Part shown: positions 1 to 64,000 of the stretch, piece by piece | Numbering within the stretch: the first letter of the stretch is position 1 | How the letters are laid out: each line of letters begins with the position of its first letter | Origin: Psammoneis japonica | Taxonomy: Eukaryota | Length of the DNA stretch: 64,000 nt | Assembly: GCA_008632985.1 (NCBI GenBank) | Contig: QPGO01000004.1 | Coordinates: 806,001-870,000 of the forward strand | Direction: 5' to 3' | The notes under the pieces: generated by a model | Seen by the model: only the letters and a program-made list of their open reading frames with translations | Told to the model about the DNA's origin: nothing | Databases searched by the model: none | Translations under genes and position numbers: made by a program

Positions 1-554
1 GAGAATCCGAGCAGCGGCGACGATCGATTGGGGCTCATATAACTTACCGCATTGCGCTGACCGACCGACGATCGAATGACTGAAAGCATAGCTTATGATA
101 TCTCTTGTGGATAGCTTGTGGCTTTACTCTTCCTTTCGTCCCTCCAATAAGCTGGTTACGGGAAAGTGCAACGGTGCTCGAATGCCGATCTCGAGAAAAG
201 CTGTTCGTTGTGCGGTGGTGGCCTGTTGGCGCTGTTGGCCGAGAAAGATCTTCGCGAAGTTCCGCGCTAAAGAAGGGAGGGAATGCGTGCGACGAACAGA
301 CACACTCGGTTCCTACTTCTACTTCTAGCTCGCTCGCTATCTCATCTTGGATCTACTCGTATTTATCATCTCTACGTACCGGTACTCTAGTACCGTAGTA
401 GAGAGGGCCTATCTAATAACTCTTGTGGGATTTCAATCGAAAAGCTATCCCATCCGGATATTTTTACAACGGCAATCTGAAACGAGCCGACTGTAAAAGC
501 GAGAGTGTAGCATGCTGACAGGATAATCTTTAAAAAGAAGAAAGCTCACGAAAA

Positions 555-1718
555 CTAAAGGGACGACTTGGGCTCGACCTCCAAGACAGCGGCAGCGCCC
601 ATTCCGGTTCCAATGCACATTGATACAACACCAAATCTCTTCTTGCTTCTTTGTAGCTCATAAACAAGTGTAGCAATCTGTCTTGCACCCGTACACCCGA
701 GTGGATGTCCTAGTGCAATTGCACCGCCGTTGGGATTCACCTTGGCGGCATCAATCTTGAGGTGATCTACACACCACGTGGCTTGCGATGCAAACGCTTC
801 GTTGATTTCATAGACATCAATATCTTCGACACTCAAGGAGGTTTGTTCCAAAACCGCAGGAATAGCCACAGCTGGTCCAATTCCCATGATACGTGGAGGA
901 ACACCCTTTACGGCAAAACCACGCCACACCGCCAACACTGGGAGGTTTCGTTTTACAGCCTCTTCTCTAGTCATTAACAACACTGCAGCTGCACCGTCAG
1001 TTGTTTGACTCGAGTTTCCAGCAGTCGTAACGCCATTTTCGTCAAACACAGGTTTCAACCTAGACAAGATGTCAAGCGACGTGTTGGGTCGAATCCCATC
1101 GTCTCTCGTCACGTTTCCAACAGGAACAATTTCCGCATCAAACTTGCCTGCTGCTTGTGCACTCGCTGCCTTTTGATGAGACTTTGCTGCAAATGCATCT
1201 AGATCGGTTCGATTCAGTCCATACTCTTTTACAACGTTTTCACTCGTAACTCCCATGGGAGTCAGACAATCCATGGCTGGCGGACATTTTTTCATTTCGT
1301 CCCAATCCACGTCCGGCATGGGTATGCTCTTCATGGGATGGGTTGACATGCTTTCCACTCCAGCTCCAATACCGATCGTTATTTGACCGGTCGCAATGGC
1401 ATTGGCAATGTTGGCTACTGCTTGTAGTCCAGAAGAACACTGACGATTCACAGTGTGTAGCGAGCAAGTGTCTGGGTATCCAGCAGCAAGCTGTGCCATG
1501 CGCATTGCTGCGGCTCCCGATGCAGGTGACAGCACATTTCCAACACACACGTCCTCCACATCGTGAGGCTGAATCGATGACCCACATCGATCCAAACATC
1601 CCTTGAGAGCCACCGACAACAAGGTCGACGGAGGTACCTTGGCCAATCCACCCTTTCTTGCTCGACACAGCGGAGTTCGAACAGCACTCACAATCACGAC
1701 GTCAGACGATCGACCCAT
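555..1718 (-). CDS. 3-ketoacyl-CoA thiolase, probably peroxisomal
   Basis: Thiolase motifs NRQCSSGLQA, NEAFA, GGAIALGHPLG, SMCIGTGMG; C-terminal SSL is PTS1-like; intronless 387 aa. Confidence 0.95.
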   Translation of the reverse strand: MGRSSDVVIVSAVRTPLCRARKGGLAKVPPSTLLSVALKGCLDRCGSSIQPHDVEDVCVGNVLSPASGAAAMRMAQLAAGYPDTCSLHTVNRQCSSGLQAVANIANAIATGQITIGIGAGVESMSTHPMKSIPMPDVDWDEMKKCPPAMDCLTPMGVTSENVVKEYGLNRTDLDAFAAKSHQKAASAQAAGKFDAEIVPVGNVTRDDGIRPNTSLDILSRLKPVFDENGVTTAGNSSQTTDGAAAVLLMTREEAVKRNLPVLAVWRGFAVKGVPPRIMGIGPAVAIPAVLEQTSLSVEDIDVYEINEAFASQATWCVDHLKIDAAKVNPNGGAIALGHPLGCTGARQIATLVYELQRSKKRFGVVSMCIGTGMGAAAVLEVEPKSSL

Positions 1719-2694
1719 GTTCTATCTTTATCTTGTTTAAGAAGAGAATAGCTTTTTGGCTTATGTGCTTGGCACGACCTCGATCAACGATGAGTGCGTC
1801 GTTTTTGTTCTGTGAAAAAAAGATGAGACCATTGTCGACACGCGGAGGCAAGTTCAAAGTGCAAGATCGAGTGCACTATTTTGGAGAGCTCGAGAGCTTG
1901 AAACTCTACGTTGTCGTAGGCCACGTCACCGAGTAGGAACCTACGTGGTCCATACTGAACAGCCCTTTTAACCTTTGACGTCACGTTCGACGTGGGCCAG
2001 AAAAATTTGAGTTCGCAACGAGCTTCTCATTCACAATTTCCCCCCGACTGATCATCACGAAGACGAGAGAGCGCAGGTAAGGTAAGAACACGTCCCAAGC
2101 GCATCGTTTTCGAATCATCTCTTGCTGTATCTAGTACGATATGCGTCGTTGAGACGTTCGATGAGTCAATTTTGGCCTTCATGGGGTATCAACTCGTCGT
2201 TTGCCGACGACAATGCTGAAACGGTATGTTTGATGCGAAGCTCTTTTCACGACCCGAAATCGGAGTATTCGCTTCTTACTTGCCTTGCATCGACCGGTGT
2301 TGTTCTATGCATTCGGATTTCAGGCTGATAAAGTCGCTTTGGAAGCAATCGTTGTCTCACCGTTGGCCATGGCTCGTTTGGATTGAGAGCAACGTCGATG
2401 TTTCTCGCGTATGTGACGCGGCCTCGTGGCTTTGGTACTGCTTCTACGGTGCGATTTTTTTAGCAGCAGAAAAGGGTGCATCATCGCATCGGATTTGTGA
2501 AATTTGAATTTTCTACGTAGTTTCTACGTAGACCGCGGTACAATCCAATGATTTCATTTTGTTTTTCGTGCCTGTCATCTGCAATTCTTTTTCAGACCCA
2601 TCAGCTGCGCTACTGTGTCTCATCGAATCTTCTTTTGCATCGTCCCATGCTCTCTCCCATGCAGTTTGTTTATTGTAATGCTTCGCAGAGTAAC

Positions 2695-3495
2695 ATGAGT
2701 GAGGATAGTACTAGTAAGGCCGATCAGTTGGAACTTACAGAGTCGAGAACATCGTCGACTGTTGATTACGACACGGACAGCGCGCACCCGCCGGTATCTC
2801 CCAAAACCCCTGCCGAGAGTTTCTTTCTCCCGCAGCTGGGAACATCGCAGATATCGGCGTTTGCGCTTGCGTCTGAAATCAACAAGAACAGTCGACGTGC
2901 TGGCTCTTCTCGTTCCAACTATTCTGGCGCGACGGACGATTTCGCGAGTGCAGTTGATAATGCAGAAGACTTGGACTCACCCGAACACACCCCCACACCT
3001 TCTTATAATTTGTTTGGAAAGGACGTGCTTGTTATCTCACGAGAACCGATACCCGAAGACGATCTAGAATTTCAAGACTCAATCATGTCACAAGAAAATC
3101 ACGTTGACGTTGCCCAGCATGTATACGAAGGAGCCAAGGACGTTTGGGCCTGGGGAAAGGGCGTTGGAGTGTTCAAGCCCTTTCTCGGACTTGCTGAAGG
3201 AATTGCCTCCAAGGTTGTTTCTGTGGCAGGATCCAGCCTCGGCGACATTGATGGTGAAATCAAGCCGAAGCTTGCTGGACTCGATGATAAATACATCAAC
3301 CCAGCTGTCAATGCTGTTGTTGGGCTCATCCTTTCCACCGTTAGCAAGACGGATGAGTTTGTTCGTCCCATCATCATGACGGTGCTTGGACCCATTGGTC
3401 TTGCTCAGATTGAAGACGGAGAGTCGTCGAGCAGCAAGAAGAAGCCGTTGGACACCAATCCCGAAACGACCACGCCTGTGGCTGTCATGAACTAA
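2695..3495 (+). CDS. Uncharacterised protein (Ser/acidic N-terminus, amphipathic/hydrophobic C-terminal half)
   Basis: Long ORF; likely ATG at 2695 just after a CAG acceptor (2686-2688); possible 5' UTR intron from GTAAG at 2077. Confidence 0.7.
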   Translation: MSEDSTSKADQLELTESRTSSTVDYDTDSAHPPVSPKTPAESFFLPQLGTSQISAFALASEINKNSRRAGSSRSNYSGATDDFASAVDNAEDLDSPEHTPTPSYNLFGKDVLVISREPIPEDDLEFQDSIMSQENHVDVAQHVYEGAKDVWAWGKGVGVFKPFLGLAEGIASKVVSVAGSSLGDIDGEIKPKLAGLDDKYINPAVNAVVGLILSTVSKTDEFVRPIIMTVLGPIGLAQIEDGESSSSKKKPLDTNPETTTPVAVMN

Positions 3496-4039
3496 ACAAG
3501 CATTGGGCAAAAGAGTAGTTTTTAGAAACTTATGCATCGATCTTGGGCTAGTTGATGCTTACATAGAGATTCGAGAGAAAGATTTGAAGCTACGCATACG
3601 AAGATATTGGAGTCTCATTCCTTTATGGTACATGGATATATGACTTCTTGTTTCTTTACTTTGAATGATAGTAGTGTGGTGTTTCTTGAGTTTCAGATTG
3701 TTGTTCTATCTTGTCGTACTGTACGGGTATTATGCGATGCCTTTCGAGCAATCGCGGCTGCCGTCATGTTATGGTTATTGAATCGAATGTGACTCCTTGT
3801 TGCTTTAGGGCCCTACAGTACTTCGAACGATACCGGCAGTACTGCGGTGTTTCTTGAGTTTCCTACAGTATTGTGGTTCTTGCCGTTCGGCTATTCTATC
3901 TATGCGATGCCTTTAGAAAGAGGTACACGAATTACTTAGACGAGGTTGCACGTCACGTTGCACATACACGTATTGTAACTATTTGTAGTCATTAGTTGTT
4001 AGCGTTTCGATCATGCGTCGTCCCTACCAGTTCTCTACT

Positions 4040-6205
4040 CTAGTCGGCAAGATCCTCGCACAAGCGTCCATCGTTTCCTAGCTGTCTCAGATAGTTGGTA
4101 GCCTCGTCCGCGTTCATGTTGCCCTTTTCTTGCAAAATGCTGTGCAACACATTTTCGACAGCAACTCCAAGCGACCGTTGACCACCACAAACATAAATAT
4201 AAGCACCCCGTTCAATAGCGTCATAGACCATGTCTTGTTCTTCCTTGATGACGTCGGATATCAACCCACAGGCTTGGCTAGGAGTAAAGCAACCTGATGA
4301 ATACGCAACATTAGCAGTCGTGACGGCGCCCACCTCCTTGGCACGGTCAATCACTTCTCGGTACACTTCATCACGAGGATTGCGAAATCCCAAAAACAAA
4401 TGCCCATCGCCGTACTGGGTTGCTTGCAACGCAATGCGTTCTTCGAGAAAGGCACGAATCGGGGCGACTCCACAACCACCAGCAATCAGCAAAACGGGTG
4501 TAGCAATGTCTTGCGGAAGACGAAAGGTTGGATTCTTCTTGATGTAGGCAGGGACACTGTTGAACTTGTCGTCATCCTGAATGACACCCAAGTCCGACAA
4601 GAAACTAGTAGCAACACCCTCTCGAAGTACTCCTCGGCTTGTCACGTACTTGACGGGTCTATACGTGATAAATACCTCTCGTGGATGAAGCAGAGCCGAC
4701 GATGCAATGGAATAATGCCGAGGAGTCATGGGTGGTAAATTGTACAAGAGTTCCTCCAGCGTTGGAAGGTTGCCACTCTCGTAAATCAAATCAAGCGCCG
4801 TCTTGCGTGTCAAGGCAATATCCCGTTTGTATGCAATGTCCTTTTTCAGAAGCAACTCTCGTGCAAAAGAGGGTGACGGCACGGCTCCCAAATCCACACA
4901 ATGCGACAAGGTCTCGCGTACAGTCAATCCCGTTGGATGAGGATACTTTCTCGAATCGCCAGCGTCTTGTTCAATAATGCTTTGCGGGTCCACGTCCAAC
5001 ACGTCCAAATAGGCATCGACAATGCAATCCGAGTTTCGTGGATAAATGACAACTAAATCACCCGCTTCGTACGTCACGTCTGGATGGTCCTCGAGTGAAA
5101 TGCACATTTCTCGCAACCCATAGTCACCACAGCCGACGCTCAGTGGGCCATTCACCGTTACGCGCTGTTGCACACGTGTTTTTTTTTCTAAGTGAGCACG
5201 ACGATGATTCGTTTTTCAACATATTAGACAACTCAATAGCAATCACAACCCAAAGCTTACCATTTTTCTCGTTTGTGGCTGATAAAATGGATGATCCGTG
5301 TTTTGCAAATGAAACAAATCGTCCCTTACAATTTCCGTCTCTGGCGCGAGCAACCGGAGTGGATGGTACTTGTCTGAAATTCGTCGCTCCATTTCCTCCG
5401 TCTTGTGTTGCTCGACCTCACTCGGAAGAGAATCAATAGATTCGATATCCACGTGCTCGACCCCCTCTGTTGCTTTGCTGCTTGGGTCTTGTGTCAAGTG
5501 CTGCACTACACTCTGTACCCATACGTCACAATCGTCTTCAATACAATCCCCATCATCGCCTAGACCCAAATCATGGACTCGTATCGCACCCAATGCTTGT
5601 AACTTTGCATCAATGCCCTTGCCAATGACATTGTAATGATTGGGATGTGCCTGTTTGTTGCCCAATCCAAACACGGCGTAACGAATCAACGACCAATCTT
5701 GCATGGTTGCATCTTGTTGTTGGGAAAGCCACTCGTAAAATTGTCTGGCATTGTCGGGTGGTTCTCCGACACCCGCCGTGGATATGAAAATAATATTCAA
5801 CGAGTCGGGATCCAACGCTTGATCGGGACTTGGTGATTCGTGAAGACCTACAATGTCAACTTGACGTGATTCGTCGGCTTCGTAGAGAGCGTCCGACAAT
5901 TGCATGGAAAACAGCTGTGCCGTGCCACCCTGAGAACCGTACATGATTTTGACCGGGTCGTGATTTATGGACGACTCGTTTTCGTCGTCATTGTCAGTTG
6001 GTAGTGTCGAAAAGTATCTGTAAGAAGTTGCTCTTGTGGAAGGAGCAAAACGGCATGCTTCGAGCGACGAGGCTCGAGACGAAAGCGTAGAGAGTCTCGA
6101 ATTGCTGCTCAAGACTCTAACATGACGACTTGAATTGGAACGTATGGTTCGACAGAGACTTGATGTAAGCGGTCGAGCCGCTCGTCGTGTCGTAAGGAGC
6201 ATCAT
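4040..6205 (-). CDS. Diflavin (FMN/FAD) oxidoreductase, cytochrome P450 reductase-like, with mitochondrial-type presequence; 2 exons (6205-5261, 5164-4040)
   Basis: Flavodoxin motifs YGSQGGTA, STAGVGEPPDN, YAVFGLGN; FNR motifs PRHYSIAS, GVATSFL, IAGGCGVAP, YVCG; GT-AG intron 5260-5165 keeps the frame; Arg/Ser-rich N-terminus. Confidence 0.9.
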
Positions 6206-6496
6206 GGTTATGTTCTTCACGCTGTTGGCAGAAATTGTGGCACCTTTCACCAACGAAAAAGGGGTTTGGGTTGGCACTTTTTTTCTCCCGCCCGCACTTT
6301 CATGATGCGCGACGTTTCTGTGACGCAAAATCCGAACACCCTTCATGTCTTCTTCCTGAAGTTTCGACGCCCCCACGTAGAAATCTACGTAATCGTGTAT
6401 GACCTCAATGCGAACCCCGCCCGCGGGCACTTCAAGATCCACGAAATCTTTTTCTGCAGAAGATCGCACAACAGGCACACACACACAACACTCACC
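6206..6496. promoter_or_regulatory. Putative bidirectional promoter between the reductase and HCP
   Basis: 291 bp between divergent ATGs; contains palindrome ACGTAGA-aa-TCTACGT (6375-6390) and two CCGCCCGC motifs. Confidence 0.55.
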
Positions 6497-8501
6497 ATGA
6501 TGTTTTCACGCCTTGCCGTTTCCAGTCTCCGTCGTCGTGGAACGACCGTACTCGCCAGACAAGCTAGTATTGCTGCTCGTAAGAATGTTGGCAGTCTCTC
6601 AATTGCAACAAGCAGATCCTTTTCTGCTTCTGCTTCTGCACCGACGCCTCCTCCCATGGAAATGTTCTGTCGTCAATGCGAACAAACCAAGGATCATTTG
6701 GGTTGCACCACGTTGGGTGTTTGTGGTAAAACATCCGAAACATCAGCACTACAGGACGGTTTGATTCAAGTCGTAAAGACGGTCAGTCTCTGGGCCGTGG
6801 CGGCACGAGAGGCGGGGGCTTCTGCGGAAGAAATGAAGGCTGCCAATGACTGGACGCTCCACGCGGCGTATGCCACCATGACCAATGTCAATTTCTCCGA
6901 GAGTCGAATTGCTCAACAACTTCATCAAGGCATGCGTATCAAACAAGTCTTGCAAGAATTAGTCACTGCCAAGGGCGGAACGGCTCCGACGGGACCTGTA
7001 GCAGACTTGGAATTGGAGCCCAGTGCGTCCATGGAAGAATTGGAAGACTTTGGAAGAAGCGTGTCGATTCCAAAACGCAAAGAAAACATGGGAAATGACG
7101 ATTGCTTTTCACTCAATGAGATTGCCACGTACGGTACAAAGGGGGTTTCCGCGTATGCGGCTCACTGTCGAGAAATGACAGCCGAGGTCGATGAGACCGT
7201 CATGGTGGCTGTGCATGAAATTTGGAGCAAACTCGCCTCGGACGAGGCTGACATGGACGGACTCTTGGCGACCGTGTTGAGAGTGGGAGAAATCAATGCA
7301 ACCGTTTTGGCCAATTTGGATGGTCTTCACGCTTCCACCTTTGGCGATCCCGAACCCACTCCGGTACGAACCACGGCGGTCAAGGGTAAAGCCATTCTCG
7401 TGTCGGGACATGATTTGGTAGATCTCAAGGCGCTTTTGGAACAGACAGAAGGAACCGGAATCAATGTATACACGCACGGAGAGATGCTTCCCGCTCATGC
7501 CTATCCGGAGCTCAGGAAACACGAGCATTTGGTGGGAAACTACGGAACTGCGGTACGATGTTGGTTCGAGTACTGTCAGCTTGTTTCAGCATAAAACATA
7601 CTTTCTCATCTGTTTGTCGTTTTCTCTTTTACACATCAGTGGCAAAACCAAAAGTTTGAGTTTGCGGCATTCCCTGGACCAATTGTCATGACGTCCAATT
7701 GTATCATTGAGCCTCGTCGTATTTACAAGGATAGGATCTACACAATGAATGCCGTCGGTATGGATGGAATCAAGCATATTGGAGAGGAACGAGACTTTTC
7801 CGAAGTTATCGCTCAAGCGCAGTCCAAAAAGGGATTCCCAAAGACTATTGAGCCCGCGCATTACCACACTACGGGATTCAATCACCGCGCCGTGTTGCCT
7901 CTTGCAGGACAAGTCATTGAAGCTGTCCAGAAGGGCGAGTTGTCGAGAATCTTTTTGATTGGTGGATGCGATGGTGCGTTCGATTGGGGAGTGTTTAACT
8001 ACTGTGCTTTTCTTGTTTCTCACCCCGTTCTTTTTTTTTACTATTACCACAGGAAGCCAATGGGAACGCAGCTACTTTACTGATTTAGCCGAAGAGACGC
8101 CGGACGATTCCATCATTTTGACTCTTGGTTGCGCCAAGAACCGCATTATTCACAATGAAAAGCTACTCAACGCCACTCTTGCCAATGGTCTTCCCCGTGT
8201 GCTTGATATGGGCCAGTGCAACGATTCCTACTCGGCCGTCGTTGTTGCCACGGAGCTTGCCAAGGCGTTGGATTGCAGCGTCAATGACTTGCCTCTCAGC
8301 TTGGCCTTGTCGCATTTGGAACAAAAAGCTGCTGCCGTCCTCTTGACGCTACTCAGTATGGGTGTAAAGAATATCCGACTTGGACCGTCGCTTCCGGCAT
8401 ACGTCACTCCCAATGTTCTTGATGTGTTGGTCAAGAATTACAACCTCATGCCCACGGGTGACGCCAAGGCTGACATCAAGGCCATGATGGCTGGGAACTG
8501 A
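6497..8501 (+). CDS. hcp: Hybrid cluster protein (prismane; hydroxylamine/NO reductase), 3 exons (6497-7552, 7640-7973, 8053-8501)
   Basis: MFCRQCEQT...GC...VCGK (C-x2-C-x8-C-x5-C), SGHDL, YTHGEMLPAH, NYGTA|WQNQ, TSNC, GGCDG, LGCAK, DMGQCNDSY, LEQKA; splicing restores the motifs exactly; mitochondrial-type presequence. Confidence 0.97.
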
Positions 8502-8614
8502 TGAGAATGATACAACTACATGTATTTATAGAGAGAGGAGATACTAACTCAAATACACACGACTCTAGAGAGAAATCTATATGTTGTAGTTTGAACTTTG
8601 ACCTGGCTGAATCT

Positions 8615-10396
8615 TTACTCGGTAGGAAGGTACTTTCCTGGATTCATAATGCCGTGTGGATCAAACATGGAACGAATCGATTTCATTGCCGACAATGCGG
8701 TCGCATCCTTGGCCATGGTCAAATAGTTGTTTTTGCATTGGCCCAGACCGTGCTCGGCTGATATTGAACCCCCTCGCCGAACTACAGACTCAAACAAAAA
8801 GGGTTCAATCAGAGTTGTAATGCTTGGATCCTCGTCAAAATCTCCCGGTGTCGTCACATTGAAATGAAGGTTACCGTCAATGACATGGCCCCAGTTCACG
8901 ACCAAGGCATGCTCTGGCAATCGATTTCGCATTTCTAGTATTATATCATCAAAGTCAGACACTGGAAGTGAAATGTCGTATTTCCAATTGTAGCCTAGAC
9001 CGAGTATGGAGTCAATACCGTATGGATGACGCAATCAGAAAAGCAGTGTAAGAAAAACGAGACTCGACGCTCGTTCTCGCATTGTCGTCAATGTACCCAC
9101 CTGTTGATTTCACAACGGGATTGCAGGATTCTCGCACTTCCCACATTTGATGAACCTGAGACAAATCTTGGGCTAAAACTCCATCTACTACAAGGCTTTC
9201 CTCCATGGCTGCCTCCAGAAATGATTCCATTTTCTCCATGTCATGGTCCGCATTGGATCCTTGCGTTTCCACCAAAAGGCTGTACGGATAACACTCCCCA
9301 TTGCTACTAACCAGCGGCACTTTTACTTCATTTCTGACAAGATCCAGAACTTCCTTATCGATGAATTCGAATGCAGCCAGTACCTCGCCAAGCTTTCCTT
9401 TTGCCATGGACAGTGTCTGCTGAACCTGTTCAAACGTCTCGCATGCCAAAAAGGCGGCGTTGCGAGCCTGCGGCAATCGCGGACACAGCAAGGCGACCTT
9501 GGTAATTATACCTAAAGTTCCTTCCGCCCCAATGAACAAATGCTTTACATCGTAACCGGTATTGTCCTTGAGATTTACCGCACTCATTAGGTCAAGCACG
9601 TTTCCATTTGGAAGCACAACTTCCAACCCCAACACGTTCGCATGCAAAGATCCAAAACGATAAAAGTACTGCCCCCCGGCATTGGTGCTAACGTTACCAC
9701 CAATACAGCAGGTTCCTTTTGCACCCAAGTCCACTGGAATCATGTGATCTTGTTGGGAAGTGTAGTCTTGTAAATTTTGTAAAATGCAACCAGCTCCACA
9801 TTTCAAAATGCCGCTCGTCTCATCCAATCCCTCGACCTCATCCAATTCTTTGACACTCACAACAACTTCCTTTGCTATCGGAACGCTTCCACCGACCAAT
9901 CCTGTATTTCCCGCCTGAGGAACAACTCCGATTCGCTTTTCGTGACAATATCGCAAGATGGACGAAACCTCTGCGGTTGTCTTTGGCCGAAGAACAATTT
10001 CAGAAAATCCCTCGTAATGTTTCTGTGGAATCAGCAATCCATGATTTGTTCACATTAGAACTTGATCAGATGCAAGCTTTACGTACAAAAGAGATCACTT
10101 ACAGTCCAATCGCTATTGTATTGCTCGAGTAGGTCTTCACTCGTCACAACGCTCCCTTGGCGCTTGTTCATCATGGCCAAGAAATTCTCGGCATCCTCAT
10201 TCGTCGCAACGTTCAATCCTGAAAACGCCCTGCCGAAGAAAGATTTCTCGCGGAAATCTTTCGATATTGGGGATACAAGCTTGCTGAACGCTTTTGGCAG
10301 AACCGTGCCAAGCTCCTCAGCGATGTTGCCATGGTCGCCATCATCAATCAGAACCCACGAAGATGCAAGATCCAAAATTGTGACGGATCTTCCCAT
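8615..10396 (-). CDS. D2HGDH: D-2-hydroxyglutarate dehydrogenase-like FAD oxidase (3 exons)
   Basis: PQAGNTGLVGGSVP, IGGNVSTNAGG, KDNTGYD, FIGAEGTLG, GHVIDGNLH, GSISAEHGLG, DPHGIMNPGK; start codon uncertain. Confidence 0.92.
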
Positions 10397-10746
10397 AAAC
10401 GTCAAAATAACCGCCAACGAACAGTGTTACTGTAATGACGACGGTATTGCCAACAGGCGCCCGTAGTCTACTGGCGCGGCGTGTGTGTTGCCCGCCGGCC
10501 CGCACGCCATTTGCCATGGCGCCAGCACGTTGAACGTTGCCATCGTGTTACGTTCAAGCCCTGTTTTGCTGTTATCTTTCATCATTCATTCAATCCGTCA
10601 ATCCTGCAAACTGCACAACTCTTTCGCGCTTTTGCCTATGTTAAGCTGAAGTCACGCCTGAGTGTCCTTTCAATCCTTACTCAAGAATTCCTCCAGCGGA
10701 TTCGTTGAGTCTCGACGACAGGCTCATTCATGATTTCGTCAAGAGG

Positions 10747-11710
10747 ATGGACACCCGCGACAATTATGTCTCGTTTGCTTGCGGCTTTGCTGCTGGAGTT
10801 GCACAGGCTGGGGTGTTTAACGCTTATGATCGAGCTTTATATCTCAGCATCAAAAACAAAACTCCTTTCCTTTCTCTGGAGAATTTCCGCAGACCCGTGA
10901 GTGTAATTTCGATGCCATTGTTGGTGATAAAGGGTCTCTTTGGCACTCACCTGCTGTTTCCACACATTCAGTATTTGGGGTTCGCGCAGTCTGTTGGAGG
11001 AAGAGCCTTGTCGGGTGGCTTGTAAGTGCGTCTATTCTATTTTCAGGCTCACTGTTATTTTGCGTCATGGATTCTCAGCTTTATTTTGCATCCGTCTCAG
11101 ATACTTTCCGCTGGAACACATGTTCATGTCCCTAATACCAAATGACGGAGGCGCTTTTCACAATTTCATGGCAGGCACTGCAGCTGGAGCGGTCAATGGG
11201 TTACTGCTCAACCCAATGTCTGCTCTCAAATATAAAACGTGGGGCAGAGATATCAACCGCGGAATGTTCACTGAAGCTCAATCCATGCTGCGCAGGGGTG
11301 GTCTCCGACCTTTTCGAAATGGTCTCATCCCAACATTGACGAGAGATGTAGTCTTTGGTGCATCCTATACCTTTTTACGATTTCAGGCGCAAGAACTCGG
11401 GCTCCCACATGAACGTCAGTGGCTGGCAAATCTAGGTGCAGCCGCGGTTGCAACGGTGGCCAGCGGACCGTTCAACTTTGCGAGGAACATTCAATACGCG
11501 ACAAAAACAGAGGCGAATGCTCCGAGTATGGTTACGATTCTGAGCAAACTCTCTGCAAAGATGCTTCAGAAACCAACTTTCGCTGAAAGGGCTAGATACC
11601 TTCAGAAGCGCTTGCGAATTGGGTGGGGGACCGCTCGCGTGGCTGTTGGGATGGCGTTTGCGAACTATGTCTACGACTTTTGTATGCTTCAATACGCGCG
11701 ACCGTCGTGA
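10747..11710 (+). CDS. Mitochondrial carrier family protein (spliced)
   Basis: Carrier-like TM repeats (FAAGVAQAGVFNAYDRA, NPMSALKY, GPFNFAR); GT-AG introns near 10897 and 11021. Confidence 0.8.
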
Positions 11711-11784
11711 AAGTCTAAAGTCCCTTTATTTTCGTTTACGAGAATGTTTTGGAACAGCATTGCTCGTTTAAATCTCGAGTCTCT

Positions 11785-12276
11785 CTAGCTGCCCGTCACG
11801 GAGTCAATAATTCCGGATATTCCGCCCTTTGGAAGGAAGTGAAATGCATCGTCCAGCAAGAGAACAAATGGGTACATAAAGACAATCCTGAAGATGAAAA
11901 AAAGCATACTGTAATTAGACAACGGGGACGATTACAGTATGCTTTCTCAGTGTCCGACGACATGTTCAACGTACCATGCCCACCAACTAATATTGAAAGG
12001 GTTCTCATTAGCAACCATTTCAGTATCTACAAAATTCATCTCTTGAACTTCGCCGCTTGCTAGATTTACCGCTGTCATACCCTTGATTTTCTCTTCTTCA
12101 GTGCCATCGGCGCTTGGCGCTTCATCCTCGGTCGGCAGCGGTTTAGGATCCGACATGAACAGCGGTCCCGCCCTCATTTTCAGTCCGCTTGACAACAGGA
12201 TAGGTTTTGTGGGTGCAAATGCACATGATGCAACAAACGTCGCAACTAACACGATGAAAGAGAGCAAGCACCTCAT
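11785..12276 (-). CDS. Small plastid-targeted membrane protein, unknown function (2 exons)
   Basis: Signal peptide followed by ASCAFAP (ASAF-like) motif; GT donor near 11973; second exon ends at TAG 11785. Confidence 0.7.
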
Positions 12277-12590
12277 GGTAAAAGTCGTAAATTGCTCCTC
12301 TCAAATTGAAAATCTGAGGCGTTGCGTTGTTGGTTGGCACTTTTGGCGCTTCAACATCGAATGGATTGGTACTGAATCTACGGAAGTCTGTACATACGTA
12401 GAAAACATATTGGAGCTTATGTAGGCGATCTTCAACATCGTAGGACGGACAGGTCGCGCCGAAATTATTGTGGATTGTGGATTGATCGACGGATGATAAA
12501 AATGACACCGAGCACAACAAAGGAAACGTGCAAGCCGCTCGAACCCCCACAACGCCTTCCCTTTAGCCATCTATCTGGCATCACCCTATC

Positions 12591-13310
12591 ATGAAACGTT
12601 CAGCTGACGACAGCCACGCAGGTCCTGCACTCACGCGTCGCTCGACACGTGCGTCCGTTCGCCGCGAACAACGCGAGCAGTTAGCGCTCGTGGCACAACA
12701 CGAACGCGCTTCCGTGCTCATGTCGACGCCTCTCCTTCAGGCTCTGCCTTTTGTTTTGTCGAGTGGATATCTCTACCAGCACGACTGCATGTCAGCGGCA
12801 GCCACATGTCAGAACTGGTTTCACACTTGGAAGGAGGTGGAAGATCAGTTTCCAGAAGACTCGCAGTTTGAGGTCTTTGTCGAGAACATCACTAAATCTG
12901 TTAGAAGGAGTGTCATCAGCGAATGGCCCGCGTGGGTGGAGGAGCAAAGCCTTCAATCGACACTCTCGTCACCGCAGTTTGTTCGTCAAGTTGTTGACAA
13001 GGTCCATGCTTTGAAGTTGGCGTCGAAACCAGGCAAGACGGCTCGCGCCAGAGCCAAGGCCAAGGAAGCGCTGCCCGTTTGGGGTGTTGACCTTCAAGTC
13101 GCGATTGTCCAGGTTTGGGGTCCCAACTCTCATAACTTTGGAGGCATGCATATCGAGATGGGCAAGAAGAGGTGCTGTAGGATTCTTCAAAGCGGCCGTG
13201 CATTCTTGAGGGGGCGCGCACCATTCACGTGCCGCCTTCACCCAGATATGGAGTTGTGGACCGGTATTCGCAACTGGGAAGTATACGATGGAGAACCCCT
13301 CTGGCCATGA
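12591..13310 (+). CDS. Hypothetical protein
   Basis: 239-aa ORF with good start context; no recognised domain. Confidence 0.5.
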   Translation: MKRSADDSHAGPALTRRSTRASVRREQREQLALVAQHERASVLMSTPLLQALPFVLSSGYLYQHDCMSAAATCQNWFHTWKEVEDQFPEDSQFEVFVENITKSVRRSVISEWPAWVEEQSLQSTLSSPQFVRQVVDKVHALKLASKPGKTARARAKAKEALPVWGVDLQVAIVQVWGPNSHNFGGMHIEMGKKRCCRILQSGRAFLRGRAPFTCRLHPDMELWTGIRNWEVYDGEPLWP

Positions 13311-13931
13311 TTTAGATATTGTAGCGTGGAAACGAATTTGTTACCGTACATACGGGGATACTTTCGCTAAAACTGCGCGCAGTAGAATGGGGGTGGCAAG
13401 ATTTGCGACGTGGAATGCGTACTGTACTTGGTCAAGACTGAGAAACATTACATGAATACTGCATGCAATCGAGCAAACTAAACTTTGGCTGGGAGAGCTG
13501 AAATCTTCATGAAATACTCTAGGAATCAATAGGAATAGATTTACAAATTGACGATTCAGACAACTCGTTGTACAGCCGCAACCACGGAGCTTATTGCATG
13601 GTTGTTTTGATAAGCGAAACCTACCAGAAGCCTCATTATCCTGCTGTGCTTCATAATCTCTACCATCCGCAGTCATCCGGAAAACTCTCATACGAGAGAC
13701 TTTTTTCCGGCCATTGCAAGTCACGATCAAGCTTCTCTCACGCCACAATTAATACCTGAACAGCTAGTCAGTCATAACCCGGTGCTACTGTACAATGCCC
13801 ATCACCACACGGGTGTAGAATGTCAAGGCAGGGTAGTCACGTTCCAATACCAGCAACTAATTCAACTTATTAAGAGTGGCATGAGAATGCAGAAGGTAGG
13901 TCAATACGCACCCTGCAGAAATGCTCCTACC

Positions 13932-14720
13932 TTACGTTTGACTCCTGCTACGACTCCTAGAGCGGGAATAGGACCTCGATCTACTTCTACCACTCCCGTC
14001 GTCACTATCCCCTCCTCTCCGACGACGGTGGGACCTTTTCTTCTCCTCACGGCGGCTCCGCTTTCGCTTCTTCTTTTCCCGGTGGCGCTCTGATTCTCGC
14101 TTCATCGCCTCCTGCCGCCGGTCTTCTTCGCAGTCGGCCTCGAGACTCCTAATCAGAGCCATGGGAACGGGCTTGATATGCATAAAGTTGCAATACCCGC
14201 CACGACTGCAAGTATCCTCATCAAAGTCACGGCAGCGAGCCTCGCGAAAGTCTGTCACGGGTGAGAACTCGACTTCAATCTTGCGACCGTCGTAGAACCG
14301 CCCATTCATGACCTGTAGAGCGTCACTCGCTTCCTCTTCGTCGGAGAACTTGCAATAGACGTGACCAATCATGTGATCTCCAAGATTGTCGCATACGTGC
14401 AACTGCTCAATCACCCCAAATTTGCTCAGCTCCACAAACATGTCTTCAAAGAAGCAAAGAAAATCCTCGAACGCTTGCTCTTTATCTACAAGCGATTCGG
14501 GATTCATGGCGGGTGCGCCTCCTCCTCCGGAGAGCTTGAGCTCTGCTTGACGAACAGGATGACGGTACAGATGCTTGATTAAAATCGTCTGGCTGAACGC
14601 CGGCCGATGATGAAGACGGGAGCAGCGGTCTGAGTGACGGCATGCTCCAATCTTGAAGTAAAACGGACAGTTCACCTTATCCTCTTCGGTTCCGTGAATT
14701 CGTGCTAGATGCTTTGCCAT
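13932..14720 (-). CDS. U2AF1: Splicing factor U2AF small subunit (U2AF35)
   Basis: GTEEDKVNCPFYFKIGACRH, UHM/RRM, SPVTDFREARC, second CCCH finger, RS tail. Confidence 0.97.
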   Translation of the reverse strand: MAKHLARIHGTEEDKVNCPFYFKIGACRHSDRCSRLHHRPAFSQTILIKHLYRHPVRQAELKLSGGGGAPAMNPESLVDKEQAFEDFLCFFEDMFVELSKFGVIEQLHVCDNLGDHMIGHVYCKFSDEEEASDALQVMNGRFYDGRKIEVEFSPVTDFREARCRDFDEDTCSRGGYCNFMHIKPVPMALIRSLEADCEEDRRQEAMKRESERHREKKKRKRSRREEKKRSHRRRRGGDSDDGSGRSRSRSYSRSRSRSRSQT

Positions 14721-15066
14721 GATGATATAAGTGCCGATGTAGAGATCACAACGTCCTTCAGAGTATGAAATTCTACCAGTGCCTTTCGCTGCGACGTCGA
14801 CGTTGCCATTGTGAGAACAACGTTGTTTTCTCGTGGGTGCGGATGCGATGATGGACACAGGGATGGGATGGACGGACGGACGGACGGAAGAGATTCGAAA
14901 GAAACCCGGAGAAGCTCTTCGATCGGTATCCTCTATCCTCTGTTCTGTCTGTACTACGGTACTAATAGCTCTCTCTACGACTAGCTCTCTAGAGTAGAGA
15001 CTAGCTAGAGAGAGTGGCTAGGATATTAATAGGAAACAGCTCCTTCAGTGTGAAGACTGTAGAGAA

Positions 15067-15461
15067 GCAGCTATTCGGGGTCGGGTTGACTTGCTTGAAC
15101 TCTGGTTCCGCCGTTGTCTGCTGCGAGGAACTGCAGAACAGGTTCAAGTCTCGCCACTTACTACAGTTGGATCCCGCACTGCATTCCGCGCGGCTGGGTA
15201 GTTTGCGGCTACCGGTAGGCTCTAGCTACTAGGGGTGGCTAATGGTAAATATCTAGAGGCACACCGATTTCCGCCTTCACTCTCTCAAAACTCTCTCCGC
15301 TTGTAACTATCTAGAGTTAGAGTGTAGATAAGGCGTGTGTGTGTGTATCGGCGGCGCAACAGAGAGGTGCTCTTCTCTGACGAGACACGCTAGTCACCGC
15401 AACTCACCCGATTTTGTTGGACATGATACACTATCAATACTAATGCACCAATGACGGAGTG
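15067..15461 (+). repeat. Diverged direct repeat, copy A (matches 19393-19722)
   Basis: Shared colinear blocks GGGTTGACTTGCTTG, AGAACAGGTTCAAG, GCATTCCGCGCGGCTGGGT, TCTCCGCTTGTA, CTATCAA. Confidence 0.9.
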
Positions 15462-15601
15462 ACACCTGCCCTCCCGATCGGAAGCCTCGTTATTGCTTAG
15501 CTCAATGGATTAAAAGTACAACTTTATTATTCATTCTAGTCGGTGCAGTGCTAGTTTCAGTTCCTGAAGTAGAAAATGTTTTCTATTGCTGCTACTTGCT
15601 A

Positions 15602-17026
15602 CTACGACAGAAACGAGAAGAAAAAGGCATCCGTGTCCAACGAATAGGGAGAACTGTTCTGGCCACCAGATGAACAGTTCCCAGAAATGTCGGCCGAGCC
15701 CAGAAATATGGCATCATCGGATGAGCTACCGACGATTCGTATCAAATCGGAATACACCTTGGCCGTCTGTGTCTTTCGAGCAGTGTTGTGGCTCCGATGC
15801 AACCAATCACACTGAAAACGAACCGTTGCACAATCGGGCCCGTGCTGTTCAATTCTTAAAAGTGGTACGCACCACACTTTCCCTTGGATACTTGCAATGA
15901 TGCGCTGCAATATAGGTGCTGGAAAGGACACGAGATTGACTTTGCCACTCCCTTTGGGCTGTAGACAGCCAATAGCTGCATCACCATAGTTCGACGGCGC
16001 ATCGGTGTTCCTCGAAAGGAAAAACGTTGACTTGTCTGCTACCGAAACTGACAAGTCAATGGCGCAAAGCCATCGCCACCCGAGGTTCCACAGAGTTTGC
16101 AAGACACCACAAATGAGTTTGGCCGAGGCAATATTTTCCTCTGTGGTCTGTGGACACCAAGGCCGTCCAATGCATTTGATTTGTCGAGTACCTTCAAAGT
16201 TGTTCGTCTCACTAATCCCGCGTTTCCAATGGTTTTGGACAGCACTATCAAGTGCAGATATGGTCATCTCATCCGTAACTCCAATGAGACGAATCTTGTG
16301 CATCCGTTCCAGCGCAATGGCACAAATCTCCGGGGGAAGGCGTCGAGGCATGGATGGGTCACGAAAGAACAAGAGTGAATCAGCATCGTAATCGCTAATG
16401 GAGCAGTCAAACGATACGACTCGACTCCAGCCATTTGATTCCATATATGCCAGCATCTTGATGACCATCTTGTATGCATCCACACTTTGAGAACTGCTCT
16501 TTTCCTTAGATAGCCAGGGTCGGCCAGCCAACTTGTATCCACGAATCCCGTACTTGTCATTCACAGTTACACCATATTTCCAGCTTGAAACAAGCACCTG
16601 CCTTAACCCTTCCATTTCCGATTCGGGAAGTTGTACTAAGCGAACCTTGTCTACGTGGCCCAGCTGTATAACAGCGAGTTGTGTGGGGTGGATGTCAGAA
16701 TTTCTTTGAAAGAAGAGAGTCCCCGCCGACCACCCAACAATGTTTAGGTCGGCGCAGCACAAGAGCTGCATATTATGTTGTTGCATGGCTTGCACGAGAT
16801 CCAAAAAGATCTGACGAGATGCAACGCTGGAAGCGTGGTAATCTTTCCAAACGTTAGTAGATTGAAATTTTAGTCGATAGCCACCGTCGCGCGGTGTTTT
16901 CAAGGCCTGCTGGATGTGACTATTGTTTGTGTTGTGGAAGAGGGCAAAATCTGCCTCGCAAAAGGGTTGAATCAGCGCCTTGGGCCCACTGCAGTAGTAA
17001 AGAGAAATCGTTTGGACTTCTGCCAT
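15602..17026 (-). CDS. Uncharacterised protein with ~115-aa internal repeats
   Basis: Intact intronless 474-aa ORF; repeated KVRLV/KIRLI/KVNLV ... GRPW ... GW ... DxS ... FF units. Confidence 0.85.
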   Translation of the reverse strand: MAEVQTISLYYCSGPKALIQPFCEADFALFHNTNNSHIQQALKTPRDGGYRLKFQSTNVWKDYHASSVASRQIFLDLVQAMQQHNMQLLCCADLNIVGWSAGTLFFQRNSDIHPTQLAVIQLGHVDKVRLVQLPESEMEGLRQVLVSSWKYGVTVNDKYGIRGYKLAGRPWLSKEKSSSQSVDAYKMVIKMLAYMESNGWSRVVSFDCSISDYDADSLLFFRDPSMPRRLPPEICAIALERMHKIRLIGVTDEMTISALDSAVQNHWKRGISETNNFEGTRQIKCIGRPWCPQTTEENIASAKLICGVLQTLWNLGWRWLCAIDLSVSVADKSTFFLSRNTDAPSNYGDAAIGCLQPKGSGKVNLVSFPAPILQRIIASIQGKVWCVPLLRIEQHGPDCATVRFQCDWLHRSHNTARKTQTAKVYSDLIRIVGSSSDDAIFLGSADISGNCSSGGQNSSPYSLDTDAFFFSFLS

Positions 17027-17206
17027 AGCGATTGTACTGTAGATTGTAGGAGTAACGACGACTAACCACGACGATAATGTGAGAAAATGAGGTCGAAAAG
17101 GTGCGTCTTCGTCAAAATCAGCGAATGAAAATTGAAAATCGCGAGCAAAATCACGCTACCGGGAATGAAAAGCACGACTGTAATCTTCCCTCGTTGTTGC
17201 GAGCTA

Positions 17207-17524
17207 CTACGAATTGCTGAACAATTGCGCGATACACGTGCCGGAACGGTGATTGTTGCTTCGGGCACGAAATTCGAGCTTCGCGCACGTAGAGACCGTA
17301 GAATATGTACCAGCATTCGAGAATGTCCGATTTGTGTAGATCACGTAGCACCGTACCACAGAGGTCATTTCATGAAATTCCCGCGACGACTCATACGACT
17401 CCAATGGTATTTTCAATACCATATGCTATGTAGAATGGACATCTCCCGAACGGTGATTGTTGCTTCGGGCAACGATATTCGAGCTTCGGGCACGTGTATC
17501 GCGCAATTGTTTTGCAATTCGTAG
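17207..17524. mobile_element. MITE with ~36-40 bp terminal inverted repeats and TA target-site duplication (Tc1/mariner type)
   Basis: CTACGAATTGCtgAACAATTGCGCGATACACGTGCC at 17207 versus its reverse complement at 17489-17524 (2 mismatches); TA at 17205-17206 and 17525-17526; internal repeat GAACGGTGATTGTTGCTTCGGGCA occurs twice. Confidence 0.85.
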
Positions 17525-17526
17525 TA

Positions 17527-19390
17527 ATGTACAGCATGGTGTCTCTTGGAGTCCTGACTACTCTCATCATTCTCGCTTCGTTTCTGCCGACTTACAAACT
17601 GCTAAGCAAGACGGAGCCTCTGGATTCGGCTGAGTTGAATTTCATCGCTGGTGGTTTGGTGGCTCTTGCATGTGGTGGCATCATGGGATGCACGAAGACA
17701 GGTTCGAAGCCCAGTTTTGTGGGAGGGTTGGCAGGTGGGGTTCTGCTGGTGCTGCCGAATCACAGTTTGAGGGCCACCTGCTGGCTGGCACCATGGGCGT
17801 TATCCTCATGTTTATGCCCACTGGACTCGTCGCCGCTGTGGGAGCTGGCATCACAGTGTGTGCAACTTCAGAGCTTCGCCTCTGATCTCTTTGCAGGATT
17901 TGGAAAAAATGCTTTGCGTGCACTCCAGCAACAGTCCTCCAGTCTTGATCTGGTTGCTCCAGTCACCACTTCTGAATTCCAGGCTTGGCTAAACATGCGT
18001 GTGCTCTGACTGGCATTGCTTGACTCTGATCACTCCTGCTTCATTTCCGCAGTCACAACACAAAAGCGAACATGTCACAAAGGAAACGGAGCTCTGTTTC
18101 ACCGCCGTTTGGGATGGATCTGCACCATGCATCAAAACAGCTGTTGGGAGAGGAAGTGGTCAATCTTTCAACATGAGAGAACACAAAAAGAAGCTGTGGG
18201 CGGTGCTGCTTTCGACACGGGATTCTGGCGCGGGACGGCAGAGGTCGTTCGGGTTCTCTTGAAGCAAGAGACTGTGAACGCAAATGTTGCTGTCCATGAC
18301 AATGATTGCCCAGAGCACCAGGCCTTGTGGCAGGGGGGTCCTTGTTCAGTTTGGAGCTGAAGTGGAGGCTGAGAACATCCATGGAGCAAGGCCCTTGTCC
18401 TGCACAAGCACGAGAGGTCATGCTCCCATTGTCAAACTGCTTGTTGAAAAATGCCATGCCATCATTGATGTTAAATCACCATTCAGCTGTGCCCCCCAGC
18501 ATTTTGTGTGCAATGGGGTGCACGTTGATGTTGTTGCAACGCTTGTTCAGTTTGGCGCCCAGGTGGATGCAATGGACAGGGACAGAAACAGCGCACTTCA
18601 TGCACATGGATTGTGCCGGAAAGCACCCAGATGCTGTCCGTGTGCTCCTTTCAGTTGGTCAGTTGGTGCGAATCCAACTCAAGTTGACAATGCCGGGAAG
18701 CAACCATCAGACAGCATCACCTGGAGGAAGCAAAAGAGAGCTGTGGGCAATCTGGAAGTTGCGCTGCAGAAATTTGCTGGAGTCAACAGGTGTGCCATCA
18801 CTTCCAACAGAGAGATTTGTGCCTCAGAAAGCTGGGAAAATTGTGACATTAGAATGTTGTCGGTGCATTGTGTGCCAGAACCTCCTCACATGAGGAAGAC
18901 AGAAATGGATGGGCCACCGCACTTTTTCCTTTCTCACACCAGAATGAAAGAGCAGATGGCACAACCAGCGCATTGGCTTCTCACAATTGTGCCAAAGGCG
19001 GAGGCCTTTCTTGACAATGAGACAATCTAAGCAGGTGAAGACAATTTTTTCTCTGGGGTCAAACCAGCTCTGACCATTTCATCCCCATCATTCCAGAAAC
19101 ACGAATCCTGCGCAATGAAATGAACACGTTCATGTCCCGGCTTGCAAGGAAAGATGGCATTGATCTTCTTCCAGCTCTGTGGCATGCCATGCCAGTGAAA
19201 AATTCAGTGGCATCAGTGATCTTGTTGATGGCTGTGCAAAAGAAGACAATGACACAGTCTGGCTCAAGGGCGAAAGTGGTGATCCTGCGGAACACATGGT
19301 TGGCAGTCTCTGGCCACAACTGGTCCAGGTGCAGGCAAAAATGAAAAAGTGCTGCACTGCGAGTTGAAGGACATGACCTTGAACGCCATC
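17527..19390 (+). pseudogene. Hypermutated, frameshifted gene: TMEM14-like TM region, ankyrin repeats, TIR-like C-terminus
   Basis: GGIMGCTKTGSKPSFVGGL (TMEM14-like, Y>C); ankyrin fragments GHAPIVKLLVE, GVHVDVVATLVQFGAQVDAMDRDRNSALH; FFLSHT...FLDNETI; several frameshifts and stops; TA almost absent. Confidence 0.7.
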
Positions 19391-19392
19391 TC

Positions 19393-19722
19393 GCAGCTAT
19401 TCAGGGCCGGGTTGACTTGCTTGTACTATCTCTGGTTCCCCCGTTGTCTGCTAACTACAGAACAGGTTCAAGGTCTCGCTACTAGTTTGATCCCGCCCAG
19501 CATTCCGCGCGGCTGGGTGGCTTGTGGGGTGGTGGTAAATCTCTAGAGGCTTACCGATTTCTGCATTCCACTCTCTGAAACTTTCTCCGCTTGTAGAAAG
19601 AGTGTGCCTATCGGCATTGACAGAGGTGTTCTTGTCTGCTGAGACTTACTGTCGCCGCCGCCACCAACCCGATCTTTTTTGAGGCGGTACCCTATCAACA
19701 CTAACGCATCTATGACGAAGTG
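19393..19722 (+). repeat. Diverged direct repeat, copy B (matches 15067-15461)
   Basis: Same colinear blocks as copy A, with several small deletions. Confidence 0.9.
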
Positions 19723-19755
19723 GTTTCATCATAGCCTATGAGGTACCATTTTACA

Positions 19756-22700
19756 TTAAAGCTCAGACACTTCTCTAGTGACACGAGTGGCACGTTGTGC
19801 TGCAACAACGCTAGACACACTGACGCCGATCACAAGCAGGCTGACAATAGCAACCTCCAATAAAACACGCCATCCCGTGTGTTCCTTTTCCTGTTTATAC
19901 TTGTGTGCATGTCCAGTATTGAAATGAAGCGGTACAAAACTGACCCGACGGTATTGGTCTGTGTTTGATCGATGCTCATTCTCGAGCCGAAAGAAGGCCC
20001 AGACCGTACGTCGAACAAGCTCCAGAGACATTGTTACCGCCGTAAGGTACTGCGGTAGCTCAAACCTGGCACCGGATTGAGGAGGGATCAAACTCTGTAC
20101 CCACATGAATCGCAAGACAAAGTCTGCCAACATTACTGCATAGTACCACCATCGCTGAGGATACATGAGTCGCGGACCAAGGAAGCCATATTTTCGTAAT
20201 CCAAGACCCTAAATAGATTTCAAGAACGAAGCAACAACAGTGAGAGAGAACAGAATCTGTTTCTCACACAAAATTATCCATCGTTTACTTTACCCAATCC
20301 ATAAACACGTCCCAACAGAAACTATATAATGAAGACGCAACAAAGAGCATCATCCAGAAAATCTGAAAAACTGAAATAGAGTTGACAGTCTGTCCATGCT
20401 TCTCCTTCTCTCCGAGCCAGTCGAGATACAAGGGATGAAAAGCCCCGAATAACGTAACTGTTTGAGACATTGCATATTTGAATGCGTTGGCAAGATTGGG
20501 CCACCGCTTCTTTGTGTCCAGATACCGACGAAGACATTGATTGAACCGAAACCACAACGGAAACAAACAGATTAGTGGAATCAAGACGTTCTTATACCAA
20601 AATGCATGCTGCCAATCATGAGCTGTTGATTCTGAATCGGTCTCCGGGATCAAGAAGTCTCCGGACAGAATGAATCCTAGTGTCCAAGCAATGTCCTGAA
20701 AGACTTTCACCATGCTAGTCAAGACGTCCCCAATGTACGTATGAAAGAACGACACGGGATGGAAAGGGGCTGTAGCAACTTCGTAGATCTTTTTCCACAT
20801 GGCAGATCTCGTCTTCCACGGGAAAAGGAGGTGCTTCACAGTGAACAGCACCAAAATGAATGGATACACGCCGCCCGGGACTATGTCCGGGATAGCCTGT
20901 GCCCCGGACTACAGGAAAATGGCAACATTCAAAAATATTAGCATACTTTGTTATCGACGAAAGAGTTGCACGATTATGATCTCACCTTGTAGTACAGAAG
21001 CATGAGCACAAGGAATGTCAAGTTTTCATCTACAACATCGTTGAAGATTTTTGTGGGGCTGTCAACTAGCTTTGGATTGAAGTCGAAGAGGTAAATATAA
21101 TTGACGCGGTATCGAGACCATACGTATACGCTGATTCCCCACAGCCAATGAAGCAGTAGAAGCCCCCCACAAGCTCGAAACACTGGGAACGCCGTTCGGC
21201 CTCCTATCGTTGAGCGTCCATCTTCGAGTAGACCCCAAATGCAATCCCAGCATACCCATAATGCCAATACTGAGCACATTCCGAGACGATATCCAAGGCT
21301 TTGCAATGTGGAAGTCAGTGCAAAAAGGTATAAGGGTTGAACTGGGGTTGAAATGAAATAAAACTCTCGCCCCCAACAGGCGGAGCGCATCCACCAAAAA
21401 CATTAAATTACTCACCGAAGCTGTGACCAATCTGTTTGCAGACCGTCACCACGTTTCGGAAGAATTTGAGCACGAGCTTCTCGTATGTTTCCTCCGCAGA
21501 ACCACTTCGCATAGAGCTTTTCCTTCGACCCGCGGCAGGAGTATTGGACACAATTGCACTAGTCGTTAACGACAAATAGTGACGCAACACGGCGATTGCT
21601 AGTAGTGGCAAACTTACCATACGATCCGCAATCTCTTCTGCCCCTGAACCTTCATCACACACTCTTGAGCTATCAGTAAATTCCTTGAAATACCCCTTCT
21701 TCTCTGGAAAGGTCTTGTCATGCTTTTTGATGATCTTGACGAACCCGGTGTAGTTGATTATGGAAAAATTGTGGAGCAGTTTCGCCATCCTTTGTTGGTC
21801 AGTGATTGCTCGCCTAACCGAATCAGCCTCTCTTATTCTATCCAGCGTTTCTTGCTTCTCCCCGCCAGCTTCTTCATTGTCAGAGAGTTCATCGTCCATA
21901 CCCTGAGATTCCGCGGGATTCCAAGGTTGAGCGAGACGAATGTTCTGAAGTCGATTGAACATGTCCGCCACTCGTCTTCTTCGTCGATGAGCACCAGGTG
22001 CATCCATATCCTCAGCTGGAGCCATGGACGAGAAGTGTTTGGAAGAGCGGACGCTGTCCACCAGGAACTTAAGCCTGCTTTCTAGCTCCTCTAGCTTAGA
22101 ATCGTAAAAGGCGTTCACCTTGTCAACCTGTGAAGCGATAGTCGAGATCGAAAAGCGTCAGAAGGGATTGCACGAATTGTTCGTTTACAAAAGACTGAAT
22201 GCAGCATCAGGAACGAACCTCTTCGACAAGAGTTTTAGCAAAAAGGCCTTCTTGGTTCTCCACAGCGATGAGAGCATCTCTAAGTTTGTTTTCGTATTTA
22301 CTCTTTGAAAAGTATCCGGTCACACCTTTGATTAATGAATGAACAGACGAATCTCCCATTTTCCTGTCATTCGAGCCAATGGAACGGAAGGATCCATGCG
22401 AATGCAATGACAGGTTACTCCCGTAACGAGGATCATGAGAGTTCTTCAATAGCTGCGCCGTCTCTGACGTCGTGGCATCACTTGCTGCTGCGCTGCCACC
22501 ACCGTCATTTTGAACTTCTGCTTTAGCCTCGTCCTTCTCGGCAGTCTTTGCTCTATCTGCAATGGCTTTCAAGTCTGTTGAAGAATTGACCCTCGAAGGA
22601 ACAAAGGCTAAACTTCCAGCTTCGTAGGCTTCCTGGATTTGCTTGGCAAGGTCAGGTCGCCTTTTGACCAATTCATCGCGTTTTTTCGCCGCTTCCTTTA

Positions 22701-22797
22701 GTTTCTTTAGAATCGCCTTCAGCTTCTCGTAGTTTATATAGAACTCTGCCCATTCGGCAACCTTATTATCTTCCAATTTTAGTCCAAACTCGACCAT
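19756..22797 (-). CDS. SPX-EXS phosphate exporter (XPR1/PHO1/SYG1 family), multi-exon
   Basis: MVEFG..L...W.EFYINYEKLK (SPX), INYTGFVKIIKKHDK, RVNYIYLF, GDVLTS, RFNQCLRRY, NAFKY, WDVFMDW, RRTVWAFFRLENEH. Confidence 0.95.
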
Positions 22798-24456
22798 TTA
22801 GCCATTCGTATGAAGATGTAAAGTCCAAGATACCTTGAATGCGAATTGTGAAGGGGAATAGTAACACGAAACGACGACGACGACGACGGCCCGCCCTTGA
22901 ATGAATTTTCGTGTCGGGTCTGTGGTCGGTGCGGTGGTCGGTGACCGGTGAACATGAAGGTTCCGGCAGTGGCGTAGCTTGTGGTATATTTTCTACGACT
23001 TGCGAAGATTCATTCATTCGTGGACGGTGACGTGTCGGCGCGACCAATGTCTGAACAATGAACATGCCCATTCTCACGAAAAACAGCGAGTGCACTGTGT
23101 GCTCGAAGAACGAGTGTAAACGAAAGTAGAATAAAGTACGAAAAGTAAAAATTATAAAAGATTAGATTTTACTCAATCATTTTGGGTTTATCCAAACGAG
23201 TTCTCAATGGCCTAAAGCTTCTGCACTGCTTCCACAGACCAAAAGGCCTTTCGGAGAATGCGGTCGCAACAACAGATTGTCCGGATCAGATTGCCATTGA
23301 CACGCAAGATGTCAACATCGTCAAGCAATCGCACTTGCAATTTTCAACATCCAATCAATTCTGTGTGACTGATCTGTCCTTTGCATGAACTCATGATTGG
23401 CGTGCGATTGAAATGTGGTGATGTCAAAATGCACACGCACACATGTGCAAAATGTGCACGAGACAACGCATGTTGCCCTCGCCTCCCCAATTGCACTTTG
23501 GAGTCATTCGTCAAACGGTGTGATGCAACAAATGTTGACAGTGTCAACAATGTCACCACATTTGATCTTCACTGTGCCACCAGTGTGTGCCGTTGTGTTG
23601 TTGCTTGCGGCCCAACACACAGGGCTCCCGCTCTGATTTTTTAGAGAGCCTTTTTCAAGCAGAATCGTTTCTCTTGCTCTGAACATGCATGGAGCACGTC
23701 GAGCATTCTCTCGAGCATTGTTTTCATTCATGATTTCTTGTTTTCATTTCTGGACAAACCTCCAATCAGCAATGTGTTGGACGTTAAAAATCGTGTCTCT
23801 GTTGAAGACCAGCTGTCCTGGTGTGGCTTGCATGGTGGCATGGCACGTGGAGCGTGCAGCAAAGGCCGCTGATGATGATGGCACACCAGAAAACAGATTG
23901 TTCTGCATCTGGAGGTGCACTTTGCAGGTCAAATGCATGCAGCATGTTGCCCAGGGCTTGATGCACAGCACTTGTTTGTGGATTTTCTTGTGTGGTGGCT
24001 GTGGGCTTGCATTGTGTGTCGCAGTCCTTTTCAACCATGTTTCTGAATTGGTGTCCAATGAACACACTTTCATGGTCATGTGCAGTTGACAATGGCCAAG
24101 GACATCTGCTTGGCCATGTCTGCTCCAACAATCCAGCAACAGTTGTGGATTCCTCATTTGGAATCTCCGCCACAACTTCAAACCATCTTGTTGCTGGATT
24201 GACCATTGTCAAACATTTCAGGGCTGGGGAATTCTTCTTTCCCTTGTGACGCATCTTGCATGGTCCAATGAGATCCACACACAGCTGTTCCCATGGCACT
24301 GCTTCAGTGCAATTGGGGGGGCAAATGCCCATGTTTCTTCTGTTTCTTTTTGAATTTTTGGCATGTCCCGCATTTTGACACACGCATTTTCGCATGTCTT
24401 TGCACAAGGCAGACTGCCACAAGTGTTGCGAGATTGTTTCTTTGGCTCTGTTTGTG

Positions 24457-24574
24457 TGTCTGGGTGCAGAAGGTGTGCATGGCATCAATCTGTTGCTGCT
24501 TTTTGCAATGTCTTGTCTGGGTGCAGAAGGTGTGCATGGCATCAATCTGTGTTGCTGCCTTTTGCAATGTCTTG
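24457..24574 (+). repeat. ~57-bp tandem duplication inside gypsy integrase
   Basis: TGTCTGGGTGCAGAAGGTGTGCATGGCATCAATCTGT at 24457 and 24514. Confidence 0.9.
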
Positions 24575-26596
24575 GGTGCAACAATTTTTTCCTTGTGACA
24601 CATGAGCAACCAGTCTCACACTCGCCTCCACAAAAAGTCTTCACAAAACATGTCATGTCCAACAATTTGGAGAGAATGTCTTCACCCCACTTTTGTTCAG
24701 CATCCAGAATTTTGTGTGTCAAGGGAAAGACATTGTCTCAGGATTTGGGTGAAACTTTCTCAGCCAGATCTTCAATGCTGAGGTTTCCCATGGGTTCAAT
24801 TTTTTCACAGCAAGTCAGCTGATCATGTCTGTGACAATGTTTGCCTTGCTCTCAAGGCAAACCAATTCAGGGCTGCATTCTTCTGTTGTCATTTGCCAAT
24901 GCATGACTCTGTCCATTGTGAAGTTCTTGTGGGTGAGATTCTCACGATCCGTGTGCACATCAATCTGTTGGCCAAACAGCATGTTCCAGAATTCCTTGAG
25001 TGTCTCTCCACTGTGGGTGGAAGTTCTGTTTCTGTTGGAGTGCAGTGTGTCTGTGCTCCATTTAACTTGTGACTGCAGAAGGCAACAGGTTGGTTGTTCT
25101 ACACAATGACTGGCCCCAATTGAGAATTGCTTGCGCAGGCATGTGTCTCAAAGAGTTTGTTGAAATTTGGATGTGAAAATGATGTGCATTTTGAAACAAT
25201 TGTTTGCTTCACATTTTTGAAGGTGTTTTGTTCAATTTCAGTCCATTGCCACTTCACCTTGGATGAGGTGAGTTTGGCCAAAGGAGCAAGAACATGAGAT
25301 TGTTGAGGCCACACATCTCAACAGCAGTCAATCGTGCCAACAAAACATTGCAATTCCTTGCAAGTTTTGGGAGTTGCAATCAACTGAATCACCTCCACTT
25401 TCTTTGGCATTGGGCTGATGCCATTGTGGGTGACATGAAAGCATGGACAGTCTGCTTTGGGTTTTGCAAAGAAGGACTTTTTGGCATTGATCTTCAACCC
25501 AGCTTGTTCAAGGCACATGAGTGCTGTTTCAAGCTTTTTGAGATGGTCTTGAAAATCACCTTTTGTGAGACACAGTGTGTCATCAGTGCAATCATTGAGT
25601 TCTGATGGACTCCAGACTTGCCGTGAGTTCACTCATGTGCTCTTAAAAAATGTCTGGAGCTCCACAGATTTCCATGGGCAGTCTGCAGCACTCACATTTG
25701 CCTCAAGGCATGAGGACAGTGCACAAGTGACATGGCAGCATCCCATGTAAAAATCAAGTGAAGCAGCACACACAAAACCTTCAAGTTTTTGCAGCATGTC
25801 TTGAATGTCAGGCAGAGAGAATGGAGCACACATTGACCTCTCATTCAGTTCACGGAAGTTGGACAGAAACCAAACTTGACCTTTTTTTGTTGAACAAAGG
25901 TTGGAGCTGCCCATTTGGAACAATTTGTTTTTCTCAAGACTTTCAACTTGCACAGTCTTTCAACTTCCTTTCAAGCAGTTGCCTCCAAGCCTTGTGGTGC
26001 AGAAAATGGCTTCGCGTGATGCGGACTCACGCCCAATTTCAACTTGAGATCCACAGGCTTCCTGGTCCATTTGCCTGGAAAACCATCAAAAAGGTTTTCA
26101 AATCTTTTTAGGGGGGAAGTTCAACTGCTTCTGCTCCTCTGGAGTTAGATGAGTTGCTGCTGCAGCCACATTGTCAAGGCCAGCTGTGTGATGATCTGAG
26201 TCAAGAATCCAGCTGACCCTGTCATTGAGGCTGATCATGGTGTGAGATTCCCAATGTGATTGGCAATCAGCTTGAACACCACATCAGCATCAAAAAGTGC
26301 ATCAACATTCTTCACAGGTGCAGCTGCTTTCTCCCATTTGATTTCTTTGTTTGCAAAGTCCAATGTGGTCCCAAGACTGGACATTGAGTTGCAACCTGTG
26401 ATCACATCACAATGACTCAAAGAAGAAGGGGCATTGTCAACACATGCCGTTGTTTCTGTCATCTTGTGTTTGTCAAATTCAGGTGAAGAGAACTGCGCTG
26501 CACAGCAACTGTCAGCCATGAAGAGCCCACCCTTGGTTTCCCAAGTTTTGGTGGCAGATTTCTTCATTCTCAGTTTCATTTTGAATTTGCACAAAA

Positions 26597-26614
26597 TTGT
26601 GGTTGACAACATTC
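26597..26614 (+). repeat. Left target-site duplication of the LINE (TTGTGGTTGACAACATTC)
   Basis: Identical 18-mer at 34440-34457. Confidence 0.93.
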
Positions 26615-29600
26615 ACTTTTCTACACAAGCACACATTGGTCGTTTCCACGTAGAATTCTGCGAGCTTTTTGCACCAAGCAGCCGTCACCATGACGACCCC
26701 TCCTCCACGCAGGCTGGCCCTGCCAGTGTTCCTCCCCCGGATCCTCCCCCCATTGTGGATTACACCCCATCGACTCCAACAAGAACTGGGTCCAAAAAGT
26801 CCAACGCAATTGGCCCTGACGAAATCACGATCCATTTTGAGTTGACGTCGGCAGAGGACAATGCCTCTGCGGTGCCAGCTGTGGGTCACACCACTGTCCT
26901 CCATGCCCCACAACAAAAAGCATCTCAAGATCCTTTGACCCACAAAATCTCCATCATGTCGAATCGAGGAATTGATGTTCCCGACATCAACGTCGTCGAA
27001 TGGAATTCTGGACTAACTCATTCGCAACACTTCGTGGTTCACCGCGTCGGAGGCACCCGCCGCCGCCCTCCTGCTCACATCATCGCCCACCGCATCCGTG
27101 CTGCTTTGACTCTTGCCGAAATCAGGAATGTTCCCTTTGTTCACAAAGTTCTCAAAGATGACGGCATTTACATGCGACGTCATGAATGGGACGAAACTGC
27201 CGTCGATTTATCTCGTGTTGCCCTTGTTCTCGATTTCGCGCCAAAGCATTACCCTGCGGACATTGTTCAGAAACGACTCATGTCAATTCTGCCACCCCGC
27301 AGTCGCTCCAAGGTTCCCTTCTGGTTGATTGTTCAATCGGCAACATCCCCACTCGACAAGGATGTCAAAGCAACTTTCTACACAATCGAGACTCCTCGAG
27401 ACCGAGCCAAAGATGTGATTGCTGCTTTGATGGAAGTGCTGAAGGATCATCCTTTAGCGGTTGTCTTCACTCGCTGGCGGTGCACCCAACCAGAACAATT
27501 CGACAAAGCAGTTCGGAAGCAACGTAAAACCGCAGCCATGCTCCATGTGATTCCATTGTTGCGTTACACTGATGGAGTGCATTTTTACATGTCTGACAAA
27601 ATTGCAACAATCCCCGGAGCAGTGGACGTCGTTCCAGCAAAGAAGAAAACCTTGATTCCCCATCACAACATTCTCGTGGACAAACTGTGCTTTCACAAAG
27701 CCAAAGAACAAATCACTGAAAACTTGTCGGAATGGACAAACAATCGTTCATTCACCAACCACATCCTGTGATTCCGGGTCTCAATGACGACATCTCCGGC
27801 ACAGCTCAGTCCATTGCCTCGGCGACCATCCAAAGCTGGAAGTCGTCAGACATTTCTGATGTCTCGCCTTCTGACTCCCATGCCACCAAACCTGCTCCAC
27901 AGCCATCCCCCCCACCGGTTCCACGAAACGTCGGGATTCACGGAGGTTTTCAGACCTTTGCCCAAGCACTGGAAAGTTCCACAAGCGCGGCAGTGCCAAG
28001 AGCAACCCCAACTTCGGAGTTGACATCTCAGACTGACGACATCGCAGAACTCAAACAAATGGTCTTACAGCACCATCAGGAACAGGATCGTCGGTTAGAG
28101 CAGCCAGAACAGCAACATCAGGCATCTCTTGAGCAACTTGCATTAAAGTTTCAATCTCTGATTCAAGAAACAATTTCAACCATGTCTCAAGGTGCAGCAT
28201 CTCCTCAGAGGAAGAAACCTGCACTTTCCGCTCCGGCAGGGTCTTCATCTCATCATCCTCCCAACGACACCACTGTGGACGACGCCGAACAAGATGACTC
28301 AGTTTTTTCCTGGGGCAGGACCAGTCGTCTCACCTGCCTGGCTCCCATGACGCACACGCCAGTCGCACTTCTCAGTCTTTCTTCGAGAAAGCATGGCATC
28401 ACACCCGGGGGTGACACCCCTTCGGTGGCACTTAATCCCGCTGCTCAGCAGTGGTCCCAGATGTTGTCAGGCAGAAGTTTTGCACCTCTCTCCAGCACTG
28501 TTGATCACACTGCTTTGCAACAGAATGACCCGATCGGAGATCAGTTAGGCCCTAAATCTCCTGAACACACACGATTGCACGTGTTCAACGCAAACGGATG
28601 CGCTCATGACCTCCAAGGTGGCGACTTCAATGCACATTCTCAAGTCGCTGTGGAAGTGCAGGCAGATGTCGTTGGAACATCCGAAACTTGCTCAGACACT
28701 GCGCAGTTCAAAGTCCGACAGAGTTGCTCCAATGCAGTTTGCCAGTCTCTTCATCACGGCCGTTTGACGTTGTCATCCTCCAAGACCACCTTTTCTGCTC
28801 CTTACAAACCAGGGGGCACCGCCTCATTTTCATGTGATTCCCTGTCTTCACGTTGCCGTGCCCAATGTGAGGATCCCCTTGGAAGATGGTCCATTCAAAT
28901 TTTCGATGGACGCCACGGATGGCAAGTGATGTTTGTGTCTTGTTGTCGAGTTTGCTCTGGCTCTTCGGTTGCAGGAAAAACAACAGCCTGTGCTCAACAG
29001 GTGGCACTGCTGCGACAACAAGGGCGAGCGAACCTAGACCCAAGACGATCCTTTTGTGCTGACCTGACTCGGATCTTAGAGAGGTTTCTCGATGACACCG
29101 ACCGAGAGGTTGTTCTGTTCGGAGACTTCAATGCAGACTTCCGAACTGATGACGACACCCTCGCTTCCATGGCGCAACGGTTCAACATGTCTGATGCAAT
29201 GTATCACCATCAAGAAGACCTTGAATTTTCCACTTGCATGAGAGGATCTTGTCGGTTAGACTTCGTTTTGGCAACCCCAGGGGCTTTGGCAGCCTCTAGA
29301 AAGTGTGGACACGAATCTTTCGGATGTCGCACATCTTCGGATCACCGAGCGCATTTTGTCGATTTTGACACAGTGGCATTGTTTGGCAACCCTGCCGTCG
29401 ACCCACCACGTGCCGAACACCGTGACCTGCAAGCAAATGCTCCCAAACACATCACCACATGCCTGGAGACAATGGCTTCACTGTTGTGCAGCCGAAACGT
29501 CACGGCGCGAACCGAAGCCTTGATCCAGTCCTCGACTCCAGACCACAGACTCGCAGAGAGACTTGATCGGGACATCCTGCAGTTTTCCATGTCGTCTGCG

Positions 29601-32600
29601 AAGCATTGCCGATGACATGAAGAACCAGCATGGTCTGTTAAACTGGCTGGTCTCCGTCGACAGATTTTCGCATTGTCCAGGATGATGTCGATGTTTCGTG
29701 CCAAGGTCGACATGGTGCCTTCGATTCTGCGTGCTAAGTTTGACCTCAAAGATTCCTTTGTTCTCCCAATTGCCCCACAGGAATGTGCGATTGCTCTGCG
29801 AAAAGCTCAGTCAGAGTGCCGTCAGGCAGCACGCGAATGTCAGCAACATCGAGACGAAGAACAAGATGCCCGCATCGCTGAACTCGAACTGGATGGCACC
29901 AAACAATCGAAGGCCACTGCACGAATTTTACGGAATCAACATTGTGCAGAAGAAACCAAGAGGGCATTCAGGAAGATCAATGCGTGCAAGAGAGCGGAAG
30001 GAGCCAGCGTCCGAACCATTCAGATTCCTGAAGATCCCAGAGATGATCCCAAAACATGCGAGAATTGGATGACGATCGACGCTCCAGACGATGTGGAATC
30101 AGCTCTCCAACACAGAAACCAACGGCACTTCGGCCAGGCACAAGGCACTCCCCCTGCAGTTCCACCTCTGTCAGTCGACTTGGGCTGTGAAGGTGACACA
30201 GCAATGGCGGATCTAATCCTAGACGGAGAATGCGAAACCAGTCACCTGAACCGTGCTGCTTCGTTGTTGATGCAACACCTTCGACGAAGGACTCCATCAG
30301 CAGTTTCAAATTCCCTCACCCCAGAGGCACTTCGCTCAAAGACAAAACTGTGGTCAGAGTCAACGTCTGCCTCCTTGAAGTCAGGGCCACATTTGGGACA
30401 CTGGAAAGCTGTGTGTGCTCCACATTCCCACTCCAATGATTGTGATGAAGACGGCATCCCTTCAGATCGGAAAGAGTTGTCAGACTCAGTTCAGCAGTCA
30501 CCAGTGTCTGTGCGACTCAATCTGATCAACTGTGCACTAAAGTGGGGATGCTCACACGAACGGTGGAAGGACATGGTCAATGTCATGATCTTCAAAGAAC
30601 CAGGCAATGACAAAATACACCGACTGCGAGTGATTCACATTTACGAGGCGGACTTTCAACTCATTGCAAGTGTGAAGTGGCGTGAGTTAGCCCAGCACAT
30701 GGAACATCATCGAATGCACAATCCCGGCATTTGCAGATGTCGCTCCTTCCTCTCTGCTCAAACTCCTGTGTTTCTCGAAAACATGATGCTGGAGACATCG
30801 CGCGCCTCACGGAAAACCTCACTCACAAGTGACGACGACTGCACCTCTTGCCACAACAGGAACATTCCAGCGACAGCAGGTCTCTGCGCAAAGAGCGATG
30901 GGATGCATGAGAAAGTTGTGAAAGTGAACGTGGCAACTCTGCACCACGCACGGCATTGGTTACGCACTTTGTTGGGACTCGCCCGAAAAAGTTGTTCTCA
31001 TTCCCCCGAGCACCCGTTGCATGGAACAGGACAAGGCAGCGGCAACTCTCCCTGGTGCTGGAACACTCTGTGCAGCAGACTGTTTGACATCTTTGACGCA
31101 GAAGCCATCGGCTCATTTTTCGAAACTCCGGATGGACAGTTTTACATCCGCGCACACAACAGAGGTTATGTTGACGATGCGTCTAAGCAGGTGAACGACT
31201 TTAGAGCAAGCCCTCAGCCCTCAGCACTCGAGCCATCTCAGGCACTTCAATCAGACAACCAGTTGTGGTGTGACTTGCTGGACGCAGCTGGACACGAACT
31301 AGAATTACCGAAGTGTTCTTTCCACGCCATCGAATGGGATTTTACCGAGTGCGGTGAACCGTGTGTTCGACCTTGTCACGACGACATCGAGGTGGAGATT
31401 TTTTCCGCCGACCGTTCCACTTCACGTTGCAGCAAGCAATTGTCAGCTTACACTCCCCATAAAACTCTGGGACATTGCATGGCTCCCATCGGTGCGCAGA
31501 AGACTCAGCTGCAGAAATTACAACACAAGAGCGACACTGTTTCGTCATTTCTTCGGTCATGTCCTTTGGATCGTACAGAAACCTGGCGATGTTGCCATGC
31601 CTGTTGCCTCTCATCGATGACATGTGTTCTGGCTAACTCTAATTTTCTCCCGAAAGAATTGCAACAGGCACAACAGAAGGCTGTGCGAACGATTTTTGCA
31701 AAATGCGGCTACAACAGAAACACGAAACGTCTTGTTCTTTACGGTCCCCAGGCTTTAGGAGGAGGAGGGTTTCGATCGCTCGACACAGAACAAGGAGTTG
31801 CCCAATTGCTGCAACTGCTGAAGCACTCAAGAGGAGTTGCCCATCTTCAACTTGGGGAAGATCAACCATGCAAGTTACTTCACATTGCCGTTGCATGGAT
31901 TCAGTTAAACTTGGGGACAGGCGACAGTTTTTTGTGGGACGTGGAGACAGAGTTGCCACACATGGAATCGCGATGGTTCGTGTTGGTCCGAGCATTTCTG
32001 CAACGGATCAACGGCCGAGTGTTCCTAACTCACAATGGAACACTTCCGCTACAATGAGACAACGACCAATGTCTGATGGACATCGTTTTGAGATCCAAGA
32101 CCTTCTCTGCACGAGAGATTCGGTGGATTGGTCATTGCCGATTGTTCCTTCGGGTCTTGTCTGTCTCGGATGTCACTCTTTCAGATGGTGTTGCAATTGA
32201 CGGTTCAAAAGTGAAAGGGGAACCCTCTCTGTGCAGCAGCCCAAGCACCCTTGACAACGTCGAACAATGCAAACCGTGCAAGCGAGCTTGGACAGCGTGG
32301 GGGAAATTCTGTGCAAGTTTGTGTGGTCCAAAATCACTTCAACTGAAGGAACCTCTCGGCGATTGGTCATTTCCTCCGTCAAAAATGAGGATGCAATCTA
32401 CCGCTTGCTGCTCCCCATCTGAAGAGCACTTGTGCGTTTGTTCATTGGAAGGTCATGACATTTTCCAGGTGAACGGAACTACAACTGATTCAATTGTCGA
32501 GATCGAGACCGTTCCAACCCCCTCCGAAGAGTCTCACCCAGCAGAGGTTTCTGCACTCGAGGACGGACAATGGCGATTTGAAATTCCGCGTACATCACTC

Positions 32601-34439
32601 ACACCTCCATCAACCCCAGATGCACCGGACTCCTTTTTCGAGAGCCTGCAACGATTGGAACTTTGGGAGTCTACATTGTTTGATGCTTTGGAACTGCATG
32701 TGTCCTCTCAAGCATTGGTTCAACACTTTCTTTCGTCAACTCTCACTGCAGGCAGTGACGGCTCTGTACGTGAGGGAGCCACGTTCGGCTGGACGATTAC
32801 CTTGAACGGCACTCCACCAGTCGATTGTGCTGGCCCTGTGTTCGGGAAGAAACCTTCCTCGTATCGCGCGGAAGCCTGCGGCATTCTTTCAATCGCTCGG
32901 TTCATTTGCCGATTGTGTGAACATTGTCGGATTTCTGCTCCATTGGACGCGGTGATTCACTGTGACAACAAAGCTTTGGTCGAATGCCTGTCTCGGTTGA
33001 CATCTGCTCCACCTGTGATCGACCCAGGAGACGAAGCACACACCATGCATGATTTTCACATTCGGCATCACGGCGCCAATGCCATGTCCTCAGACTGGGA
33101 TGTCTTGAACAAAATTCTTTGTGCCCAGCGAACGTTGAAGCTGCTCTCGGAGTCGACGGACATGACTCTTCCCACAGTTTCTTGGGTGAAAGGACATCAA
33201 GACAGGCACACTCCAGTTCACACCTTGCCCTTAAATGCAAGAGTCAACATCCGGGCGGACAGATTGGCAGGATCATGTCAAGGCCACTGCCTGTGCGACA
33301 CCGATCAGGTCAAGCATCTTCCTCATTGCCATTCTTGTTTCAAGACAGAGGGCGGTGCGGTGACTTCCAATTGCAAGAAACAAATCAGATGCGCTGCCAC
33401 AGCTCCCCCACTGCCAGAGTGCATCGTCGAACGTAGCCAATGGACTGATGCGGTGATCGAGCAAGTTGACTGGAATGCACACGCAATCCCAGTGAAACGC
33501 CATTCAAAGCAGCACGTGAACACGGTCAAATTGGTTCACGATTTGCCACCCACGAATGAAATCGTCCACAGACATGACCCAGTGCGTCCCCACCAGTGCA
33601 TTGCGTGTGATCATCCAATGGAAGACAGGGATCACATTCTACGATGCCCCAACAACGAGCAGTGGAGGAGGAAGTTTTTACAAGGATTGCGCCGCTGTTG
33701 TGACAAGGTGGACACCATGCCTGTCCTACGTGACTTTCTTCTGGATGTGTCACAGGCTTGGTTTAATGAGGAAATCACTTGTCTTGCGGATGTGGATTAC
33801 AGACTCAAAGAGTTGTGGAAAGCCCAGACTGACATTGGCTGGAGACAGATTTTTAATGGTCGATGTTCGTTTGTGTGGAACCTGCTGCAATCCGGCCACC
33901 TTCGTGATTCAGGTGTCTTGAGGCAATGTCAAGAAGAGAACAAGCAGCCACCGGATTGGACCGTCCAGGTCGGATCACACATGTGGAGAAGTTGGTGGGA
34001 ACTGTGGGAGGAACATGACAAGCTCGTCCACGGGCACGACGTGGAATCTCGTAAGTCTTCCCAGCGGCGAAGGGTGGAGGCCGAATTGACTGCGATTTGC
34101 AACAAACGTCAGGAGCATTTGGCGAAAGATGGAGGCGTGCTGCTTGACTCGGTCGAGGAACACCGTACATTTTCGACGACGAGGATTCAAAATTGGATTT
34201 CAATGGTGCGACCACGCCTCCAAGACAGCTTGAAAGAAGCCAAACGCCCAGCCAAACGTGGCACTCGCACCATTTGTAGCTACTTCCGTCGGGCGCCCCC
34301 CACTGGGGGCACCGGGTCAGGCCAATTGCACACAATTTCTGCCGCATCCTTTTAGGGTGTGCTGGAAGTGTGGGTCAGCCGGCGCCGGTGTTGCTGGGCA
34401 AAGGTGCAACAGCACTTAAAAATTAGAGTTTGGTTTTTT
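26615..34439 (+). mobile_element. Near full-length non-LTR retrotransposon, Ambal-like (ORF1; APE endonuclease-RT-RNase H)
   Basis: APE motifs FNANG, FGDFNA, RLDFV, SDHRA; RT motifs KIHRLRVIHIYEAD, GTGQGSGNSP, GYVDD, LELPKC; RNase H motifs SDGS, SSYRAE, HCDN, WVKGHQD, ADRLA; ORFs at 27732, 29673 and 32076 share one frame; 18-bp TSD. Confidence 0.93.
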
Positions 34440-34457
34440 TTGTGGTTGACAACATTC
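34440..34457 (+). repeat. Right target-site duplication of the LINE
   Basis: Identical to 26597-26614. Confidence 0.93.
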
Positions 34458-35790
34458 TGCCATCAAGGAGAATGTGCAGAGGCTCATTCTTTGCTTTGCC
34501 CAGAGAGGCATTCACACAAGCAATGACTGACAGACTGGCATGAATTGCTTTGACCCTTTTTCTGGCTTTCTGACATCCAGTGGCATGCAAGACTCCTCAA
34601 GCGGCACCAGTCATTCTTCAGCATTGCTGCACATCATTTTTCAAACCAACAATTCTCTTTTTGCTGAGAGAATCAGAATCATGTTCCTTGCTCTTGCGCT
34701 TTGTGTTGTTGTTCAAAGAACTTGTCTTGAGTGCTTTTTGAACTGCCTGGAGAACCATGGCACTCTCTGCTCTTCTTTGTGAGTGGCATTTTTGTTGTCG
34801 CGATGTGACCACATGTGACTGCCATTTGAATGACGCTGTTTTGGATCACGTTTGTGATTTCCGTGACATTCTTTTGCCAGCCATTTAATGACCCAGCACT
34901 TGCCCACATTGTGAGTGGGTTTTTAGCAGCAGTTGCGCCACTTGTCAGACTCAGACAATTGCTTGGCACCAGATTGGTGACCATTTTTAGAACCATGATT
35001 GGACCCATCTTTGTGGCTTTTGATCCAGGTTTGTTGCTGGCATCAGCCTTGACATGAACAGCATCAAAGATTTCCTCAGCAACCTCCAGACACTCAAAAA
35101 ACTTGACCAACTCATTGAGGCATGCTTCAACATTTCAAAACCTTGAGGGGTTGACTGGCGCTGCCATTTGTGAGGTGCAAGGTTGCAGAGAACATCCTTG
35201 AGCTCATCCTCCTCGATTTTCTGACCTTCATCAAAGGGAGGACAGAGCTTGAGGTCTTTGTTGACTTCTTGGACCCAAGCGGCAATTTCCCTGATCTTCA
35301 AGCTCTGGTTTCTTGAGATTGTGCTGCAAATTGTGCTTCTGAATCTGAAGTGCATTCTTTGAGAAAACATGTCTTGCAAGGCACTGTTGACATTTTTCAA
35401 AAACTCCCTTGCTCTCTTCATCTTCAACATTCATGTCGCCATTCTCAAATGCATGCAGAGCATCTCCCTGCAGCAACGTGCACATGAGACAGAACTTGTC
35501 CACTTGCTTCTTGATGTTCTGACCCACCAAGAGTTGATCATGATTCTTTGACAATTCAATGTGCTTGTTGGGAATGCCTTGCTTCTTGCAATGCTTGACA
35601 TTGATGGTGCAAGTGTTGCTGTTCTTCTTCAATGGGTCTTGACAAATTGCTGTGGCATTGCAAGAATTGCAAAGCACTTGCAAAGTGAGTGTGTTGCTTC
35701 AGCAGAGCGGAGACAGCATGGCTGTGTTGAGGCTTGGTGTGATTGTTGTTCATTGTGGGTGCTTGTTTCTCTCAGTGCCTGCATGATTTA
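34458..35790 (-). mobile_element. Decayed gag and protease N-half of the same gypsy element
   Basis: LLVGQNI...LLQGDALHAFE, KIREIAAWVQEVN..L.LCPPF, EDELKDVL...PHKWQRQ..QGF, VKFFECLE; joins the 26614 fragment across the TSD. Confidence 0.8.
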
Positions 35791-36299
35791 AACCAGATTT
35801 CTCAATGTCAAATGTCCCAAATGTTGTGGTGGATGGTTCAAGACAAGGTGGGACAAATGGTGATGGACTTGGGAATGTGTGTTTCATTGCAATTGGTGGA
35901 ACAAAGATGACAAAACAAATTGGGCCTGGCAACCCTGGCTGCTGTACATTGGCCATCCCAGCATGAGCCAGATGAGGAGGCAGGAATGTGAGCCATGCCA
36001 ACCACAGCTGCAATTGCTGCACCATTGCCAAAGCCGGTGACATCCACTCCATCAAACAAGGCCCCGGTTTGGTGGCTCAGACAGGTCAAGAAGGCATCAA
36101 GCCTTTGTTCAGCAAAGAGTGGACAAGATTGTGGCACATGGTGCCAGGCAAAGAAAGAAAATGTTGACATGATGGGCATGTCCCTCCCAGTGGCTGTCAG
36201 AGCCAGCAGCAGTTTAATGTCATCCACATGCTCCCACAATCCAGAAGCAATCATCAGCAACTTTTCTTGGGTTGTAAAAGTCTTTTCCTGGATGAGCAT

Positions 36300-39200
36300 C
36301 ATGGACCAAGTGGGTCAATGGCTGGTGCTTCATCATCACATGAGTTGCCCATGCCTTTGAAGCTTGTGATGAGAGCATCCCACAAAACTCCAGCAATGAT
36401 CTGTGCACAAACCACATGAGGGGCAGCACACAACAGGCCTTGGCATGGTCCAGCAGTCCAGCACAGCAGACGAATTGAGCCCCTGCAATCATTGTGGTCA
36501 AGCCAAATGTTGCGCTGTTGAGGCACACAGAGCTGTTGCTCTGGAGACCAAGTGACCAACCAAGAAGTTGTGAAGGGAAACGTGGAACTCCAGCTCCAAA
36601 AACTGCAAGGCAGATTCCCAAGGGGGCAGCCAGTGACTGCAGTTGGCAATGAAAAACATCAGGGAGATGCAAAGGAGTTTCTGGGTTGAGCTTCGATTGG
36701 TGAGGAGAAAAATGTGGTTGGCTGTTGGAAGCAGAGAAAATCTCAATTGGGAGCAAATTTTCTGAAGGATCTGGTGCTGCTGTCTCTGTCTGCTGGTGGT
36801 GTCAGCTGAAGCAAAGTTGCTGCATTGTCTTGAATCAAAATGTGTCAAAAAGCCAAATGGGGGGCAGATGCAGAGGCAAGCCTGTGCTCTTCAGCAGGAA
36901 AAAATGCACTGCTGCCTGCACACACACCTTGGAAGGAGGCATCAACCAGTCTTCCACACAGGTGCACTTGACCTGGGCAGAGTTCGGGTTGCACAGCAAA
37001 TGAGTCAATGGGCTCTGAGCTTGGCAAGTGGACTTTTCTTGTTTGACATGGTCAAGGGTGCCAACACTGCTCAGAAAGGTGGGAACACTGCAAATTGTTG
37101 ATTTGCAAACATTCAGCCTGTTGACGAGAGTTGTGTCAGACACTGTGAGAGCCACCTTGTGGGGATGGAGGTGACAGCAACCAATCCAATGAGTTTCTGC
37201 AGAACAATGAAAATGTGGCAGACTCCAAAGCCCCGTGTCCATCAAGTGCTGGTTGCTCCTGTCCCATCAGAGAGGCAGCACATGACAATTGGTTGACACC
37301 ATTTTTCCACCTGTTTGATTCAAGAAGGAGCAAACAGAGGCAAACTGCAAGGACTCACCATGGGGGCAAGGGGTGCTCACATCAGACAGAAAGCTGATGC
37401 CACAGTGCACTGCTGCAGCTGAGTCCATGCAATTGCAATGTGCACCACTGTGGCACATGGCCAAGCATGACACAGCAATGTTGAATTTGTGCCACTCCTT
37501 GTTCAACATCCAATGAATGAAAACCACCTCCACCAAGGGACTGAGGCCTGGACAAGACAAGGTCATGTTTGGCATGTCTGTTGCACCCATGCTTGGCAAA
37601 AATGACTCTCATGTTTGAATTCAATGGGGTTGCCGTGAAATGGGAGTTGGCCAAAACAAAAACAACTGCAGGCAATCAACATGCACAGCAGCAGTGCCAA
37701 GATTCTGCACAGTCCAAGGGACAGGGTCAGGATCAGAGAAAAAGGACTTTCCAATCACTCTTGGTTTTCAACACTTGGAGCTGCTTTTTCAATGTGCCAG
37801 TGAGAGGCATGTGGTGACCAAGAGTGTTGTGAGGTGTGCACACCAGCAGTTGGGCACTGTGCCAGGATGCAGAATGGTCTGCAGAGAAAATTTCAACATC
37901 CTGAACTGGGCACCATTGTGTGGGTGCAAACTCAGCTTGCTGCATTCAGAAAATTTCCATTCAATTGCATGGAAAGAGCACTTGGGCAACTCCAATTTGT
38001 GGCCACTCAAGAAGAGCAAATCACACGACCAGAGCTGGTCATCATGCTGTGGCCCAGGTGCCAACTCTTCAGCAGGAGGTTGAGGGGATGCTCAGAAGTC
38101 ATTCACTTGTTTGAATGTGTTGTCAACACACCCATGGGTGCAAATGTGAATTTGATGGAATCCATCAGCACACAAATCAAAGAAAGCACCTCATGCCTTG
38201 GAGTTGAAAATGTCAAAAAAGAGACTGTGCAAGTCACTCCAACAGAATGGAGAGTTTCTGGCACCCTGCCCCACACCACAAACTGGCAACTTAAAGCTGT
38301 GAGAGTGTGAGTCAGCAGACAAGCCCAGAAGGGTGAGCAACCAGTGCCAGGCCAGATGGACAGTGTCAATCACCACTGCCACTGTGCAGGGATCCATGCC
38401 AAGGCTTTCAAAAAGGGTGGCCGTTGGAGGAGCAGGCAGGTTGCATCCACAACAGGAGGCACAGTCATCATTGCTTGCAATCAATGCATTCCTGGAAGGG
38501 TGGGAGATTTCCAGCATTGAGACTTCCAAAAATGCAGGCATCTGGGCACAAAGGAGTGCCCGAGGAGTGCCATGCATGCCTGGATTGAAGAGATGCTGTT
38601 GCTCCACATGTTGAGCAAGGGCTCTCCACTTGACAGGGGCTGTCAACTGGAGGTTGGCCTCCAAGATGTGGTTGACATGTGATTGGTGTGTCTTGTTGTT
38701 CCCTGGCTCCTCAAAAATCATGACATTGACAAGTCATGCCACCTGTCACAGGAGCATCCCCACTTGAGAGCACAACTCTCAAGAGGTTCAACCAGACAGC
38801 CTGCAAGGTCTCTTGCACTTGGTCTCCTTGCCAACAGGGTGACCATGCTCATCCACAACCAAGGAATGGAGATGTTTTGAGTGCATCACTTTCCAGGGTG
38901 TCCCAAGTGTAGACAGGACACTCCAAGGAAGCAGAAGTTGGCTCAGGCCAAGGCTTGAATTTTCCACGGAGATCAGCAGTGGTGAGAAAGTTTGGTGCAG
39001 ACACAGGAGTGCTGCAACAGAGGTGCTGGACAAGCAATGCCATGGCTTCAGTGAGACTGAGGGTTTCACATTCACTGCCCAGTGTCAAATTGGCCATGAT
39101 TGTGTTGCCTCCTGCACAGCCCAGGTCAATCAACAGTGGAGGACAATTGGTTGGAAGGGTGCCATGTGCTTGGCCAAGGTGCCTCTGATTCCAGGCCTTC

Positions 39201-41290
39201 AATGAAGCTGCTGCATCTTCTGGAGCATCTGTTGCCACCCAATTGTCACAAGTCTCAGGATCTGCAGAGAGATCTTCTGGGACTTGAGTCTTGCTGACAT
39301 TGGACATTGGAGCCATCCTTGTCATCTGCAGAGGCATCAAGTTTTCAAAAAACATCTCTTTGGCACAGTGCAATCTTGGCCTGTTTGATGGAAGTGGGAA
39401 AGCCTTCCAAGTCTGATTCTGCAATCCATGCATCTCCTTCTTGTTCATGGTGGCTCAGGCTCTCATGAGCTGCTTCTTGTTTGCACTCAGCTTGGGCTTT
39501 GCAGAGGACATTCTGACATTGTTCCTTTTGAGTTGAGAGCAGAAGAAAGGAGTCATTGGCTTGTGCCACTCCCTTGGGGCAGACTCAACAAAGTTGACCC
39601 TGTTCTTGAACATGAGAGAAAAGAAGGTGAGACAATGTAAAAACTCCTGTCCATCAAAAGGTCCAAGACCACTCAGGTCATGGTGCTGTTGGCAATGTTT
39701 TGCAAAGCAGAAGTGCAAAACTGGGTCATGTCACAGTCCAATTGTTCAGATGACAGAGGGTCTGGTTCATCACCTGACACACAGAAGAAGAACAGTGCCA
39801 TGTGCCAACACATTTTGACTCTCCAGCACACAGGACCCGTGGTCTTTAAATGCACAGCAATGTGCTTTGGAGATTTTGCTTGAAGAGACCTGTGTGCTGA
39901 TCAAGAAATGTTCACCACAAGATTGCCAAAAAGCAATTCAGTGTCAACGTCAACAAAGCAAGCTCAACAATCCAAAGCCAGCAAGACACCCCTCACAACC
40001 ACTGCACAGTTCACCACAGCATTGTTTCACTGAATCCAAAGCTCCTGGAGCAGCTGAGATGCAATTGAGATGTTGAGATCTGCACAAATGGGTGGGGAAG
40101 TCCACATCCTGCATTTTGCTGAACATGATGCTGGACAAATCAAACCAGGTTGCCACTCATGTGATTGGGTCTGTGCCTGGTGTCATGGTGGAAGTTGGCA
40201 TCAGAATTTTCTCATGGAGCATCACCTCATGATTTGGCTCTTATCTAGAATTGATTAAAGGACATGAGCAAGATGGGCACAAAAGAACAACCAAGGTTCT
40301 GGTGTGTGCCTGACAACAAGACACAAATGTCACTTGTCTCAGTCATTTGCCATTGGACATTTGAGTCAACCAGCACCCAAGAGGAGGGTCAGTCTTCTTG
40401 GAGTGGCTGGTGCTGCAAAGCCATTGAGTTGCAAGAAACAACAGTTGTGCTGCCAGGCTTGCAAGGCATGGCAAATGTCACTGAGAATGCCAACAGGGCC
40501 GCATGGAGGAAAACACAAATCACCCTGCAGGGTTGGGCTGTCTGCAGTTGCATTGTGTCCAAGCAGGTTTGGGAAATGCCAACAAGGTCAGCCTGAACCT
40601 CATTTGTGACTTAAAGAGCATGTGTTGAAGTCACCGCCAAGGGAAGGTCAAAGCAGTCAATCATTTGGGAAGGCAGAGAGCAATGATGTCATCCATCCAG
40701 GATGTGGCTCCATTGCTGAACCATGTTTTTGCAATGAATTTGAGGACTGCTCATGTGCATGGTTGGGCCATGCTCCCTCAAAGGGAGACTGAATGTCAGA
40801 CACAACATCTGAGTCATTTGGTGCAGGGAAGGGAAATGACTTGTCATGCCCAACTTAAAATCTGACTCATTTCATGTGATGTCCAGCATGGAGGCATCAT
40901 CAGGGGGGTCAGAGGAGGAGCTGGTGGGGGTGGAAATGGACTGCTTCTTCTGTTGGGGAGAAGTGCAAGATTCAAGGTCAGGCTGGGGAAGATGCTCTTG
41001 AAAAATTGAGATCTAAAGCTGCTGCACCAGGTGATTCATTTGACTGTGATGGTCTTTTTGAAGTTGTTCCACAAATTGCTGATGTTGTTCCTCAAGTTCA
41101 TCTGTCCGACTCCTCTCTTGGTTTTGTTTCACATGAAGAATTTCTTGCTTCAACTCCTCTGCTTCAGATGAATTGGGGGCAATGTCCGAGGTTGCAGCAG
41201 TGGGAGGGACTGATCCAGGAGACAACTTCAATGCTTGGGCAAAGCTAGAAAACTGGTTAACACCGACATTGGTGGTGGGGACTCTGGAGG
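36300..41290 (-). mobile_element. Second, heavily decayed and truncated Ambal-like LINE (different subfamily)
   Basis: Peptide fragments colinear with copy 1: FAQAL..ELKQ, PETCDNWVATDAPED..NQRHLGQAHGT, MIFEEPGNNK, GVGQGARNSP, GHKLELPKCSFHAIEW, GGGGFHSLDVEQG, ATFG; ends within RNase H. Confidence 0.88.
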
Positions 41291-42027
41291 CACCGGACTC
41301 GGATCTGATGTGGGCGGCGGAAAGGCATTGGTCGCTTGAGAAATTTCTGATGTGCACGTTTTCGCTTGGATCAGATGATTGGGCCACGATGGCGCTCATT
41401 TCTCTCGCCCTCCACAATGTGCCACGCCCACAGAACACCTGGAACAGCCGATGGGTTGGTCCCACTAGAGATTGGGCTTCCTATGATGTTTCTCGGTAAC
41501 AACGCCATTGCACATTTTCTCCATGCGGCACGCACCTTGGCTCGGCTGCGCTGCACCGCTGTGTTGAAGTCAAAGGCGCCTCGGTGCTTTATGGTGTTGT
41601 CGAGGGCAGCATCTAAGGATGACCGTCTCATGCAAAAAGTCGCAGCATCAATCTTACCTCGTAAAAACTGATGAAGACGAGCCGGTGCTGACGATCTTAG
41701 CTGTGATTCGGATGGTGTGCTACTCTGTGCCACTAAAGTAAAGTAGCAAATCTCGGAGCGCTTTGCTGCCCCCGGGTATTCGGAGCCCTATATGAGGTAC
41801 CCACTCTTTACCCATACACGCTGTTTCTAGCTTAACGATTAGTAGTTTTGGAACATGCAATGCAGTTTCCTTCCTGTTCCAGTTGCAACAATCATCAGCC
41901 ATACATAAAGACAATACATGCATACCAGAAAATCGATGAAAAACGAAGTCTAGTAATGCAACAAGCAATGAAAAGTGCGAACGGCAGCTACGAATGAACA
42001 GCGGTGCATTGGTCCAGTAGTCTACCA

Positions 42028-43632
42028 TCATGCTTGAAATTCCGATCCAAAACCCATAGATAGCGTGGACCCAAAGGCATAGCTCACTTTGTTCTGGAAG
42101 GGAGCGCACTTGCGAGCGACACGAGATGAGACGGAAGCAGGGTTGGTTTTTTTCATCAAAACATTTTCCAATGCAACTGCAACGGCAGCCATGTCAGCCT
42201 CCTTGAAGCCTCGGCGTGTCAGAACCTGAGTTCCTAGACGCAGACCAGTCGCCTCCACTGTGTCATGAGGTAGCTCTTGAGGATTCACCGAGACTCCGGC
42301 GGCATCAAGTAGTTTCGTAGCCTGAGCGCCCGACGGACCCACCATAACATTTTCAAGATCCAAGATGAGCTCGTGGCTGTTGGAATAGCCCAGATCTGAA
42401 CACAGGAGCTTGAACTTGCGCGAGATCAGTTCCTTTGCGAGAGCCTTCGTATTGGACACGACCTGTCTGGCGTAGTCTTCGCCGAATGCCTTCATCTCAA
42501 TCATGGTCATGGCGAGGGCGGCTGTCTCATGGAAGTGGGTGTTGGACGTGAGAAGAGGCATGACAGCTTCCCGGATCTTGGGAGTCAAGGAAGGATCGTT
42601 GTAGAGGATGAGGCCGTGGTCCGACGAATGAAGTGACTTGCCCGTGGACGACGTGACAATGTCGGCGTACTGCATCATATCGCACTGGAAAGCTCCTCTA
42701 GCAATGAGGCCTGCAACATGAGACATATCGTAAAGGATCTTGCATCCATAATCGTCACAAATCTTACGAATTGCCGGAAGGTCATGCTCAAAAAGCATCT
42801 CACTCCAGCCGAGAATGAGGAGGGTGGGCTCGTGGGTTTCCATCGCCAGAGGAAGGGCCTCGATGTCAACGTTGTAACCGTCTGTTATCCACGGAGTCTG
42901 GACAACGGTTGCACCAAACAAATGAGTGAGAGGCCCACCAATGTTATGCGAGTAGTGGCCACCGTGCTTGCTAGGCCAATATCACGGCAAGAGTTGAACC
43001 TCGCAATACTTGGCGCCATATACTTCACACACCAACTCTCGTGTCTTGATCTCGATCTCGTCAATCTCCTTGCAACCACCGTAGAAGCGCGAGCCCGGGA
43101 GACCGATGCAATAACTGTTCATAAGCGAACTGCCCATGATTTTGCGAACTTCCTCCGAGCAAAAGGAGTTGCTTGCCACGAGGTCAAACTTGTTCATGTT
43201 GGTTTTTTCGTGATGGGCAGCAATTGCTTCATGAAGGGACTCGACTTCCAACTCATGCTGAGAGAAGAGGCAGTCCTCAATGGTGATGGAAGAGTCCGAG
43301 TGAGATGATACCGTCGTTGCGCTGGTCACTAAATCAGAGCGAAGCTTGATCGAACTTTCGCAAGGATGACGACGAGGAGGGGAGAGTTTGCTTTCGGAAA
43401 TGCCCATGTTGAAGGAATATACGGCTGCTGAGAAACAGTCTTCAAAGGCGTCCTTGATGATGGTTTTTGATTTTGTGAGGGCAACCTTCGATGGGCGCGA
43501 CGAGAAGCGAGAAGGTCGCGTTGTGTATTTTTCACGTGTTCCACTCAAAACTGCGACCTTCATTCCACTTTCAGTTCGTGACCGACTGCGACTCGGGACA
43601 AAAGACAAAAACAGAGGGAGGGGCCATACCAT
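42028..43632 (-). pseudogene. Atypical SHMT/threonine transaldolase-like PLP enzyme with an in-frame stop and apparent deletion
   Basis: LVASN, NSYCIGLPGSRFYGGC, HGGHYSH, YDMSHVAGLI, ADIVTSSTGKS, GLRLGTQVLTRRG; TGA at 42984-42982 separates two same-frame ORFs. Confidence 0.75.
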
Positions 43633-44004
43633 CTGGACACTCTAGCTAGAGAGGGCCCTACTGCACGGTACAGTATGACATGTACGTAGACTACATGATG
43701 TACTTCTTCCCAATACAGTATGTCCTCAGTCCCGATCGCTGAGTCCCGAGTGTCCGGATCATGTGTTCGTGACTCGAAATAAGAGGGAATACACGAGAAT
43801 CATCATTGCATTTCAGTAACCTTGTGCGGTGATGCTTGTTTTTGTATCACATCTGGATCACTGGTATACTGGTATATTGTAATTGAGCCTTCGCAATATC
43901 ATTTTTGTGAGTGACGCTACTCTCTAGCCTTGTCATGCAGTAGCTGACTCAGTGAAGCAGCAAAGGCCACGACAGTTCAAACCGTTTTCTGTCTCCAGCT
44001 TGGA

Positions 44005-45999
44005 TCAATCCAAATCCAGTTCTACATGGGCAACTAGTCCGCTGCCTTCCGGGGGATGGTATGCATCTCGAACATCAAAGCAGTGTTCCAGCGCTTCATC
44101 ACAGTCCTCATTTTCCGGTAGCACGCCTGTAGCCACATCTCTACTTCGATAGCCACTATATTTGTGTGAAAGCGAGTCCTTCATTTTTGTTGCCACTGAA
44201 TCCAAATGGCCGTAAACCCTTGTTGTGTTGCCAATAACTGATATGACAGGAAGCTCGTCTCTTCCAAGTAGAGTTTTCCAATACGACCCAGCGCCGTAAC
44301 CCCCCTCAGTGAGAGAATGTATGCTTTGCCCCACAACAGTCCCCATAGAGGCCTCTGGTCGGTAACGAATCCCCATGCTTTCCATGAAAGAGGTAAGGTG
44401 GGTAGATATTGTCGTCTTGTTTTCTTGTGGTCGGAACGATGATGACAAGGCAAAATGTCTGTGCAGCTCTCGATCTGTCGACATCTTAGACCCAGGAGAA
44501 AGGGACCTCAAGATTCCACCCGTATGGCCAAAATGCTGCATCCATTTACCGGGAGGGACGTCTCTTGGGCGCCTTGATGAAGCGTCTCTTCCACCCGAGC
44601 GCATGAGCCGTTCTCTTTCAATAGAGGTACCCCGTTGTAGCGACTGCAGTAGCACATGTGGCTCTGACTTTGCTTGATATGTATCCATTTCCAAGATGTT
44701 GTGTTGAGCGGAAGGTCGCAAATATGCCAAGAATTCTCCAAACGACAAACGGCCGGCGGTACCGTAAGGATCGCTCCACGACCGCCCTGAACCGTCGTAA
44801 TATCCATTCAGACCAATGCTCGATGATGAGCTTGAAGAGCCAGTGAGTCGATAAGAAACAGTTGCTGTTTCAAGCGCCATGGCTACAATAGCACTCTTGG
44901 CAAACAAGGTAGCATGTGACGACAGTGAATCTAGTGACAAAGGAAGTACGACGTGGGCATTTGTGGTCAAGCCTTGGAAAGCTAATCCAGTCTGAAGGTT
45001 TCTCCGAACGCGCTGGACATGAGCAGGCTGCCAGGCTGACTCTTTCGCTTGCTCCTTTTCGTCTTGTTTTGTAATTGTTTCATACGGCTCTGTCATGTGG
45101 ACTACAAAGCGTCCCGCTGAACGCACTTCTTCCTGCATTTCCTGCAACATTGCTGTGGCTAATCCAGCGTGAATGCCCCAACCCTCTGTCACGACGGCGA
45201 CTCCCTGGACTCCATCACACACCTCCAGTATTCGACGAAACCGATCAAAGAGAGCATCTTCACGCCATGCTGTCATGTTATTCCCGCCATTTGATATTCC
45301 ATTGGTAAATGAGTCCCATGTATCAACGACTCCACCGGATGGTTGAGTAAAGGGTAAGGGTGCTGCATACGAATGAGTCGAGGGCAGCGGCGGCATCCAA
45401 TAGTCCATCCATGATAGTTCAACATGCTGTTGCTGCCTTGACCACGAGTCTTCCATTTCCTGCTGCAATGGGCCTGCTGTTTCATTGAACCATCGTCTTC
45501 GCTCCCGGTTCTGTCGATCGAGTTTTTCTTGCTCGTCTTCCTCCTCCTCCTCTTCTTCCTCATCATCCCAAACCATGTGTCTCCCATTACTGGTCGAGTT
45601 GACAGCAATTGATGACTGTTCCATAGAGGACGGTGCGCGATACCTAGAATAAGTAGAATAAGCCAGTCTGGATGCAGCATCGTGAACAAATGATGCCACT
45701 CCAGGTTCTTGTGTCGGAGTTTCTTGCGGTTGCTGCACCTCAACAGTCCCGTCCCATGTAGAAACATTGCTTTCTGCCGGCAGCGATACTCGAGACGTCG
45801 ATTGATATTTAAACCGGTGTGGTTCGTCCACAATTAGCACGCGAGGCACATAGCACTGATTGGAAACACCGTGGGTGACATTGGCATCGCACAAGTCGTT
45901 GTCTGCCGTAGCCGCAAGCCCTTGCAAATTGAGCAAGTGAGCCGTCACGGCATTTGACGTGGATCCCAACGAAACATGAACAGTCTCTTTCTTGAACAT
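44005..45999 (-). CDS. Misato/DML1 tubulin-like protein
   Basis: KETVHVSLGSTSNAVTAHLLNLQ, YVPRVLIVD, WMDY, FRRILEVCDGVQG. Confidence 0.85.
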   Translation of the reverse strand: MFKKETVHVSLGSTSNAVTAHLLNLQGLAATADNDLCDANVTHGVSNQCYVPRVLIVDEPHRFKYQSTSRVSLPAESNVSTWDGTVEVQQPQETPTQEPGVASFVHDAASRLAYSTYSRYRAPSSMEQSSIAVNSTSNGRHMVWDDEEEEEEEEDEQEKLDRQNRERRRWFNETAGPLQQEMEDSWSRQQQHVELSWMDYWMPPLPSTHSYAAPLPFTQPSGGVVDTWDSFTNGISNGGNNMTAWREDALFDRFRRILEVCDGVQGVAVVTEGWGIHAGLATAMLQEMQEEVRSAGRFVVHMTEPYETITKQDEKEQAKESAWQPAHVQRVRRNLQTGLAFQGLTTNAHVVLPLSLDSLSSHATLFAKSAIVAMALETATVSYRLTGSSSSSSSIGLNGYYDGSGRSWSDPYGTAGRLSFGEFLAYLRPSAQHNILEMDTYQAKSEPHVLLQSLQRGTSIERERLMRSGGRDASSRRPRDVPPGKWMQHFGHTGGILRSLSPGSKMSTDRELHRHFALSSSFRPQENKTTISTHLTSFMESMGIRYRPEASMGTVVGQSIHSLTEGGYGAGSYWKTLLGRDELPVISVIGNTTRVYGHLDSVATKMKDSLSHKYSGYRSRDVATGVLPENEDCDEALEHCFDVRDAYHPPEGSGLVAHVELDLD

Positions 46000-47268
46000 T
46001 CTCTCCAACACTAATCAACACAAGGAAGAAACAAGTAACTGCTTGCTACTTGTCTCAGTTTCTTGTCGCTGTATGTAGCTAACGAACAGCCCAGCAGTCT
46101 GTCAACAGGCAGCAGTTTTTTTTTTGCCTCTTATTGTCGGATGGAAGTTTGAAGCGCTGCGCGCGCAAGCTGTGCGTAAGTCGGACGATGGACTGACTGC
46201 AAGAGAGGCATTTTCATACATTCACCGTCGGTCGCGTCGACCGTCAAAATGGCGACGGCGTCGCGAATAACGTTGCTGTTGATGAGCGCGAGGATGGTGA
46301 TTGTAATCGCTATTCTCCAGTTTGCATGCAGCTCACGTTGCTTGCCATAGAAGAATCAAACGTTTTCCGCAGCACTAAGGTTTCCGCAATATGACACCTG
46401 TACGGTATGATACAGTAGTTGCGACTGCCTAGACTAGACAAAAACGGGGAGTAGACGAGCGCTGTGGCTACAAATACTGTAGATTGAACGCGTATTCATA
46501 GCCGACTTTTCATCAGTCTTATGAATGTCAATTGGAGTCCTTAAATCAAAGGTAAGAAGATCCTCAGAAGCCTCCTGCAACAAATGGGCGTACTGGAAAT
46601 CCCATGAACCATGAATTTGTACTGAAGGGTTGTGCACACAATGGCAAGAAATGGTACCCCAATGAAGATAGCATCGTCGGGCGGACAGAACGATTCTTGT
46701 TGATTCGACGTTAAGTGTACAATAAATAAATATGTCAGAGGGATGTAGCCAACCATGCCATGTGCAGTGCCAATCGTTTTGTCCATGCTCCAAATCCAAA
46801 TGACGAGAGTTGAATTATCTACATTCTCTGACTTGTTTACTCACTGAGGAAAGCAAATCGAAAAATGATGGATGGAAGGAGCAAACTTTTGTTACTTGGT
46901 ATTTCTGAAGCGATCATGAATCCATGTCTCATCCAATCTGCGCCTTCGTTTCCTCGCCGCACAGGAAACGTAAACAACAGGGTACGTGCAGTTCAAACAA
47001 ATGAGTATGGCTCTCGCACGACGCTAAATGAATCGATAAACCAAATGAGGAATCTTTATTCACCTTATCTACCCCGAGATGCTTTTGTCTCTGAAGAAAC
47101 ATTTTATTCTTCGACAAACTACTGATGGACGAGACCCAAGTTTATCATTATCCGCTAAAAGTGCAAATCTGACGCTCTTGTTCTTTTGTCGCAATGCTTC
47201 TTCTGCTCTCGCAGCATTGTACTCTTACATAATGGCTGGCGTAAGTGACGTATTGAAAACCATCTAAT

Positions 47269-48391
47269 CTACTGGATATCCAGCAGCCCGTCGTTTTCCA
47301 TTTGCTTCAGTACCCGGACAACACCATCCTGGCGTAGCAGAGTCAAATTTAATAAAGGTCAGTGAAACCGTATCGTCTTCTTTTGAATACGGTTGATGTC
47401 CACATCGATTCAAGAGCGTTTAACTCACCTCGTTGTTGGTGTACTCGGCGACATGATCGGCAGCTTGTTTGACGCATTTGCGTGCGTTCTTCATAGCAAC
47501 ACCATATCCCGCCATTTTCAAAAACTCCAAATCATTGTCGCCATCTCCAAAGGCAACGCACTGTTCAATGGGAATCTGGAGTTTTTCGCAAATGCGTTCA
47601 AGCCCATGGCCTTTGCAAACGTTCTTGTGCAAAATCTCTAGAAACCACCCGTAGCTGCCCCTTACAACAGTCGCTTCCTCGCCCAATTCTTTCTGAAAGG
47701 CAACCATTGCATCATCTTGTTCATTCCTTTCAAAGAGTACCAACATCTTGGATGGCAGCGCGTTTGCGTGTGACATGATGGAGTGGAAATTGTCATTGAC
47801 AACCTTGGTGTTTGCGCCAGTCAGTTCCCGATAGGACTGAACGCATTCGAAATGATGCTTTTGTGAAGGGTTGGCGTATACGTCTTCATTCCAATAGAAT
47901 TGACAACAATGGCCAAGCTTTTTTGATAGTTCCACAACGCGAGTCGTAATGTGCAAGGGCACAGGTTCGTAAAAGAGCTCTTCCAATTCTAACTGTTTGC
48001 CGGGCGACTTGTCGTTTTCGATGCTATTCTTGTCCGCTGCACGCCGACAAATCAACCCCTTTGCACCATTACTGCAAACAATCGGCATTCCTCCACCATA
48101 TTGAGGATAGGACAGTGGTCCGAGTTTCATTACATGCTCGTACATTGTTTGTTGGGCGCGGCCAGAAGCCAGAATCACAATCATTCCTTTTTCTTTCAAC
48201 TGACGCAGATAATCCGCTGACGAATCCGACATTTGGTGGTTCCACTGTAACAAAGTTCCATCCAAGTCCAATGCTATCATAGAATACTTGACTGAATCTA
48301 CAGATGTGATCGAATTCCCCGCGTTCTTGTCACTTGGTGCTGTGCCTGCCCTTGGCGAAGGTGTGACGGCCGAACTCAGCGACGTGTCCAT
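47269..48391 (-). CDS. Cof-type HAD-IIB hydrolase (2 exons)
   Basis: ALDLDGTLL, ASGR, SNGA, KGHGL, AFGDGDNDLEFL, NNE|DGV across the intron. Confidence 0.93.
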
Positions 48392-48928
48392 GCTATCAAA
48401 ACAAAAACTAATCGGTAGATCGTTCAACGCCGAAAAGTTAGAATACTTTCCTCCAACACCCTTTAGGGGATAGTGAGGATGAATAAACGACTTGTTCTTG
48501 TCTTCTGCCTCGGCTTTCCCATTCGTTCATCGATTCGATGATGATTCGTTGGTCATTTTGCTTGGAACGACGACGACTCGTCGCTCTCCTCTCTTCCCGC
48601 GAGTACGCGCGAGCTCGAGCGTATGATACCGCCACTGACGTTACTACATCGCGATCGACGTACGTACGGGCGCGTAACTCGTGACTAAACACTCGTGACC
48701 ACATCTCCCGCCACCCGCCACCCGCCACCCGCCGTGAGACGCGAGATCGAACATCGATCGAAGGTCGAATGCTCAATGACGCTCCTTCATTCGAGTTGCC
48801 CAGTCGTTGCCTTTTTGTAGAGAGTAGAGTATTTACCCTTATCCAACTCTCGTTCTGTTGCCTTCGAATCGCATAACGAGTCTAGGAGAAAACTCGAGGA
48901 GAAAACTTTTGAGCTGAATAAACCTGAA

Positions 48929-51900
48929 ATGTCTTCGTCTAAAGTGTTCCCTCCGCCGTCACAAACTCGCCTGGTAACAATTGTGGCTCATGTCGATCAT
49001 GGAAAGACAACACTTGCTGATAACCTGATTGAATCTAATGGCATTATCAGTGAGAGACTGGCCGGAACGCTTCGATATCTAGATTCCATGGAAGAAGAGC
49101 AGCGGCGAGGTATTACAATGAGGACTTCAGCGATTGGTTTGAGACACACACACCGAACGCGACGCTCAGAAGAGGAGCTCGTTATTCACTTACTCGACTC
49201 GCCAGGACATTGTGACTTCGCTCCGGAAGTGAGTTCCTCACTACAACTCTGTGATGGGGCTATCTTGGTGGTAGATGCAATTGAAGGAATGTGTGCAAGA
49301 ACGCACCAAGTCCTGAGGGAGGCGTACTCTCATCAATTGGTGCCTCTGCTTGTGATCAATAAGATTGATCGGATTTGCACAGACTTGTGTCTTTCACCAA
49401 CCGAGGCGTACGTTAGGTTGCGACATCTTATAGAAAGCATCAATGCTGCCTCAGCTGCCATGATTACTGCCGCCGCGGTGGAAGAAGCAACAGATGAACA
49501 AGACAATGAAGAGGAGGAAGCCCGATGGACGTTTGAGCCAATGAAAGGAAACGTAATTTTTGCATCAGCCTTATACGGCTGGGGGTTCTCTATTCCATCC
49601 CTTGCGAGATCCTTATTTCGAAGCAAGACAATACCCATTAAACCACCAGTCCTTCGTCAATGTCTCTTTGGAGACTACAAGTACAACGACGGGAAAGTAT
49701 TGAAATGGAAAATCGACAGCGATGACCAGCCATTGTTTGCTGAGTACGCCCTGCAACCGCTGTGGAGCATTTATGAGGGAGTCGCATCCGCTGCAGCAAG
49801 TGCTGGAATATCGAGTGGGATTTTTGCAGATGGGCGGGCTGGGATTGCAGCGCGAGAGGCTCAGCGCACACAAAAGGACAAGGGTGATGCTAAAATCAAA
49901 AGTGACTTGCCCGGTATGGACCAAGCTTTCTCTGCCATGTCATCCGGAGGTAGTACAACTGATCGCATCCCCTCTGATCTCGATGAAGTACAAAGAATAT
50001 TGAATCAAACAGGCGCTTCGACAGAGGAAAGTGTGTTGCGCTGTCTCCTCAGAAGATATCGACCACTTAGTGACGCCGTGCTTGACGTGGTTTCAGAGCA
50101 TTGTCCCAACCCTATTGAAGCTGCTAGCTCGGTCAGAACCCGCGCATTGGCCTTGAGATCACCCAAGGAGGTGTCGGAAGCATTTTCTCGCATTCAACGC
50201 TCTGTTCACGAATGCAATGTCAACTCAGAATCACCGGCCGTTGCTCATGTTTGCAAATTCATGACAATCGATCGTTCCAACGTAACGGATTCGGACCTGC
50301 CAAATATCAGTGTTGACTCCGATTCATCAAACAATCTAATCTTGGGACTTGCTCGTGTTCTGAGCGGGACATTGCTTGCTGATAATACCGAATACTTTCT
50401 CTTTGGACCAAAGTACGAAGCCATTGACAACGTGGATCCACCGAGAAGATCAATTCGGCTTTATCTTCTAATGGGATCTTCATTCGTCAGAGTGGACGAG
50501 GTACCGGCGGGACATCTTTGTGCAATATACAACCTAGAAGATTTGAAACTCAAGACGGTCACCGTATGCAGCGACCCTCACGGAATGCCACTCCAAGGCT
50601 TTGATAGAGGAATCAGACCGCTTGTCAAGGTGCATGTAGAACCAGTTTCAGCAGCGGACACTGACGCTTTAGAACGTGGTTTGATGAAGCTGAGTTTAGC
50701 TGACGCGGCTGTCGAAGTCACTGCGACTTCCAAAGGCGAATGCATTCTGGCTTGCCTCGGAGAACTGCATCTTGAACAATCAATATTGGATCTCGAAACT
50801 GTCTACTGTGGAAAGGAGATGAAGCTGCGTATATCTGATCCTATCGTAGAGTTTGCAGAAACTACCAAGTGGTTTGACAACGAGGCAGACTACGATGCCT
50901 TCTTCGACGACACATCAGCGCCGCTGCGACAAGCCCGTATCCCACCATATTGCGAGGAAGAAGGAATTGAATATGCACACCGAGGGAGAACAAGAGCTGT
51001 TCTGTCAGGCAGAGGAGCTGCTATTGGCTTACGTGTTCTACCTCTCGAAGACCTCGTCTTTGAGTCGTTGCAGCAAAACAAAGTGATCGAAGGAAGCGAC
51101 AAGGATCTTCTGTTTGTTGGCAAAGCACTGAAGTGTGGAGGACACACTCCAAATGAAATTCTCTCGCAGCTGTCCGAGATGCTGTGCACCCTGGATGGTA
51201 ATGGAAACGCATTGCTGGAAGCAAAAGGCATCGCAGATGGTTACTACGTAAAGGCCGTGTCCTCCGAGACCGGCGATGTATATGTACCAAAAACGCAACA
51301 GGAGCAGGAGGAGGCCGACCATGAAAAAGGCGATCCCGCAAATACCGTTTCGGGTGGACACGACGGATTTGATGTATACAGCGAAATTCGACAACGTGTG
51401 CGAAAAGGAGGAGCATGCGTCGAATCATCAGTTGCTACCGATATGAGTGATATTGATACAAGCGCTCTAGCTATTTGGCGGAAAGAAATGCGCCGTTCCG
51501 TTGCTGCAGGGTTTCAACTCGCCATGCGTTATGGGCCGATTTGCGAGGAACCTGTCAGAAGAGTGATGGTGGTTCTTGAGAGCGTGGAAATCGCTGTCAA
51601 ACCAAATACTGACTCCGCTGAAAGGGATGGACATCAGACATTCTGTAGTGCAAAGACTCTCAACGGTGGCATGGTTGTTTCAGGGCTCCGCTCTGGAATC
51701 AGGTGTTCACTTCTGTAAGTATCTCGGCGCCCTCTTTTTCTGATGTCTGCAAAGCGAATCCACTCACCCCTCTGGGAATTTATTATTCTGTTTCAGCACT
51801 AGACCTTTTCGGCTCATGGAGAGAATCTTTCACTTGACTCTCCACTCATCAATGGCCGGCTTGGGCTCACTGTATGGTGTCCTTTCAAAGCGTCGCGGAA

Positions 51901-52259
51901 AGGTACTGTCGGACTCCATGGTTGAAGGTACCGATTTGTTACTGATCTCTGCAACTTTACCCCAGGCAGAGTCTTTTGGTCTTCAGCCAGAATTAATGGC
52001 AAAATCAAGCGGCGAAGTGACAGTTCCTACGCTGGTGTTTTCCCACTGGGAGCTGTTAGACGAAGATCCATTCTGGATTCCAACTTCGCTGGAAGAACGC
52101 GAGGATTTTGGCGAAATTGTTTCTAACGGAGACAGTTCCACTGGCCTCGATAACACTGCACTGAAGTATATCCGCATTGTCCGCGAAAGAAAGGGACTGT
52201 TGGTAGACTCTAACCAAACTGTGGTTGCCGCCGAGAAACAGCGCACCCTAAAGAGATAA
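48929..52259 (+). CDS. EFL1: Elongation factor-like GTPase 1 (Ria1/EFL1); intron ~51715-51796
   Basis: AHVDHGKTTLAD, RGITM, DSPGH, NKID, GELHLE, GPICEEPV, FSHW...DPFW.P, RKGL, EKQRTL. Confidence 0.95.
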
Positions 52260-52457
52260 TTCGTTCTGCGTGTTGTAAGGAATGAATAGTTGTTCTGCAG
52301 AGAGAGAGGCTACGGCAACTAGATTCAGATATAGAAAGCTCCATTCGTACTTAGTATGGAAACTGGCTTATTTCCCCTTGATCGCACTGGAAAGCAGTTT
52401 GCGAAGGTTTCCTCCATTACAAAGCCCACAAAAGATGTTTACATATTTATGTTCTCC

Positions 52458-53723
52458 TTACCAAAGAATCAAAGTGGCAAACACTGCCAAGCATACCACA
52501 CTGCTGAATGTCCACTGATGACGGAACAAAGACGAAACCGACGTCGACGGTGGCATGGTCGTGTTCGTCAAGGGAGAAATGCCGAAGACATCAAGAGAAG
52601 CTTGCACCAATGCCGAGCACCTCTCTTCCTCGGAAAAACCTGCATCAATCATGGCCGTTACAGCCCACTCTAGTGCAATAGACACAAATCCTGGAAAGTT
52701 GGCATCACTACCATAAAAGACACGATCGGCCAATCCTTTCTCCTTGATAGAAGCAACCACTGCATCGCCCGTAGGATTGCGAGGACGTCCACTCGGATCA
52801 AAGGGAGCGAGTCCTGAAATTTCCAACCATACATTTTGGTAAGCAGCCGCAAGTTCAATAGTGTGTTCCACCACCGTTCCATTGTAAAAATACTGATCAG
52901 TGGGCGGCAGAAAGTCCAGTCCAGTGTGAAGGAGAATAAAGGTGACATTGGGGTATTGTGCGACGAGTGGTTCGAGGTACGTTGGATCCACGAACTGCTC
53001 TTGACAACAAGCCTGTGTAGTGAACAAGAGAAACGATGAGAGAATCAAAAAGAAATATGTATACAATACTACCATTCTTTCAATGGATGTTCTTACTCGA
53101 TATCCAAGAATGAGTTCACCAAACTCGCTACAAAATGGGGTCGTTCCCGTATGCAGTGCAACAACGGGCTTGCTGGAGAGTGAAACTGCTCGAACAACGT
53201 CCGGCAGAATGGCTCCATTCATTTCCAAACAGGTATGTGGAGGGGCCAGTTTGGTTCCCACAAACTCTGGTTTTTCCAAATGTTCCAAAAGACGAGCAAT
53301 TTCTGCGTCTCGCGTTGCATTCCAATCACCCGATGTATCCAGAGACGCAAGGCCGTACATTCTTTGTTCACTATCTACTACCATTCTCTCCACCTGAGTA
53401 TTGGCATCAGGAAGGAAGGTATTGTTGGCTGCATAGACAGCATACAAGACCGCTCTGGAAATGCCTGCAGCGTCCATTTGCCGAATTATCGGATCCACCG
53501 AAGAATAGTTAGAAGGATGAATATGCATGTCAATAATTTCACCACAACGTTGACGCTCTACATCGACAAGTGCTGTTGCATTGGACGTGGCTGTTTCATT
53601 TTTTGTTGCTGGTTGTGCGACAATCTCGCTCGGCAACATCGCCAAGAGGAGGAAGAGTATAATGCTGACGGCTGAAGTAGGAGCCACCACGAACATTGTG
53701 TTTTTCGTCTCAGCAATCCCCAT
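52458..53723 (-). CDS. Amidohydrolase_2 family metallohydrolase with N-terminal signal and C-terminal hydrophobic tail; one in-frame intron
   Basis: IIDMHIH, LHTG twice, WLEIS, FYGSD; N-glycosylation sequons; S/T linker before a terminal hydrophobic stretch. Confidence 0.85.
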   Translation of the reverse strand: MGIAETKNTMFVVAPTSAVSIILFLLLAMLPSEIVAQPATKNETATSNATALVDVERQRCGEIIDMHIHPSNYSSVDPIIRQMDAAGISRAVLYAVYAANNTFLPDANTQVERMVVDSEQRMYGLASLDTSGDWNATRDAEIARLLEHLEKPEFVGTKLAPPHTCLEMNGAILPDVVRAVSLSSKPVVALHTGTTPFCSEFGELILGYRVRTSIERMVVLYTYFFLILSSFLLFTTQACCQEQFVDPTYLEPLVAQYPNVTFILLHTGLDFLPPTDQYFYNGTVVEHTIELAAAYQNVWLEISGLAPFDPSGRPRNPTGDAVVASIKEKGLADRVFYGSDANFPGFVSIALEWAVTAMIDAGFSEEERCSALVQASLDVFGISPLTNTTMPPSTSVSSLFRHQWTFSSVVCLAVFATLILW

Positions 53724-54423
53724 CGAAACCTGCAAGAAAATCGTGTTAGAAAGGCTTCTTTGAGAGGGTAATACTACTAGGAGACCCCGATGCAATACGC
53801 ACTACCAGTACTGTGAGCCAGATTGCCAAAGTATCGAGTGTAAGTGCGTTGTGAGGTTTCTGATGCCCTTCGCACTATGAAGCAAAATAAGGCTTAAATG
53901 AGGAATGAAGGAGGCTGGGAGTTTGTTTGCGATCGAAAGTTCCAGAATTCGCTGGAAATGAATGCCCGTACCAGTTGGAGGTCGGATGTTAGCGCAAGAG
54001 CCAACAAATAGAGAGCAGCTTGTTCAATGAAATCTTCTAAAAGTAGAAATAGTGAGATGATCTGTTCAACTCTTTCTTGGATTGTGAAGAGGAATGAATA
54101 ACACGTGTCAACAGTGTTCTGCGTTCTTGCAGTGCGAAGTTGGAAGTGCGAAGCAGTCGGGACTTGCTTGTTGCTTGCTTGACGATCGTGTGATGTGAGA
54201 CGCGGGTGGCGCTGTGAACCATATTAGAATCTGAATACTTCTATTAGTTATATTAGTATTCATGATGGATGGGCTAGGCTGAAGTATCCTTGTGTGTCCA
54301 TTGCATGAGACATAAACACAACATTCATACACAAAAATAAAAATGCCTTCTGTCCGTCATCACCCAATCTTCAATCTTGTTGACACCCACATCAAAAAGG
54401 TGCGGTACCGGTAGCCAGCGACA

Positions 54424-55374
54424 ATGGCGAGCGAAGCGTGGGTTGACTTCATTGCTGGTTGGTGTTCTGGAGGGGCAGCTGTTATTGCCTGTCAGCCCGT
54501 TGATACCGTTTTGACTCGTTATCAAGCTGGGCCGTCGTTAGTGCAGAACGCCAACGGAACCAGTGCGACCGGAAATGTCGTGTTGCGCCCAACAATTAAC
54601 GATGCCAGAGGACTCGTGTCGCGGGCTGGAATCAAATCTCTCTGGCGTGGAAGCTCAGCAATGATTGGCGCAGTCCCTATGCAGAATGCTTTACTCATGT
54701 CTGGGTATGGTGCTGGGAAACGATGGAGTGAACAAGACAGTTCTCAGCGCAACACTCTTTTCGCTGTGTTTGTTGGTGGTTGCACCGGTGGTGTTATCCA
54801 GTCGTTTCTCATGTCGCCGGTATGTGTGCGTACACGTTGCAGATGATTGTGAATAAAGAAGATTTCACCATTTATGTCGTGTCTGTTTCCGTAGGTCGAG
54901 CTTGTCAAGGTCACTCAACAAGTGGTTGGAAAGGGTGTGATTTCTGCCTCGCTCGGAGTTGCGAAAGGCCTCTTATCAAGTACAGGAGCATGGAGGGGCC
55001 TAGGAGCGACATTGTTGAGGGATGGAATTCCTCATGGTGTGTGGTTTGCCTCTTATGAGTATGCCAAGACTGCTTTGGCAGATCACAGCCAGGGTTCACT
55101 TGGCGGCGAAAGCTTTATGATTCCTATTGTGTCTGGCGCTTTTGCAGCAACCACAGCTTGGGGTGTCGGATATCCCGCAGACTTGATTAAGACTCGCATT
55201 CAGGCGGGAGGCACAAATGGTATTGTAGCTACAGCTAGAGAATTGGTTCAAGAGGCAGGTGGGCGAACGTTTGCTGGTCTCTACCGGGGCTTTGGTCTGA
55301 AACTTGTCAGGGCAATTCCGGCATCCGCCATTGGTTTTCTCGTTTACGAGTTTGTTAAGGCTGAAATATCTTAG
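54424..55374 (+). CDS. Mitochondrial carrier (carnitine/basic amino acid carrier-like); intron ~54820-54894
   Basis: PVDTVLTRYQ, P|VELVKV, YPADLIKTRIQ, LYRGFG..LVRAIP. Confidence 0.93.
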
Positions 55375-56222
55375 AGGTGCGAAACCGATGTTTGACTGTT
55401 GTAGTGCAGTAGTCTACTGCTTGAATGATGAATACATTTGCGACGTAGAGAAACTTGCGGCCCAATGCATGGTAAGGCAGCAACGAAGGAACCACTGTCA
55501 AATAATAACTTTGGCTCGTACTGTACGTCGACACCTTTAGCTTTGTGAATCCGGACCCTTGCTTCTCGTTTATGGGTCATAGGTGTGATAAGATCCACTG
55601 CCATTTCCAAGAGGAAAAACAAAATGTCGCTCGCTCCAAAGCTAAAAAATGGCACGCTATCTGCTAGATCTAATGGCCATGGTACTACATAGGGTCCTCT
55701 CTAGAGCGAACAAGTTGACAGTCTTCCATCGATCGATCTTTTATATACTCTAGGCCCTAGAGGGCCCAGTTAGTCCAGTATGTACAGTACCGTACCACAT
55801 CGTCAATGTCAATAGGCATAATACATCTCAATCTGATCGATCGATCGATCGATCGCGAATGTCACGTCGGCGTCTGGTCTCTGTTCGTGACACTCAGCCT
55901 CCCTCCTGTCTCTCCCCACCCCGCCTTTTCGTGCGCGTGCGCGGGGACCACGCGAAACGCGAACGCGAGAATGCGAACCCGCAACCGCGACCCGCACCCC
56001 ACCATCGCCTTCTCGATGAATCCCACCGCTGAGCACGAAGATCAACAAGGAACACTCCTCATCAACGTTACAATCCTGCACACTGCACAGCTCTGTTGAG
56101 TTTGACTCCCGTATCCCTCACATAAAATTGAAACGTTGTTTCGCCAACAAGAACACGACAAGGTCTCCACCGCCCAACAAACTTATAATACGAGCACTAC
56201 ATTCAATCTGCTCTCCAAAAAC

Positions 56223-56939
56223 ATGCGCTCCTCAAAGACGCGAGGACGACCCAACTGGTGGTTGAAAGGGGCCGCCACCTTGTGGCTCCTCTTCACAACC
56301 ATAAAATATCTTCGTCCCATTCTTATGCGAGAGTTACTTCTCAAGTATTCAATCCGTCTAAACAAGTATGAACAGCGCACTGACATTCCACATTCTTGCT
56401 TCCAAGTCTCCAACGACTCGCCCGTAGCTATGACAACTCTTGATTATGACCAATACTCTGGAATATGGTATAATTTTGCCACCAACGATCCAACTCAACC
56501 AGGTGACCTTTGCCGGTGTGACAGATACAAATGGACTTATAATGGGCCAGAGACAAACTCTTTTGAAAGCGAGCTCAACATCATCTGCAAAGGACTGGGG
56601 GTATTCAGAATGCAGTTACAAGGCCAGGCAAATGTGACAGGAATTGCAGGGAAAATTACTGAAGGATCGCCTGCCTTTGGAGCTGATCTCATTCCGGGGT
56701 ACATTGTGTGGGTCGACAAAGACTACTCTGCTACGATTCGGTACTTTTGCGCTCATAACTACCTTGGCGTGGACGTCTTTAGTTCCATCCAAATATGGAC
56801 AAGAGAGCCGACAAGTAGAACCTCAAAGAAGGGAAGATCCTTGCTGGGAAAGGCACACGAGCTCTTGCAGTTTGACGAGAAATATCTGGACTTTGCTGAT
56901 CATTCCGATTGCGAGAAACTACCTTCCGTTTCACGCTGA
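56223..56939 (+). CDS. Lipocalin-like protein with N-terminal TM segment
   Basis: LDYDQYSGIWY (GxW), DKDYSATIRY, IWTR motifs. Confidence 0.75.
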   Translation: MRSSKTRGRPNWWLKGAATLWLLFTTIKYLRPILMRELLLKYSIRLNKYEQRTDIPHSCFQVSNDSPVAMTTLDYDQYSGIWYNFATNDPTQPGDLCRCDRYKWTYNGPETNSFESELNIICKGLGVFRMQLQGQANVTGIAGKITEGSPAFGADLIPGYIVWVDKDYSATIRYFCAHNYLGVDVFSSIQIWTREPTSRTSKKGRSLLGKAHELLQFDEKYLDFADHSDCEKLPSVSR

Positions 56940-57584
56940 GACACAAATATTGTGAAATTACAAGAGGAATGAATAGCGTATTTTGCAACAATGTGAAAAT
57001 TTCCACCTGGTTGAGGACTGGAGTTCAACCATCAATATCCATCTCCTCCTTTTCGGTTTGACGCATGCTCTACTCTTCTAGACGTTTCGTCACGTTGATT
57101 TGAAGATTTTTTGTCTTTACACAGTAATACCTTCCATTCCTAATCTCTACGGTAGCTGCAATCATTCCGTACCGTAGACCAAGTCTTCTCTCTCTCTCTC
57201 TAGCTAGCTAGCTAGAGACTCTAGAGTAGAGTAGACTCTAGCTCTCTCTACTATAGCCTCTAGAGCTTACAAGTAGAAGTACACCGAGCAACAACTCGTA
57301 GTCCTACCTGCTTTACCGTGCACCGTACTTCGAACTTAGAGCACCACAGCGCCACCATGAAAGCAGCCAGCCAGCATGACACACCGACACAACAACCGCA
57401 ATAACACGTCACAGAGGATCTGACCCAAACCCAAAATTGGAAAAATTGGAAATGCGAACGCAATACGCAATCCAAGAGTTGAGATGAAATTGTGAGGTGG
57501 AAGTGAGAAAAGTTGTGGTGGAACGCAGTTTAAACAAATTTATCGCAGCTGGTCTCGAAAATAAATCCTTCCAGCAGAGCTCCA

Positions 57585-60073
57585 ATGGGAATCATGGAGA
57601 AATTTAACTTCCAAATACTATGTTGCGCTTTTTTGTTGATCAGCAACGGGCGCGCATTCTTCCAGCCTCCATTGACGCGGACGAGGCTGGGAAGCAAACC
57701 CTCATCGGTGCCACTTCATGCATCCAACGTAGAAGCACCCGAACGAAGCGAGCGCGTTGATGTGGTGCTGTACGGTGTCGGTGACCTGAGAACGGACGAC
57801 CATGGAGGCTTGGCTGCGGCGTTGAAAAGTGCAGCTGCGGAGAATGCGAGTATCCTGCCAGTAATGATTCTGGACACACAAGATACAGTACCGAACATTC
57901 CCGGTGCTGTTTCACAGACAATTGATACCGCAGCGATGATTTCAGGAGCCATGAAATCGTTGGAAGAAAATCTTGCAATGATTGGTCTCTCGTTGCATGT
58001 TGAAATCGGAAGTCGCGGTGTCTGTGATGCGTTGGAAGGAGTCATCGACAAAGTGGCAGCAGAAAAACCTACATCTTCAGAATTCCATGTTCATATTTGC
58101 GATCTTGGTGATGTAGATAACGAACTTGGATATGGACCCTGGGCTCATTGTCGAGACGGGATATCCAAATCAAATGTTCACTTTCACCCATGGAAATGTC
58201 AGTTGCGGTCTGAACCGAAGCCAGAAAGTCTTCCGCTCTCCTATCCTGAGTATAGAAAGAAATATTCTTCAAAACCATTACGTCCGCTTGACAAACCAGA
58301 GGACTCGTTCGAGGGAACTGCTGTGAAACTCGAGTCACCATCAATACCCTCTCCAGACGACATTACGAATCTGTTCGTGCAGTCTTTGCAGTTGGATCCA
58401 GAGCAGGTTGAAGCAGAGAAGAACACGGGATTGTTCGGAACTCACTGGGGAGGACTTGCTCCAGGCAGCGTTGGAGAAACCGCGGTTCTAAAATGTATCA
58501 AGTCGTATGTCCAGGACTGCGACGAAGAAGACGAGAAATGGACTGTCCACCCGAATAATTTCGGCAGATCGTGCTATCGTAACCCGGCTAGTTTAGAACA
58601 CGCTGCTATCGCATGGATGACAAAGGGCGATGGAAAGGCCACATCCTCGGAGGCGAAAAACTTGATAGGAGGAGAATCCATGACACGATTCTTGGCTGCG
58701 CCACTGCTTTTGGGCACAGTGTCACCAAGACGCCTGTGGCACGCTTCGTCAAAAGATTTTACCTTCCACACGAGTGTCCTAAAAACGCTTGCGGAGAGTC
58801 GAGAGTGGCACAATCTTTTGGCGTGTCGCAACCTCTGCGTAGACCCTCTCTATTCGAAAACGAGCGATGATGGCATACAATACGGATATTGGAGATGGCA
58901 TGGTTTTCTCTGTAGATATGCGAGATCAATGCTGAAACAGCAGGAAGGTACGGCGAAAGAGAAGGAAGGGATTCTTTTGGTGCACGGTTTTGGTGCTTCA
59001 AGTTCTCAATGGACAAAGGCGCTGGACGAATTGTCATACACAGTCCCGGCTGACAAATACACTGAGGGAGCGGTAGAGGGGCTCGCTCCTTGCTTGATCG
59101 GTTTCGGGCAGTCTGAGAAACCTCCACTAACTTACACCGCATATCTGTGGGATTCGTATGTAACTGCCTTTATCAAAGAGATTGCAATAAATCGTCACGA
59201 TTGGGATCAGTTTGTGATTGGTGGCAATAGCATTGGTGGCTTTGTGTCGATGAGCTGTGGGGCCGATGATACCGTGAAGGCGACAGACTCATCCTTTGTC
59301 TCTGGATCGGGAGCGCCTGGTAGCGGTCGTTGCACGGGAGTGGTGTTGATGAATTCTGCAGGACAAATAAAGATGAAGGAAGACATAGAACAGGGGCTCC
59401 GAGATGGCAAAGAAAGGAATGTTATGACTGTCGCAGAGTTAACAGCAACAGACAGCCTCCCAGATTGCAAGTACGTTTTTTTGGGCCTGCCTAAAGATTT
59501 CGTCTCACAAGAAGCTGTTCTCACCCTCTTATTTTGTTTGACACGTTGCCAAGACCAATACCACGGCCCGCTGCCCGCCTATTTGGAAATGGATTGCTCG
59601 CTTATCTGCGTCCGCGCATTAAGTCGATCTGTTCGAACCTGTACCCCACGAATCCTGATGCCGTGGACGACATATTATGTGAAGGAATTTTGAGAGACTC
59701 ATTGGACCCCGGCGCTATCAACGTTATGATTAGCGGCTCTAAGCTTCCTCCGCCGAGAACCGCAAATGAGATACTTGGTGCTGATTTTGGTTCGGCGAAA
59801 ACAGAGGAAGGCAAATGGAGGGAGGGGGTGTGGACCGGCCCAGTACTCGTTGCACAGGGCCTCCTTGATCCCTTAAACGACGCAAAAGGCCGAGCTTCCA
59901 TGTTCCGCGACTTGCGGAAAGGAATCACGGTGTCGCCCATCGACGCAGGGCATTGTCCACATGATGAGCTTCCTCAAGACGTAGCCATGAGCATCACAAG
60001 TTGGATAAAGATGACTAGGGAGCAAGCCATCGCTGAGACAACTACCGCCACCGAACAAATGAGCTCGCCGTGA
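57585..60073 (+). CDS. Plastid-targeted photolyase-N domain and alpha/beta hydrolase fusion; intron ~59471-59552
   Basis: GRAFF presequence; DLRTDDHGGL; LVHGFGAS, GFGQSEKP, GNSIGG, QG..DPL, AGHCPHDE. Confidence 0.88.
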
Positions 60074-60182
60074 GAGATCATGCCGTTGAAATATCATTGT
60101 GACTCTTGTGAGACTTATAAATCATTTTTGCTAAACTCCTGTAAATTGTGGCCTCCCAGCCAGTGCTAAACTTATCCTACTT

Positions 60183-61517
60183 CTAGTCTTTCCTCGCCGG
60201 GATAATCTCCACATTATGGATTGAATTGCCCTCTTCGACGCACTTTACCTTGCCGCAAAGCAAATCTGGTTTCCCCTCGGGCTCCCCAAAAGATCGAACC
60301 TGACAACGGCAGTTGTTGCACACCAAGACTAACATTCTGCAGCGGCAACACCGCGCTGCACGGTTTTCAGAAGGAGCATGCCCATTGTCGTAGTCGTCGT
60401 GTGCGCAACAACATAGTTGACAACGACCAGGGCTCTCTCCGCCGACAAGAGGGTCAGTTCGACGCTGATCAAAGACAAAATTTTTTCCCTTGAAAAGGCA
60501 ATCGGCATTTTCAGAGGAAGATAGAGACCCATAATGCTCAAGATATCGCTGGATGCCTCCATGCAGCTGGTAGATGGCTTTCGGATTGGCAAGATCGTTA
60601 AATTTCTCGCTGTCGGCCATGGCTTGTAAACACACACTTGCTCTTTCACATCTCACACCGCCAGTACAATACATAAATACGTGCTTCCCGGCGAGATCTG
60701 GCATTGATGTTTCAAAAACCGAAGGAAGTGACGAGTACTTTCGAGTATTGGTAAGTATTGTGGGGACGTCCTTTACAGAGAAGTGCCCCACTCGAGACTC
60801 ATACACGTTTCTCGCATCCAAAAGAATCGCATCATTTCCAAGGGATAGTAAACGTTCATTCCACTCCTGTGGCGACAAGTGTGGCGCAGGTTCAAACTTG
60901 CTGAGCCTTTCTTTCACGTCATCGGCAGTGTCGGTGCCATCGGTAGAAATCTGCTCTTCTTGAAGTTTTCGATTTCGTCGCCGTCTTCCCGAATATCTTT
61001 TTGACAACTTTCTATCTCTCAATTCCCGTACTTCATCGGGCGTTAGCTCGTACAGGCTAACAACTTCTCTGGTTGATCTGACAGATAACGAGTTGAACAA
61101 CTGCTGCTCGATTGGCAGATCTCCGCGCAGGCGGCAGTACTTTACGTCGAGGTCAAGTGAATCTCGATCAAATTCTTTCGCTTTTGCGTCATCAGTCCGT
61201 GGTAGAGCTTGTCGAATACAAAGCAGCACCTGCCTCAGCTCCTTTTCATAGTCTTCCAGGTCGTCAACGAGGCCACTCAAAACTCCATTTATTCCCTCGA
61301 AGCTGACACGAATCCTTCCAAACAATCCTAGCGATTCGCAATGCTCCTTTTGGAAACAAATCTGCTCTTCAATATTTGGTATAGGAGTGTAGCAATAGTA
61401 TAAGGCTATCCTCCACTTTTCCGATGATTCGGCGCTACCTTCAACTTGCGAACCCATCCTTTCAAAGAAACAGAAACTGCCTGGCTCTTTTTGCTGTTCA
61501 GCGGATTTGAAGATCAC
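60183..61517 (-). CDS. Rhodanese-domain protein of the TSTD2/TrhO (UPF0176) family
   Basis: ALYYCY, GRIRVSFEGING, LLDARNVYESRVGHF, MYCTGGVRCE, QLHGGI, FKGKNFVFD. Confidence 0.93.
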   Translation of the reverse strand: MIFKSAEQQKEPGSFCFFERMGSQVEGSAESSEKWRIALYYCYTPIPNIEEQICFQKEHCESLGLFGRIRVSFEGINGVLSGLVDDLEDYEKELRQVLLCIRQALPRTDDAKAKEFDRDSLDLDVKYCRLRGDLPIEQQLFNSLSVRSTREVVSLYELTPDEVRELRDRKLSKRYSGRRRRNRKLQEEQISTDGTDTADDVKERLSKFEPAPHLSPQEWNERLLSLGNDAILLDARNVYESRVGHFSVKDVPTILTNTRKYSSLPSVFETSMPDLAGKHVFMYCTGGVRCERASVCLQAMADSEKFNDLANPKAIYQLHGGIQRYLEHYGSLSSSENADCLFKGKNFVFDQRRTDPLVGGESPGRCQLCCCAHDDYDNGHAPSENRAARCCRCRMLVLVCNNCRCQVRSFGEPEGKPDLLCGKVKCVEEGNSIHNVEIIPARKD

Positions 61518-61888
61518 CCCTGTGCAGTTCAGTCAGTCTCTCCTCGCTCAGCTCTCGACTATTAACGGCTCCAGCAGTCCGTCTTTTGATTCCTAGCAAC
61601 AACCTTTATCACAGCGTATGTATGGTACTGCGCTGCGAGTTGGAATGCGCCATGCGCCATGGTGTGGCTGGTGGCTGGTGGCTGGTGGCTGAAGGTCCAG
61701 GGGCACAGGCTGAACGCGCACGCACACGCGTCACACCTCGAGTGCGCGATTATCGACTCGCCCGACTAAAAGAAACTGACCGGCGACGGCAAAGCGACGG
61801 CAGCAAAATCGAAATAAAAAAGTGACTCCGACGATGGCGTGCGCGAAAGACAACGCGGAGAAGAGCAGGTTTGAACGCAATAGAAACG

Positions 61889-63137
61889 ATGATCCCAATC
61901 CATCTGCTATCCCGTGTACCTGTTCGAACTCGTTGTCCTTGTAATACGAGAACACGTTGCTACAGGCTGTCGCTTCGAGGCTTTGCGTCGACCCCAACGC
62001 CTTCTTCGCAACAACGCACGCCGTCGGAAAGAAGCGCTGGAGAGCCCATCACTTGGGTAGATCGCGTCCTTCCAAAGAGCATACAGCCTTATGCACGCCT
62101 TGCGCGAATGGATAAGCCCATTGGAACAGCCTTGCTGCTTTGGCCCTGCTTTTGGTCCACCGCTTTGGCTGCTCCACCTGGTTGCCCTCCCGACATAAAA
62201 TTGCTTTCGTTGTTTGGCGTTGGTAAGTGATCGTTGTAAATGCGGGAGAATGCGATAATTTGGACCATGATATAACATAATCTTGCGTACAATCTATGTT
62301 TAGGTGCCTTTGTTATGCGAGGTGCTGGGTGTACAGTCAATGATATGTGGGACGCAGATTTCGACAAGGAGGTTGCAAGAACACGAACTCGACCGCTGGC
62401 TAGCGGAGACCTCACCCATACACAAGCAATGGCGTTTTTGGCAGCGCAGCTCTCTGTTGGCTTGGGAGTTTTGGTATCATTGCCACATACTTGGTATTGC
62501 TTTAAACTCGGTGCTGCTTCCCTCCCTTTGGTTGTGTGTTATCCGCTCATGAAACGATACACCAATTGGCCTCAACTCGTACTTGGGATGACGTTTAATT
62601 GGGGAGCGTTAATGGGGTGGGCTGCAACACATGGCGATCTTGATCTCAACGCCGTCTTGCCACTTTATCTATCGGGAGTGTCTTGGACTCTTGTGTACGA
62701 TACACTGTAAGTTGTTGACCAGCGCGAGTGTCGATGATCACTCGAGACGAGGCACATAGTCTCTTACAGTCTACCGTACTCATTGTCCTCTTCCCCCCCC
62801 CCCCCTTACAAGTTATGCTCACCAAGATAAAAGTGACGATAAAAAGTTGGGACTGAAGTCGACTGCTCTTTACTTTGGCAAGCAGACGAAACCAATTTTG
62901 CATGGCTTTGCTGCATGCTCGCTGATTGGTTGGGTTGCATCCGGACTAGCCGTGGGCTATACGTCACCAGCTTTCTTTGTAGGAAGCAGCGCAGCGTGGA
63001 TGCACTTGGTTTGGCAGGTTCATACTGCTGATCTGGACGAACCGAGCAATCTCGCAGATCGATTTCGAAGCAACAATACCGTCGGAGCTATTGTGTTTGG
63101 ATCGATTGTCACTGGCAGCATGACAATGGTGGCCTAA
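61889..63137 (+). CDS. COQ2: 4-hydroxybenzoate polyprenyltransferase (3 exons)
   Basis: [52 protein letters not shown]. Confidence 0.97.
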
Positions 63138-63425
63138 GGTATTGACATGGCTGTTCTACTCTCTATCGAGAGTCGCAATAAGAAATGTACCGGTTATATG
63201 ATACGCTCAAGCTCCAGAGATACCGGTACTGTACAGAGATATAGAGGTGATCCTGTTGAAGGTTATGCGTTCGTTCGTGGGAATGAAGGAGGAAGCAGTC
63301 CCGCTTCTGTGTCACGGGAGTTGAGAGTTATTGTTGTTGACAAAACCAAACACACAACACACACAAAATAATCGTCCCTTTCACAGCGATACAGAAACGA
63401 TAAATCAACAGCGTGACCATGAAAG

Positions 63426-64000
63426 ATGGCGAAGCAAACGATACTGATTCTGGCGTCGTTGACTCTCAAATCGAAAACGTCGAAAGCCTGGAATCTGCAG
63501 AATCCGAGATGACAGAAGAAGCGCAATCCACCGGCTGTTTTAGTCGACTGAGGGATGATTTTTGCCATCCATTCTTTGGGGTCAAGGAGGTGAATGGGGA
63601 AATTACAGATGTACAGGCTAGCTTTGCGCCCCAGCCGAAACTGAGGACACTGACCGCCAAGATTTGCCTTTTTGGTTGGAGCTTGTCGGTCCTCGCCCAA
63701 GGCATCGCAGAAATCGACACACCGGATTTCTATCTTGCGTACTTGACACATTGGTCCCTTGTTGTGGCGCTCATGTATATGATTGCATCCGTTGTGTTAA
63801 GTCTTCTGAAGGAGCCCGTACAGCCAGATGACAATGGTAGTCCTGGCTTCTCCGTCCGATTCACTTGGGCGTTGTATTCTATTGGCTCAGTAGCTGAGAT
63901 CACGGCAACTCTCTTATTTTGGATTCTTGTGTTTGACCCCAAGAATGGCGTCACATATGAGTTGCTGATGACTCACGGTGGTGTAATGGTTCTGATTTTG
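63426..64000 (+). CDS. Multi-pass membrane protein (rolling stone/FAR-17a-like), truncated by the window edge
   Basis: Open frame to the end of the window; FYLAYLTHWSL, TLLFW, THG. Confidence 0.7.

Follow-up and report, generated by a model that had tools for sequence, protein, structure and literature searches.

A conserved head-to-head gene pair in the diatom Psammoneis japonica probably encodes HCP and a dedicated CPR-like diflavin reductase

HCP and a diflavin reductase of the diatom Psammoneis japonica are encoded by divergent, head-to-head genes whose start codons are separated by a 291-bp spacer (6206-6496), and the same arrangement, with HCP immediately upstream of the reductase, was found in six of the seven metagenome contigs that were testable. 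The window, that is, the whole stretch of DNA analysed, comprises 64,000 nucleotides of contig QPGO01000004.1. HCP (hybrid cluster protein) is an iron-sulfur enzyme, and its bacterial form reduces nitric oxide or hydroxylamine. For algae, passages of two reviews call its function and its electron donor open, with ferredoxin as a proposal only (PMC7412212, PMC8003979). Our analysis, which is one of sequences, suggests that the two P. japonica proteins are probably a dedicated reductase-HCP redox pair, a variant of the bacterial Hcp-Hcr theme, and that the reductase is a candidate electron donor of HCP. A conserved dedicated diflavin partner would be a concrete protein pair to express, localise and knock out.

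The features of the locus are collected in Table 1. The divergent start codons 291 bp apart that had been recorded in the initial annotation were recovered at the same coordinates, and the introns that it had reported in both genes are GT-AG introns, and at all three junctions the alignment with orthologous proteins is free of gaps. For the reductase intron, two GT-AG models kept the reading frame open, and the one spanning 5260-5165 was confirmed by gap-free orthologue alignment. The splice models of both genes are comparative throughout, being based on open frames, Pfam continuity and orthologue alignment.

Table 1. Coordinates of the HCP-reductase locus and of a nearby gene within the window
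Feature	Position	Strand	Description
Gene X	2695-3495		Apparently unrelated; also near the pair in L005, L014 and L007/L008 (three further taxa)
Diflavin reductase gene	exons 6205-5261, 5164-4040	-	2 exons, 689 aa
Reductase exon 2	4040-5164	-	374 codons plus stop (4040-4042); end of connecting region, FAD-binding and NAD(P)H-binding domains; FAD_binding_1 5e-20, NAD_binding_1 4.6e-8
Reductase intron	5165-5260	-	96 nt, GT-AG; junction gap-free against P0121, P0122, P0135
Reductase exon 1	5261-6205	-	315 codons; 84-aa basic N-terminal extension, FMN (flavodoxin) domain, linker; Flavodoxin_1 7.7e-23, residues 87-229; CPR FMN-domain alignment
Reductase start codon	6205	-	Read from the sequence
Shared 5' intergenic region, candidate bidirectional promoter	6206-6496	.	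291 bp, read from the sequence
HCP start codon	6497	+	Read from the sequence
HCP gene	exons 6497-7552, 7640-7973, 8053-8501	+	3 exons, 612 aa
HCP exon 1	6497-7552	+	352 codons; 56-aa extension, C-x2-C-x8-C-x5-C cubane motif, first half of Prismane fold; Prismane 2.1e-59, profile 1-262
HCP intron 1	7553-7639	+	87 nt, GT-AG; profile continuous from 262 to 263; ...NYGTA|WQNQKF... gap-free against P0001, P0008, P0012
HCP exon 2	7640-7973	+	Prismane 1.1e-22, profile 263-364
HCP intron 2	7974-8052	+	79 nt, GT-AG, phase 1; ...GGCDG|SQWERSYF... gap-free against P0001, P0008 (P0012 alignment stops at the junction)
HCP exon 3	8053-8501	+	Stop codon included; Prismane 2.7e-49, profile 368-513

The three HCP exons together cover the whole Prismane profile (PF03063; 513 positions), with bit scores of 202, 81 and 169 for exons 1, 2 and 3 against a cut-off of 27. 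After the presequence stands the four-Cys motif C-R-Q-C-x8-C-x5-C-G-K; in 35 relatives, three of its Cys columns are invariant and one is nearly so. All seven residues that we take, from Desulfovibrio structures, to be the hybrid-cluster ligands (one His, two Glu and four Cys) are present in the P. japonica protein and occupy invariant columns in the alignment of relatives, the motifs concerned being SGHD, THGE, TNC (here TSNC), GGCDG, LGC, GQCND and LEQK. The Cys spacing had been described as not of the E. coli type, and this proved correct. The P. japonica spacing of 8/5 (C-x2-C-x8-C-x5-C) does not match the class II pattern C-x2-C-x11-C-x6-C (11/6), and in the alignment E. coli HCP (7de4) is 3+1 residues longer at this place, although over the whole of exon 1 the match to this class II structure (E 6e-63) is stronger than that to the class I structure from Desulfovibrio (8e-52). 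The 8/5 spacing was present in 35 of the 80 closest bacterial HCP loci, the 11/6 spacing in 17. Green-algal HCPs were 38-45% identical to exon 1.

Pfam placed Flavodoxin_1, FAD_binding_1 and NAD_binding_1 on the reductase exons and found no Fe-S domain there. In line with the earlier description of the enzyme as CPR-like, the solved structures that match it best are those of NADPH-cytochrome P450 reductases (E 2e-42 and 6e-24), and it shares with CPR the three-domain layout, the FAD motif R-x-Y-S within R-x-Y-S-I-A-S-S, G-V-A-T, and the Cys of Y-V-C-G. The cofactor motifs that it keeps are RHYSIASS, GVATSFL, GGCGVAP and YVCGG. Among the matches listed, its clade comprises some 90 long members with identities of 39-57%, the next match, after a gap, being at E 8e-33; in the tree the clade is distinct (SH-aLRT 100, 20 rows built) and lies apart from fungal CPR, P450-fused and NOS reductases. 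Identity with CysJ was rejected, given that CysJ structures scored E 2e-27 as against 2e-42 for CPR and that CysJ rows formed a separate clade (SH-aLRT 99). NDOR1 and methionine synthase reductase were rejected because their structures scored far below CPR (8.8e-8 and 2.6e-23).

Several features set the reductase apart from CPR. The N-terminal membrane anchor of CPR is absent and a basic presequence stands in its place, with 12 Arg and Lys residues in the first 84 positions. The C-terminus reads ...EDLAD where CPR has ...LDVWS, with Ala at the position of the Trp that presumably stacks on FAD in CPR, and D-L-A-D is fully or almost fully conserved among 25 members of the clade. At the NADPH 2'-phosphate site, S-R...K of CPR, of which we take the Arg and Lys to bind the phosphate, corresponds to S-S...C. 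The two Tyr residues that sandwich FMN in CPR align with Ala, beside a clade-specific insert, K-A-H-P-N-H-Y-N. Having lost the Trp that stacks on FAD and the residues that bind the 2'-phosphate, the reductase may have shifted toward NADH. Such a natural loss of the CPR Trp gate and phosphate-binding residues is of interest to researchers working on diflavin enzymes.

HCP and a diflavin reductase were also found in a single polypeptide. Among the 120 long relatives of HCP that were listed, seven have Flavodoxin_1 and FAD_binding_1 on one chain with HCP (P0084, P0093, P0094, P0106, P0109, P0111 and P0116, with the EukProt labels 'Hpha' and 'PhM_4' among the sources). All seven have the reductase at the N-terminal and HCP at the C-terminal side of a protein of 1163-1274 aa, and several begin with a short basic N-terminus, e.g. 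MMRRT. That such fusions exist in protists suggests that HCP can be served by a diflavin reductase. They resemble the P. japonica pair in combining HCP with flavodoxin, FAD and NAD domains but differ in being one polypeptide, whereas P. japonica has two genes on opposite strands and a reductase of a different lineage. The fused reductases are 23-27% identical to P. japonica exon 2, compared with 28-31% for free CPR-like proteins, and they cluster with reductases fused to hydrogenase or to pyruvate:ferredoxin oxidoreductase (PFO), apart from the diatom clade (SH-aLRT 98). Constraining fused and diatom reductases together cost 32.2 log-likelihood units (AU p 0.035, a marginal value for a group chosen after the tree was seen). 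A common origin of the two was rejected on the grounds of identity, clade and AU value. As the fused reductases come from another lineage, it seems that HCP acquired a diflavin partner on at least two occasions. The literature searched yielded no description of either an HCP-diflavin pair or HCP-diflavin fusions.

The likeness to E. coli Hcp-Hcr lies in an HCP gene that adjoins the gene for a candidate dedicated, pyridine-nucleotide-dependent flavoprotein, which would feed the N-terminal Fe-S cluster, and in the overall similarity of HCP exon 1, which is greatest to the E. coli structure. The E. coli partner, Hcr, is an NADH oxidoreductase of the FNR type with FAD and [2Fe-2S], whereas the P. 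japonica partner is a flavodoxin-FAD-NAD diflavin enzyme without an Fe-S domain. The P. japonica genes are divergent, eukaryotic and intron-bearing rather than arranged in an operon, and the Cys spacings of the two HCPs differ as described above. In E. coli, a role of Hcp/Hcr in NO reduction is stated in a passage of PMC7412212. When the 80 closest bacterial HCP loci were searched by tblastn together with as much as 6 kb of DNA to either side, none had a diflavin reductase neighbour, and an inherited bacterial operon was rejected as the source of the pairing for this reason. Protist diflavin (CysJ-like) modules fused to PFO or [FeFe]-hydrogenase are similar in that an NAD(P)H-linked diflavin module is placed on an oxygen-sensitive Fe-S enzyme. 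They differ in having other acceptors, in being fused rather than paired and in occupying another branch of the reductase tree; the examples P0229, P0222 and P0236 are distant matches. Chlamydomonas HCP1-4 are likewise algal, nuclear-encoded and organelle-targeted, but ferredoxin is the donor proposed in a passage of PMC8003979, and the passages cited here make no mention of a paired diflavin reductase. Parmales are reported to be without hydroxylamine reductase (PMC10328945).

We consider it reasonably likely that the P. japonica proteins form a two-component redox pair with a shared promoter and with targeting peptides that direct both to the mitochondrial matrix. In the reductase, a diverged, soluble CPR-like enzyme, NAD(P)H would donate a hydride to FAD, and electrons would then travel singly by way of FMN to the [4Fe-4S] cluster near the N-terminus of HCP and on to its hybrid [4Fe-2S-2O] cluster. 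There they could reduce a small nitrogen oxide, either NO to N2O or hydroxylamine to ammonium. The head-to-head order may be kept so that one short intergenic region drives both genes, and N-terminal targeting peptides of the same type would bring HCP and the reductase together, most likely in the mitochondrial matrix. The initial annotation had proposed that a CPR-like enzyme was recruited as the HCP donor; likeness to CPR, conserved linkage and the protist fusions bear this out in part, the role of donor itself being still that of a candidate. A wider and more tentative proposal is that diatoms possess a mitochondrial NAD(P)H:HCP oxidoreductase made from a remodelled CPR-like enzyme, perhaps shifted toward NADH, that other protists arrived at the same solution independently by fusion, and that such enzymes would be the missing electron input of eukaryotic HCP. 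If true, eukaryotes would have arrived at the Hcp-reductase idea anew, using an unrelated reductase, and apparently more than once. The diatom system could then account for the detoxification of NO, or the release of N2O and ammonium, when diatoms are in the dark with little oxygen and much nitrate, and could bear on diatom nitrogen-oxide turnover, N2O included.

It is also conceivable, though we think it unlikely, that the two genes are co-regulated neighbours whose products do not form a redox pair. Both would then answer the same stress, for instance organellar nitrosative or redox stress, with ferredoxin or some other carrier feeding HCP, while the reductase would serve a haem protein, a quinone or a P450. 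Passages in which ferredoxin is proposed as the donor of Chlamydomonas HCP are consistent with this (PMC8003979), as is the statement that CPR-type enzymes reduce many acceptors (PMC6397501), so that the reductase could have other ones. However, the independent HCP-diflavin fusions show that such a reductase can be a dedicated partner, and a switch of partner would fit the changes seen in the clade, namely loss of the CPR membrane anchor and remodelling of the FMN and NADPH pockets. Retention of the divergent order in six of the seven testable loci also speaks for a redox pair.

Sharing of a compartment was judged from residue make-up and one motif. Both proteins carry basic, Ser/Thr-rich N-terminal extensions, of 56 aa in HCP (8 Arg and Lys versus 1 Asp or Glu) and 84 aa in the reductase (first acidic residue at position 49), in keeping with the Arg/Ser-rich presequences noted earlier; most orthologues have extensions of this type as well. 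The pattern R-x-[FYWL]-S-[STA] occurred in 18 of 34 HCP extensions and in 31 of 56 reductase extensions, compared with shuffled means of 1.5 and 3.1, respectively. Its form R-x-F/Y-S is one that we take to resemble mitochondrial processing sites. A hydrophobic, signal-peptide-like core was seen in neither protein, the maximal 11-residue Kyte-Doolittle mean within the first 40 aa being 1.21 in HCP and only 0.16 in the reductase. These properties suggest that HCP and the reductase share one compartment, which is probably mitochondrial. The possibility that the pair works as proposed but outside mitochondria, with the extensions acting as transit-like peptides for the plastid or another compartment, appears quite improbable. 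Import into diatom plastids requires a hydrophobic signal peptide, which the hydropathy values do not reveal, and the acid-poor, basic composition and the motif also argue for mitochondria. On the other side, three of the four Chlamydomonas HCPs are predicted to be plastidial according to passages of PMC8003979 and PMC7412212; in the latter, HCP2 is given as detected in a mitochondrial proteome.

Metagenomes were scanned with an alignment of reductases, as a single-protein query alone gave no relatives. An orthologue of the reductase was carried by 17 loci, seven of which had more than 1 kb of upstream DNA. The six contigs with a divergent HCP gene immediately upstream (L002, L003, L007, L008, L016 and L018) represent four distinct taxa because L002/L003 and L007/L008 are near-identical pairs. 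The ATG-to-ATG gaps were 166 (L016), 436 (L018) and 553 (L007/L008) bases. In full-length tblastn matches, the reductases of the linked loci were only 40-47% identical to that of P. japonica, indicating that the linked taxa are far apart. The exception, L011, is an AT-rich contig with a reductase 37% identical, a capping-enzyme-like ORF upstream and no HCP within 2.6 kb. Bases 1-20000 of the window contain 55 ORFs that reach 100 aa or more, and only those over HCP, the reductase and gene X matched the loci. The HCP-reductase pair is more conserved than its surroundings. No intergenic 8-mer was common to more than three of the five regions compared (P. japonica, L003, L007, L016 and L018; L002 was left out), and those reaching three were AT-rich words, with no motif shared between taxa.

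Since gene X is retained near the pair as well, part of the linkage may reflect inherited microsynteny and not selection. That the adjacency as a whole is such microsynteny without functional meaning, one unbroken case among the many head-to-head pairs of compact diatom genomes, is very unlikely: gene X, L011 and the missing intergenic motif would favour it, but the linked taxa are far apart, no flanking P. japonica ORF other than X is shared with any locus, X switches sides in L007/L008 whereas the HCP-reductase orientation never changes, and a link would be expected from the fusions independently.

The synteny whose examination the initial annotation had suggested was thus retained in six of the seven testable contigs, and there were hints of it in three named diatoms, where adjacency was inferred from locus tags or equal-sized contigs rather than from DNA. 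HCP and the reductase bear the consecutive tags SGBAC_005909 and SGBAC_005910 on a 23168-base contig of a Bacillariaceae MAG, each lies on a contig of 39711 bases in Seminavis robusta, and in Epithemia, where the contig measures 539184 bases, the tags are ACA910_013326 and ACA910_013324. Two more HCP/reductase pairs were found on equal-sized contigs of 11347 and 21660 bases.

Positions 4040-8501 hold two divergent nuclear eukaryotic genes, encoding a hybrid cluster protein (HCP) and a diflavin reductase with Flavodoxin_1, FAD_binding_1 and NAD_binding_1 domains (Pfam). Their start codons have 291 bases between them, and their best protein matches are diatom proteins (55-63% identity). The Prismane profile (Pfam) carried on over the HCP exon joins at positions 262/263 and 364/368, and the exon junctions of both genes (3/3) were gap-free in alignment to orthologous proteins. 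Judged from sequence, the predicted gene models are sound. The models, profile continuity, gap-free junctions and cofactor-domain content therefore confirm the divergent layout described in the initial annotation, which was correct in every particular.

Features of the window and homologues of gene X in metagenome loci
Feature	Location	Coordinates	Strand	Length	Basis
HCP	window	exons 6497-7552, 7640-7973, 8053-8501	+	612 aa	gene model from sequence
Diflavin reductase	window	exons 6205-5261, 5164-4040	-	689 aa	gene model from sequence
Gene X	window	2695-3495	+	266 aa	ORF matched in related loci
Gene X	L005	2589-3587	-		homologue in locus
Gene X	L014	569-1387	-		homologue in locus
Gene X	L007	1671-2456	+		homologue in locus
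FAD-linked oxidase gene	window	8615-10049	-		FAD_binding_4 + FAD-oxidase_C
Mitochondrial-carrier-like ORF	window	10931-11710			
Three adjoining ORFs	window	20285-22797	-		SPX + EXS domains
8-mer TCTACGTA	window	371, 2512, 2523, 2525, 6384, 12395, 43683			

The linkage of HCP and reductase is conserved. When metagenome contigs were scanned with an alignment, 30 loci were obtained, 17 of them with a clear reductase orthologue; loci with <600 bases upstream (L001, L004, L005, L006, L010, L013) or a cut 5′ end (L009, L012, L014, L015) were not judgeable. HCP lay directly upstream on the opposite strand in 6 of the 7 judgeable loci (L002, L003, L007, L008, L016, L018), the conserved linkage that had been named as a check on the pairing. 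Because L002/L003 and L007/L008 are near-identical, these loci count as four distinct taxa. Among named relatives, Seminavis was nearest to two of them (58-62%) and Cyclotella cryptica to a third (57%); the L018 reductase was ≤37% identical to any named member. Start codons were 166 (L016), 436 (L018) and 553 (L007/L008) bases apart, compared with 291 in the window. At the level of annotation, adjacency was indicated indirectly by HCP and reductase tags that were consecutive on one contig of a Bacillariaceae MAG and two apart in Epithemia, and by contigs of equal size in Seminavis robusta and for two further protein pairs; in most named diatoms the length of HCP fell beyond the range searched. 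In L011 (37% identity, AT-rich), no HCP was found within 2.6 kb upstream of the reductase, where the neighbour was a capping-enzyme-like ORF. L010 and L011 form a more distant AT-rich reductase branch, 37% identical to the window and closest to P0210 (46-47%); either the linkage was lost in this lineage, or the gene is a paralogue that works with a different partner.

HCP has all four N-terminal Cys and seven residues, in the motifs SGHD, THGE, TNC, GGCDG, LGC, GQCND and LEQK, which we take to be the hybrid-cluster ligands; all were invariant or nearly so among 35 relatives. When exon 1 was compared with solved structures, E. coli HCP (7de4) was nearest (E 6e-63), followed by Desulfovibrio 1e2u (8e-52). 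The C-x2-C-x8-C-x5-C spacing claimed for HCP was seen, including in the alignment to 7de4, which has 3+1 residues, missing from the window HCP, that give its 11/6 spacing. In the 80 bacterial loci with the greatest similarity to the diatom HCP, the spacing was 8/5 in 35, 8/6 in 22, 11/6 in 17 and of another type in 5 (unreadable in 1); the type seen in the window HCP is thus the most frequent one in its nearest bacterial relatives. Bacterial inheritance of the pairing was ruled out, as a diflavin reductase was found in 0/80 of these loci (tblastn with four queries, ≤6 kb of flank per side). Some HCP relatives were fused to an HD domain (PF01966; P0047, P0048, P0055, P0059, P0070, P0073; 704-731 aa), to AraC-type HTH domains (P0061) or to extra 4Fe-4S ferredoxin domains (P0081), which may hint at additional partners or regulation.

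The nearest solved relatives of the reductase were structures of NADPH-cytochrome P450 reductase (CPR; FAD/NAD half E 2e-42, FMN half E 6e-24), with P450-BM3, CysJ (2e-27), NOS, methionine synthase reductase (2.6e-23) and NDOR1 (8.8e-8) well behind, so its description as CPR-like holds. The FAD and nicotinamide motifs RHYSIASS, GVATSFL, GGCGVAP and YVCGG are retained. Unlike CPR, the reductase has an 84-aa basic N-terminal extension in place of a membrane anchor, and it ends in ...EDLAD (fully or almost invariant in 25 clade members) rather than ...LDVWS, so that the FAD-stacking Trp of CPR is Ala by position. The S-R...K segment, which binds the NADPH 2′-phosphate in CPR, is S-S...C, and the two FMN-flanking Tyr of CPR align with Ala, beside a clade-specific K-A-H-P-N-H-Y-N insert. 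Because of the behaviour of CPR Trp mutants, we infer that the Trp-to-Ala and S-S...C pocket changes would relax the preference or shift it towards NADH.

In a quick IQ-TREE analysis of 55 rows, the reductase fell in a distinct clade (SH-aLRT 100 for 20 rows). About 90 long clade members matched at 39-57% identity before a drop to E 8e-33, and the named ones span centric and pennate diatom genera (Cyclostephanos, Stephanodiscus, Cyclotella, Thalassiosira, Attheya, Seminavis, Fistulifera, Amphora, Mayamaea, Epithemia, Cylindrotheca, Nitzschia). The next-best long matches (E 8e-33 and weaker) were P0212-P0217 (1261-1420 aa), diflavin reductases fused to molybdopterin oxidoreductase domains, of which the two in the tree (P0212, P0213) clustered with CysJ. 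In P0326 (844 aa), also a diflavin reductase, Molydop_binding was the sole molybdopterin domain seen.

Among the 120 HCP matches listed, all >616 aa, seven carried flavodoxin and FAD-binding domains, with the reductase N-terminal, HCP C-terminal and a total length of 1163-1274 aa. Three have EukProt labels ('Hpha', 'PhM_4') that are presumably euglenozoan. The fused reductases were 23-27% identical to the window reductase, compared with 28-31% for free CPR-like proteins, and formed their own clade (SH-aLRT 100), joined with hydrogenase-fused and PFO-fused reductases (SH-aLRT 98). Thus a diflavin reductase was apparently joined to HCP at least twice, by different means. Constraining the fused and diatom reductases together cost 32.2 log-likelihood units (AU p 0.035, a marginal value for a group named after the tree was seen). 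A table footnote (PMC8003979) describes a Cyanophora HCP gene as fused to a 'sulfite reductase' gene.

From the observed domains, motifs, linkage, fusions and common presequences, we infer the functional steps of a redox pair. Electrons would pass from NAD(P)H to the FAD of the reductase, then through FMN to the [4Fe-4S] cluster of HCP and on to the hybrid cluster, which would reduce NO or hydroxylamine, and one short spacer would drive both genes. We consider it fairly probable that the reductase feeds HCP in this way. The apparent double recruitment is the strongest argument for the diatom neighbour as the donor of HCP, and such independent fusion supports the core idea of the initial annotation over co-regulation of two proteins that form no redox pair, which seems unlikely.

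HCP itself is known from diatoms: passages in published work count it among the most highly expressed bacterially derived genes of Phaeodactylum (PMC2945787), report it as present in diatoms and missing from Parmales (PMC10328945), and treat algal HCP function as unsolved with ferredoxin as a proposed donor (PMC7412212, PMC8003979). A proteome table lists the Phaeodactylum protein as hydroxylamine reductase Phatr3_J12416 (PMC8977783). No description of HCP-diflavin pairing or fusions was found in the literature searched. The diatom pair would represent a novel variation on HCP working with a reductase.

In complete orthologues, the extension before the conserved core had a median length of 68 aa in HCP (n=34) and 62.5 aa in the reductase (n=56). 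The first 30 residues contained on average 5.0 basic and 0.24 acidic residues in HCP and 4.9 and 0.61 in the reductase. R-x-[FYWL]-S-[STA] occurred in 18/34 HCP extensions (shuffles 1.5) and 31/56 reductase extensions (shuffles 3.1), and hydropathy of the window N-termini revealed no hydrophobic signal-peptide core in either protein. Basic, acid-poor extensions with this motif resemble mitochondrial presequences with an R-3 processing site, unlike the diatom plastid route, which begins with a signal peptide. HCP and reductase thus show a common type of predicted targeting peptide; a non-mitochondrial location, a variant compatible with the redox pair, seems rather improbable.

Comparing the 55 window ORFs of ≥100 aa (bases 1-20000) with all 30 loci gave matches only for ORFs over HCP, the reductase and gene X. 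In the window, L005 and L014, gene X and the reductase are tail-to-tail; in L007/L008 the tail-to-tail neighbour of gene X is HCP instead, and the flanks of L002, L003, L009 and L016 contain no gene X. Gene X therefore cuts both ways: its nearness to the pair in L005, L014 and L007/L008 means that some local synteny survives, yet it moves or is missing while HCP-reductase orientation is the sole constant, and meaningless inheritance of the adjacency is the least probable reading. Gene X matched no family in a Pfam search and carries a conserved block (…W-x-W-G-K…F-L-G-x-A-E-G…) at its C-terminus; an Atlas feature search (score 0.86) pointed only weakly to REF/SRPP and perilipin-like lipid-droplet proteins.

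A D-lactate-dehydrogenase-like FAD-linked oxidase gene follows directly downstream of HCP in convergent orientation; it is split between two frames, so an intron is probably present near 9012-9034. Neither this gene nor the next, a mitochondrial-carrier-like ORF, had a homologue in the 30 loci. The SPX and EXS domains over three adjoining ORFs point to a single intron-containing gene of the phosphate-transporter or sensor type. The 8-mer TCTACGTA has 7 copies compared with 0.4 expected, a number reached in 0/100 shuffles. Three copies precede gene X by ~170 bp, one is in the HCP-reductase spacer within the inverted repeat ACGTAG-AAAT-CTACGT, one is just upstream of an SHMT gene, and one precedes the ORF at 12567 by ~170 bp. 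The 8-mer resembles a promoter element of Psammoneis japonica and is not particular to the HCP-reductase pair.

Follow-up and report, generated by a model that had tools for sequence, protein, structure and literature searches.

A stretch of about 1.8 kb in the genome of the diatom Psammoneis japonica, situated between two intact genes, has lost nearly all of its TA dinucleotides and about half of its CG dinucleotides and has gained CA and TG. This island is single-copy host DNA, in which two genes lie broken, one for TMEM14 and one for an ankyrin-TIR protein. We put the probability at about 0.55 that the locus, which was likely silenced, underwent hypermutation of TpA to CpA or TpG in place, in addition to CG decay. 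The window analyzed is the 64,000-nucleotide stretch C5:806001-870000, where C5 is the contig that bears it (QPGO01000004.1) in an assembly of 91.4 Mb and 597 contigs (GCA_008632985.1). Positions refer to the window unless a contig or locus is named.

Composition and extent of the island

Expected dinucleotide counts were taken from 43.2 kb of ordinary window DNA. Between the TAs at 17603 and 19398 (i.e., over 17605-19397), the island contains 6 TA compared with 70.5 expected (Poisson P 4e-23), and the minimum among background windows of the same length is 39. The TA loss claimed in the original prediction, which was made from the sequence alone, is therefore borne out. Its companion claim that most CG is also lacking was too strong: CG is merely halved (50 vs. 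103 expected, P 5e-9, observed/expected ratio [o/e] about 0.42), and the interiors of larger blocks drop lower (the larger block of the window has CG o/e values of 0.22 and 0.09 in two of its parts). CA and TG are both in excess (178 vs. 129 expected, o/e 1.72, and 197 vs. 133 expected, o/e 1.66, respectively).

The gains and losses nearly cancel. TA is down by 64 and CG by 53, CA and TG together are up by 113, and pyrimidine-purine steps total 431, compared with 435 expected. Given an ordinary starting composition, CG decay supplies only 53 of the 113 CA and TG gained, so the remainder must derive from TA. The island thus has the feature by which TpA hypermutation is recognized, TpA depletion with CpA/TpG enrichment in a discrete region. 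It is carried letter for letter by one 5.6-kb Logan contig of sequencing run X1, and so is not an assembly artifact, with the caveat that X1 may be the source sample of the assembly. The coordinates of the island and of the features in and around it are given in Table 1.

Table 1. Features of the island and its immediate surroundings (window positions)
Feature	Position	Strand	Basis
TA- and CG-depleted, CA/TG-enriched island	17607..19395	.	Two-state HMM segment C5:823607-825395, TA o/e 0.06, CG o/e 0.43; counts and change points
Broken TMEM14 (Tmemb_14) gene, frameshifted, shortened	17626..17885	+	PF03647 above cut-off (E 1.4e-5); paralogue on contig C99 matched by two pieces, in two frames
Ankyrin repeats of broken gene	18338..18601	+	PF00023 above cut-off (E 1.7e-4) and PF12796 below it
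TIR-domain remnant in three frames with an in-frame stop (19028), its C-terminal tail shortened or absent	18845..19331	+	HMM of genomic TIR_2-positive paralogues
Leader that keeps TA, either the 5' UTR of TMEM14 or an N-terminal extension	17527..17606	+	4 TA in 81 bp; upstream of homology start at 17626
Multicopy MITE with 42-nt terminal inverted repeats and a TA at each end, no TA/CG depletion	17205..17526	.	
Direct repeat B, keeps TA, start = right edge	19393..19722	+	17 TA in 330 bp
Direct repeat A, keeps TA, 4.3 kb upstream of B	15067..15465	+	
Conserved, intact diatom gene of 474 aa, divergent from island, normal TA/CG	15602..17026	-	
SPX-EXS gene, domain exons intact, convergent with island, normal TA/CG	19756..22797	-	PF03124 and PF03105 on five exon frames

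Remnants of host genes inside the island

The original prediction described a host-like gene. The host-like character stands, and the single gene does not, as there are two broken units (TMEM14 and ankyrin-TIR), which may once have been one gene or two. The TMEM14 remnant scores 26.1 bits against the PF03647 cut-off of 24.8 and is one of two matches to this family in the assembly. It aligns to an intact TMEM14 paralogue on contig C99 in two frames (55% and 30% identity). The ankyrin part is 28-40% identical to ankyrin paralogues in the same assembly. It also contains an 8-bp tandem duplication (18652-18667).

An HMM built from 16 TIR_2-positive paralogues of this genome matches three successive frames of the island with E-values of 2.8e-16, 3.3e-9, and 1.5e-7. 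There is no direct Pfam TIR_2 (PF13676) match in the island, and the TIR assignment comes solely through these paralogues. TIR homology is supported to about 19330, which is ~40 residues short of the end of the family region, and 62 bp then remain before repeat B. An extension of the homology by eye to 19392 was rejected for want of HMM support. Overall, the island contains at least three homology-supported frameshifts.

As the original prediction had stated, no transposon domain is present in the five island reading frames scanned with Pfam. Taken together with the DNA search (see below), in which the island is single copy, this leaves no transposon remnant, whether a transposon domain or dispersed DNA copies, that would mark it as an internal part of a transposable element, although it may be an element that has decayed wholly. 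Nor does a viral or other foreign origin fit, given that the TMEM14, ankyrin, and TIR remnants all have paralogues in the same genome. Here, the dinucleotide signature of nearby transposon blocks is found on host-gene DNA, and the proposal that the target need not be a retroelement is upheld.

Direction of change

Two features of the island bear on the direction of change, the balance of pyrimidine-purine steps described above and an absence of tyrosine. Its homology-supported frames contain no Tyr codon in 282, compared with 5-8 per 203 residues in seven TIR paralogues and 60 of 2421 in four intact open reading frames of the window. A third line of evidence is a back-change test that uses distant paralogues as the reference for the family residue. 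With the strictest of three filters (at least five homologues and 75% agreement per column), the family residue is recovered by 15 of 90 CA/TG-type back-changes, compared with 5 of 115 other transitions (P 0.004). By class, the counts are 8/36 vs. 2/49 for CG (P 0.016) and 7/54 vs. 3/66 for TA (P 0.11). Over the three filters, P ranges from 0.008-0.016 for the CG class, 0.11-1.0 for the TA class, and 0.004-0.066 for both jointly; the TA class alone gives P 1.0 with the two looser filters and unfiltered. The unfiltered test is not significant in either class (TA, 9/152 vs. 13/236; CG, 17/143 vs. 16/205). Because the TA class alone is not significant with paralogues as reference, we infer the TA to CA/TG direction from the step balance and the missing Tyr. 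The change also likely occurred in place.

Base-by-base polarity would require an unmutated orthologue, allele, or strain, and none was found. In the search for a close orthologue of the island, the ankyrin matches were generic and the TMEM14 piece was without a match; the Atlas search gave a TMEM14 match at lead level only (0.84); and no locus emerged when metagenomes were scanned twice for synteny around the 474-aa neighbor. If the DNA had instead come from a donor that was already poor in TA and CG, no mutation in place would be needed, and the lack of a close orthologue would be expected. We regard this as very improbable. The nearest TIR relatives that we found, like the TMEM14 paralogue, belong to this genome and show ordinary TA and CG, and the GC content of the island (0.51) resembles that of the host. 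A resident process is also indicated by the exactness of the CA/TG balance and by 20 other blocks that bear the same signature.

Copy number and the fate of duplicates

The original prediction drew an analogy with repeat-induced point mutation (RIP) of duplicated genes and took targeting to depend on duplication or methylation. In fungi, RIP introduces G:C-to-A:T changes into duplicates of >400 bp that are >80% identical, raising TpA and lowering CpA/TpG (PMC3562529). The likeness lies in regional, dinucleotide-biased transitions that destroy reading frames. The difference, relative to that account of RIP, is that the spectrum of the island is reversed (TpA down, CpA/TpG up) and that no duplicate was found.

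The copy search used 17530-19400 as the query, leaving out the MITE because its copies swamped the matches. The sole candidate in the assembly was the island itself. The identical search with two control small islands on C5 returned 43 and 66 non-self matches, mostly at 64-83% identity, and so is able to detect diverged copies. Both controls (1-3 kb) are repeat fragments; thus, small islands may mostly be repeats, and this one exceptional. Among run X1 contigs at 80% likeness, depth is 61 on the island and 58 on the left flank, with no alternative letters and no second allele. Relatives of the island are seen at the protein level (~24-56% identity), and a blastn comparison with 32 fetched loci gave no alignment above 16 bases. 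It should be noted that lack of a match does not prove rarity, and a copy may have been deleted. With positive controls in place, the island nevertheless shows no DNA copy, let alone the duplicate of >400 bp at >80% identity that RIP requires, as expected where the target of TpA hypermutation need not be repeated. The original prediction had held that absence of both a paralogue and methylation would count against it, and at the DNA level, in the assembly and the read contigs, no paralogue was found.

The converse question is whether duplicates in this genome are mutated. Among TIR genes, 30 loci gave 60 alignments of at least 500 bp and 80% identity, of which 58 remained after two self-overlaps were dropped (one pair at 99.7% identity may be an assembly duplicate). 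In 56 of the 58, between distinct loci at 80-99.7% identity over 0.5-3.3 kb, TA o/e is 0.42-0.78 on both sides and CG is kept. Of the other two, the first straddles an edge (TA o/e 0.39/0.38), whereas both copies of the second are TA-poor (0.02/0.06). The 14 best MITE copies (91-98% identical) all keep TA (19-22) and CG (25-32). Both sets are biased to intact copies, the MITE is under the 400 bp of RIP, and selection may have removed lineages whose duplicates were mutated. Duplication is not sufficient for TA loss here, and the island suggests that it is not necessary either. The proposed dependence on duplication therefore fails on three counts: no DNA copy was found, recent duplicates are untouched, and TpA is destroyed where RIP would make it.

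There is one arrangement in which a RIP-like trigger could still have acted, namely an old tandem duplication, of which direct repeats A and B are the remains, that induced mutation by pairing and whose second copy was later deleted. Repeats A and B do lie on either side of a 4.3-kb block, with no third copy found in the assembly, and both copies of one duplicated stretch next to two TIR genes are TA-poor. However, the part of the duplication that survives keeps TA, with symmetric exchanges between A and B (5 vs. 4), and the 474-aa gene within the same block is untouched. Considering also the 56 intact TIR alignments and the reversed spectrum, we find such a lost partner improbable.

The TA-poor duplicated stretch lies upstream of the two TIR genes (L036:2328-2994 and L040:395-1039). 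The adjoining duplicated gene part keeps TA, and the edge falls at about the same place in both copies.

Edges and immediate surroundings

The 95% intervals of the TA change points are 17559-17682 on the left and 19332-19424 on the right (those for CG are far wider), so the edges are as abrupt as TA density can resolve, in agreement with the original prediction. Also in agreement, the intact genes on either side have normal TA and CG, and the upstream MITE keeps TA (20 TA and 31 CG in 322 bp). The MITE has a contig depth of ~4,000, compared with 60 for unique DNA. The neighboring 474-aa gene has 22 homologues at up to 74% identity, including named clusters from Fragilariopsis cylindrus (65%) and Nitzschia sp. 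(55%). Contigs of run X2 show an intron-like joint at 20207-20293 and cover parts of both neighbors, leaving the island uncovered, which carries no evidential weight.

The left edge falls about where the start of the C99 paralogue would map (near 17608), 80 bp from the MITE. These 80 bp were originally described as the first part of the gene. They do keep TA, and their place in the gene is doubtful: they precede the start of TMEM14 homology, and so may be leader DNA. Read in frame, 17536-17600 gives a hydrophobic stretch that, by eye, we take to resemble a signal peptide; a CT-rich UTR could look alike. Spreading of TA loss from the MITE was considered and rejected: of the 28 1-kb flanks examined beside other MITE copies, 4 have TA o/e <0.3, compared with 148 of 463 C5 windows, i.e., no enrichment.

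On the right, TA returns at 19398, five bases into repeat B, as predicted. When the edges are compared with homology boundaries, a check that the original prediction had proposed, the left corresponds to the start of TMEM14 homology and the right to a structural junction instead. Given this junction, a chromatin border is not required on the right. Moreover, the TIR tail seems truncated there, so that this edge may be the scar of a rearrangement. Repeats A and B differ at 68 of 323 aligned bases with nine gap runs (79% identical) and have no Rfam match. Each sits just beyond the 3' end of a minus-strand gene. Relative to the assembly, run X1 has 1- and 2-base insertions at 15147 and 15334, which are possibly small assembly errors.

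A two-state HMM applied to 464 kb of C5 called 21 TA-poor blocks, of which six are under 2.5 kb. Ten of the blocks measure at least 5 kb, and across their 20 edges the TA share of pyrimidine-purine steps drops from 0.19 to 0.012 in the space of 150 bp, a steepness that is partly by construction, as the edges were called on TA. CG lags behind TA across the same edges (0.23, 0.19, 0.11, and 0.07 of pyrimidine-purine steps). The island matches the pattern of the larger blocks; thus, sharp TA edges are normal in this genome. The sharpness that the original prediction singled out is genuine, and it is not special to the island, as step-like edges are typical of the C5 blocks. Pfam searches on 89 frames from nine other small islands gave one weak match, below cut-off.

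These observations bear on the possibility that the two genes were mutated at the margin of a larger transposon block, or elsewhere, and were isolated later by a deletion or move at ~19392/19393. We consider this unlikely, while giving it some weight: the interval of the right edge includes the start of repeat B, the TIR homology stops short of both the family end and the repeat, and repeat-bearing blocks are common (34% of the 464 kb). Against it, the island contains no transposon remnant, and its CG loss is milder than that of large-block interiors (~0.11 vs. ~0.07 of pyrimidine-purine steps). Furthermore, a gradient of CG or TA loss along the island, first suspected by eye, is not significant (P 0.20 and 0.40, respectively).

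Relation to known systems

TpA hypermutation has already been described in one unrelated alga, Bigelowiella natans, in a preprint by Mettrop et al. (bioRxiv 10.64898/2026.01.13.699255). There, TpA changes to TpG/CpA at ~1000x background within a viral insert that is single copy and silent, and adenine deamination by an ADAT-type deaminase is proposed. In both algae, TpA is lost to TpG/CpA in discrete regions, and the best-studied B. natans target, like the island, is single copy (it is also transcriptionally silent). TA-poor, CA/TG-rich clusters are described genome-wide in B. natans, with some affected coding sequences carrying host-type domains. In contrast to our 1.8-kb host pseudogene in a diatom, the targets measured there are viruses that have integrated into the genome, 25 and 186 kb in length, and are read as foreign. 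Depletion of TpA is also partial in that account (Rho 0.45), whereas the island has a TA o/e of 0.06 and has lost CG too.

What is new, relative to the available text of that preprint, is an isolated single-copy host target with controls against the RIP analogy. The affected-gene tables of the preprint may already include single-copy host pseudogenes. Our search for TpA hypermutation or TA depletion in diatoms, the coverage of which did not extend to subscription journals or the preprint supplements, found no paper. The sole paper found on TpA hypermutation frames it, in its accessible parts, as defense against foreign DNA, and RIP needs a duplicate; the island is neither foreign nor duplicated. 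Because it is host DNA, found once, and 3.8 kb from the nearest larger TA-poor block, the targeting signal is narrowed to a local state of the DNA.

Our preferred reading is that the locus likely fell silent first. The MITE inserted between two divergent start sites is a possible trigger, and it could have cut TMEM14 from its promoter. Once silent, the locus would have been CG-methylated like transposon islands in diatoms, where DNMT5-type CG methylation in Phaeodactylum tricornutum marks mainly transposons and not host genes (PMC9998398). Cytosine methylation would then likely account for the loss of half of the CG; the halved count is compatible with it, judging from sequence. The CG methylation described there leaves the TA loss unexplained. 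A putative resident TpA-specific mutator would have rewritten TA in place to CA or TG, guided presumably by the silent chromatin state and not by homology pairing or foreign origin.

Extended to diatoms in general, this would mean that A:T-to-G:C editing reads silent chromatin, not homology or foreignness. It would finish any small silenced locus, including single-copy host genes and spent TIR immune-receptor genes, and stop within ~100 bp of active DNA. We advance this generalization tentatively and would not yet bet on it. If true, an island of 1.8 kb with a working gene on either side would serve as a minimal substrate in the search for the targeting signal. In any case, it is a small locus with defined edges for methylation and histone mapping, and the gain is a clean test case rather than a new system.

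Other TA-poor DNA and the TIR family

A second TIR pseudogene, on contig C117, is TA-poor and single copy over the 1 kb tested. It sits within a 12-kb TA-poor block (C117:137000-149500, L122-L123) with milder CG loss and few repeat matches in the data at hand, and so is not a second isolated case.

The TIR family is large (L020-L058, on many contigs), with 32 PF13676 matches and open frames of up to ~1400 aa. By eye, its partner domains are presumably Roc-COR-like, U-box-like, Kelch-like, ankyrin, and NB-ARC-like, and the family looks like a set of fast-shuffling candidate immune receptors.

Elsewhere in the window, 26416-34355 contains open frames of 451-813 aa with an endonuclease domain (PF03372). 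With a TA o/e of 0.16 and a CG o/e of 0.81, this region shows TA loss largely without CG loss.

Follow-up and report, generated by a model that had tools for sequence, protein, structure and literature searches.

The locus analyzed here, a 64-kb window of contig QPGO01000004.1 from the diatom Psammoneis japonica, raises the question of how a block of DNA can be nearly devoid of the dinucleotide TA when the DNA on either side is not. This disappearance, pointed out in a first-pass annotation made from the sequence, is real. The block (23230-41300) contains 103 TA, with an observed/expected ratio (o/e) of 0.09, whereas ~709 would be expected from the rate in the flanks (1731 TA in 44105 bp). There are 502 CG (o/e 0.46), and CA and TG are 1.6-1.7-fold enriched (1917 and 1792, o/e 1.70 and 1.59), in line with the abundance previously described. 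The corresponding flank ratios are 0.59 for TA, 0.99 for CG, 1.15 for CA, and 1.20 for TG. In the most extreme stretch (36277-38291), TA is absent and there are 9 CG (o/e 0.07), exactly as annotated, with CA at 1.88 and TG at 1.92, although the TA expected from the flank rate is ~79 rather than the ~100 originally put forward. TA also returns as abruptly as had been reported, being dense until 23213 and sparse beyond on the left, and reappearing between 41466 and 41721 on the right.

Normal diatom genes enclose the block, which is itself a retroelement nest. It consists of a multi-copy LINE (LINE A), an older related LINE (LINE B), older remnants bearing reverse transcriptase (RT), and a repeat present in ~120 copies. 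On its left lies an intron-containing SPX-EXS phosphate-transporter-like gene (19759..22797, minus strand; EXS matches with E 3.6e-37, 5.8e-22, and 3.4e-9, SPX matches with E 2.7e-10 and 1.9e-9) with a normal TA content (o/e 0.57-0.65). On its right lies a serine hydroxymethyltransferase (SHMT) gene (42031..43641, minus strand; SHMT match E 1.3e-37, SHMT N-terminal exon E 1.3e-14), also normal in TA, whose best named relative is from Amphora coffeaeformis (73%). TA density changes at element borders, and the two flanking genes have a TA o/e of 0.5-0.65. The left shift lies at most ~35 bp from the start of the repeat at 23179, where there is a loose contig end, and the right shift lies near the end of LINE B at ~41480, a position extrapolated from ORF2 residue 1 that agrees with the TA return at 41466.

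On its left, the TA-free zone begins with the high-copy repeat (23180..23870), whose copy number was estimated from a depth of 7728 in the bin 23168-23834, compared with ~62.6 for single-copy DNA. TA is almost absent from it and CpG is largely kept (o/e 0.04 and 0.73, respectively, in 23214-23870). It is followed by an older, multi-copy retroelement remnant (23871..26616, minus strand; depth 480-2088), which has lost both TA (o/e 0.03) and CG (o/e 0.15), and displays a degenerate RT box, DCTDD, at 25579-25593(-). Its RVT_1 match (25321-25632(-), E 7e-4) is weak and below the Pfam cut-off. LINE A (26617..34440, plus strand; TA o/e 0.16, CG o/e 0.81) is inserted in this remnant, and is flanked by a 16-bp target-site duplication, GTGGTTGACAACATTC, which was read directly and is identical at both junctions (26601..26616, plus strand, and 34441-34456). 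Its ORF1 ends at 27771, and its ORF2 (27720-34355, 2212 codons) contains two in-frame TGA (29613 and 32055), an APE domain (28653-29345; Exo_endo_phos E 6.6e-8, 33 bits for a cut-off of 24.5), and an RT region (~30400-31700), all on the plus strand. ORF2 is homologous to LINE ORF2s of diatoms and metagenomes (29-41% identity), which carry PF00078 and PF03372. Depth in the body of LINE A (211-633) corresponds to 3-10 copies, and climbs at the 3' end to ~45x versus 3-10x in the body, with 17 loose ends at 34421. LINE A thus has the hallmarks of an APE-type non-LTR retrotransposon, i.e. APE and RT in one ORF, a target-site duplication, a 3' tail (which is T/G-rich), and a rise in 3' depth of the kind given by 5'-truncated copies. 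Past the insertion, older retroelement debris free of TA and CG (34441..36375, minus strand) starts with the right copy of the duplication; TA o/e is 0.06 and CG o/e 0.16 in 34422-36375. Finally, LINE B (36376..41480, minus strand; TA o/e 0.04, CG o/e 0.07) is a single-copy relative of LINE A, to which residues 70-1738 of LINE A ORF2 align by tblastn at 41270-36376(-), with frameshifts and 30-55% aa identity. It contains the 2017-bp TA-free run. Its depth is ~62.6, and a single 26-kb contig spans 35511-42500 with one differing letter.

All seven peptides quoted in the first-pass annotation, most of them as instances of Tyr replaced by Cys or His, were found (25579-25593(-), 30522-30557, 30846-30860, 31014-31043, 31461-31487, 31587-31631, and 32865-32882), including SCHNR, which is encoded by TCT TGC CAC AAC AGG at 30846-30860. 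The LINE copies were compared with their relatives. TA o/e in 80 of 80 related LINE loci from metagenomes ranges from 0.48 to 0.85 (mean 0.68), a set biased against mutated copies since one of the two search patterns held a Tyr. From this baseline, 357 TA are expected in LINE A, where 75 are observed, and 457 in the older parts of the block, where 28 are observed. The protein sequences concur. An 813-aa RT segment contains 0.74% Tyr and 4.31% Cys, whereas the means over its 120 homologues are 3.67% for Tyr (never below 2.31) and 1.73% for Cys (never above 3.03). At conserved Tyr columns, defined as those with Tyr in at least 60% of homologues, LINE A keeps 4 of 27 (the others being 12 Cys, 7 His, 3 Phe, and 1 Trp), and LINE B none of 13 (4 His, 4 Cys, and 5 others). 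Other conserved columns were retained far more often, 358/467 in LINE A and 144/225 in LINE B (Fisher p 9e-11 and 3e-6, respectively). An independent MAFFT alignment gave a similar picture, with Tyr kept in 3 of 18 columns. These comparisons show that the ancestors of the LINE copies in the block contained TA, which contradicts the idea of a family consensus already free of TA and encoding Cys/His. Because none of the 80 environmental relatives is depleted in TA, hypermutation is not general among diatom LINEs.

The loss is specific for TA. Relative to the 80 loci, LINE A deviates by z -6.9 for TA, +4.1 for CA, +2.5 for TG, and +1.2 for AA. AA shows no depletion, with an o/e of 1.09 in LINE A and 1.19 in the older parts, versus 1.02 ± 0.06 in relatives, which disposes of the objection that substitutions might not be enriched at TpA over other A:T sites; AT drops no more than slightly, which the loss of ATA/TAT would predict. 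The changes fall on TpA and give TpG or CpA, as in the chlorarachniophyte Bigelowiella natans (see below). The GC content of LINE A (51.4%, versus 47.6% in relatives) is consistent with the loss of ~282 TA in 7.9 kb. Neighboring bases matter. TA in ATA/TAT contexts number 6 versus 182 expected in LINE A and 1 versus 232 expected in the older parts, whereas TTAA survival is 0.50 and 0.58, respectively (context chi-square p 7e-14 and 4e-21). The order of erasure is ATA/TAT first and TAC/GTA and TAG/CTA next, with TTAA largely spared. At the codon level, a T ahead of a Tyr codon yielded 9 Cys and 1 His, and any other base 7 Cys and 10 His (p 0.018). The rule is imperfect, as a G ahead of the codon yielded 1 Cys and 5 His, and, among the copy differences listed, 23156 TAA->TGA and 26761 TTA->TCA sit in "resistant" contexts. 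Tyr became Cys 16 times and His 11 times across LINE A and LINE B. Both strands are struck, roughly equally, as sense A->G changes (Tyr->Cys) and sense T->C changes (Tyr->His) number 19 and 14 (binomial p 0.49).

Contigs from a public run (X1), which represents one sample and is possibly the source of the window's own assembly, reproduce the sequence of the block, with 6990 bp matched with one difference at a depth of 62.6. The concern that reads might disagree with the assembly is thus not borne out, although contigs of a single sample give no independent support and hide rare variants. Between contigs and window there are 322 differing places, of which 294 are transitions and 28 are transversions. 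Among the 40 of these 322 places that were listed, adjacent TG<->CA swaps make up 13 of 24 events, and single changes are mostly TA<->TG/CA or CG<->TG/CA. The same site can be TG in one copy and CA in another. Single TG<->CA sites are ambiguous because an ancestral CpG also yields such swaps, and the argument therefore rests on totals, LINE A having lost ~282 TA versus ~60 CpG. Different copies of one family were thus struck independently. The damage ends at element borders and deepens with element age.

CpG decay forms a second, slower and distinct layer, which is much less advanced in LINE A than in the older elements. CpG loss in the block is uneven, which amends the first-pass annotation: it is strong in the older parts (CG o/e 0.07-0.16) but not in LINE A (0.81) or the repeat (0.73), both of which are TA-poor. 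In LINE B, conserved Arg is retained in 5 of 16 columns, with 3 Gln, 2 His, and 2 Cys among the replacements, and both internal stops in LINE A ORF2 are TGA. CpG methylation is carried by diatom TEs, and deamination of 5-methylcytosine would account for the depletion of CG with gain of TG/CA in the older parts. However, this process is unable to remove TpA, and since TpA was also lost where CG o/e is still 0.73-0.81, it would explain the CpG layer alone.

Taken together, these results are best explained, in our view probably correctly, by hypermutation of the retrotransposon nest through transitions aimed at TpA, changing TA to TG or CA with nearly equal use of the two strands. The central reading of the first-pass annotation, i.e. 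TE-confined TpA->TpG/CpA hypermutation over CpG decay, is therefore upheld. The changes would have been made on chromosomal DNA following insertion, by the TE- and foreign-DNA-directed process that has been measured in mutation-accumulation lines of B. natans. As for the chemistry, the likeliest candidate would be an enzyme that deaminates adenine in 5'-T-A-(T>C>G>>A)-3', yielding hypoxanthine, which would be read as G in the next replication. Such a process would be an A:T-directed equivalent of fungal RIP. As stop codons cannot arise from TA->TG/CA changes, long open frames would be left that encode dead proteins with Cys or His in place of Tyr.

It is unlikely that the mutations were instead acquired during retrotransposition, with an ADAR/ADAT-like deaminase editing UA in RNA and TA in first-strand cDNA, so that insertions arrive already mutated. 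That copies differ independently and that every affected element with a recognizable domain is a retroelement are in its favor, but ADAR itself is metazoan. Moreover, RNA editing alone predicts Tyr->Cys only and editing of minus-strand cDNA Tyr->His only, whereas the two are about equally frequent, and one-strand editing of the ADAR/APOBEC type does not fit this 19:14 distribution. Near-saturation (0 of ~79 TA left over 2 kb), together with a loss that runs deeper in the older single-copy LINE B (TA o/e 0.04, versus 0.16 in the younger LINE A), fits accumulation in place, and copies that have lost a catalytic Tyr could not have gone through repeated autonomous cycles. Finally, although ADARs favor a 5' U, the signature arises de novo in B. 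natans in resident viral DNA that is not a retroelement (Mettrop et al., bioRxiv 10.64898/2026.01.13.699255, the former point in its Discussion).

Alternatively, the paired thymine could be the chemical target, through TET/JBP-type oxidation of T at TpA (to 5hmU/5fU) in silenced TE chromatin, with mispairing to G and T->C changes. From sequence data, this is indistinguishable from adenine deamination, and the context rule can equally be read as A-T-A >> G-T-A > C-T-A >> T-T-A. 5-Formyluracil does mispair with G, and 5hmU is enriched at TpA in dinoflagellate DNA. Nevertheless, 5fU also yields transversions, which account for only 28 of the 322 copy differences, and we regard thymine oxidation as improbable. 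Two further scenarios are very hard to reconcile with the data. Error-prone patch repair by a Pol eta-type polymerase drawn to methylated TE DNA, with the WA->WG changes known from somatic hypermutation, had been suggested, and A->G at TA is indeed half of the WA hotspot, while methylation of diatom TEs and the CpG decay of the older parts would provide for recruitment. However, the WA signature, in which AA as well as TA would undergo A->G changes, is not seen, as AA is undepleted (1.09-1.19, versus 1.02 in relatives) and TAA/TTA is the most resistant context. Transversions are rare here as well, and recruitment by CpG methylation finds no support in LINE A and the 650-bp repeat, which lost ~80-95% of their TA and kept most CpG. 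Equally far-fetched is the absence of any mutator, with a family that is intrinsically TA-poor (through selection against UpA or source composition) or an artefact of sequencing or base-calling at modified bases. In its favor, host genes are also short of UpA (TA o/e 0.59 in the flanks), and a single sample provides all of the read support. Against this, all 80 related loci have a TA o/e of at least 0.48 and all 120 homologues at least 2.31% Tyr, Cys/His stand in place of conserved catalytic Tyr, different copies have TG or CA at one site, the 26-kb k-mer contig matches the block as described above, and the unrelated metagenome protein P0310 displays the same signature.

To our knowledge, before a 2026 preprint all known repeat- or virus-directed hypermutation systems (RIP, APOBEC) acted on cytosine. 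Fungal RIP, in ascomycetes, also introduces dinucleotide-aimed transitions into repeated or mobile DNA only; each copy is inactivated on its own, and a diagnostic dinucleotide skew results. It nevertheless turns CpA/TpG into TpA (C->T), lowering GC and creating stops, the reverse of the TpA->TpG/CpA changes here, which raise GC and create no stops. RIP is thus rejected by a TA o/e of 0.04-0.16, CA/TG at 1.4-1.9, and the presence of just two internal stops in a frame of 2212 codons. The animal deaminases APOBEC3 (on cDNA) and ADAR (on dsRNA) likewise cripple retroelement copies by clustered transitions with a neighbor preference, but they modify one strand per molecule (G->A or A->G), whereas both are used here; saturation and deepening with age point to resident DNA, unlike such editing. 

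The first-pass annotation knew of no A>G system, but the preprint by Mettrop et al. (bioRxiv 10.64898/2026.01.13.699255) measured TpA-only A:T->G:C hypermutation in B. natans, where it strikes viral insertions and TE-derived DNA. In two such viral regions, 230 of the 231 de novo changes are A->G or T->C at TpA, the elevated mutation rate of resident DNA lies at ~1e-7 to 1e-6 per site and generation, and an ADAT2-like enzyme is put forward as a candidate. Several features are shared with the block. TpA alone is struck, giving TpG or CpA depending on the strand, in foreign or mobile DNA only and beside normal host genes; TpA loss and CpA/TpG gain are coupled in clusters of 1-kb windows; and TpA-poor coding sequences are enriched for RT and endonuclease-RT domains. 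By the window thresholds of that preprint, windows 35001-41000 (TA o/e 0.00-0.08, TG and CA 1.71-2.01) and 24001-27000 qualify, whereas several LINE A windows satisfy the TA part and fall short on CA+TG (1.3-1.45). This signature match means that the kind of process is already described; no report of TpA hypermutation in a diatom was found in the literature searched. There are differences as well. The hosts belong to different groups, chlorarachniophytes (Rhizaria) for B. natans and diatoms (Stramenopiles) here, the targets described there are NCLDV/virophage inserts rather than LINEs and repeats, and depletion is near saturation here (TA o/e 0.04-0.16) compared with a Rho of 0.45 for the B. 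natans NCLDV insert. A further difference is that strong CpG decay co-occurs here, and the neighbor rule (ATA/TAT erased, TTAA spared) does not figure in the main text of the preprint. In B. natans the mutation rate was measured, whereas the diatom case is read from sequence comparisons.

This diatom therefore looks like a second lineage, distantly related to B. natans, with a putative DNA-editing defence. The saturated signature on its retrotransposons extends the phenomenon to a second major lineage, one that ranks among the most abundant marine primary producers, makes a two-lineage comparison possible for enzyme identification, and adds constraints on the enzyme, i.e. the TTAA-sparing neighbor rule, action on both strands, TA loss that does not depend on CpG decay, and abrupt limits at element borders. 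More tentatively, diatoms and chlorarachniophytes might share one such defence, inherited or horizontally spread, in the form of a natural adenine deaminase acting on chromosomal dsDNA at 5'-TA(T>C>G>>A). If so, the enzyme would be guided to mobile or repeated DNA, saturating an insertion within its lifetime, and would amount to a naturally occurring adenine base editor specific for TpA, the A:T-directed counterpart of RIP; comparing the deaminase repertoires of both lineages and of TA-keeping diatoms would name it. In practice, because no stops are made, hypermutated TEs resemble intact long Cys-/His-rich ORFs and may mislead gene prediction, and the rise in GC and the lowering of copy similarity to 90-95% distort estimates of TE age.

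TA-free gaps of at least 200 bp number 36 in the window, 30 of which lie inside the block and 3 elsewhere (the longest being 247 bp). The other 3 are in a second, separate TA-free patch (17990..19398, plus strand), which harbors an ORF (18278-19027) with degenerate ankyrin repeats. Its Ank_2 match (E 2.9e-5) falls below the cut-off, and none of 115 candidates was a homologue at E<=1e-3. The composition of this patch is TA o/e 0.03, CG 0.43, CA 1.68, and TG 1.73.

Dinucleotide counts bear out the near-absence of TA that the first-pass annotation had reported for the block at 23230-41300. This block contains 103 TA (observed/expected ratio (o/e) 0.09), where ~709 are expected at the rate of the rest of the window, together with 502 CG (0.46), 1917 CA (1.70), and 1792 TG (1.59). 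Between 36277 and 38291, there is no TA (~79 expected at the same rate) and there are nine CG (o/e 0.07), with CA and TG at o/e 1.88 and 1.92. Outside the block, TA and CG o/e are 0.59 and 0.99, respectively. Thirty of the 36 TA-free gaps of at least 200 bp in the 64 kb lie inside the block, three are in 17990-19398, and three are elsewhere (maximum 247 bp). TA is dense through 23213, sparse until 41466, and back to normal by 41721. The left shift in density is at most ~35 bp from a loose end at 23179, where other copies of a repeat start, and the right shift coincides with the extrapolated start of the ORF2 of LINE B (~41480), the older of two related retrotransposons described below. All seven peptides quoted in the annotation were found in place, including SCHNR encoded by TCT TGC CAC AAC AGG (30846-30860). 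The surroundings are gene-dense eukaryotic DNA with introns, and the host genes flanking the block on both sides, an SPX-EXS gene on the left (19759-22797, − strand) and a serine hydroxymethyltransferase on the right (42031-43641, − strand), have normal TA. Farther away are genes for a thiolase, a hybrid-cluster protein, mitochondrial carriers, an EF-G-like GTPase, and others. The closest named relatives of the hydroxymethyltransferase exon are diatoms (Amphora coffeaeformis, 73%; Epithemia, 67%).

The block consists of nested retroelements. LINE A, an APE-type non-LTR retrotransposon (26617-34440, + strand), lies between the two copies of a perfect 16-bp target-site duplication (26601-26616 and 34441-34456). 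Its ORF2 (27720-34355, + strand) has 2212 codons with two in-frame stops, both TGA, and includes an APE endonuclease domain scoring above the Pfam cut-off. The 28371-34061 portion can be aligned to LINE ORF2s with 30-39% identity, named relatives being found in Fragilaria crotonensis. Together with the relatives of the hydroxymethyltransferase exon, these mark the host as a diatom, distinct from Bigelowiella. The 3' tail (34421-34440) is a T/G-rich tract with no poly(A); in other copies, units resembling TTGGG/TTTGG precede a run of T, and 17 contigs diverge past 34421. LINE A is inserted in older debris (23871-26616 and 34441-36375), which contains a degenerate reverse transcriptase (RT) box, DCTDD, and a weak RVT_1 match. 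LINE B (~41480-36376, − strand) is an older relative of LINE A (30-55% protein identity) with frameshifts. The nest also contains an unclassified TA-poor repeat (23180-23870), which has no recognisable domain and matches neither Pfam nor Rfam. In a Pfam search of the 91 stop-to-stop ORFs of the 17.5-42.5 kb region, the sole match in the block to exceed its cut-off is the APE domain, and the matches to RVT_1, Ank, and zf-CCCH_3 fall short of theirs. An Rfam search over 17-43 kb identified no family, and a repeat finder detected neither LTRs nor long internal repeats, its sole match being a 45-nt inverted match between LINE A and LINE B.

Three lines of evidence (relatives, protein composition with conserved columns, and other genomic copies) show that the ancestors of these elements carried TA. 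As a baseline, we used the best 80 of 226 confirmed related LINE loci from metagenomes. Their TA o/e is 0.48-0.85 (mean 0.68), none being near the values for LINE A (0.16) or for the older parts, i.e. the TA- and CG-depleted debris and LINE B (0.04), although one of the two patterns used to find these relatives included Tyr, which biases against finding mutated copies. On this baseline, LINE A has 75 TA versus 357 expected, and the older parts have 28 versus 457 expected. The 813-aa RT segment of LINE A contains 0.74% Tyr and 4.31% Cys, versus means of 3.67% (minimum 2.31) and 1.73% (maximum 3.03) in 120 homologues. In columns with 15 or more aligned homologues, of which at least 60% have Tyr, LINE A retains this residue in 4/27 (replaced by Cys 12, His 7, Phe 3, and Trp 1 times) and LINE B in 0/13 (His 4, Cys 4, Leu 2, stop 1, Phe 1, and Asp 1), whereas the remaining conserved columns are kept in 358/467 and 144/225 cases, respectively (Fisher's test versus Tyr, p = 9e-11 and 3e-6). 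When 60 homologues were aligned separately with MAFFT, 3/18 conserved Tyr were kept. All the Cys codons replacing Tyr are TGY, and all the His codons are CAY.

Copy numbers were estimated from the summed depth of contigs from one public run, with a single-copy reference of 62.6. The single-copy flanks and the entire LINE B are at this depth (~1 copy), the LINE A body is at 211-633 (~3-10 copies), its 3' end at 2808 (~45 copies), 25169-26502 at 1388-2088 (~22-33 copies), and 23168-23834, which covers most of the unclassified repeat, at 7728 (~120 copies). Positions 35511-42500 are spanned by a single 26-kb contig that departs from the window by one letter. The contigs of this run exclude a consensus error, but they are not independent support since the run may be the window's own source. 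Comparison of other genomic copies with the window gives 322 differing places, comprising 294 transitions (A>G 66, T>C 86, C>T 59, and G>A 83) and 28 transversions. Among the 40 differing places listed, which correspond to 24 events, 13 events are adjacent double TG<->CA changes, as expected when an ancestral TA (or CG) has mutated independently in each of two copies. At 27689, 29729, and 28366, again among the places listed, the window has TG or CA where another copy has TA; the opposite is seen at 23156 and 26761, and four sites have TG/CA versus CG. Because LINE A has lost ~282 TA versus ~60 CpG, most TG<->CA swaps should derive from TA. The similarity to the window, 90-95% for 874 of the 1701 contigs, is about what would result if each copy had independently become saturated at its TA and CG sites.

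The mutations use both strands. Indeed, Tyr->Cys (sense A->G) and Tyr->His (sense T->C) outcomes are in a 16:11 ratio in LINE A and LINE B, or 19:14 (binomial p = 0.49) when P0310, a metagenomic LINE RT fragment discussed below, is added. The base composition of LINE A (A 0.251 and T 0.236, versus 0.309 and 0.214 in relatives) hints at more loss of A from the sense strand, on which we do not rely because base composition varies by lineage. TpA is the only dinucleotide targeted. Compared with the 80 relatives, z scores in LINE A are -6.9 for TA, +4.1 for CA, +2.5 for TG, +1.2 for AA, and -2.9 for AT, the slightly low AT being expected if ATA/TAT are preferred sites.

When TA survival was measured against the tetranucleotide frequencies of the relatives, it was found to depend strongly on context (chi-square p = 7e-14 in LINE A and 4e-21 in the older parts). 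There is no ATAT (34.5 expected in LINE A and 44.1 in the older parts) and no ATAG/CTAT (42.1 and 53.9 expected), and ATAC/GTAT survival is 0.05 in LINE A, with none of 73.9 expected left in the older parts. Survival in LINE A and the older parts, respectively, is 0.06 and 0.017 for ATAA/TTAT, 0.17 and 0.032 for GTAC, 0.25 and 0.03 for CTAC/GTAG, 0.30 and 0.117 for CTAG, 0.52 and 0.056 for GTAA/TTAC, 0.67 and 0.20 for CTAA/TTAG, and 0.50 and 0.58 for TTAA. Thus, seven TA remain versus 414 expected in ATA/TAT-containing contexts of LINE A and the older parts combined, and TTAA is largely spared. An additive two-strand model with one parameter per neighbour roughly reproduces these values. An excess of xTG/TGy trinucleotides was dropped as a test of neighbour effects since it is confounded by the unknown ancestral composition, and Tyr-codon outcomes were used instead. 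Tyr codons preceded by T became Cys nine times and His once, those preceded by other bases Cys seven and His ten times (p = 0.018). These outcomes fit a mutated A whose 3' neighbour would have an influence (T>C>G>>A), the fit being poorer for codons after G (Cys 1, His 5), where numbers are small. Such a neighbour rule could serve as a fingerprint of the enzyme.

CpG loss follows a different pattern. As a correction to the annotation, it is patchy, with o/e 0.07-0.16 in 23871-26499 and 34422-41270 but 0.81 in 26500-34421 and 0.73 in 23214-23870. Because the latter two are TA-poor all the same, recruitment of a mutator to methylated DNA, as the annotation had proposed, is unsupported. TA loss, which is deeper in the older single-copy LINE B than in the younger multi-copy LINE A, precedes or outruns CpG loss. 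Conserved Arg columns are kept in 5/16 cases in LINE B (Gln 3, His 2, and Cys 2) and in 31/38 in LINE A, one being now a stop. The GC content of LINE A is 51.4%, versus 47.6% in relatives. As TA->TG/CA changes cannot create a stop codon, the reading frame remains open and the protein is ruined; predictors could therefore mistake Cys/His-rich, Tyr-poor "intact" ORFs, such as 27720-34355, for genes.

Taken together, these findings show a hypermutation by transitions that is confined to transposable elements, specific for TpA, present on both strands, and independent in each copy, starting from TA-bearing ancestors. That the pattern merely reflects intrinsic composition or an artefact is highly improbable, being contradicted by the relatives, the Tyr columns, and the differences between copies. 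The core of the annotation's interpretation is supported, but not its suggestion of error-prone repair of the Pol eta type, which we consider just as improbable because it fails the AA test (z +1.2 in LINE A). That the process would act on resident DNA is suggested by its symmetry and saturation, by the gradient with age, and by a precedent in Bigelowiella natans described in a preprint (bioRxiv 10.64898/2026.01.13.699255). Editing during retrotransposition is unlikely, as it would not easily produce changes on both strands together with saturation. The process is probably an enzymatic deamination of adenine, as the preprint proposes with an ADAT2-like candidate. Thymine oxidation at TpA would have the same sequence outcome, making the two inseparable by sequence, and we give it the same low probability as editing during retrotransposition.

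This kind of hypermutation is already known, although described only in that 2026 preprint, so the annotation's statement that no such system had been described is outdated. As reported there, 231 of 302 nuclear single-nucleotide mutations in B. natans mutation-accumulation lines fall inside two integrated viral regions; 230 of these 231 are A->G or T->C, every such GC-directed change being on TpA. The B. natans genome has 124 clusters with TpA depletion and CpA+TpG enrichment, and its 324 TpA-poor coding sequences are enriched for RT, endonuclease-RT, and DDE domains (bioRxiv 10.64898/2026.01.13.699255). The window matches this TpA signature, and its older parts also fall within the cluster definition of the preprint. 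Compared with what is reported for B. natans, the window adds a diatom host, LINE and repeat targets, near-saturation, and a clear separation from CpG decay, as well as the neighbour rule, which a term search of the preprint's main text did not find mentioned. Literature searches, whose coverage excludes most subscription journals, did not reveal any earlier description of TpA hypermutation in a diatom. The window extends to diatoms an A:T-directed genome defence about which very little is known, and it supplies constraints on, and a comparative route to, the candidate enzyme.

An exhaustive protein search shows that the same signature also occurs in one or more further public data sets. P0310, a 359-aa LINE RT fragment on a 7686-bp contig from an ENA metagenome, is the sole case among 140 newly retrieved representatives. 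Tyr, Cys, and His make up 0.56%, 5.0%, and 5.3% of its residues, respectively, and it retains 1/11 conserved Tyr (His 3, Cys 3, Phe 3, and Leu 1).

A second TA-free island (17990-19398; o/e TA 0.03, CG 0.43, CA 1.68, and TG 1.73) is separate from the main block, lying 4 kb away with an intact gene between. It contains a degenerate ankyrin-repeat ORF (18278-19027), for which no homologue was found at E ≤ 1e-3. A 42-nt inverted repeat (17205-17246 and 17485-17526, 93% complementary, with 238 nt between the arms) is immediately upstream of, or overlaps, a TMEM14-like exon region.
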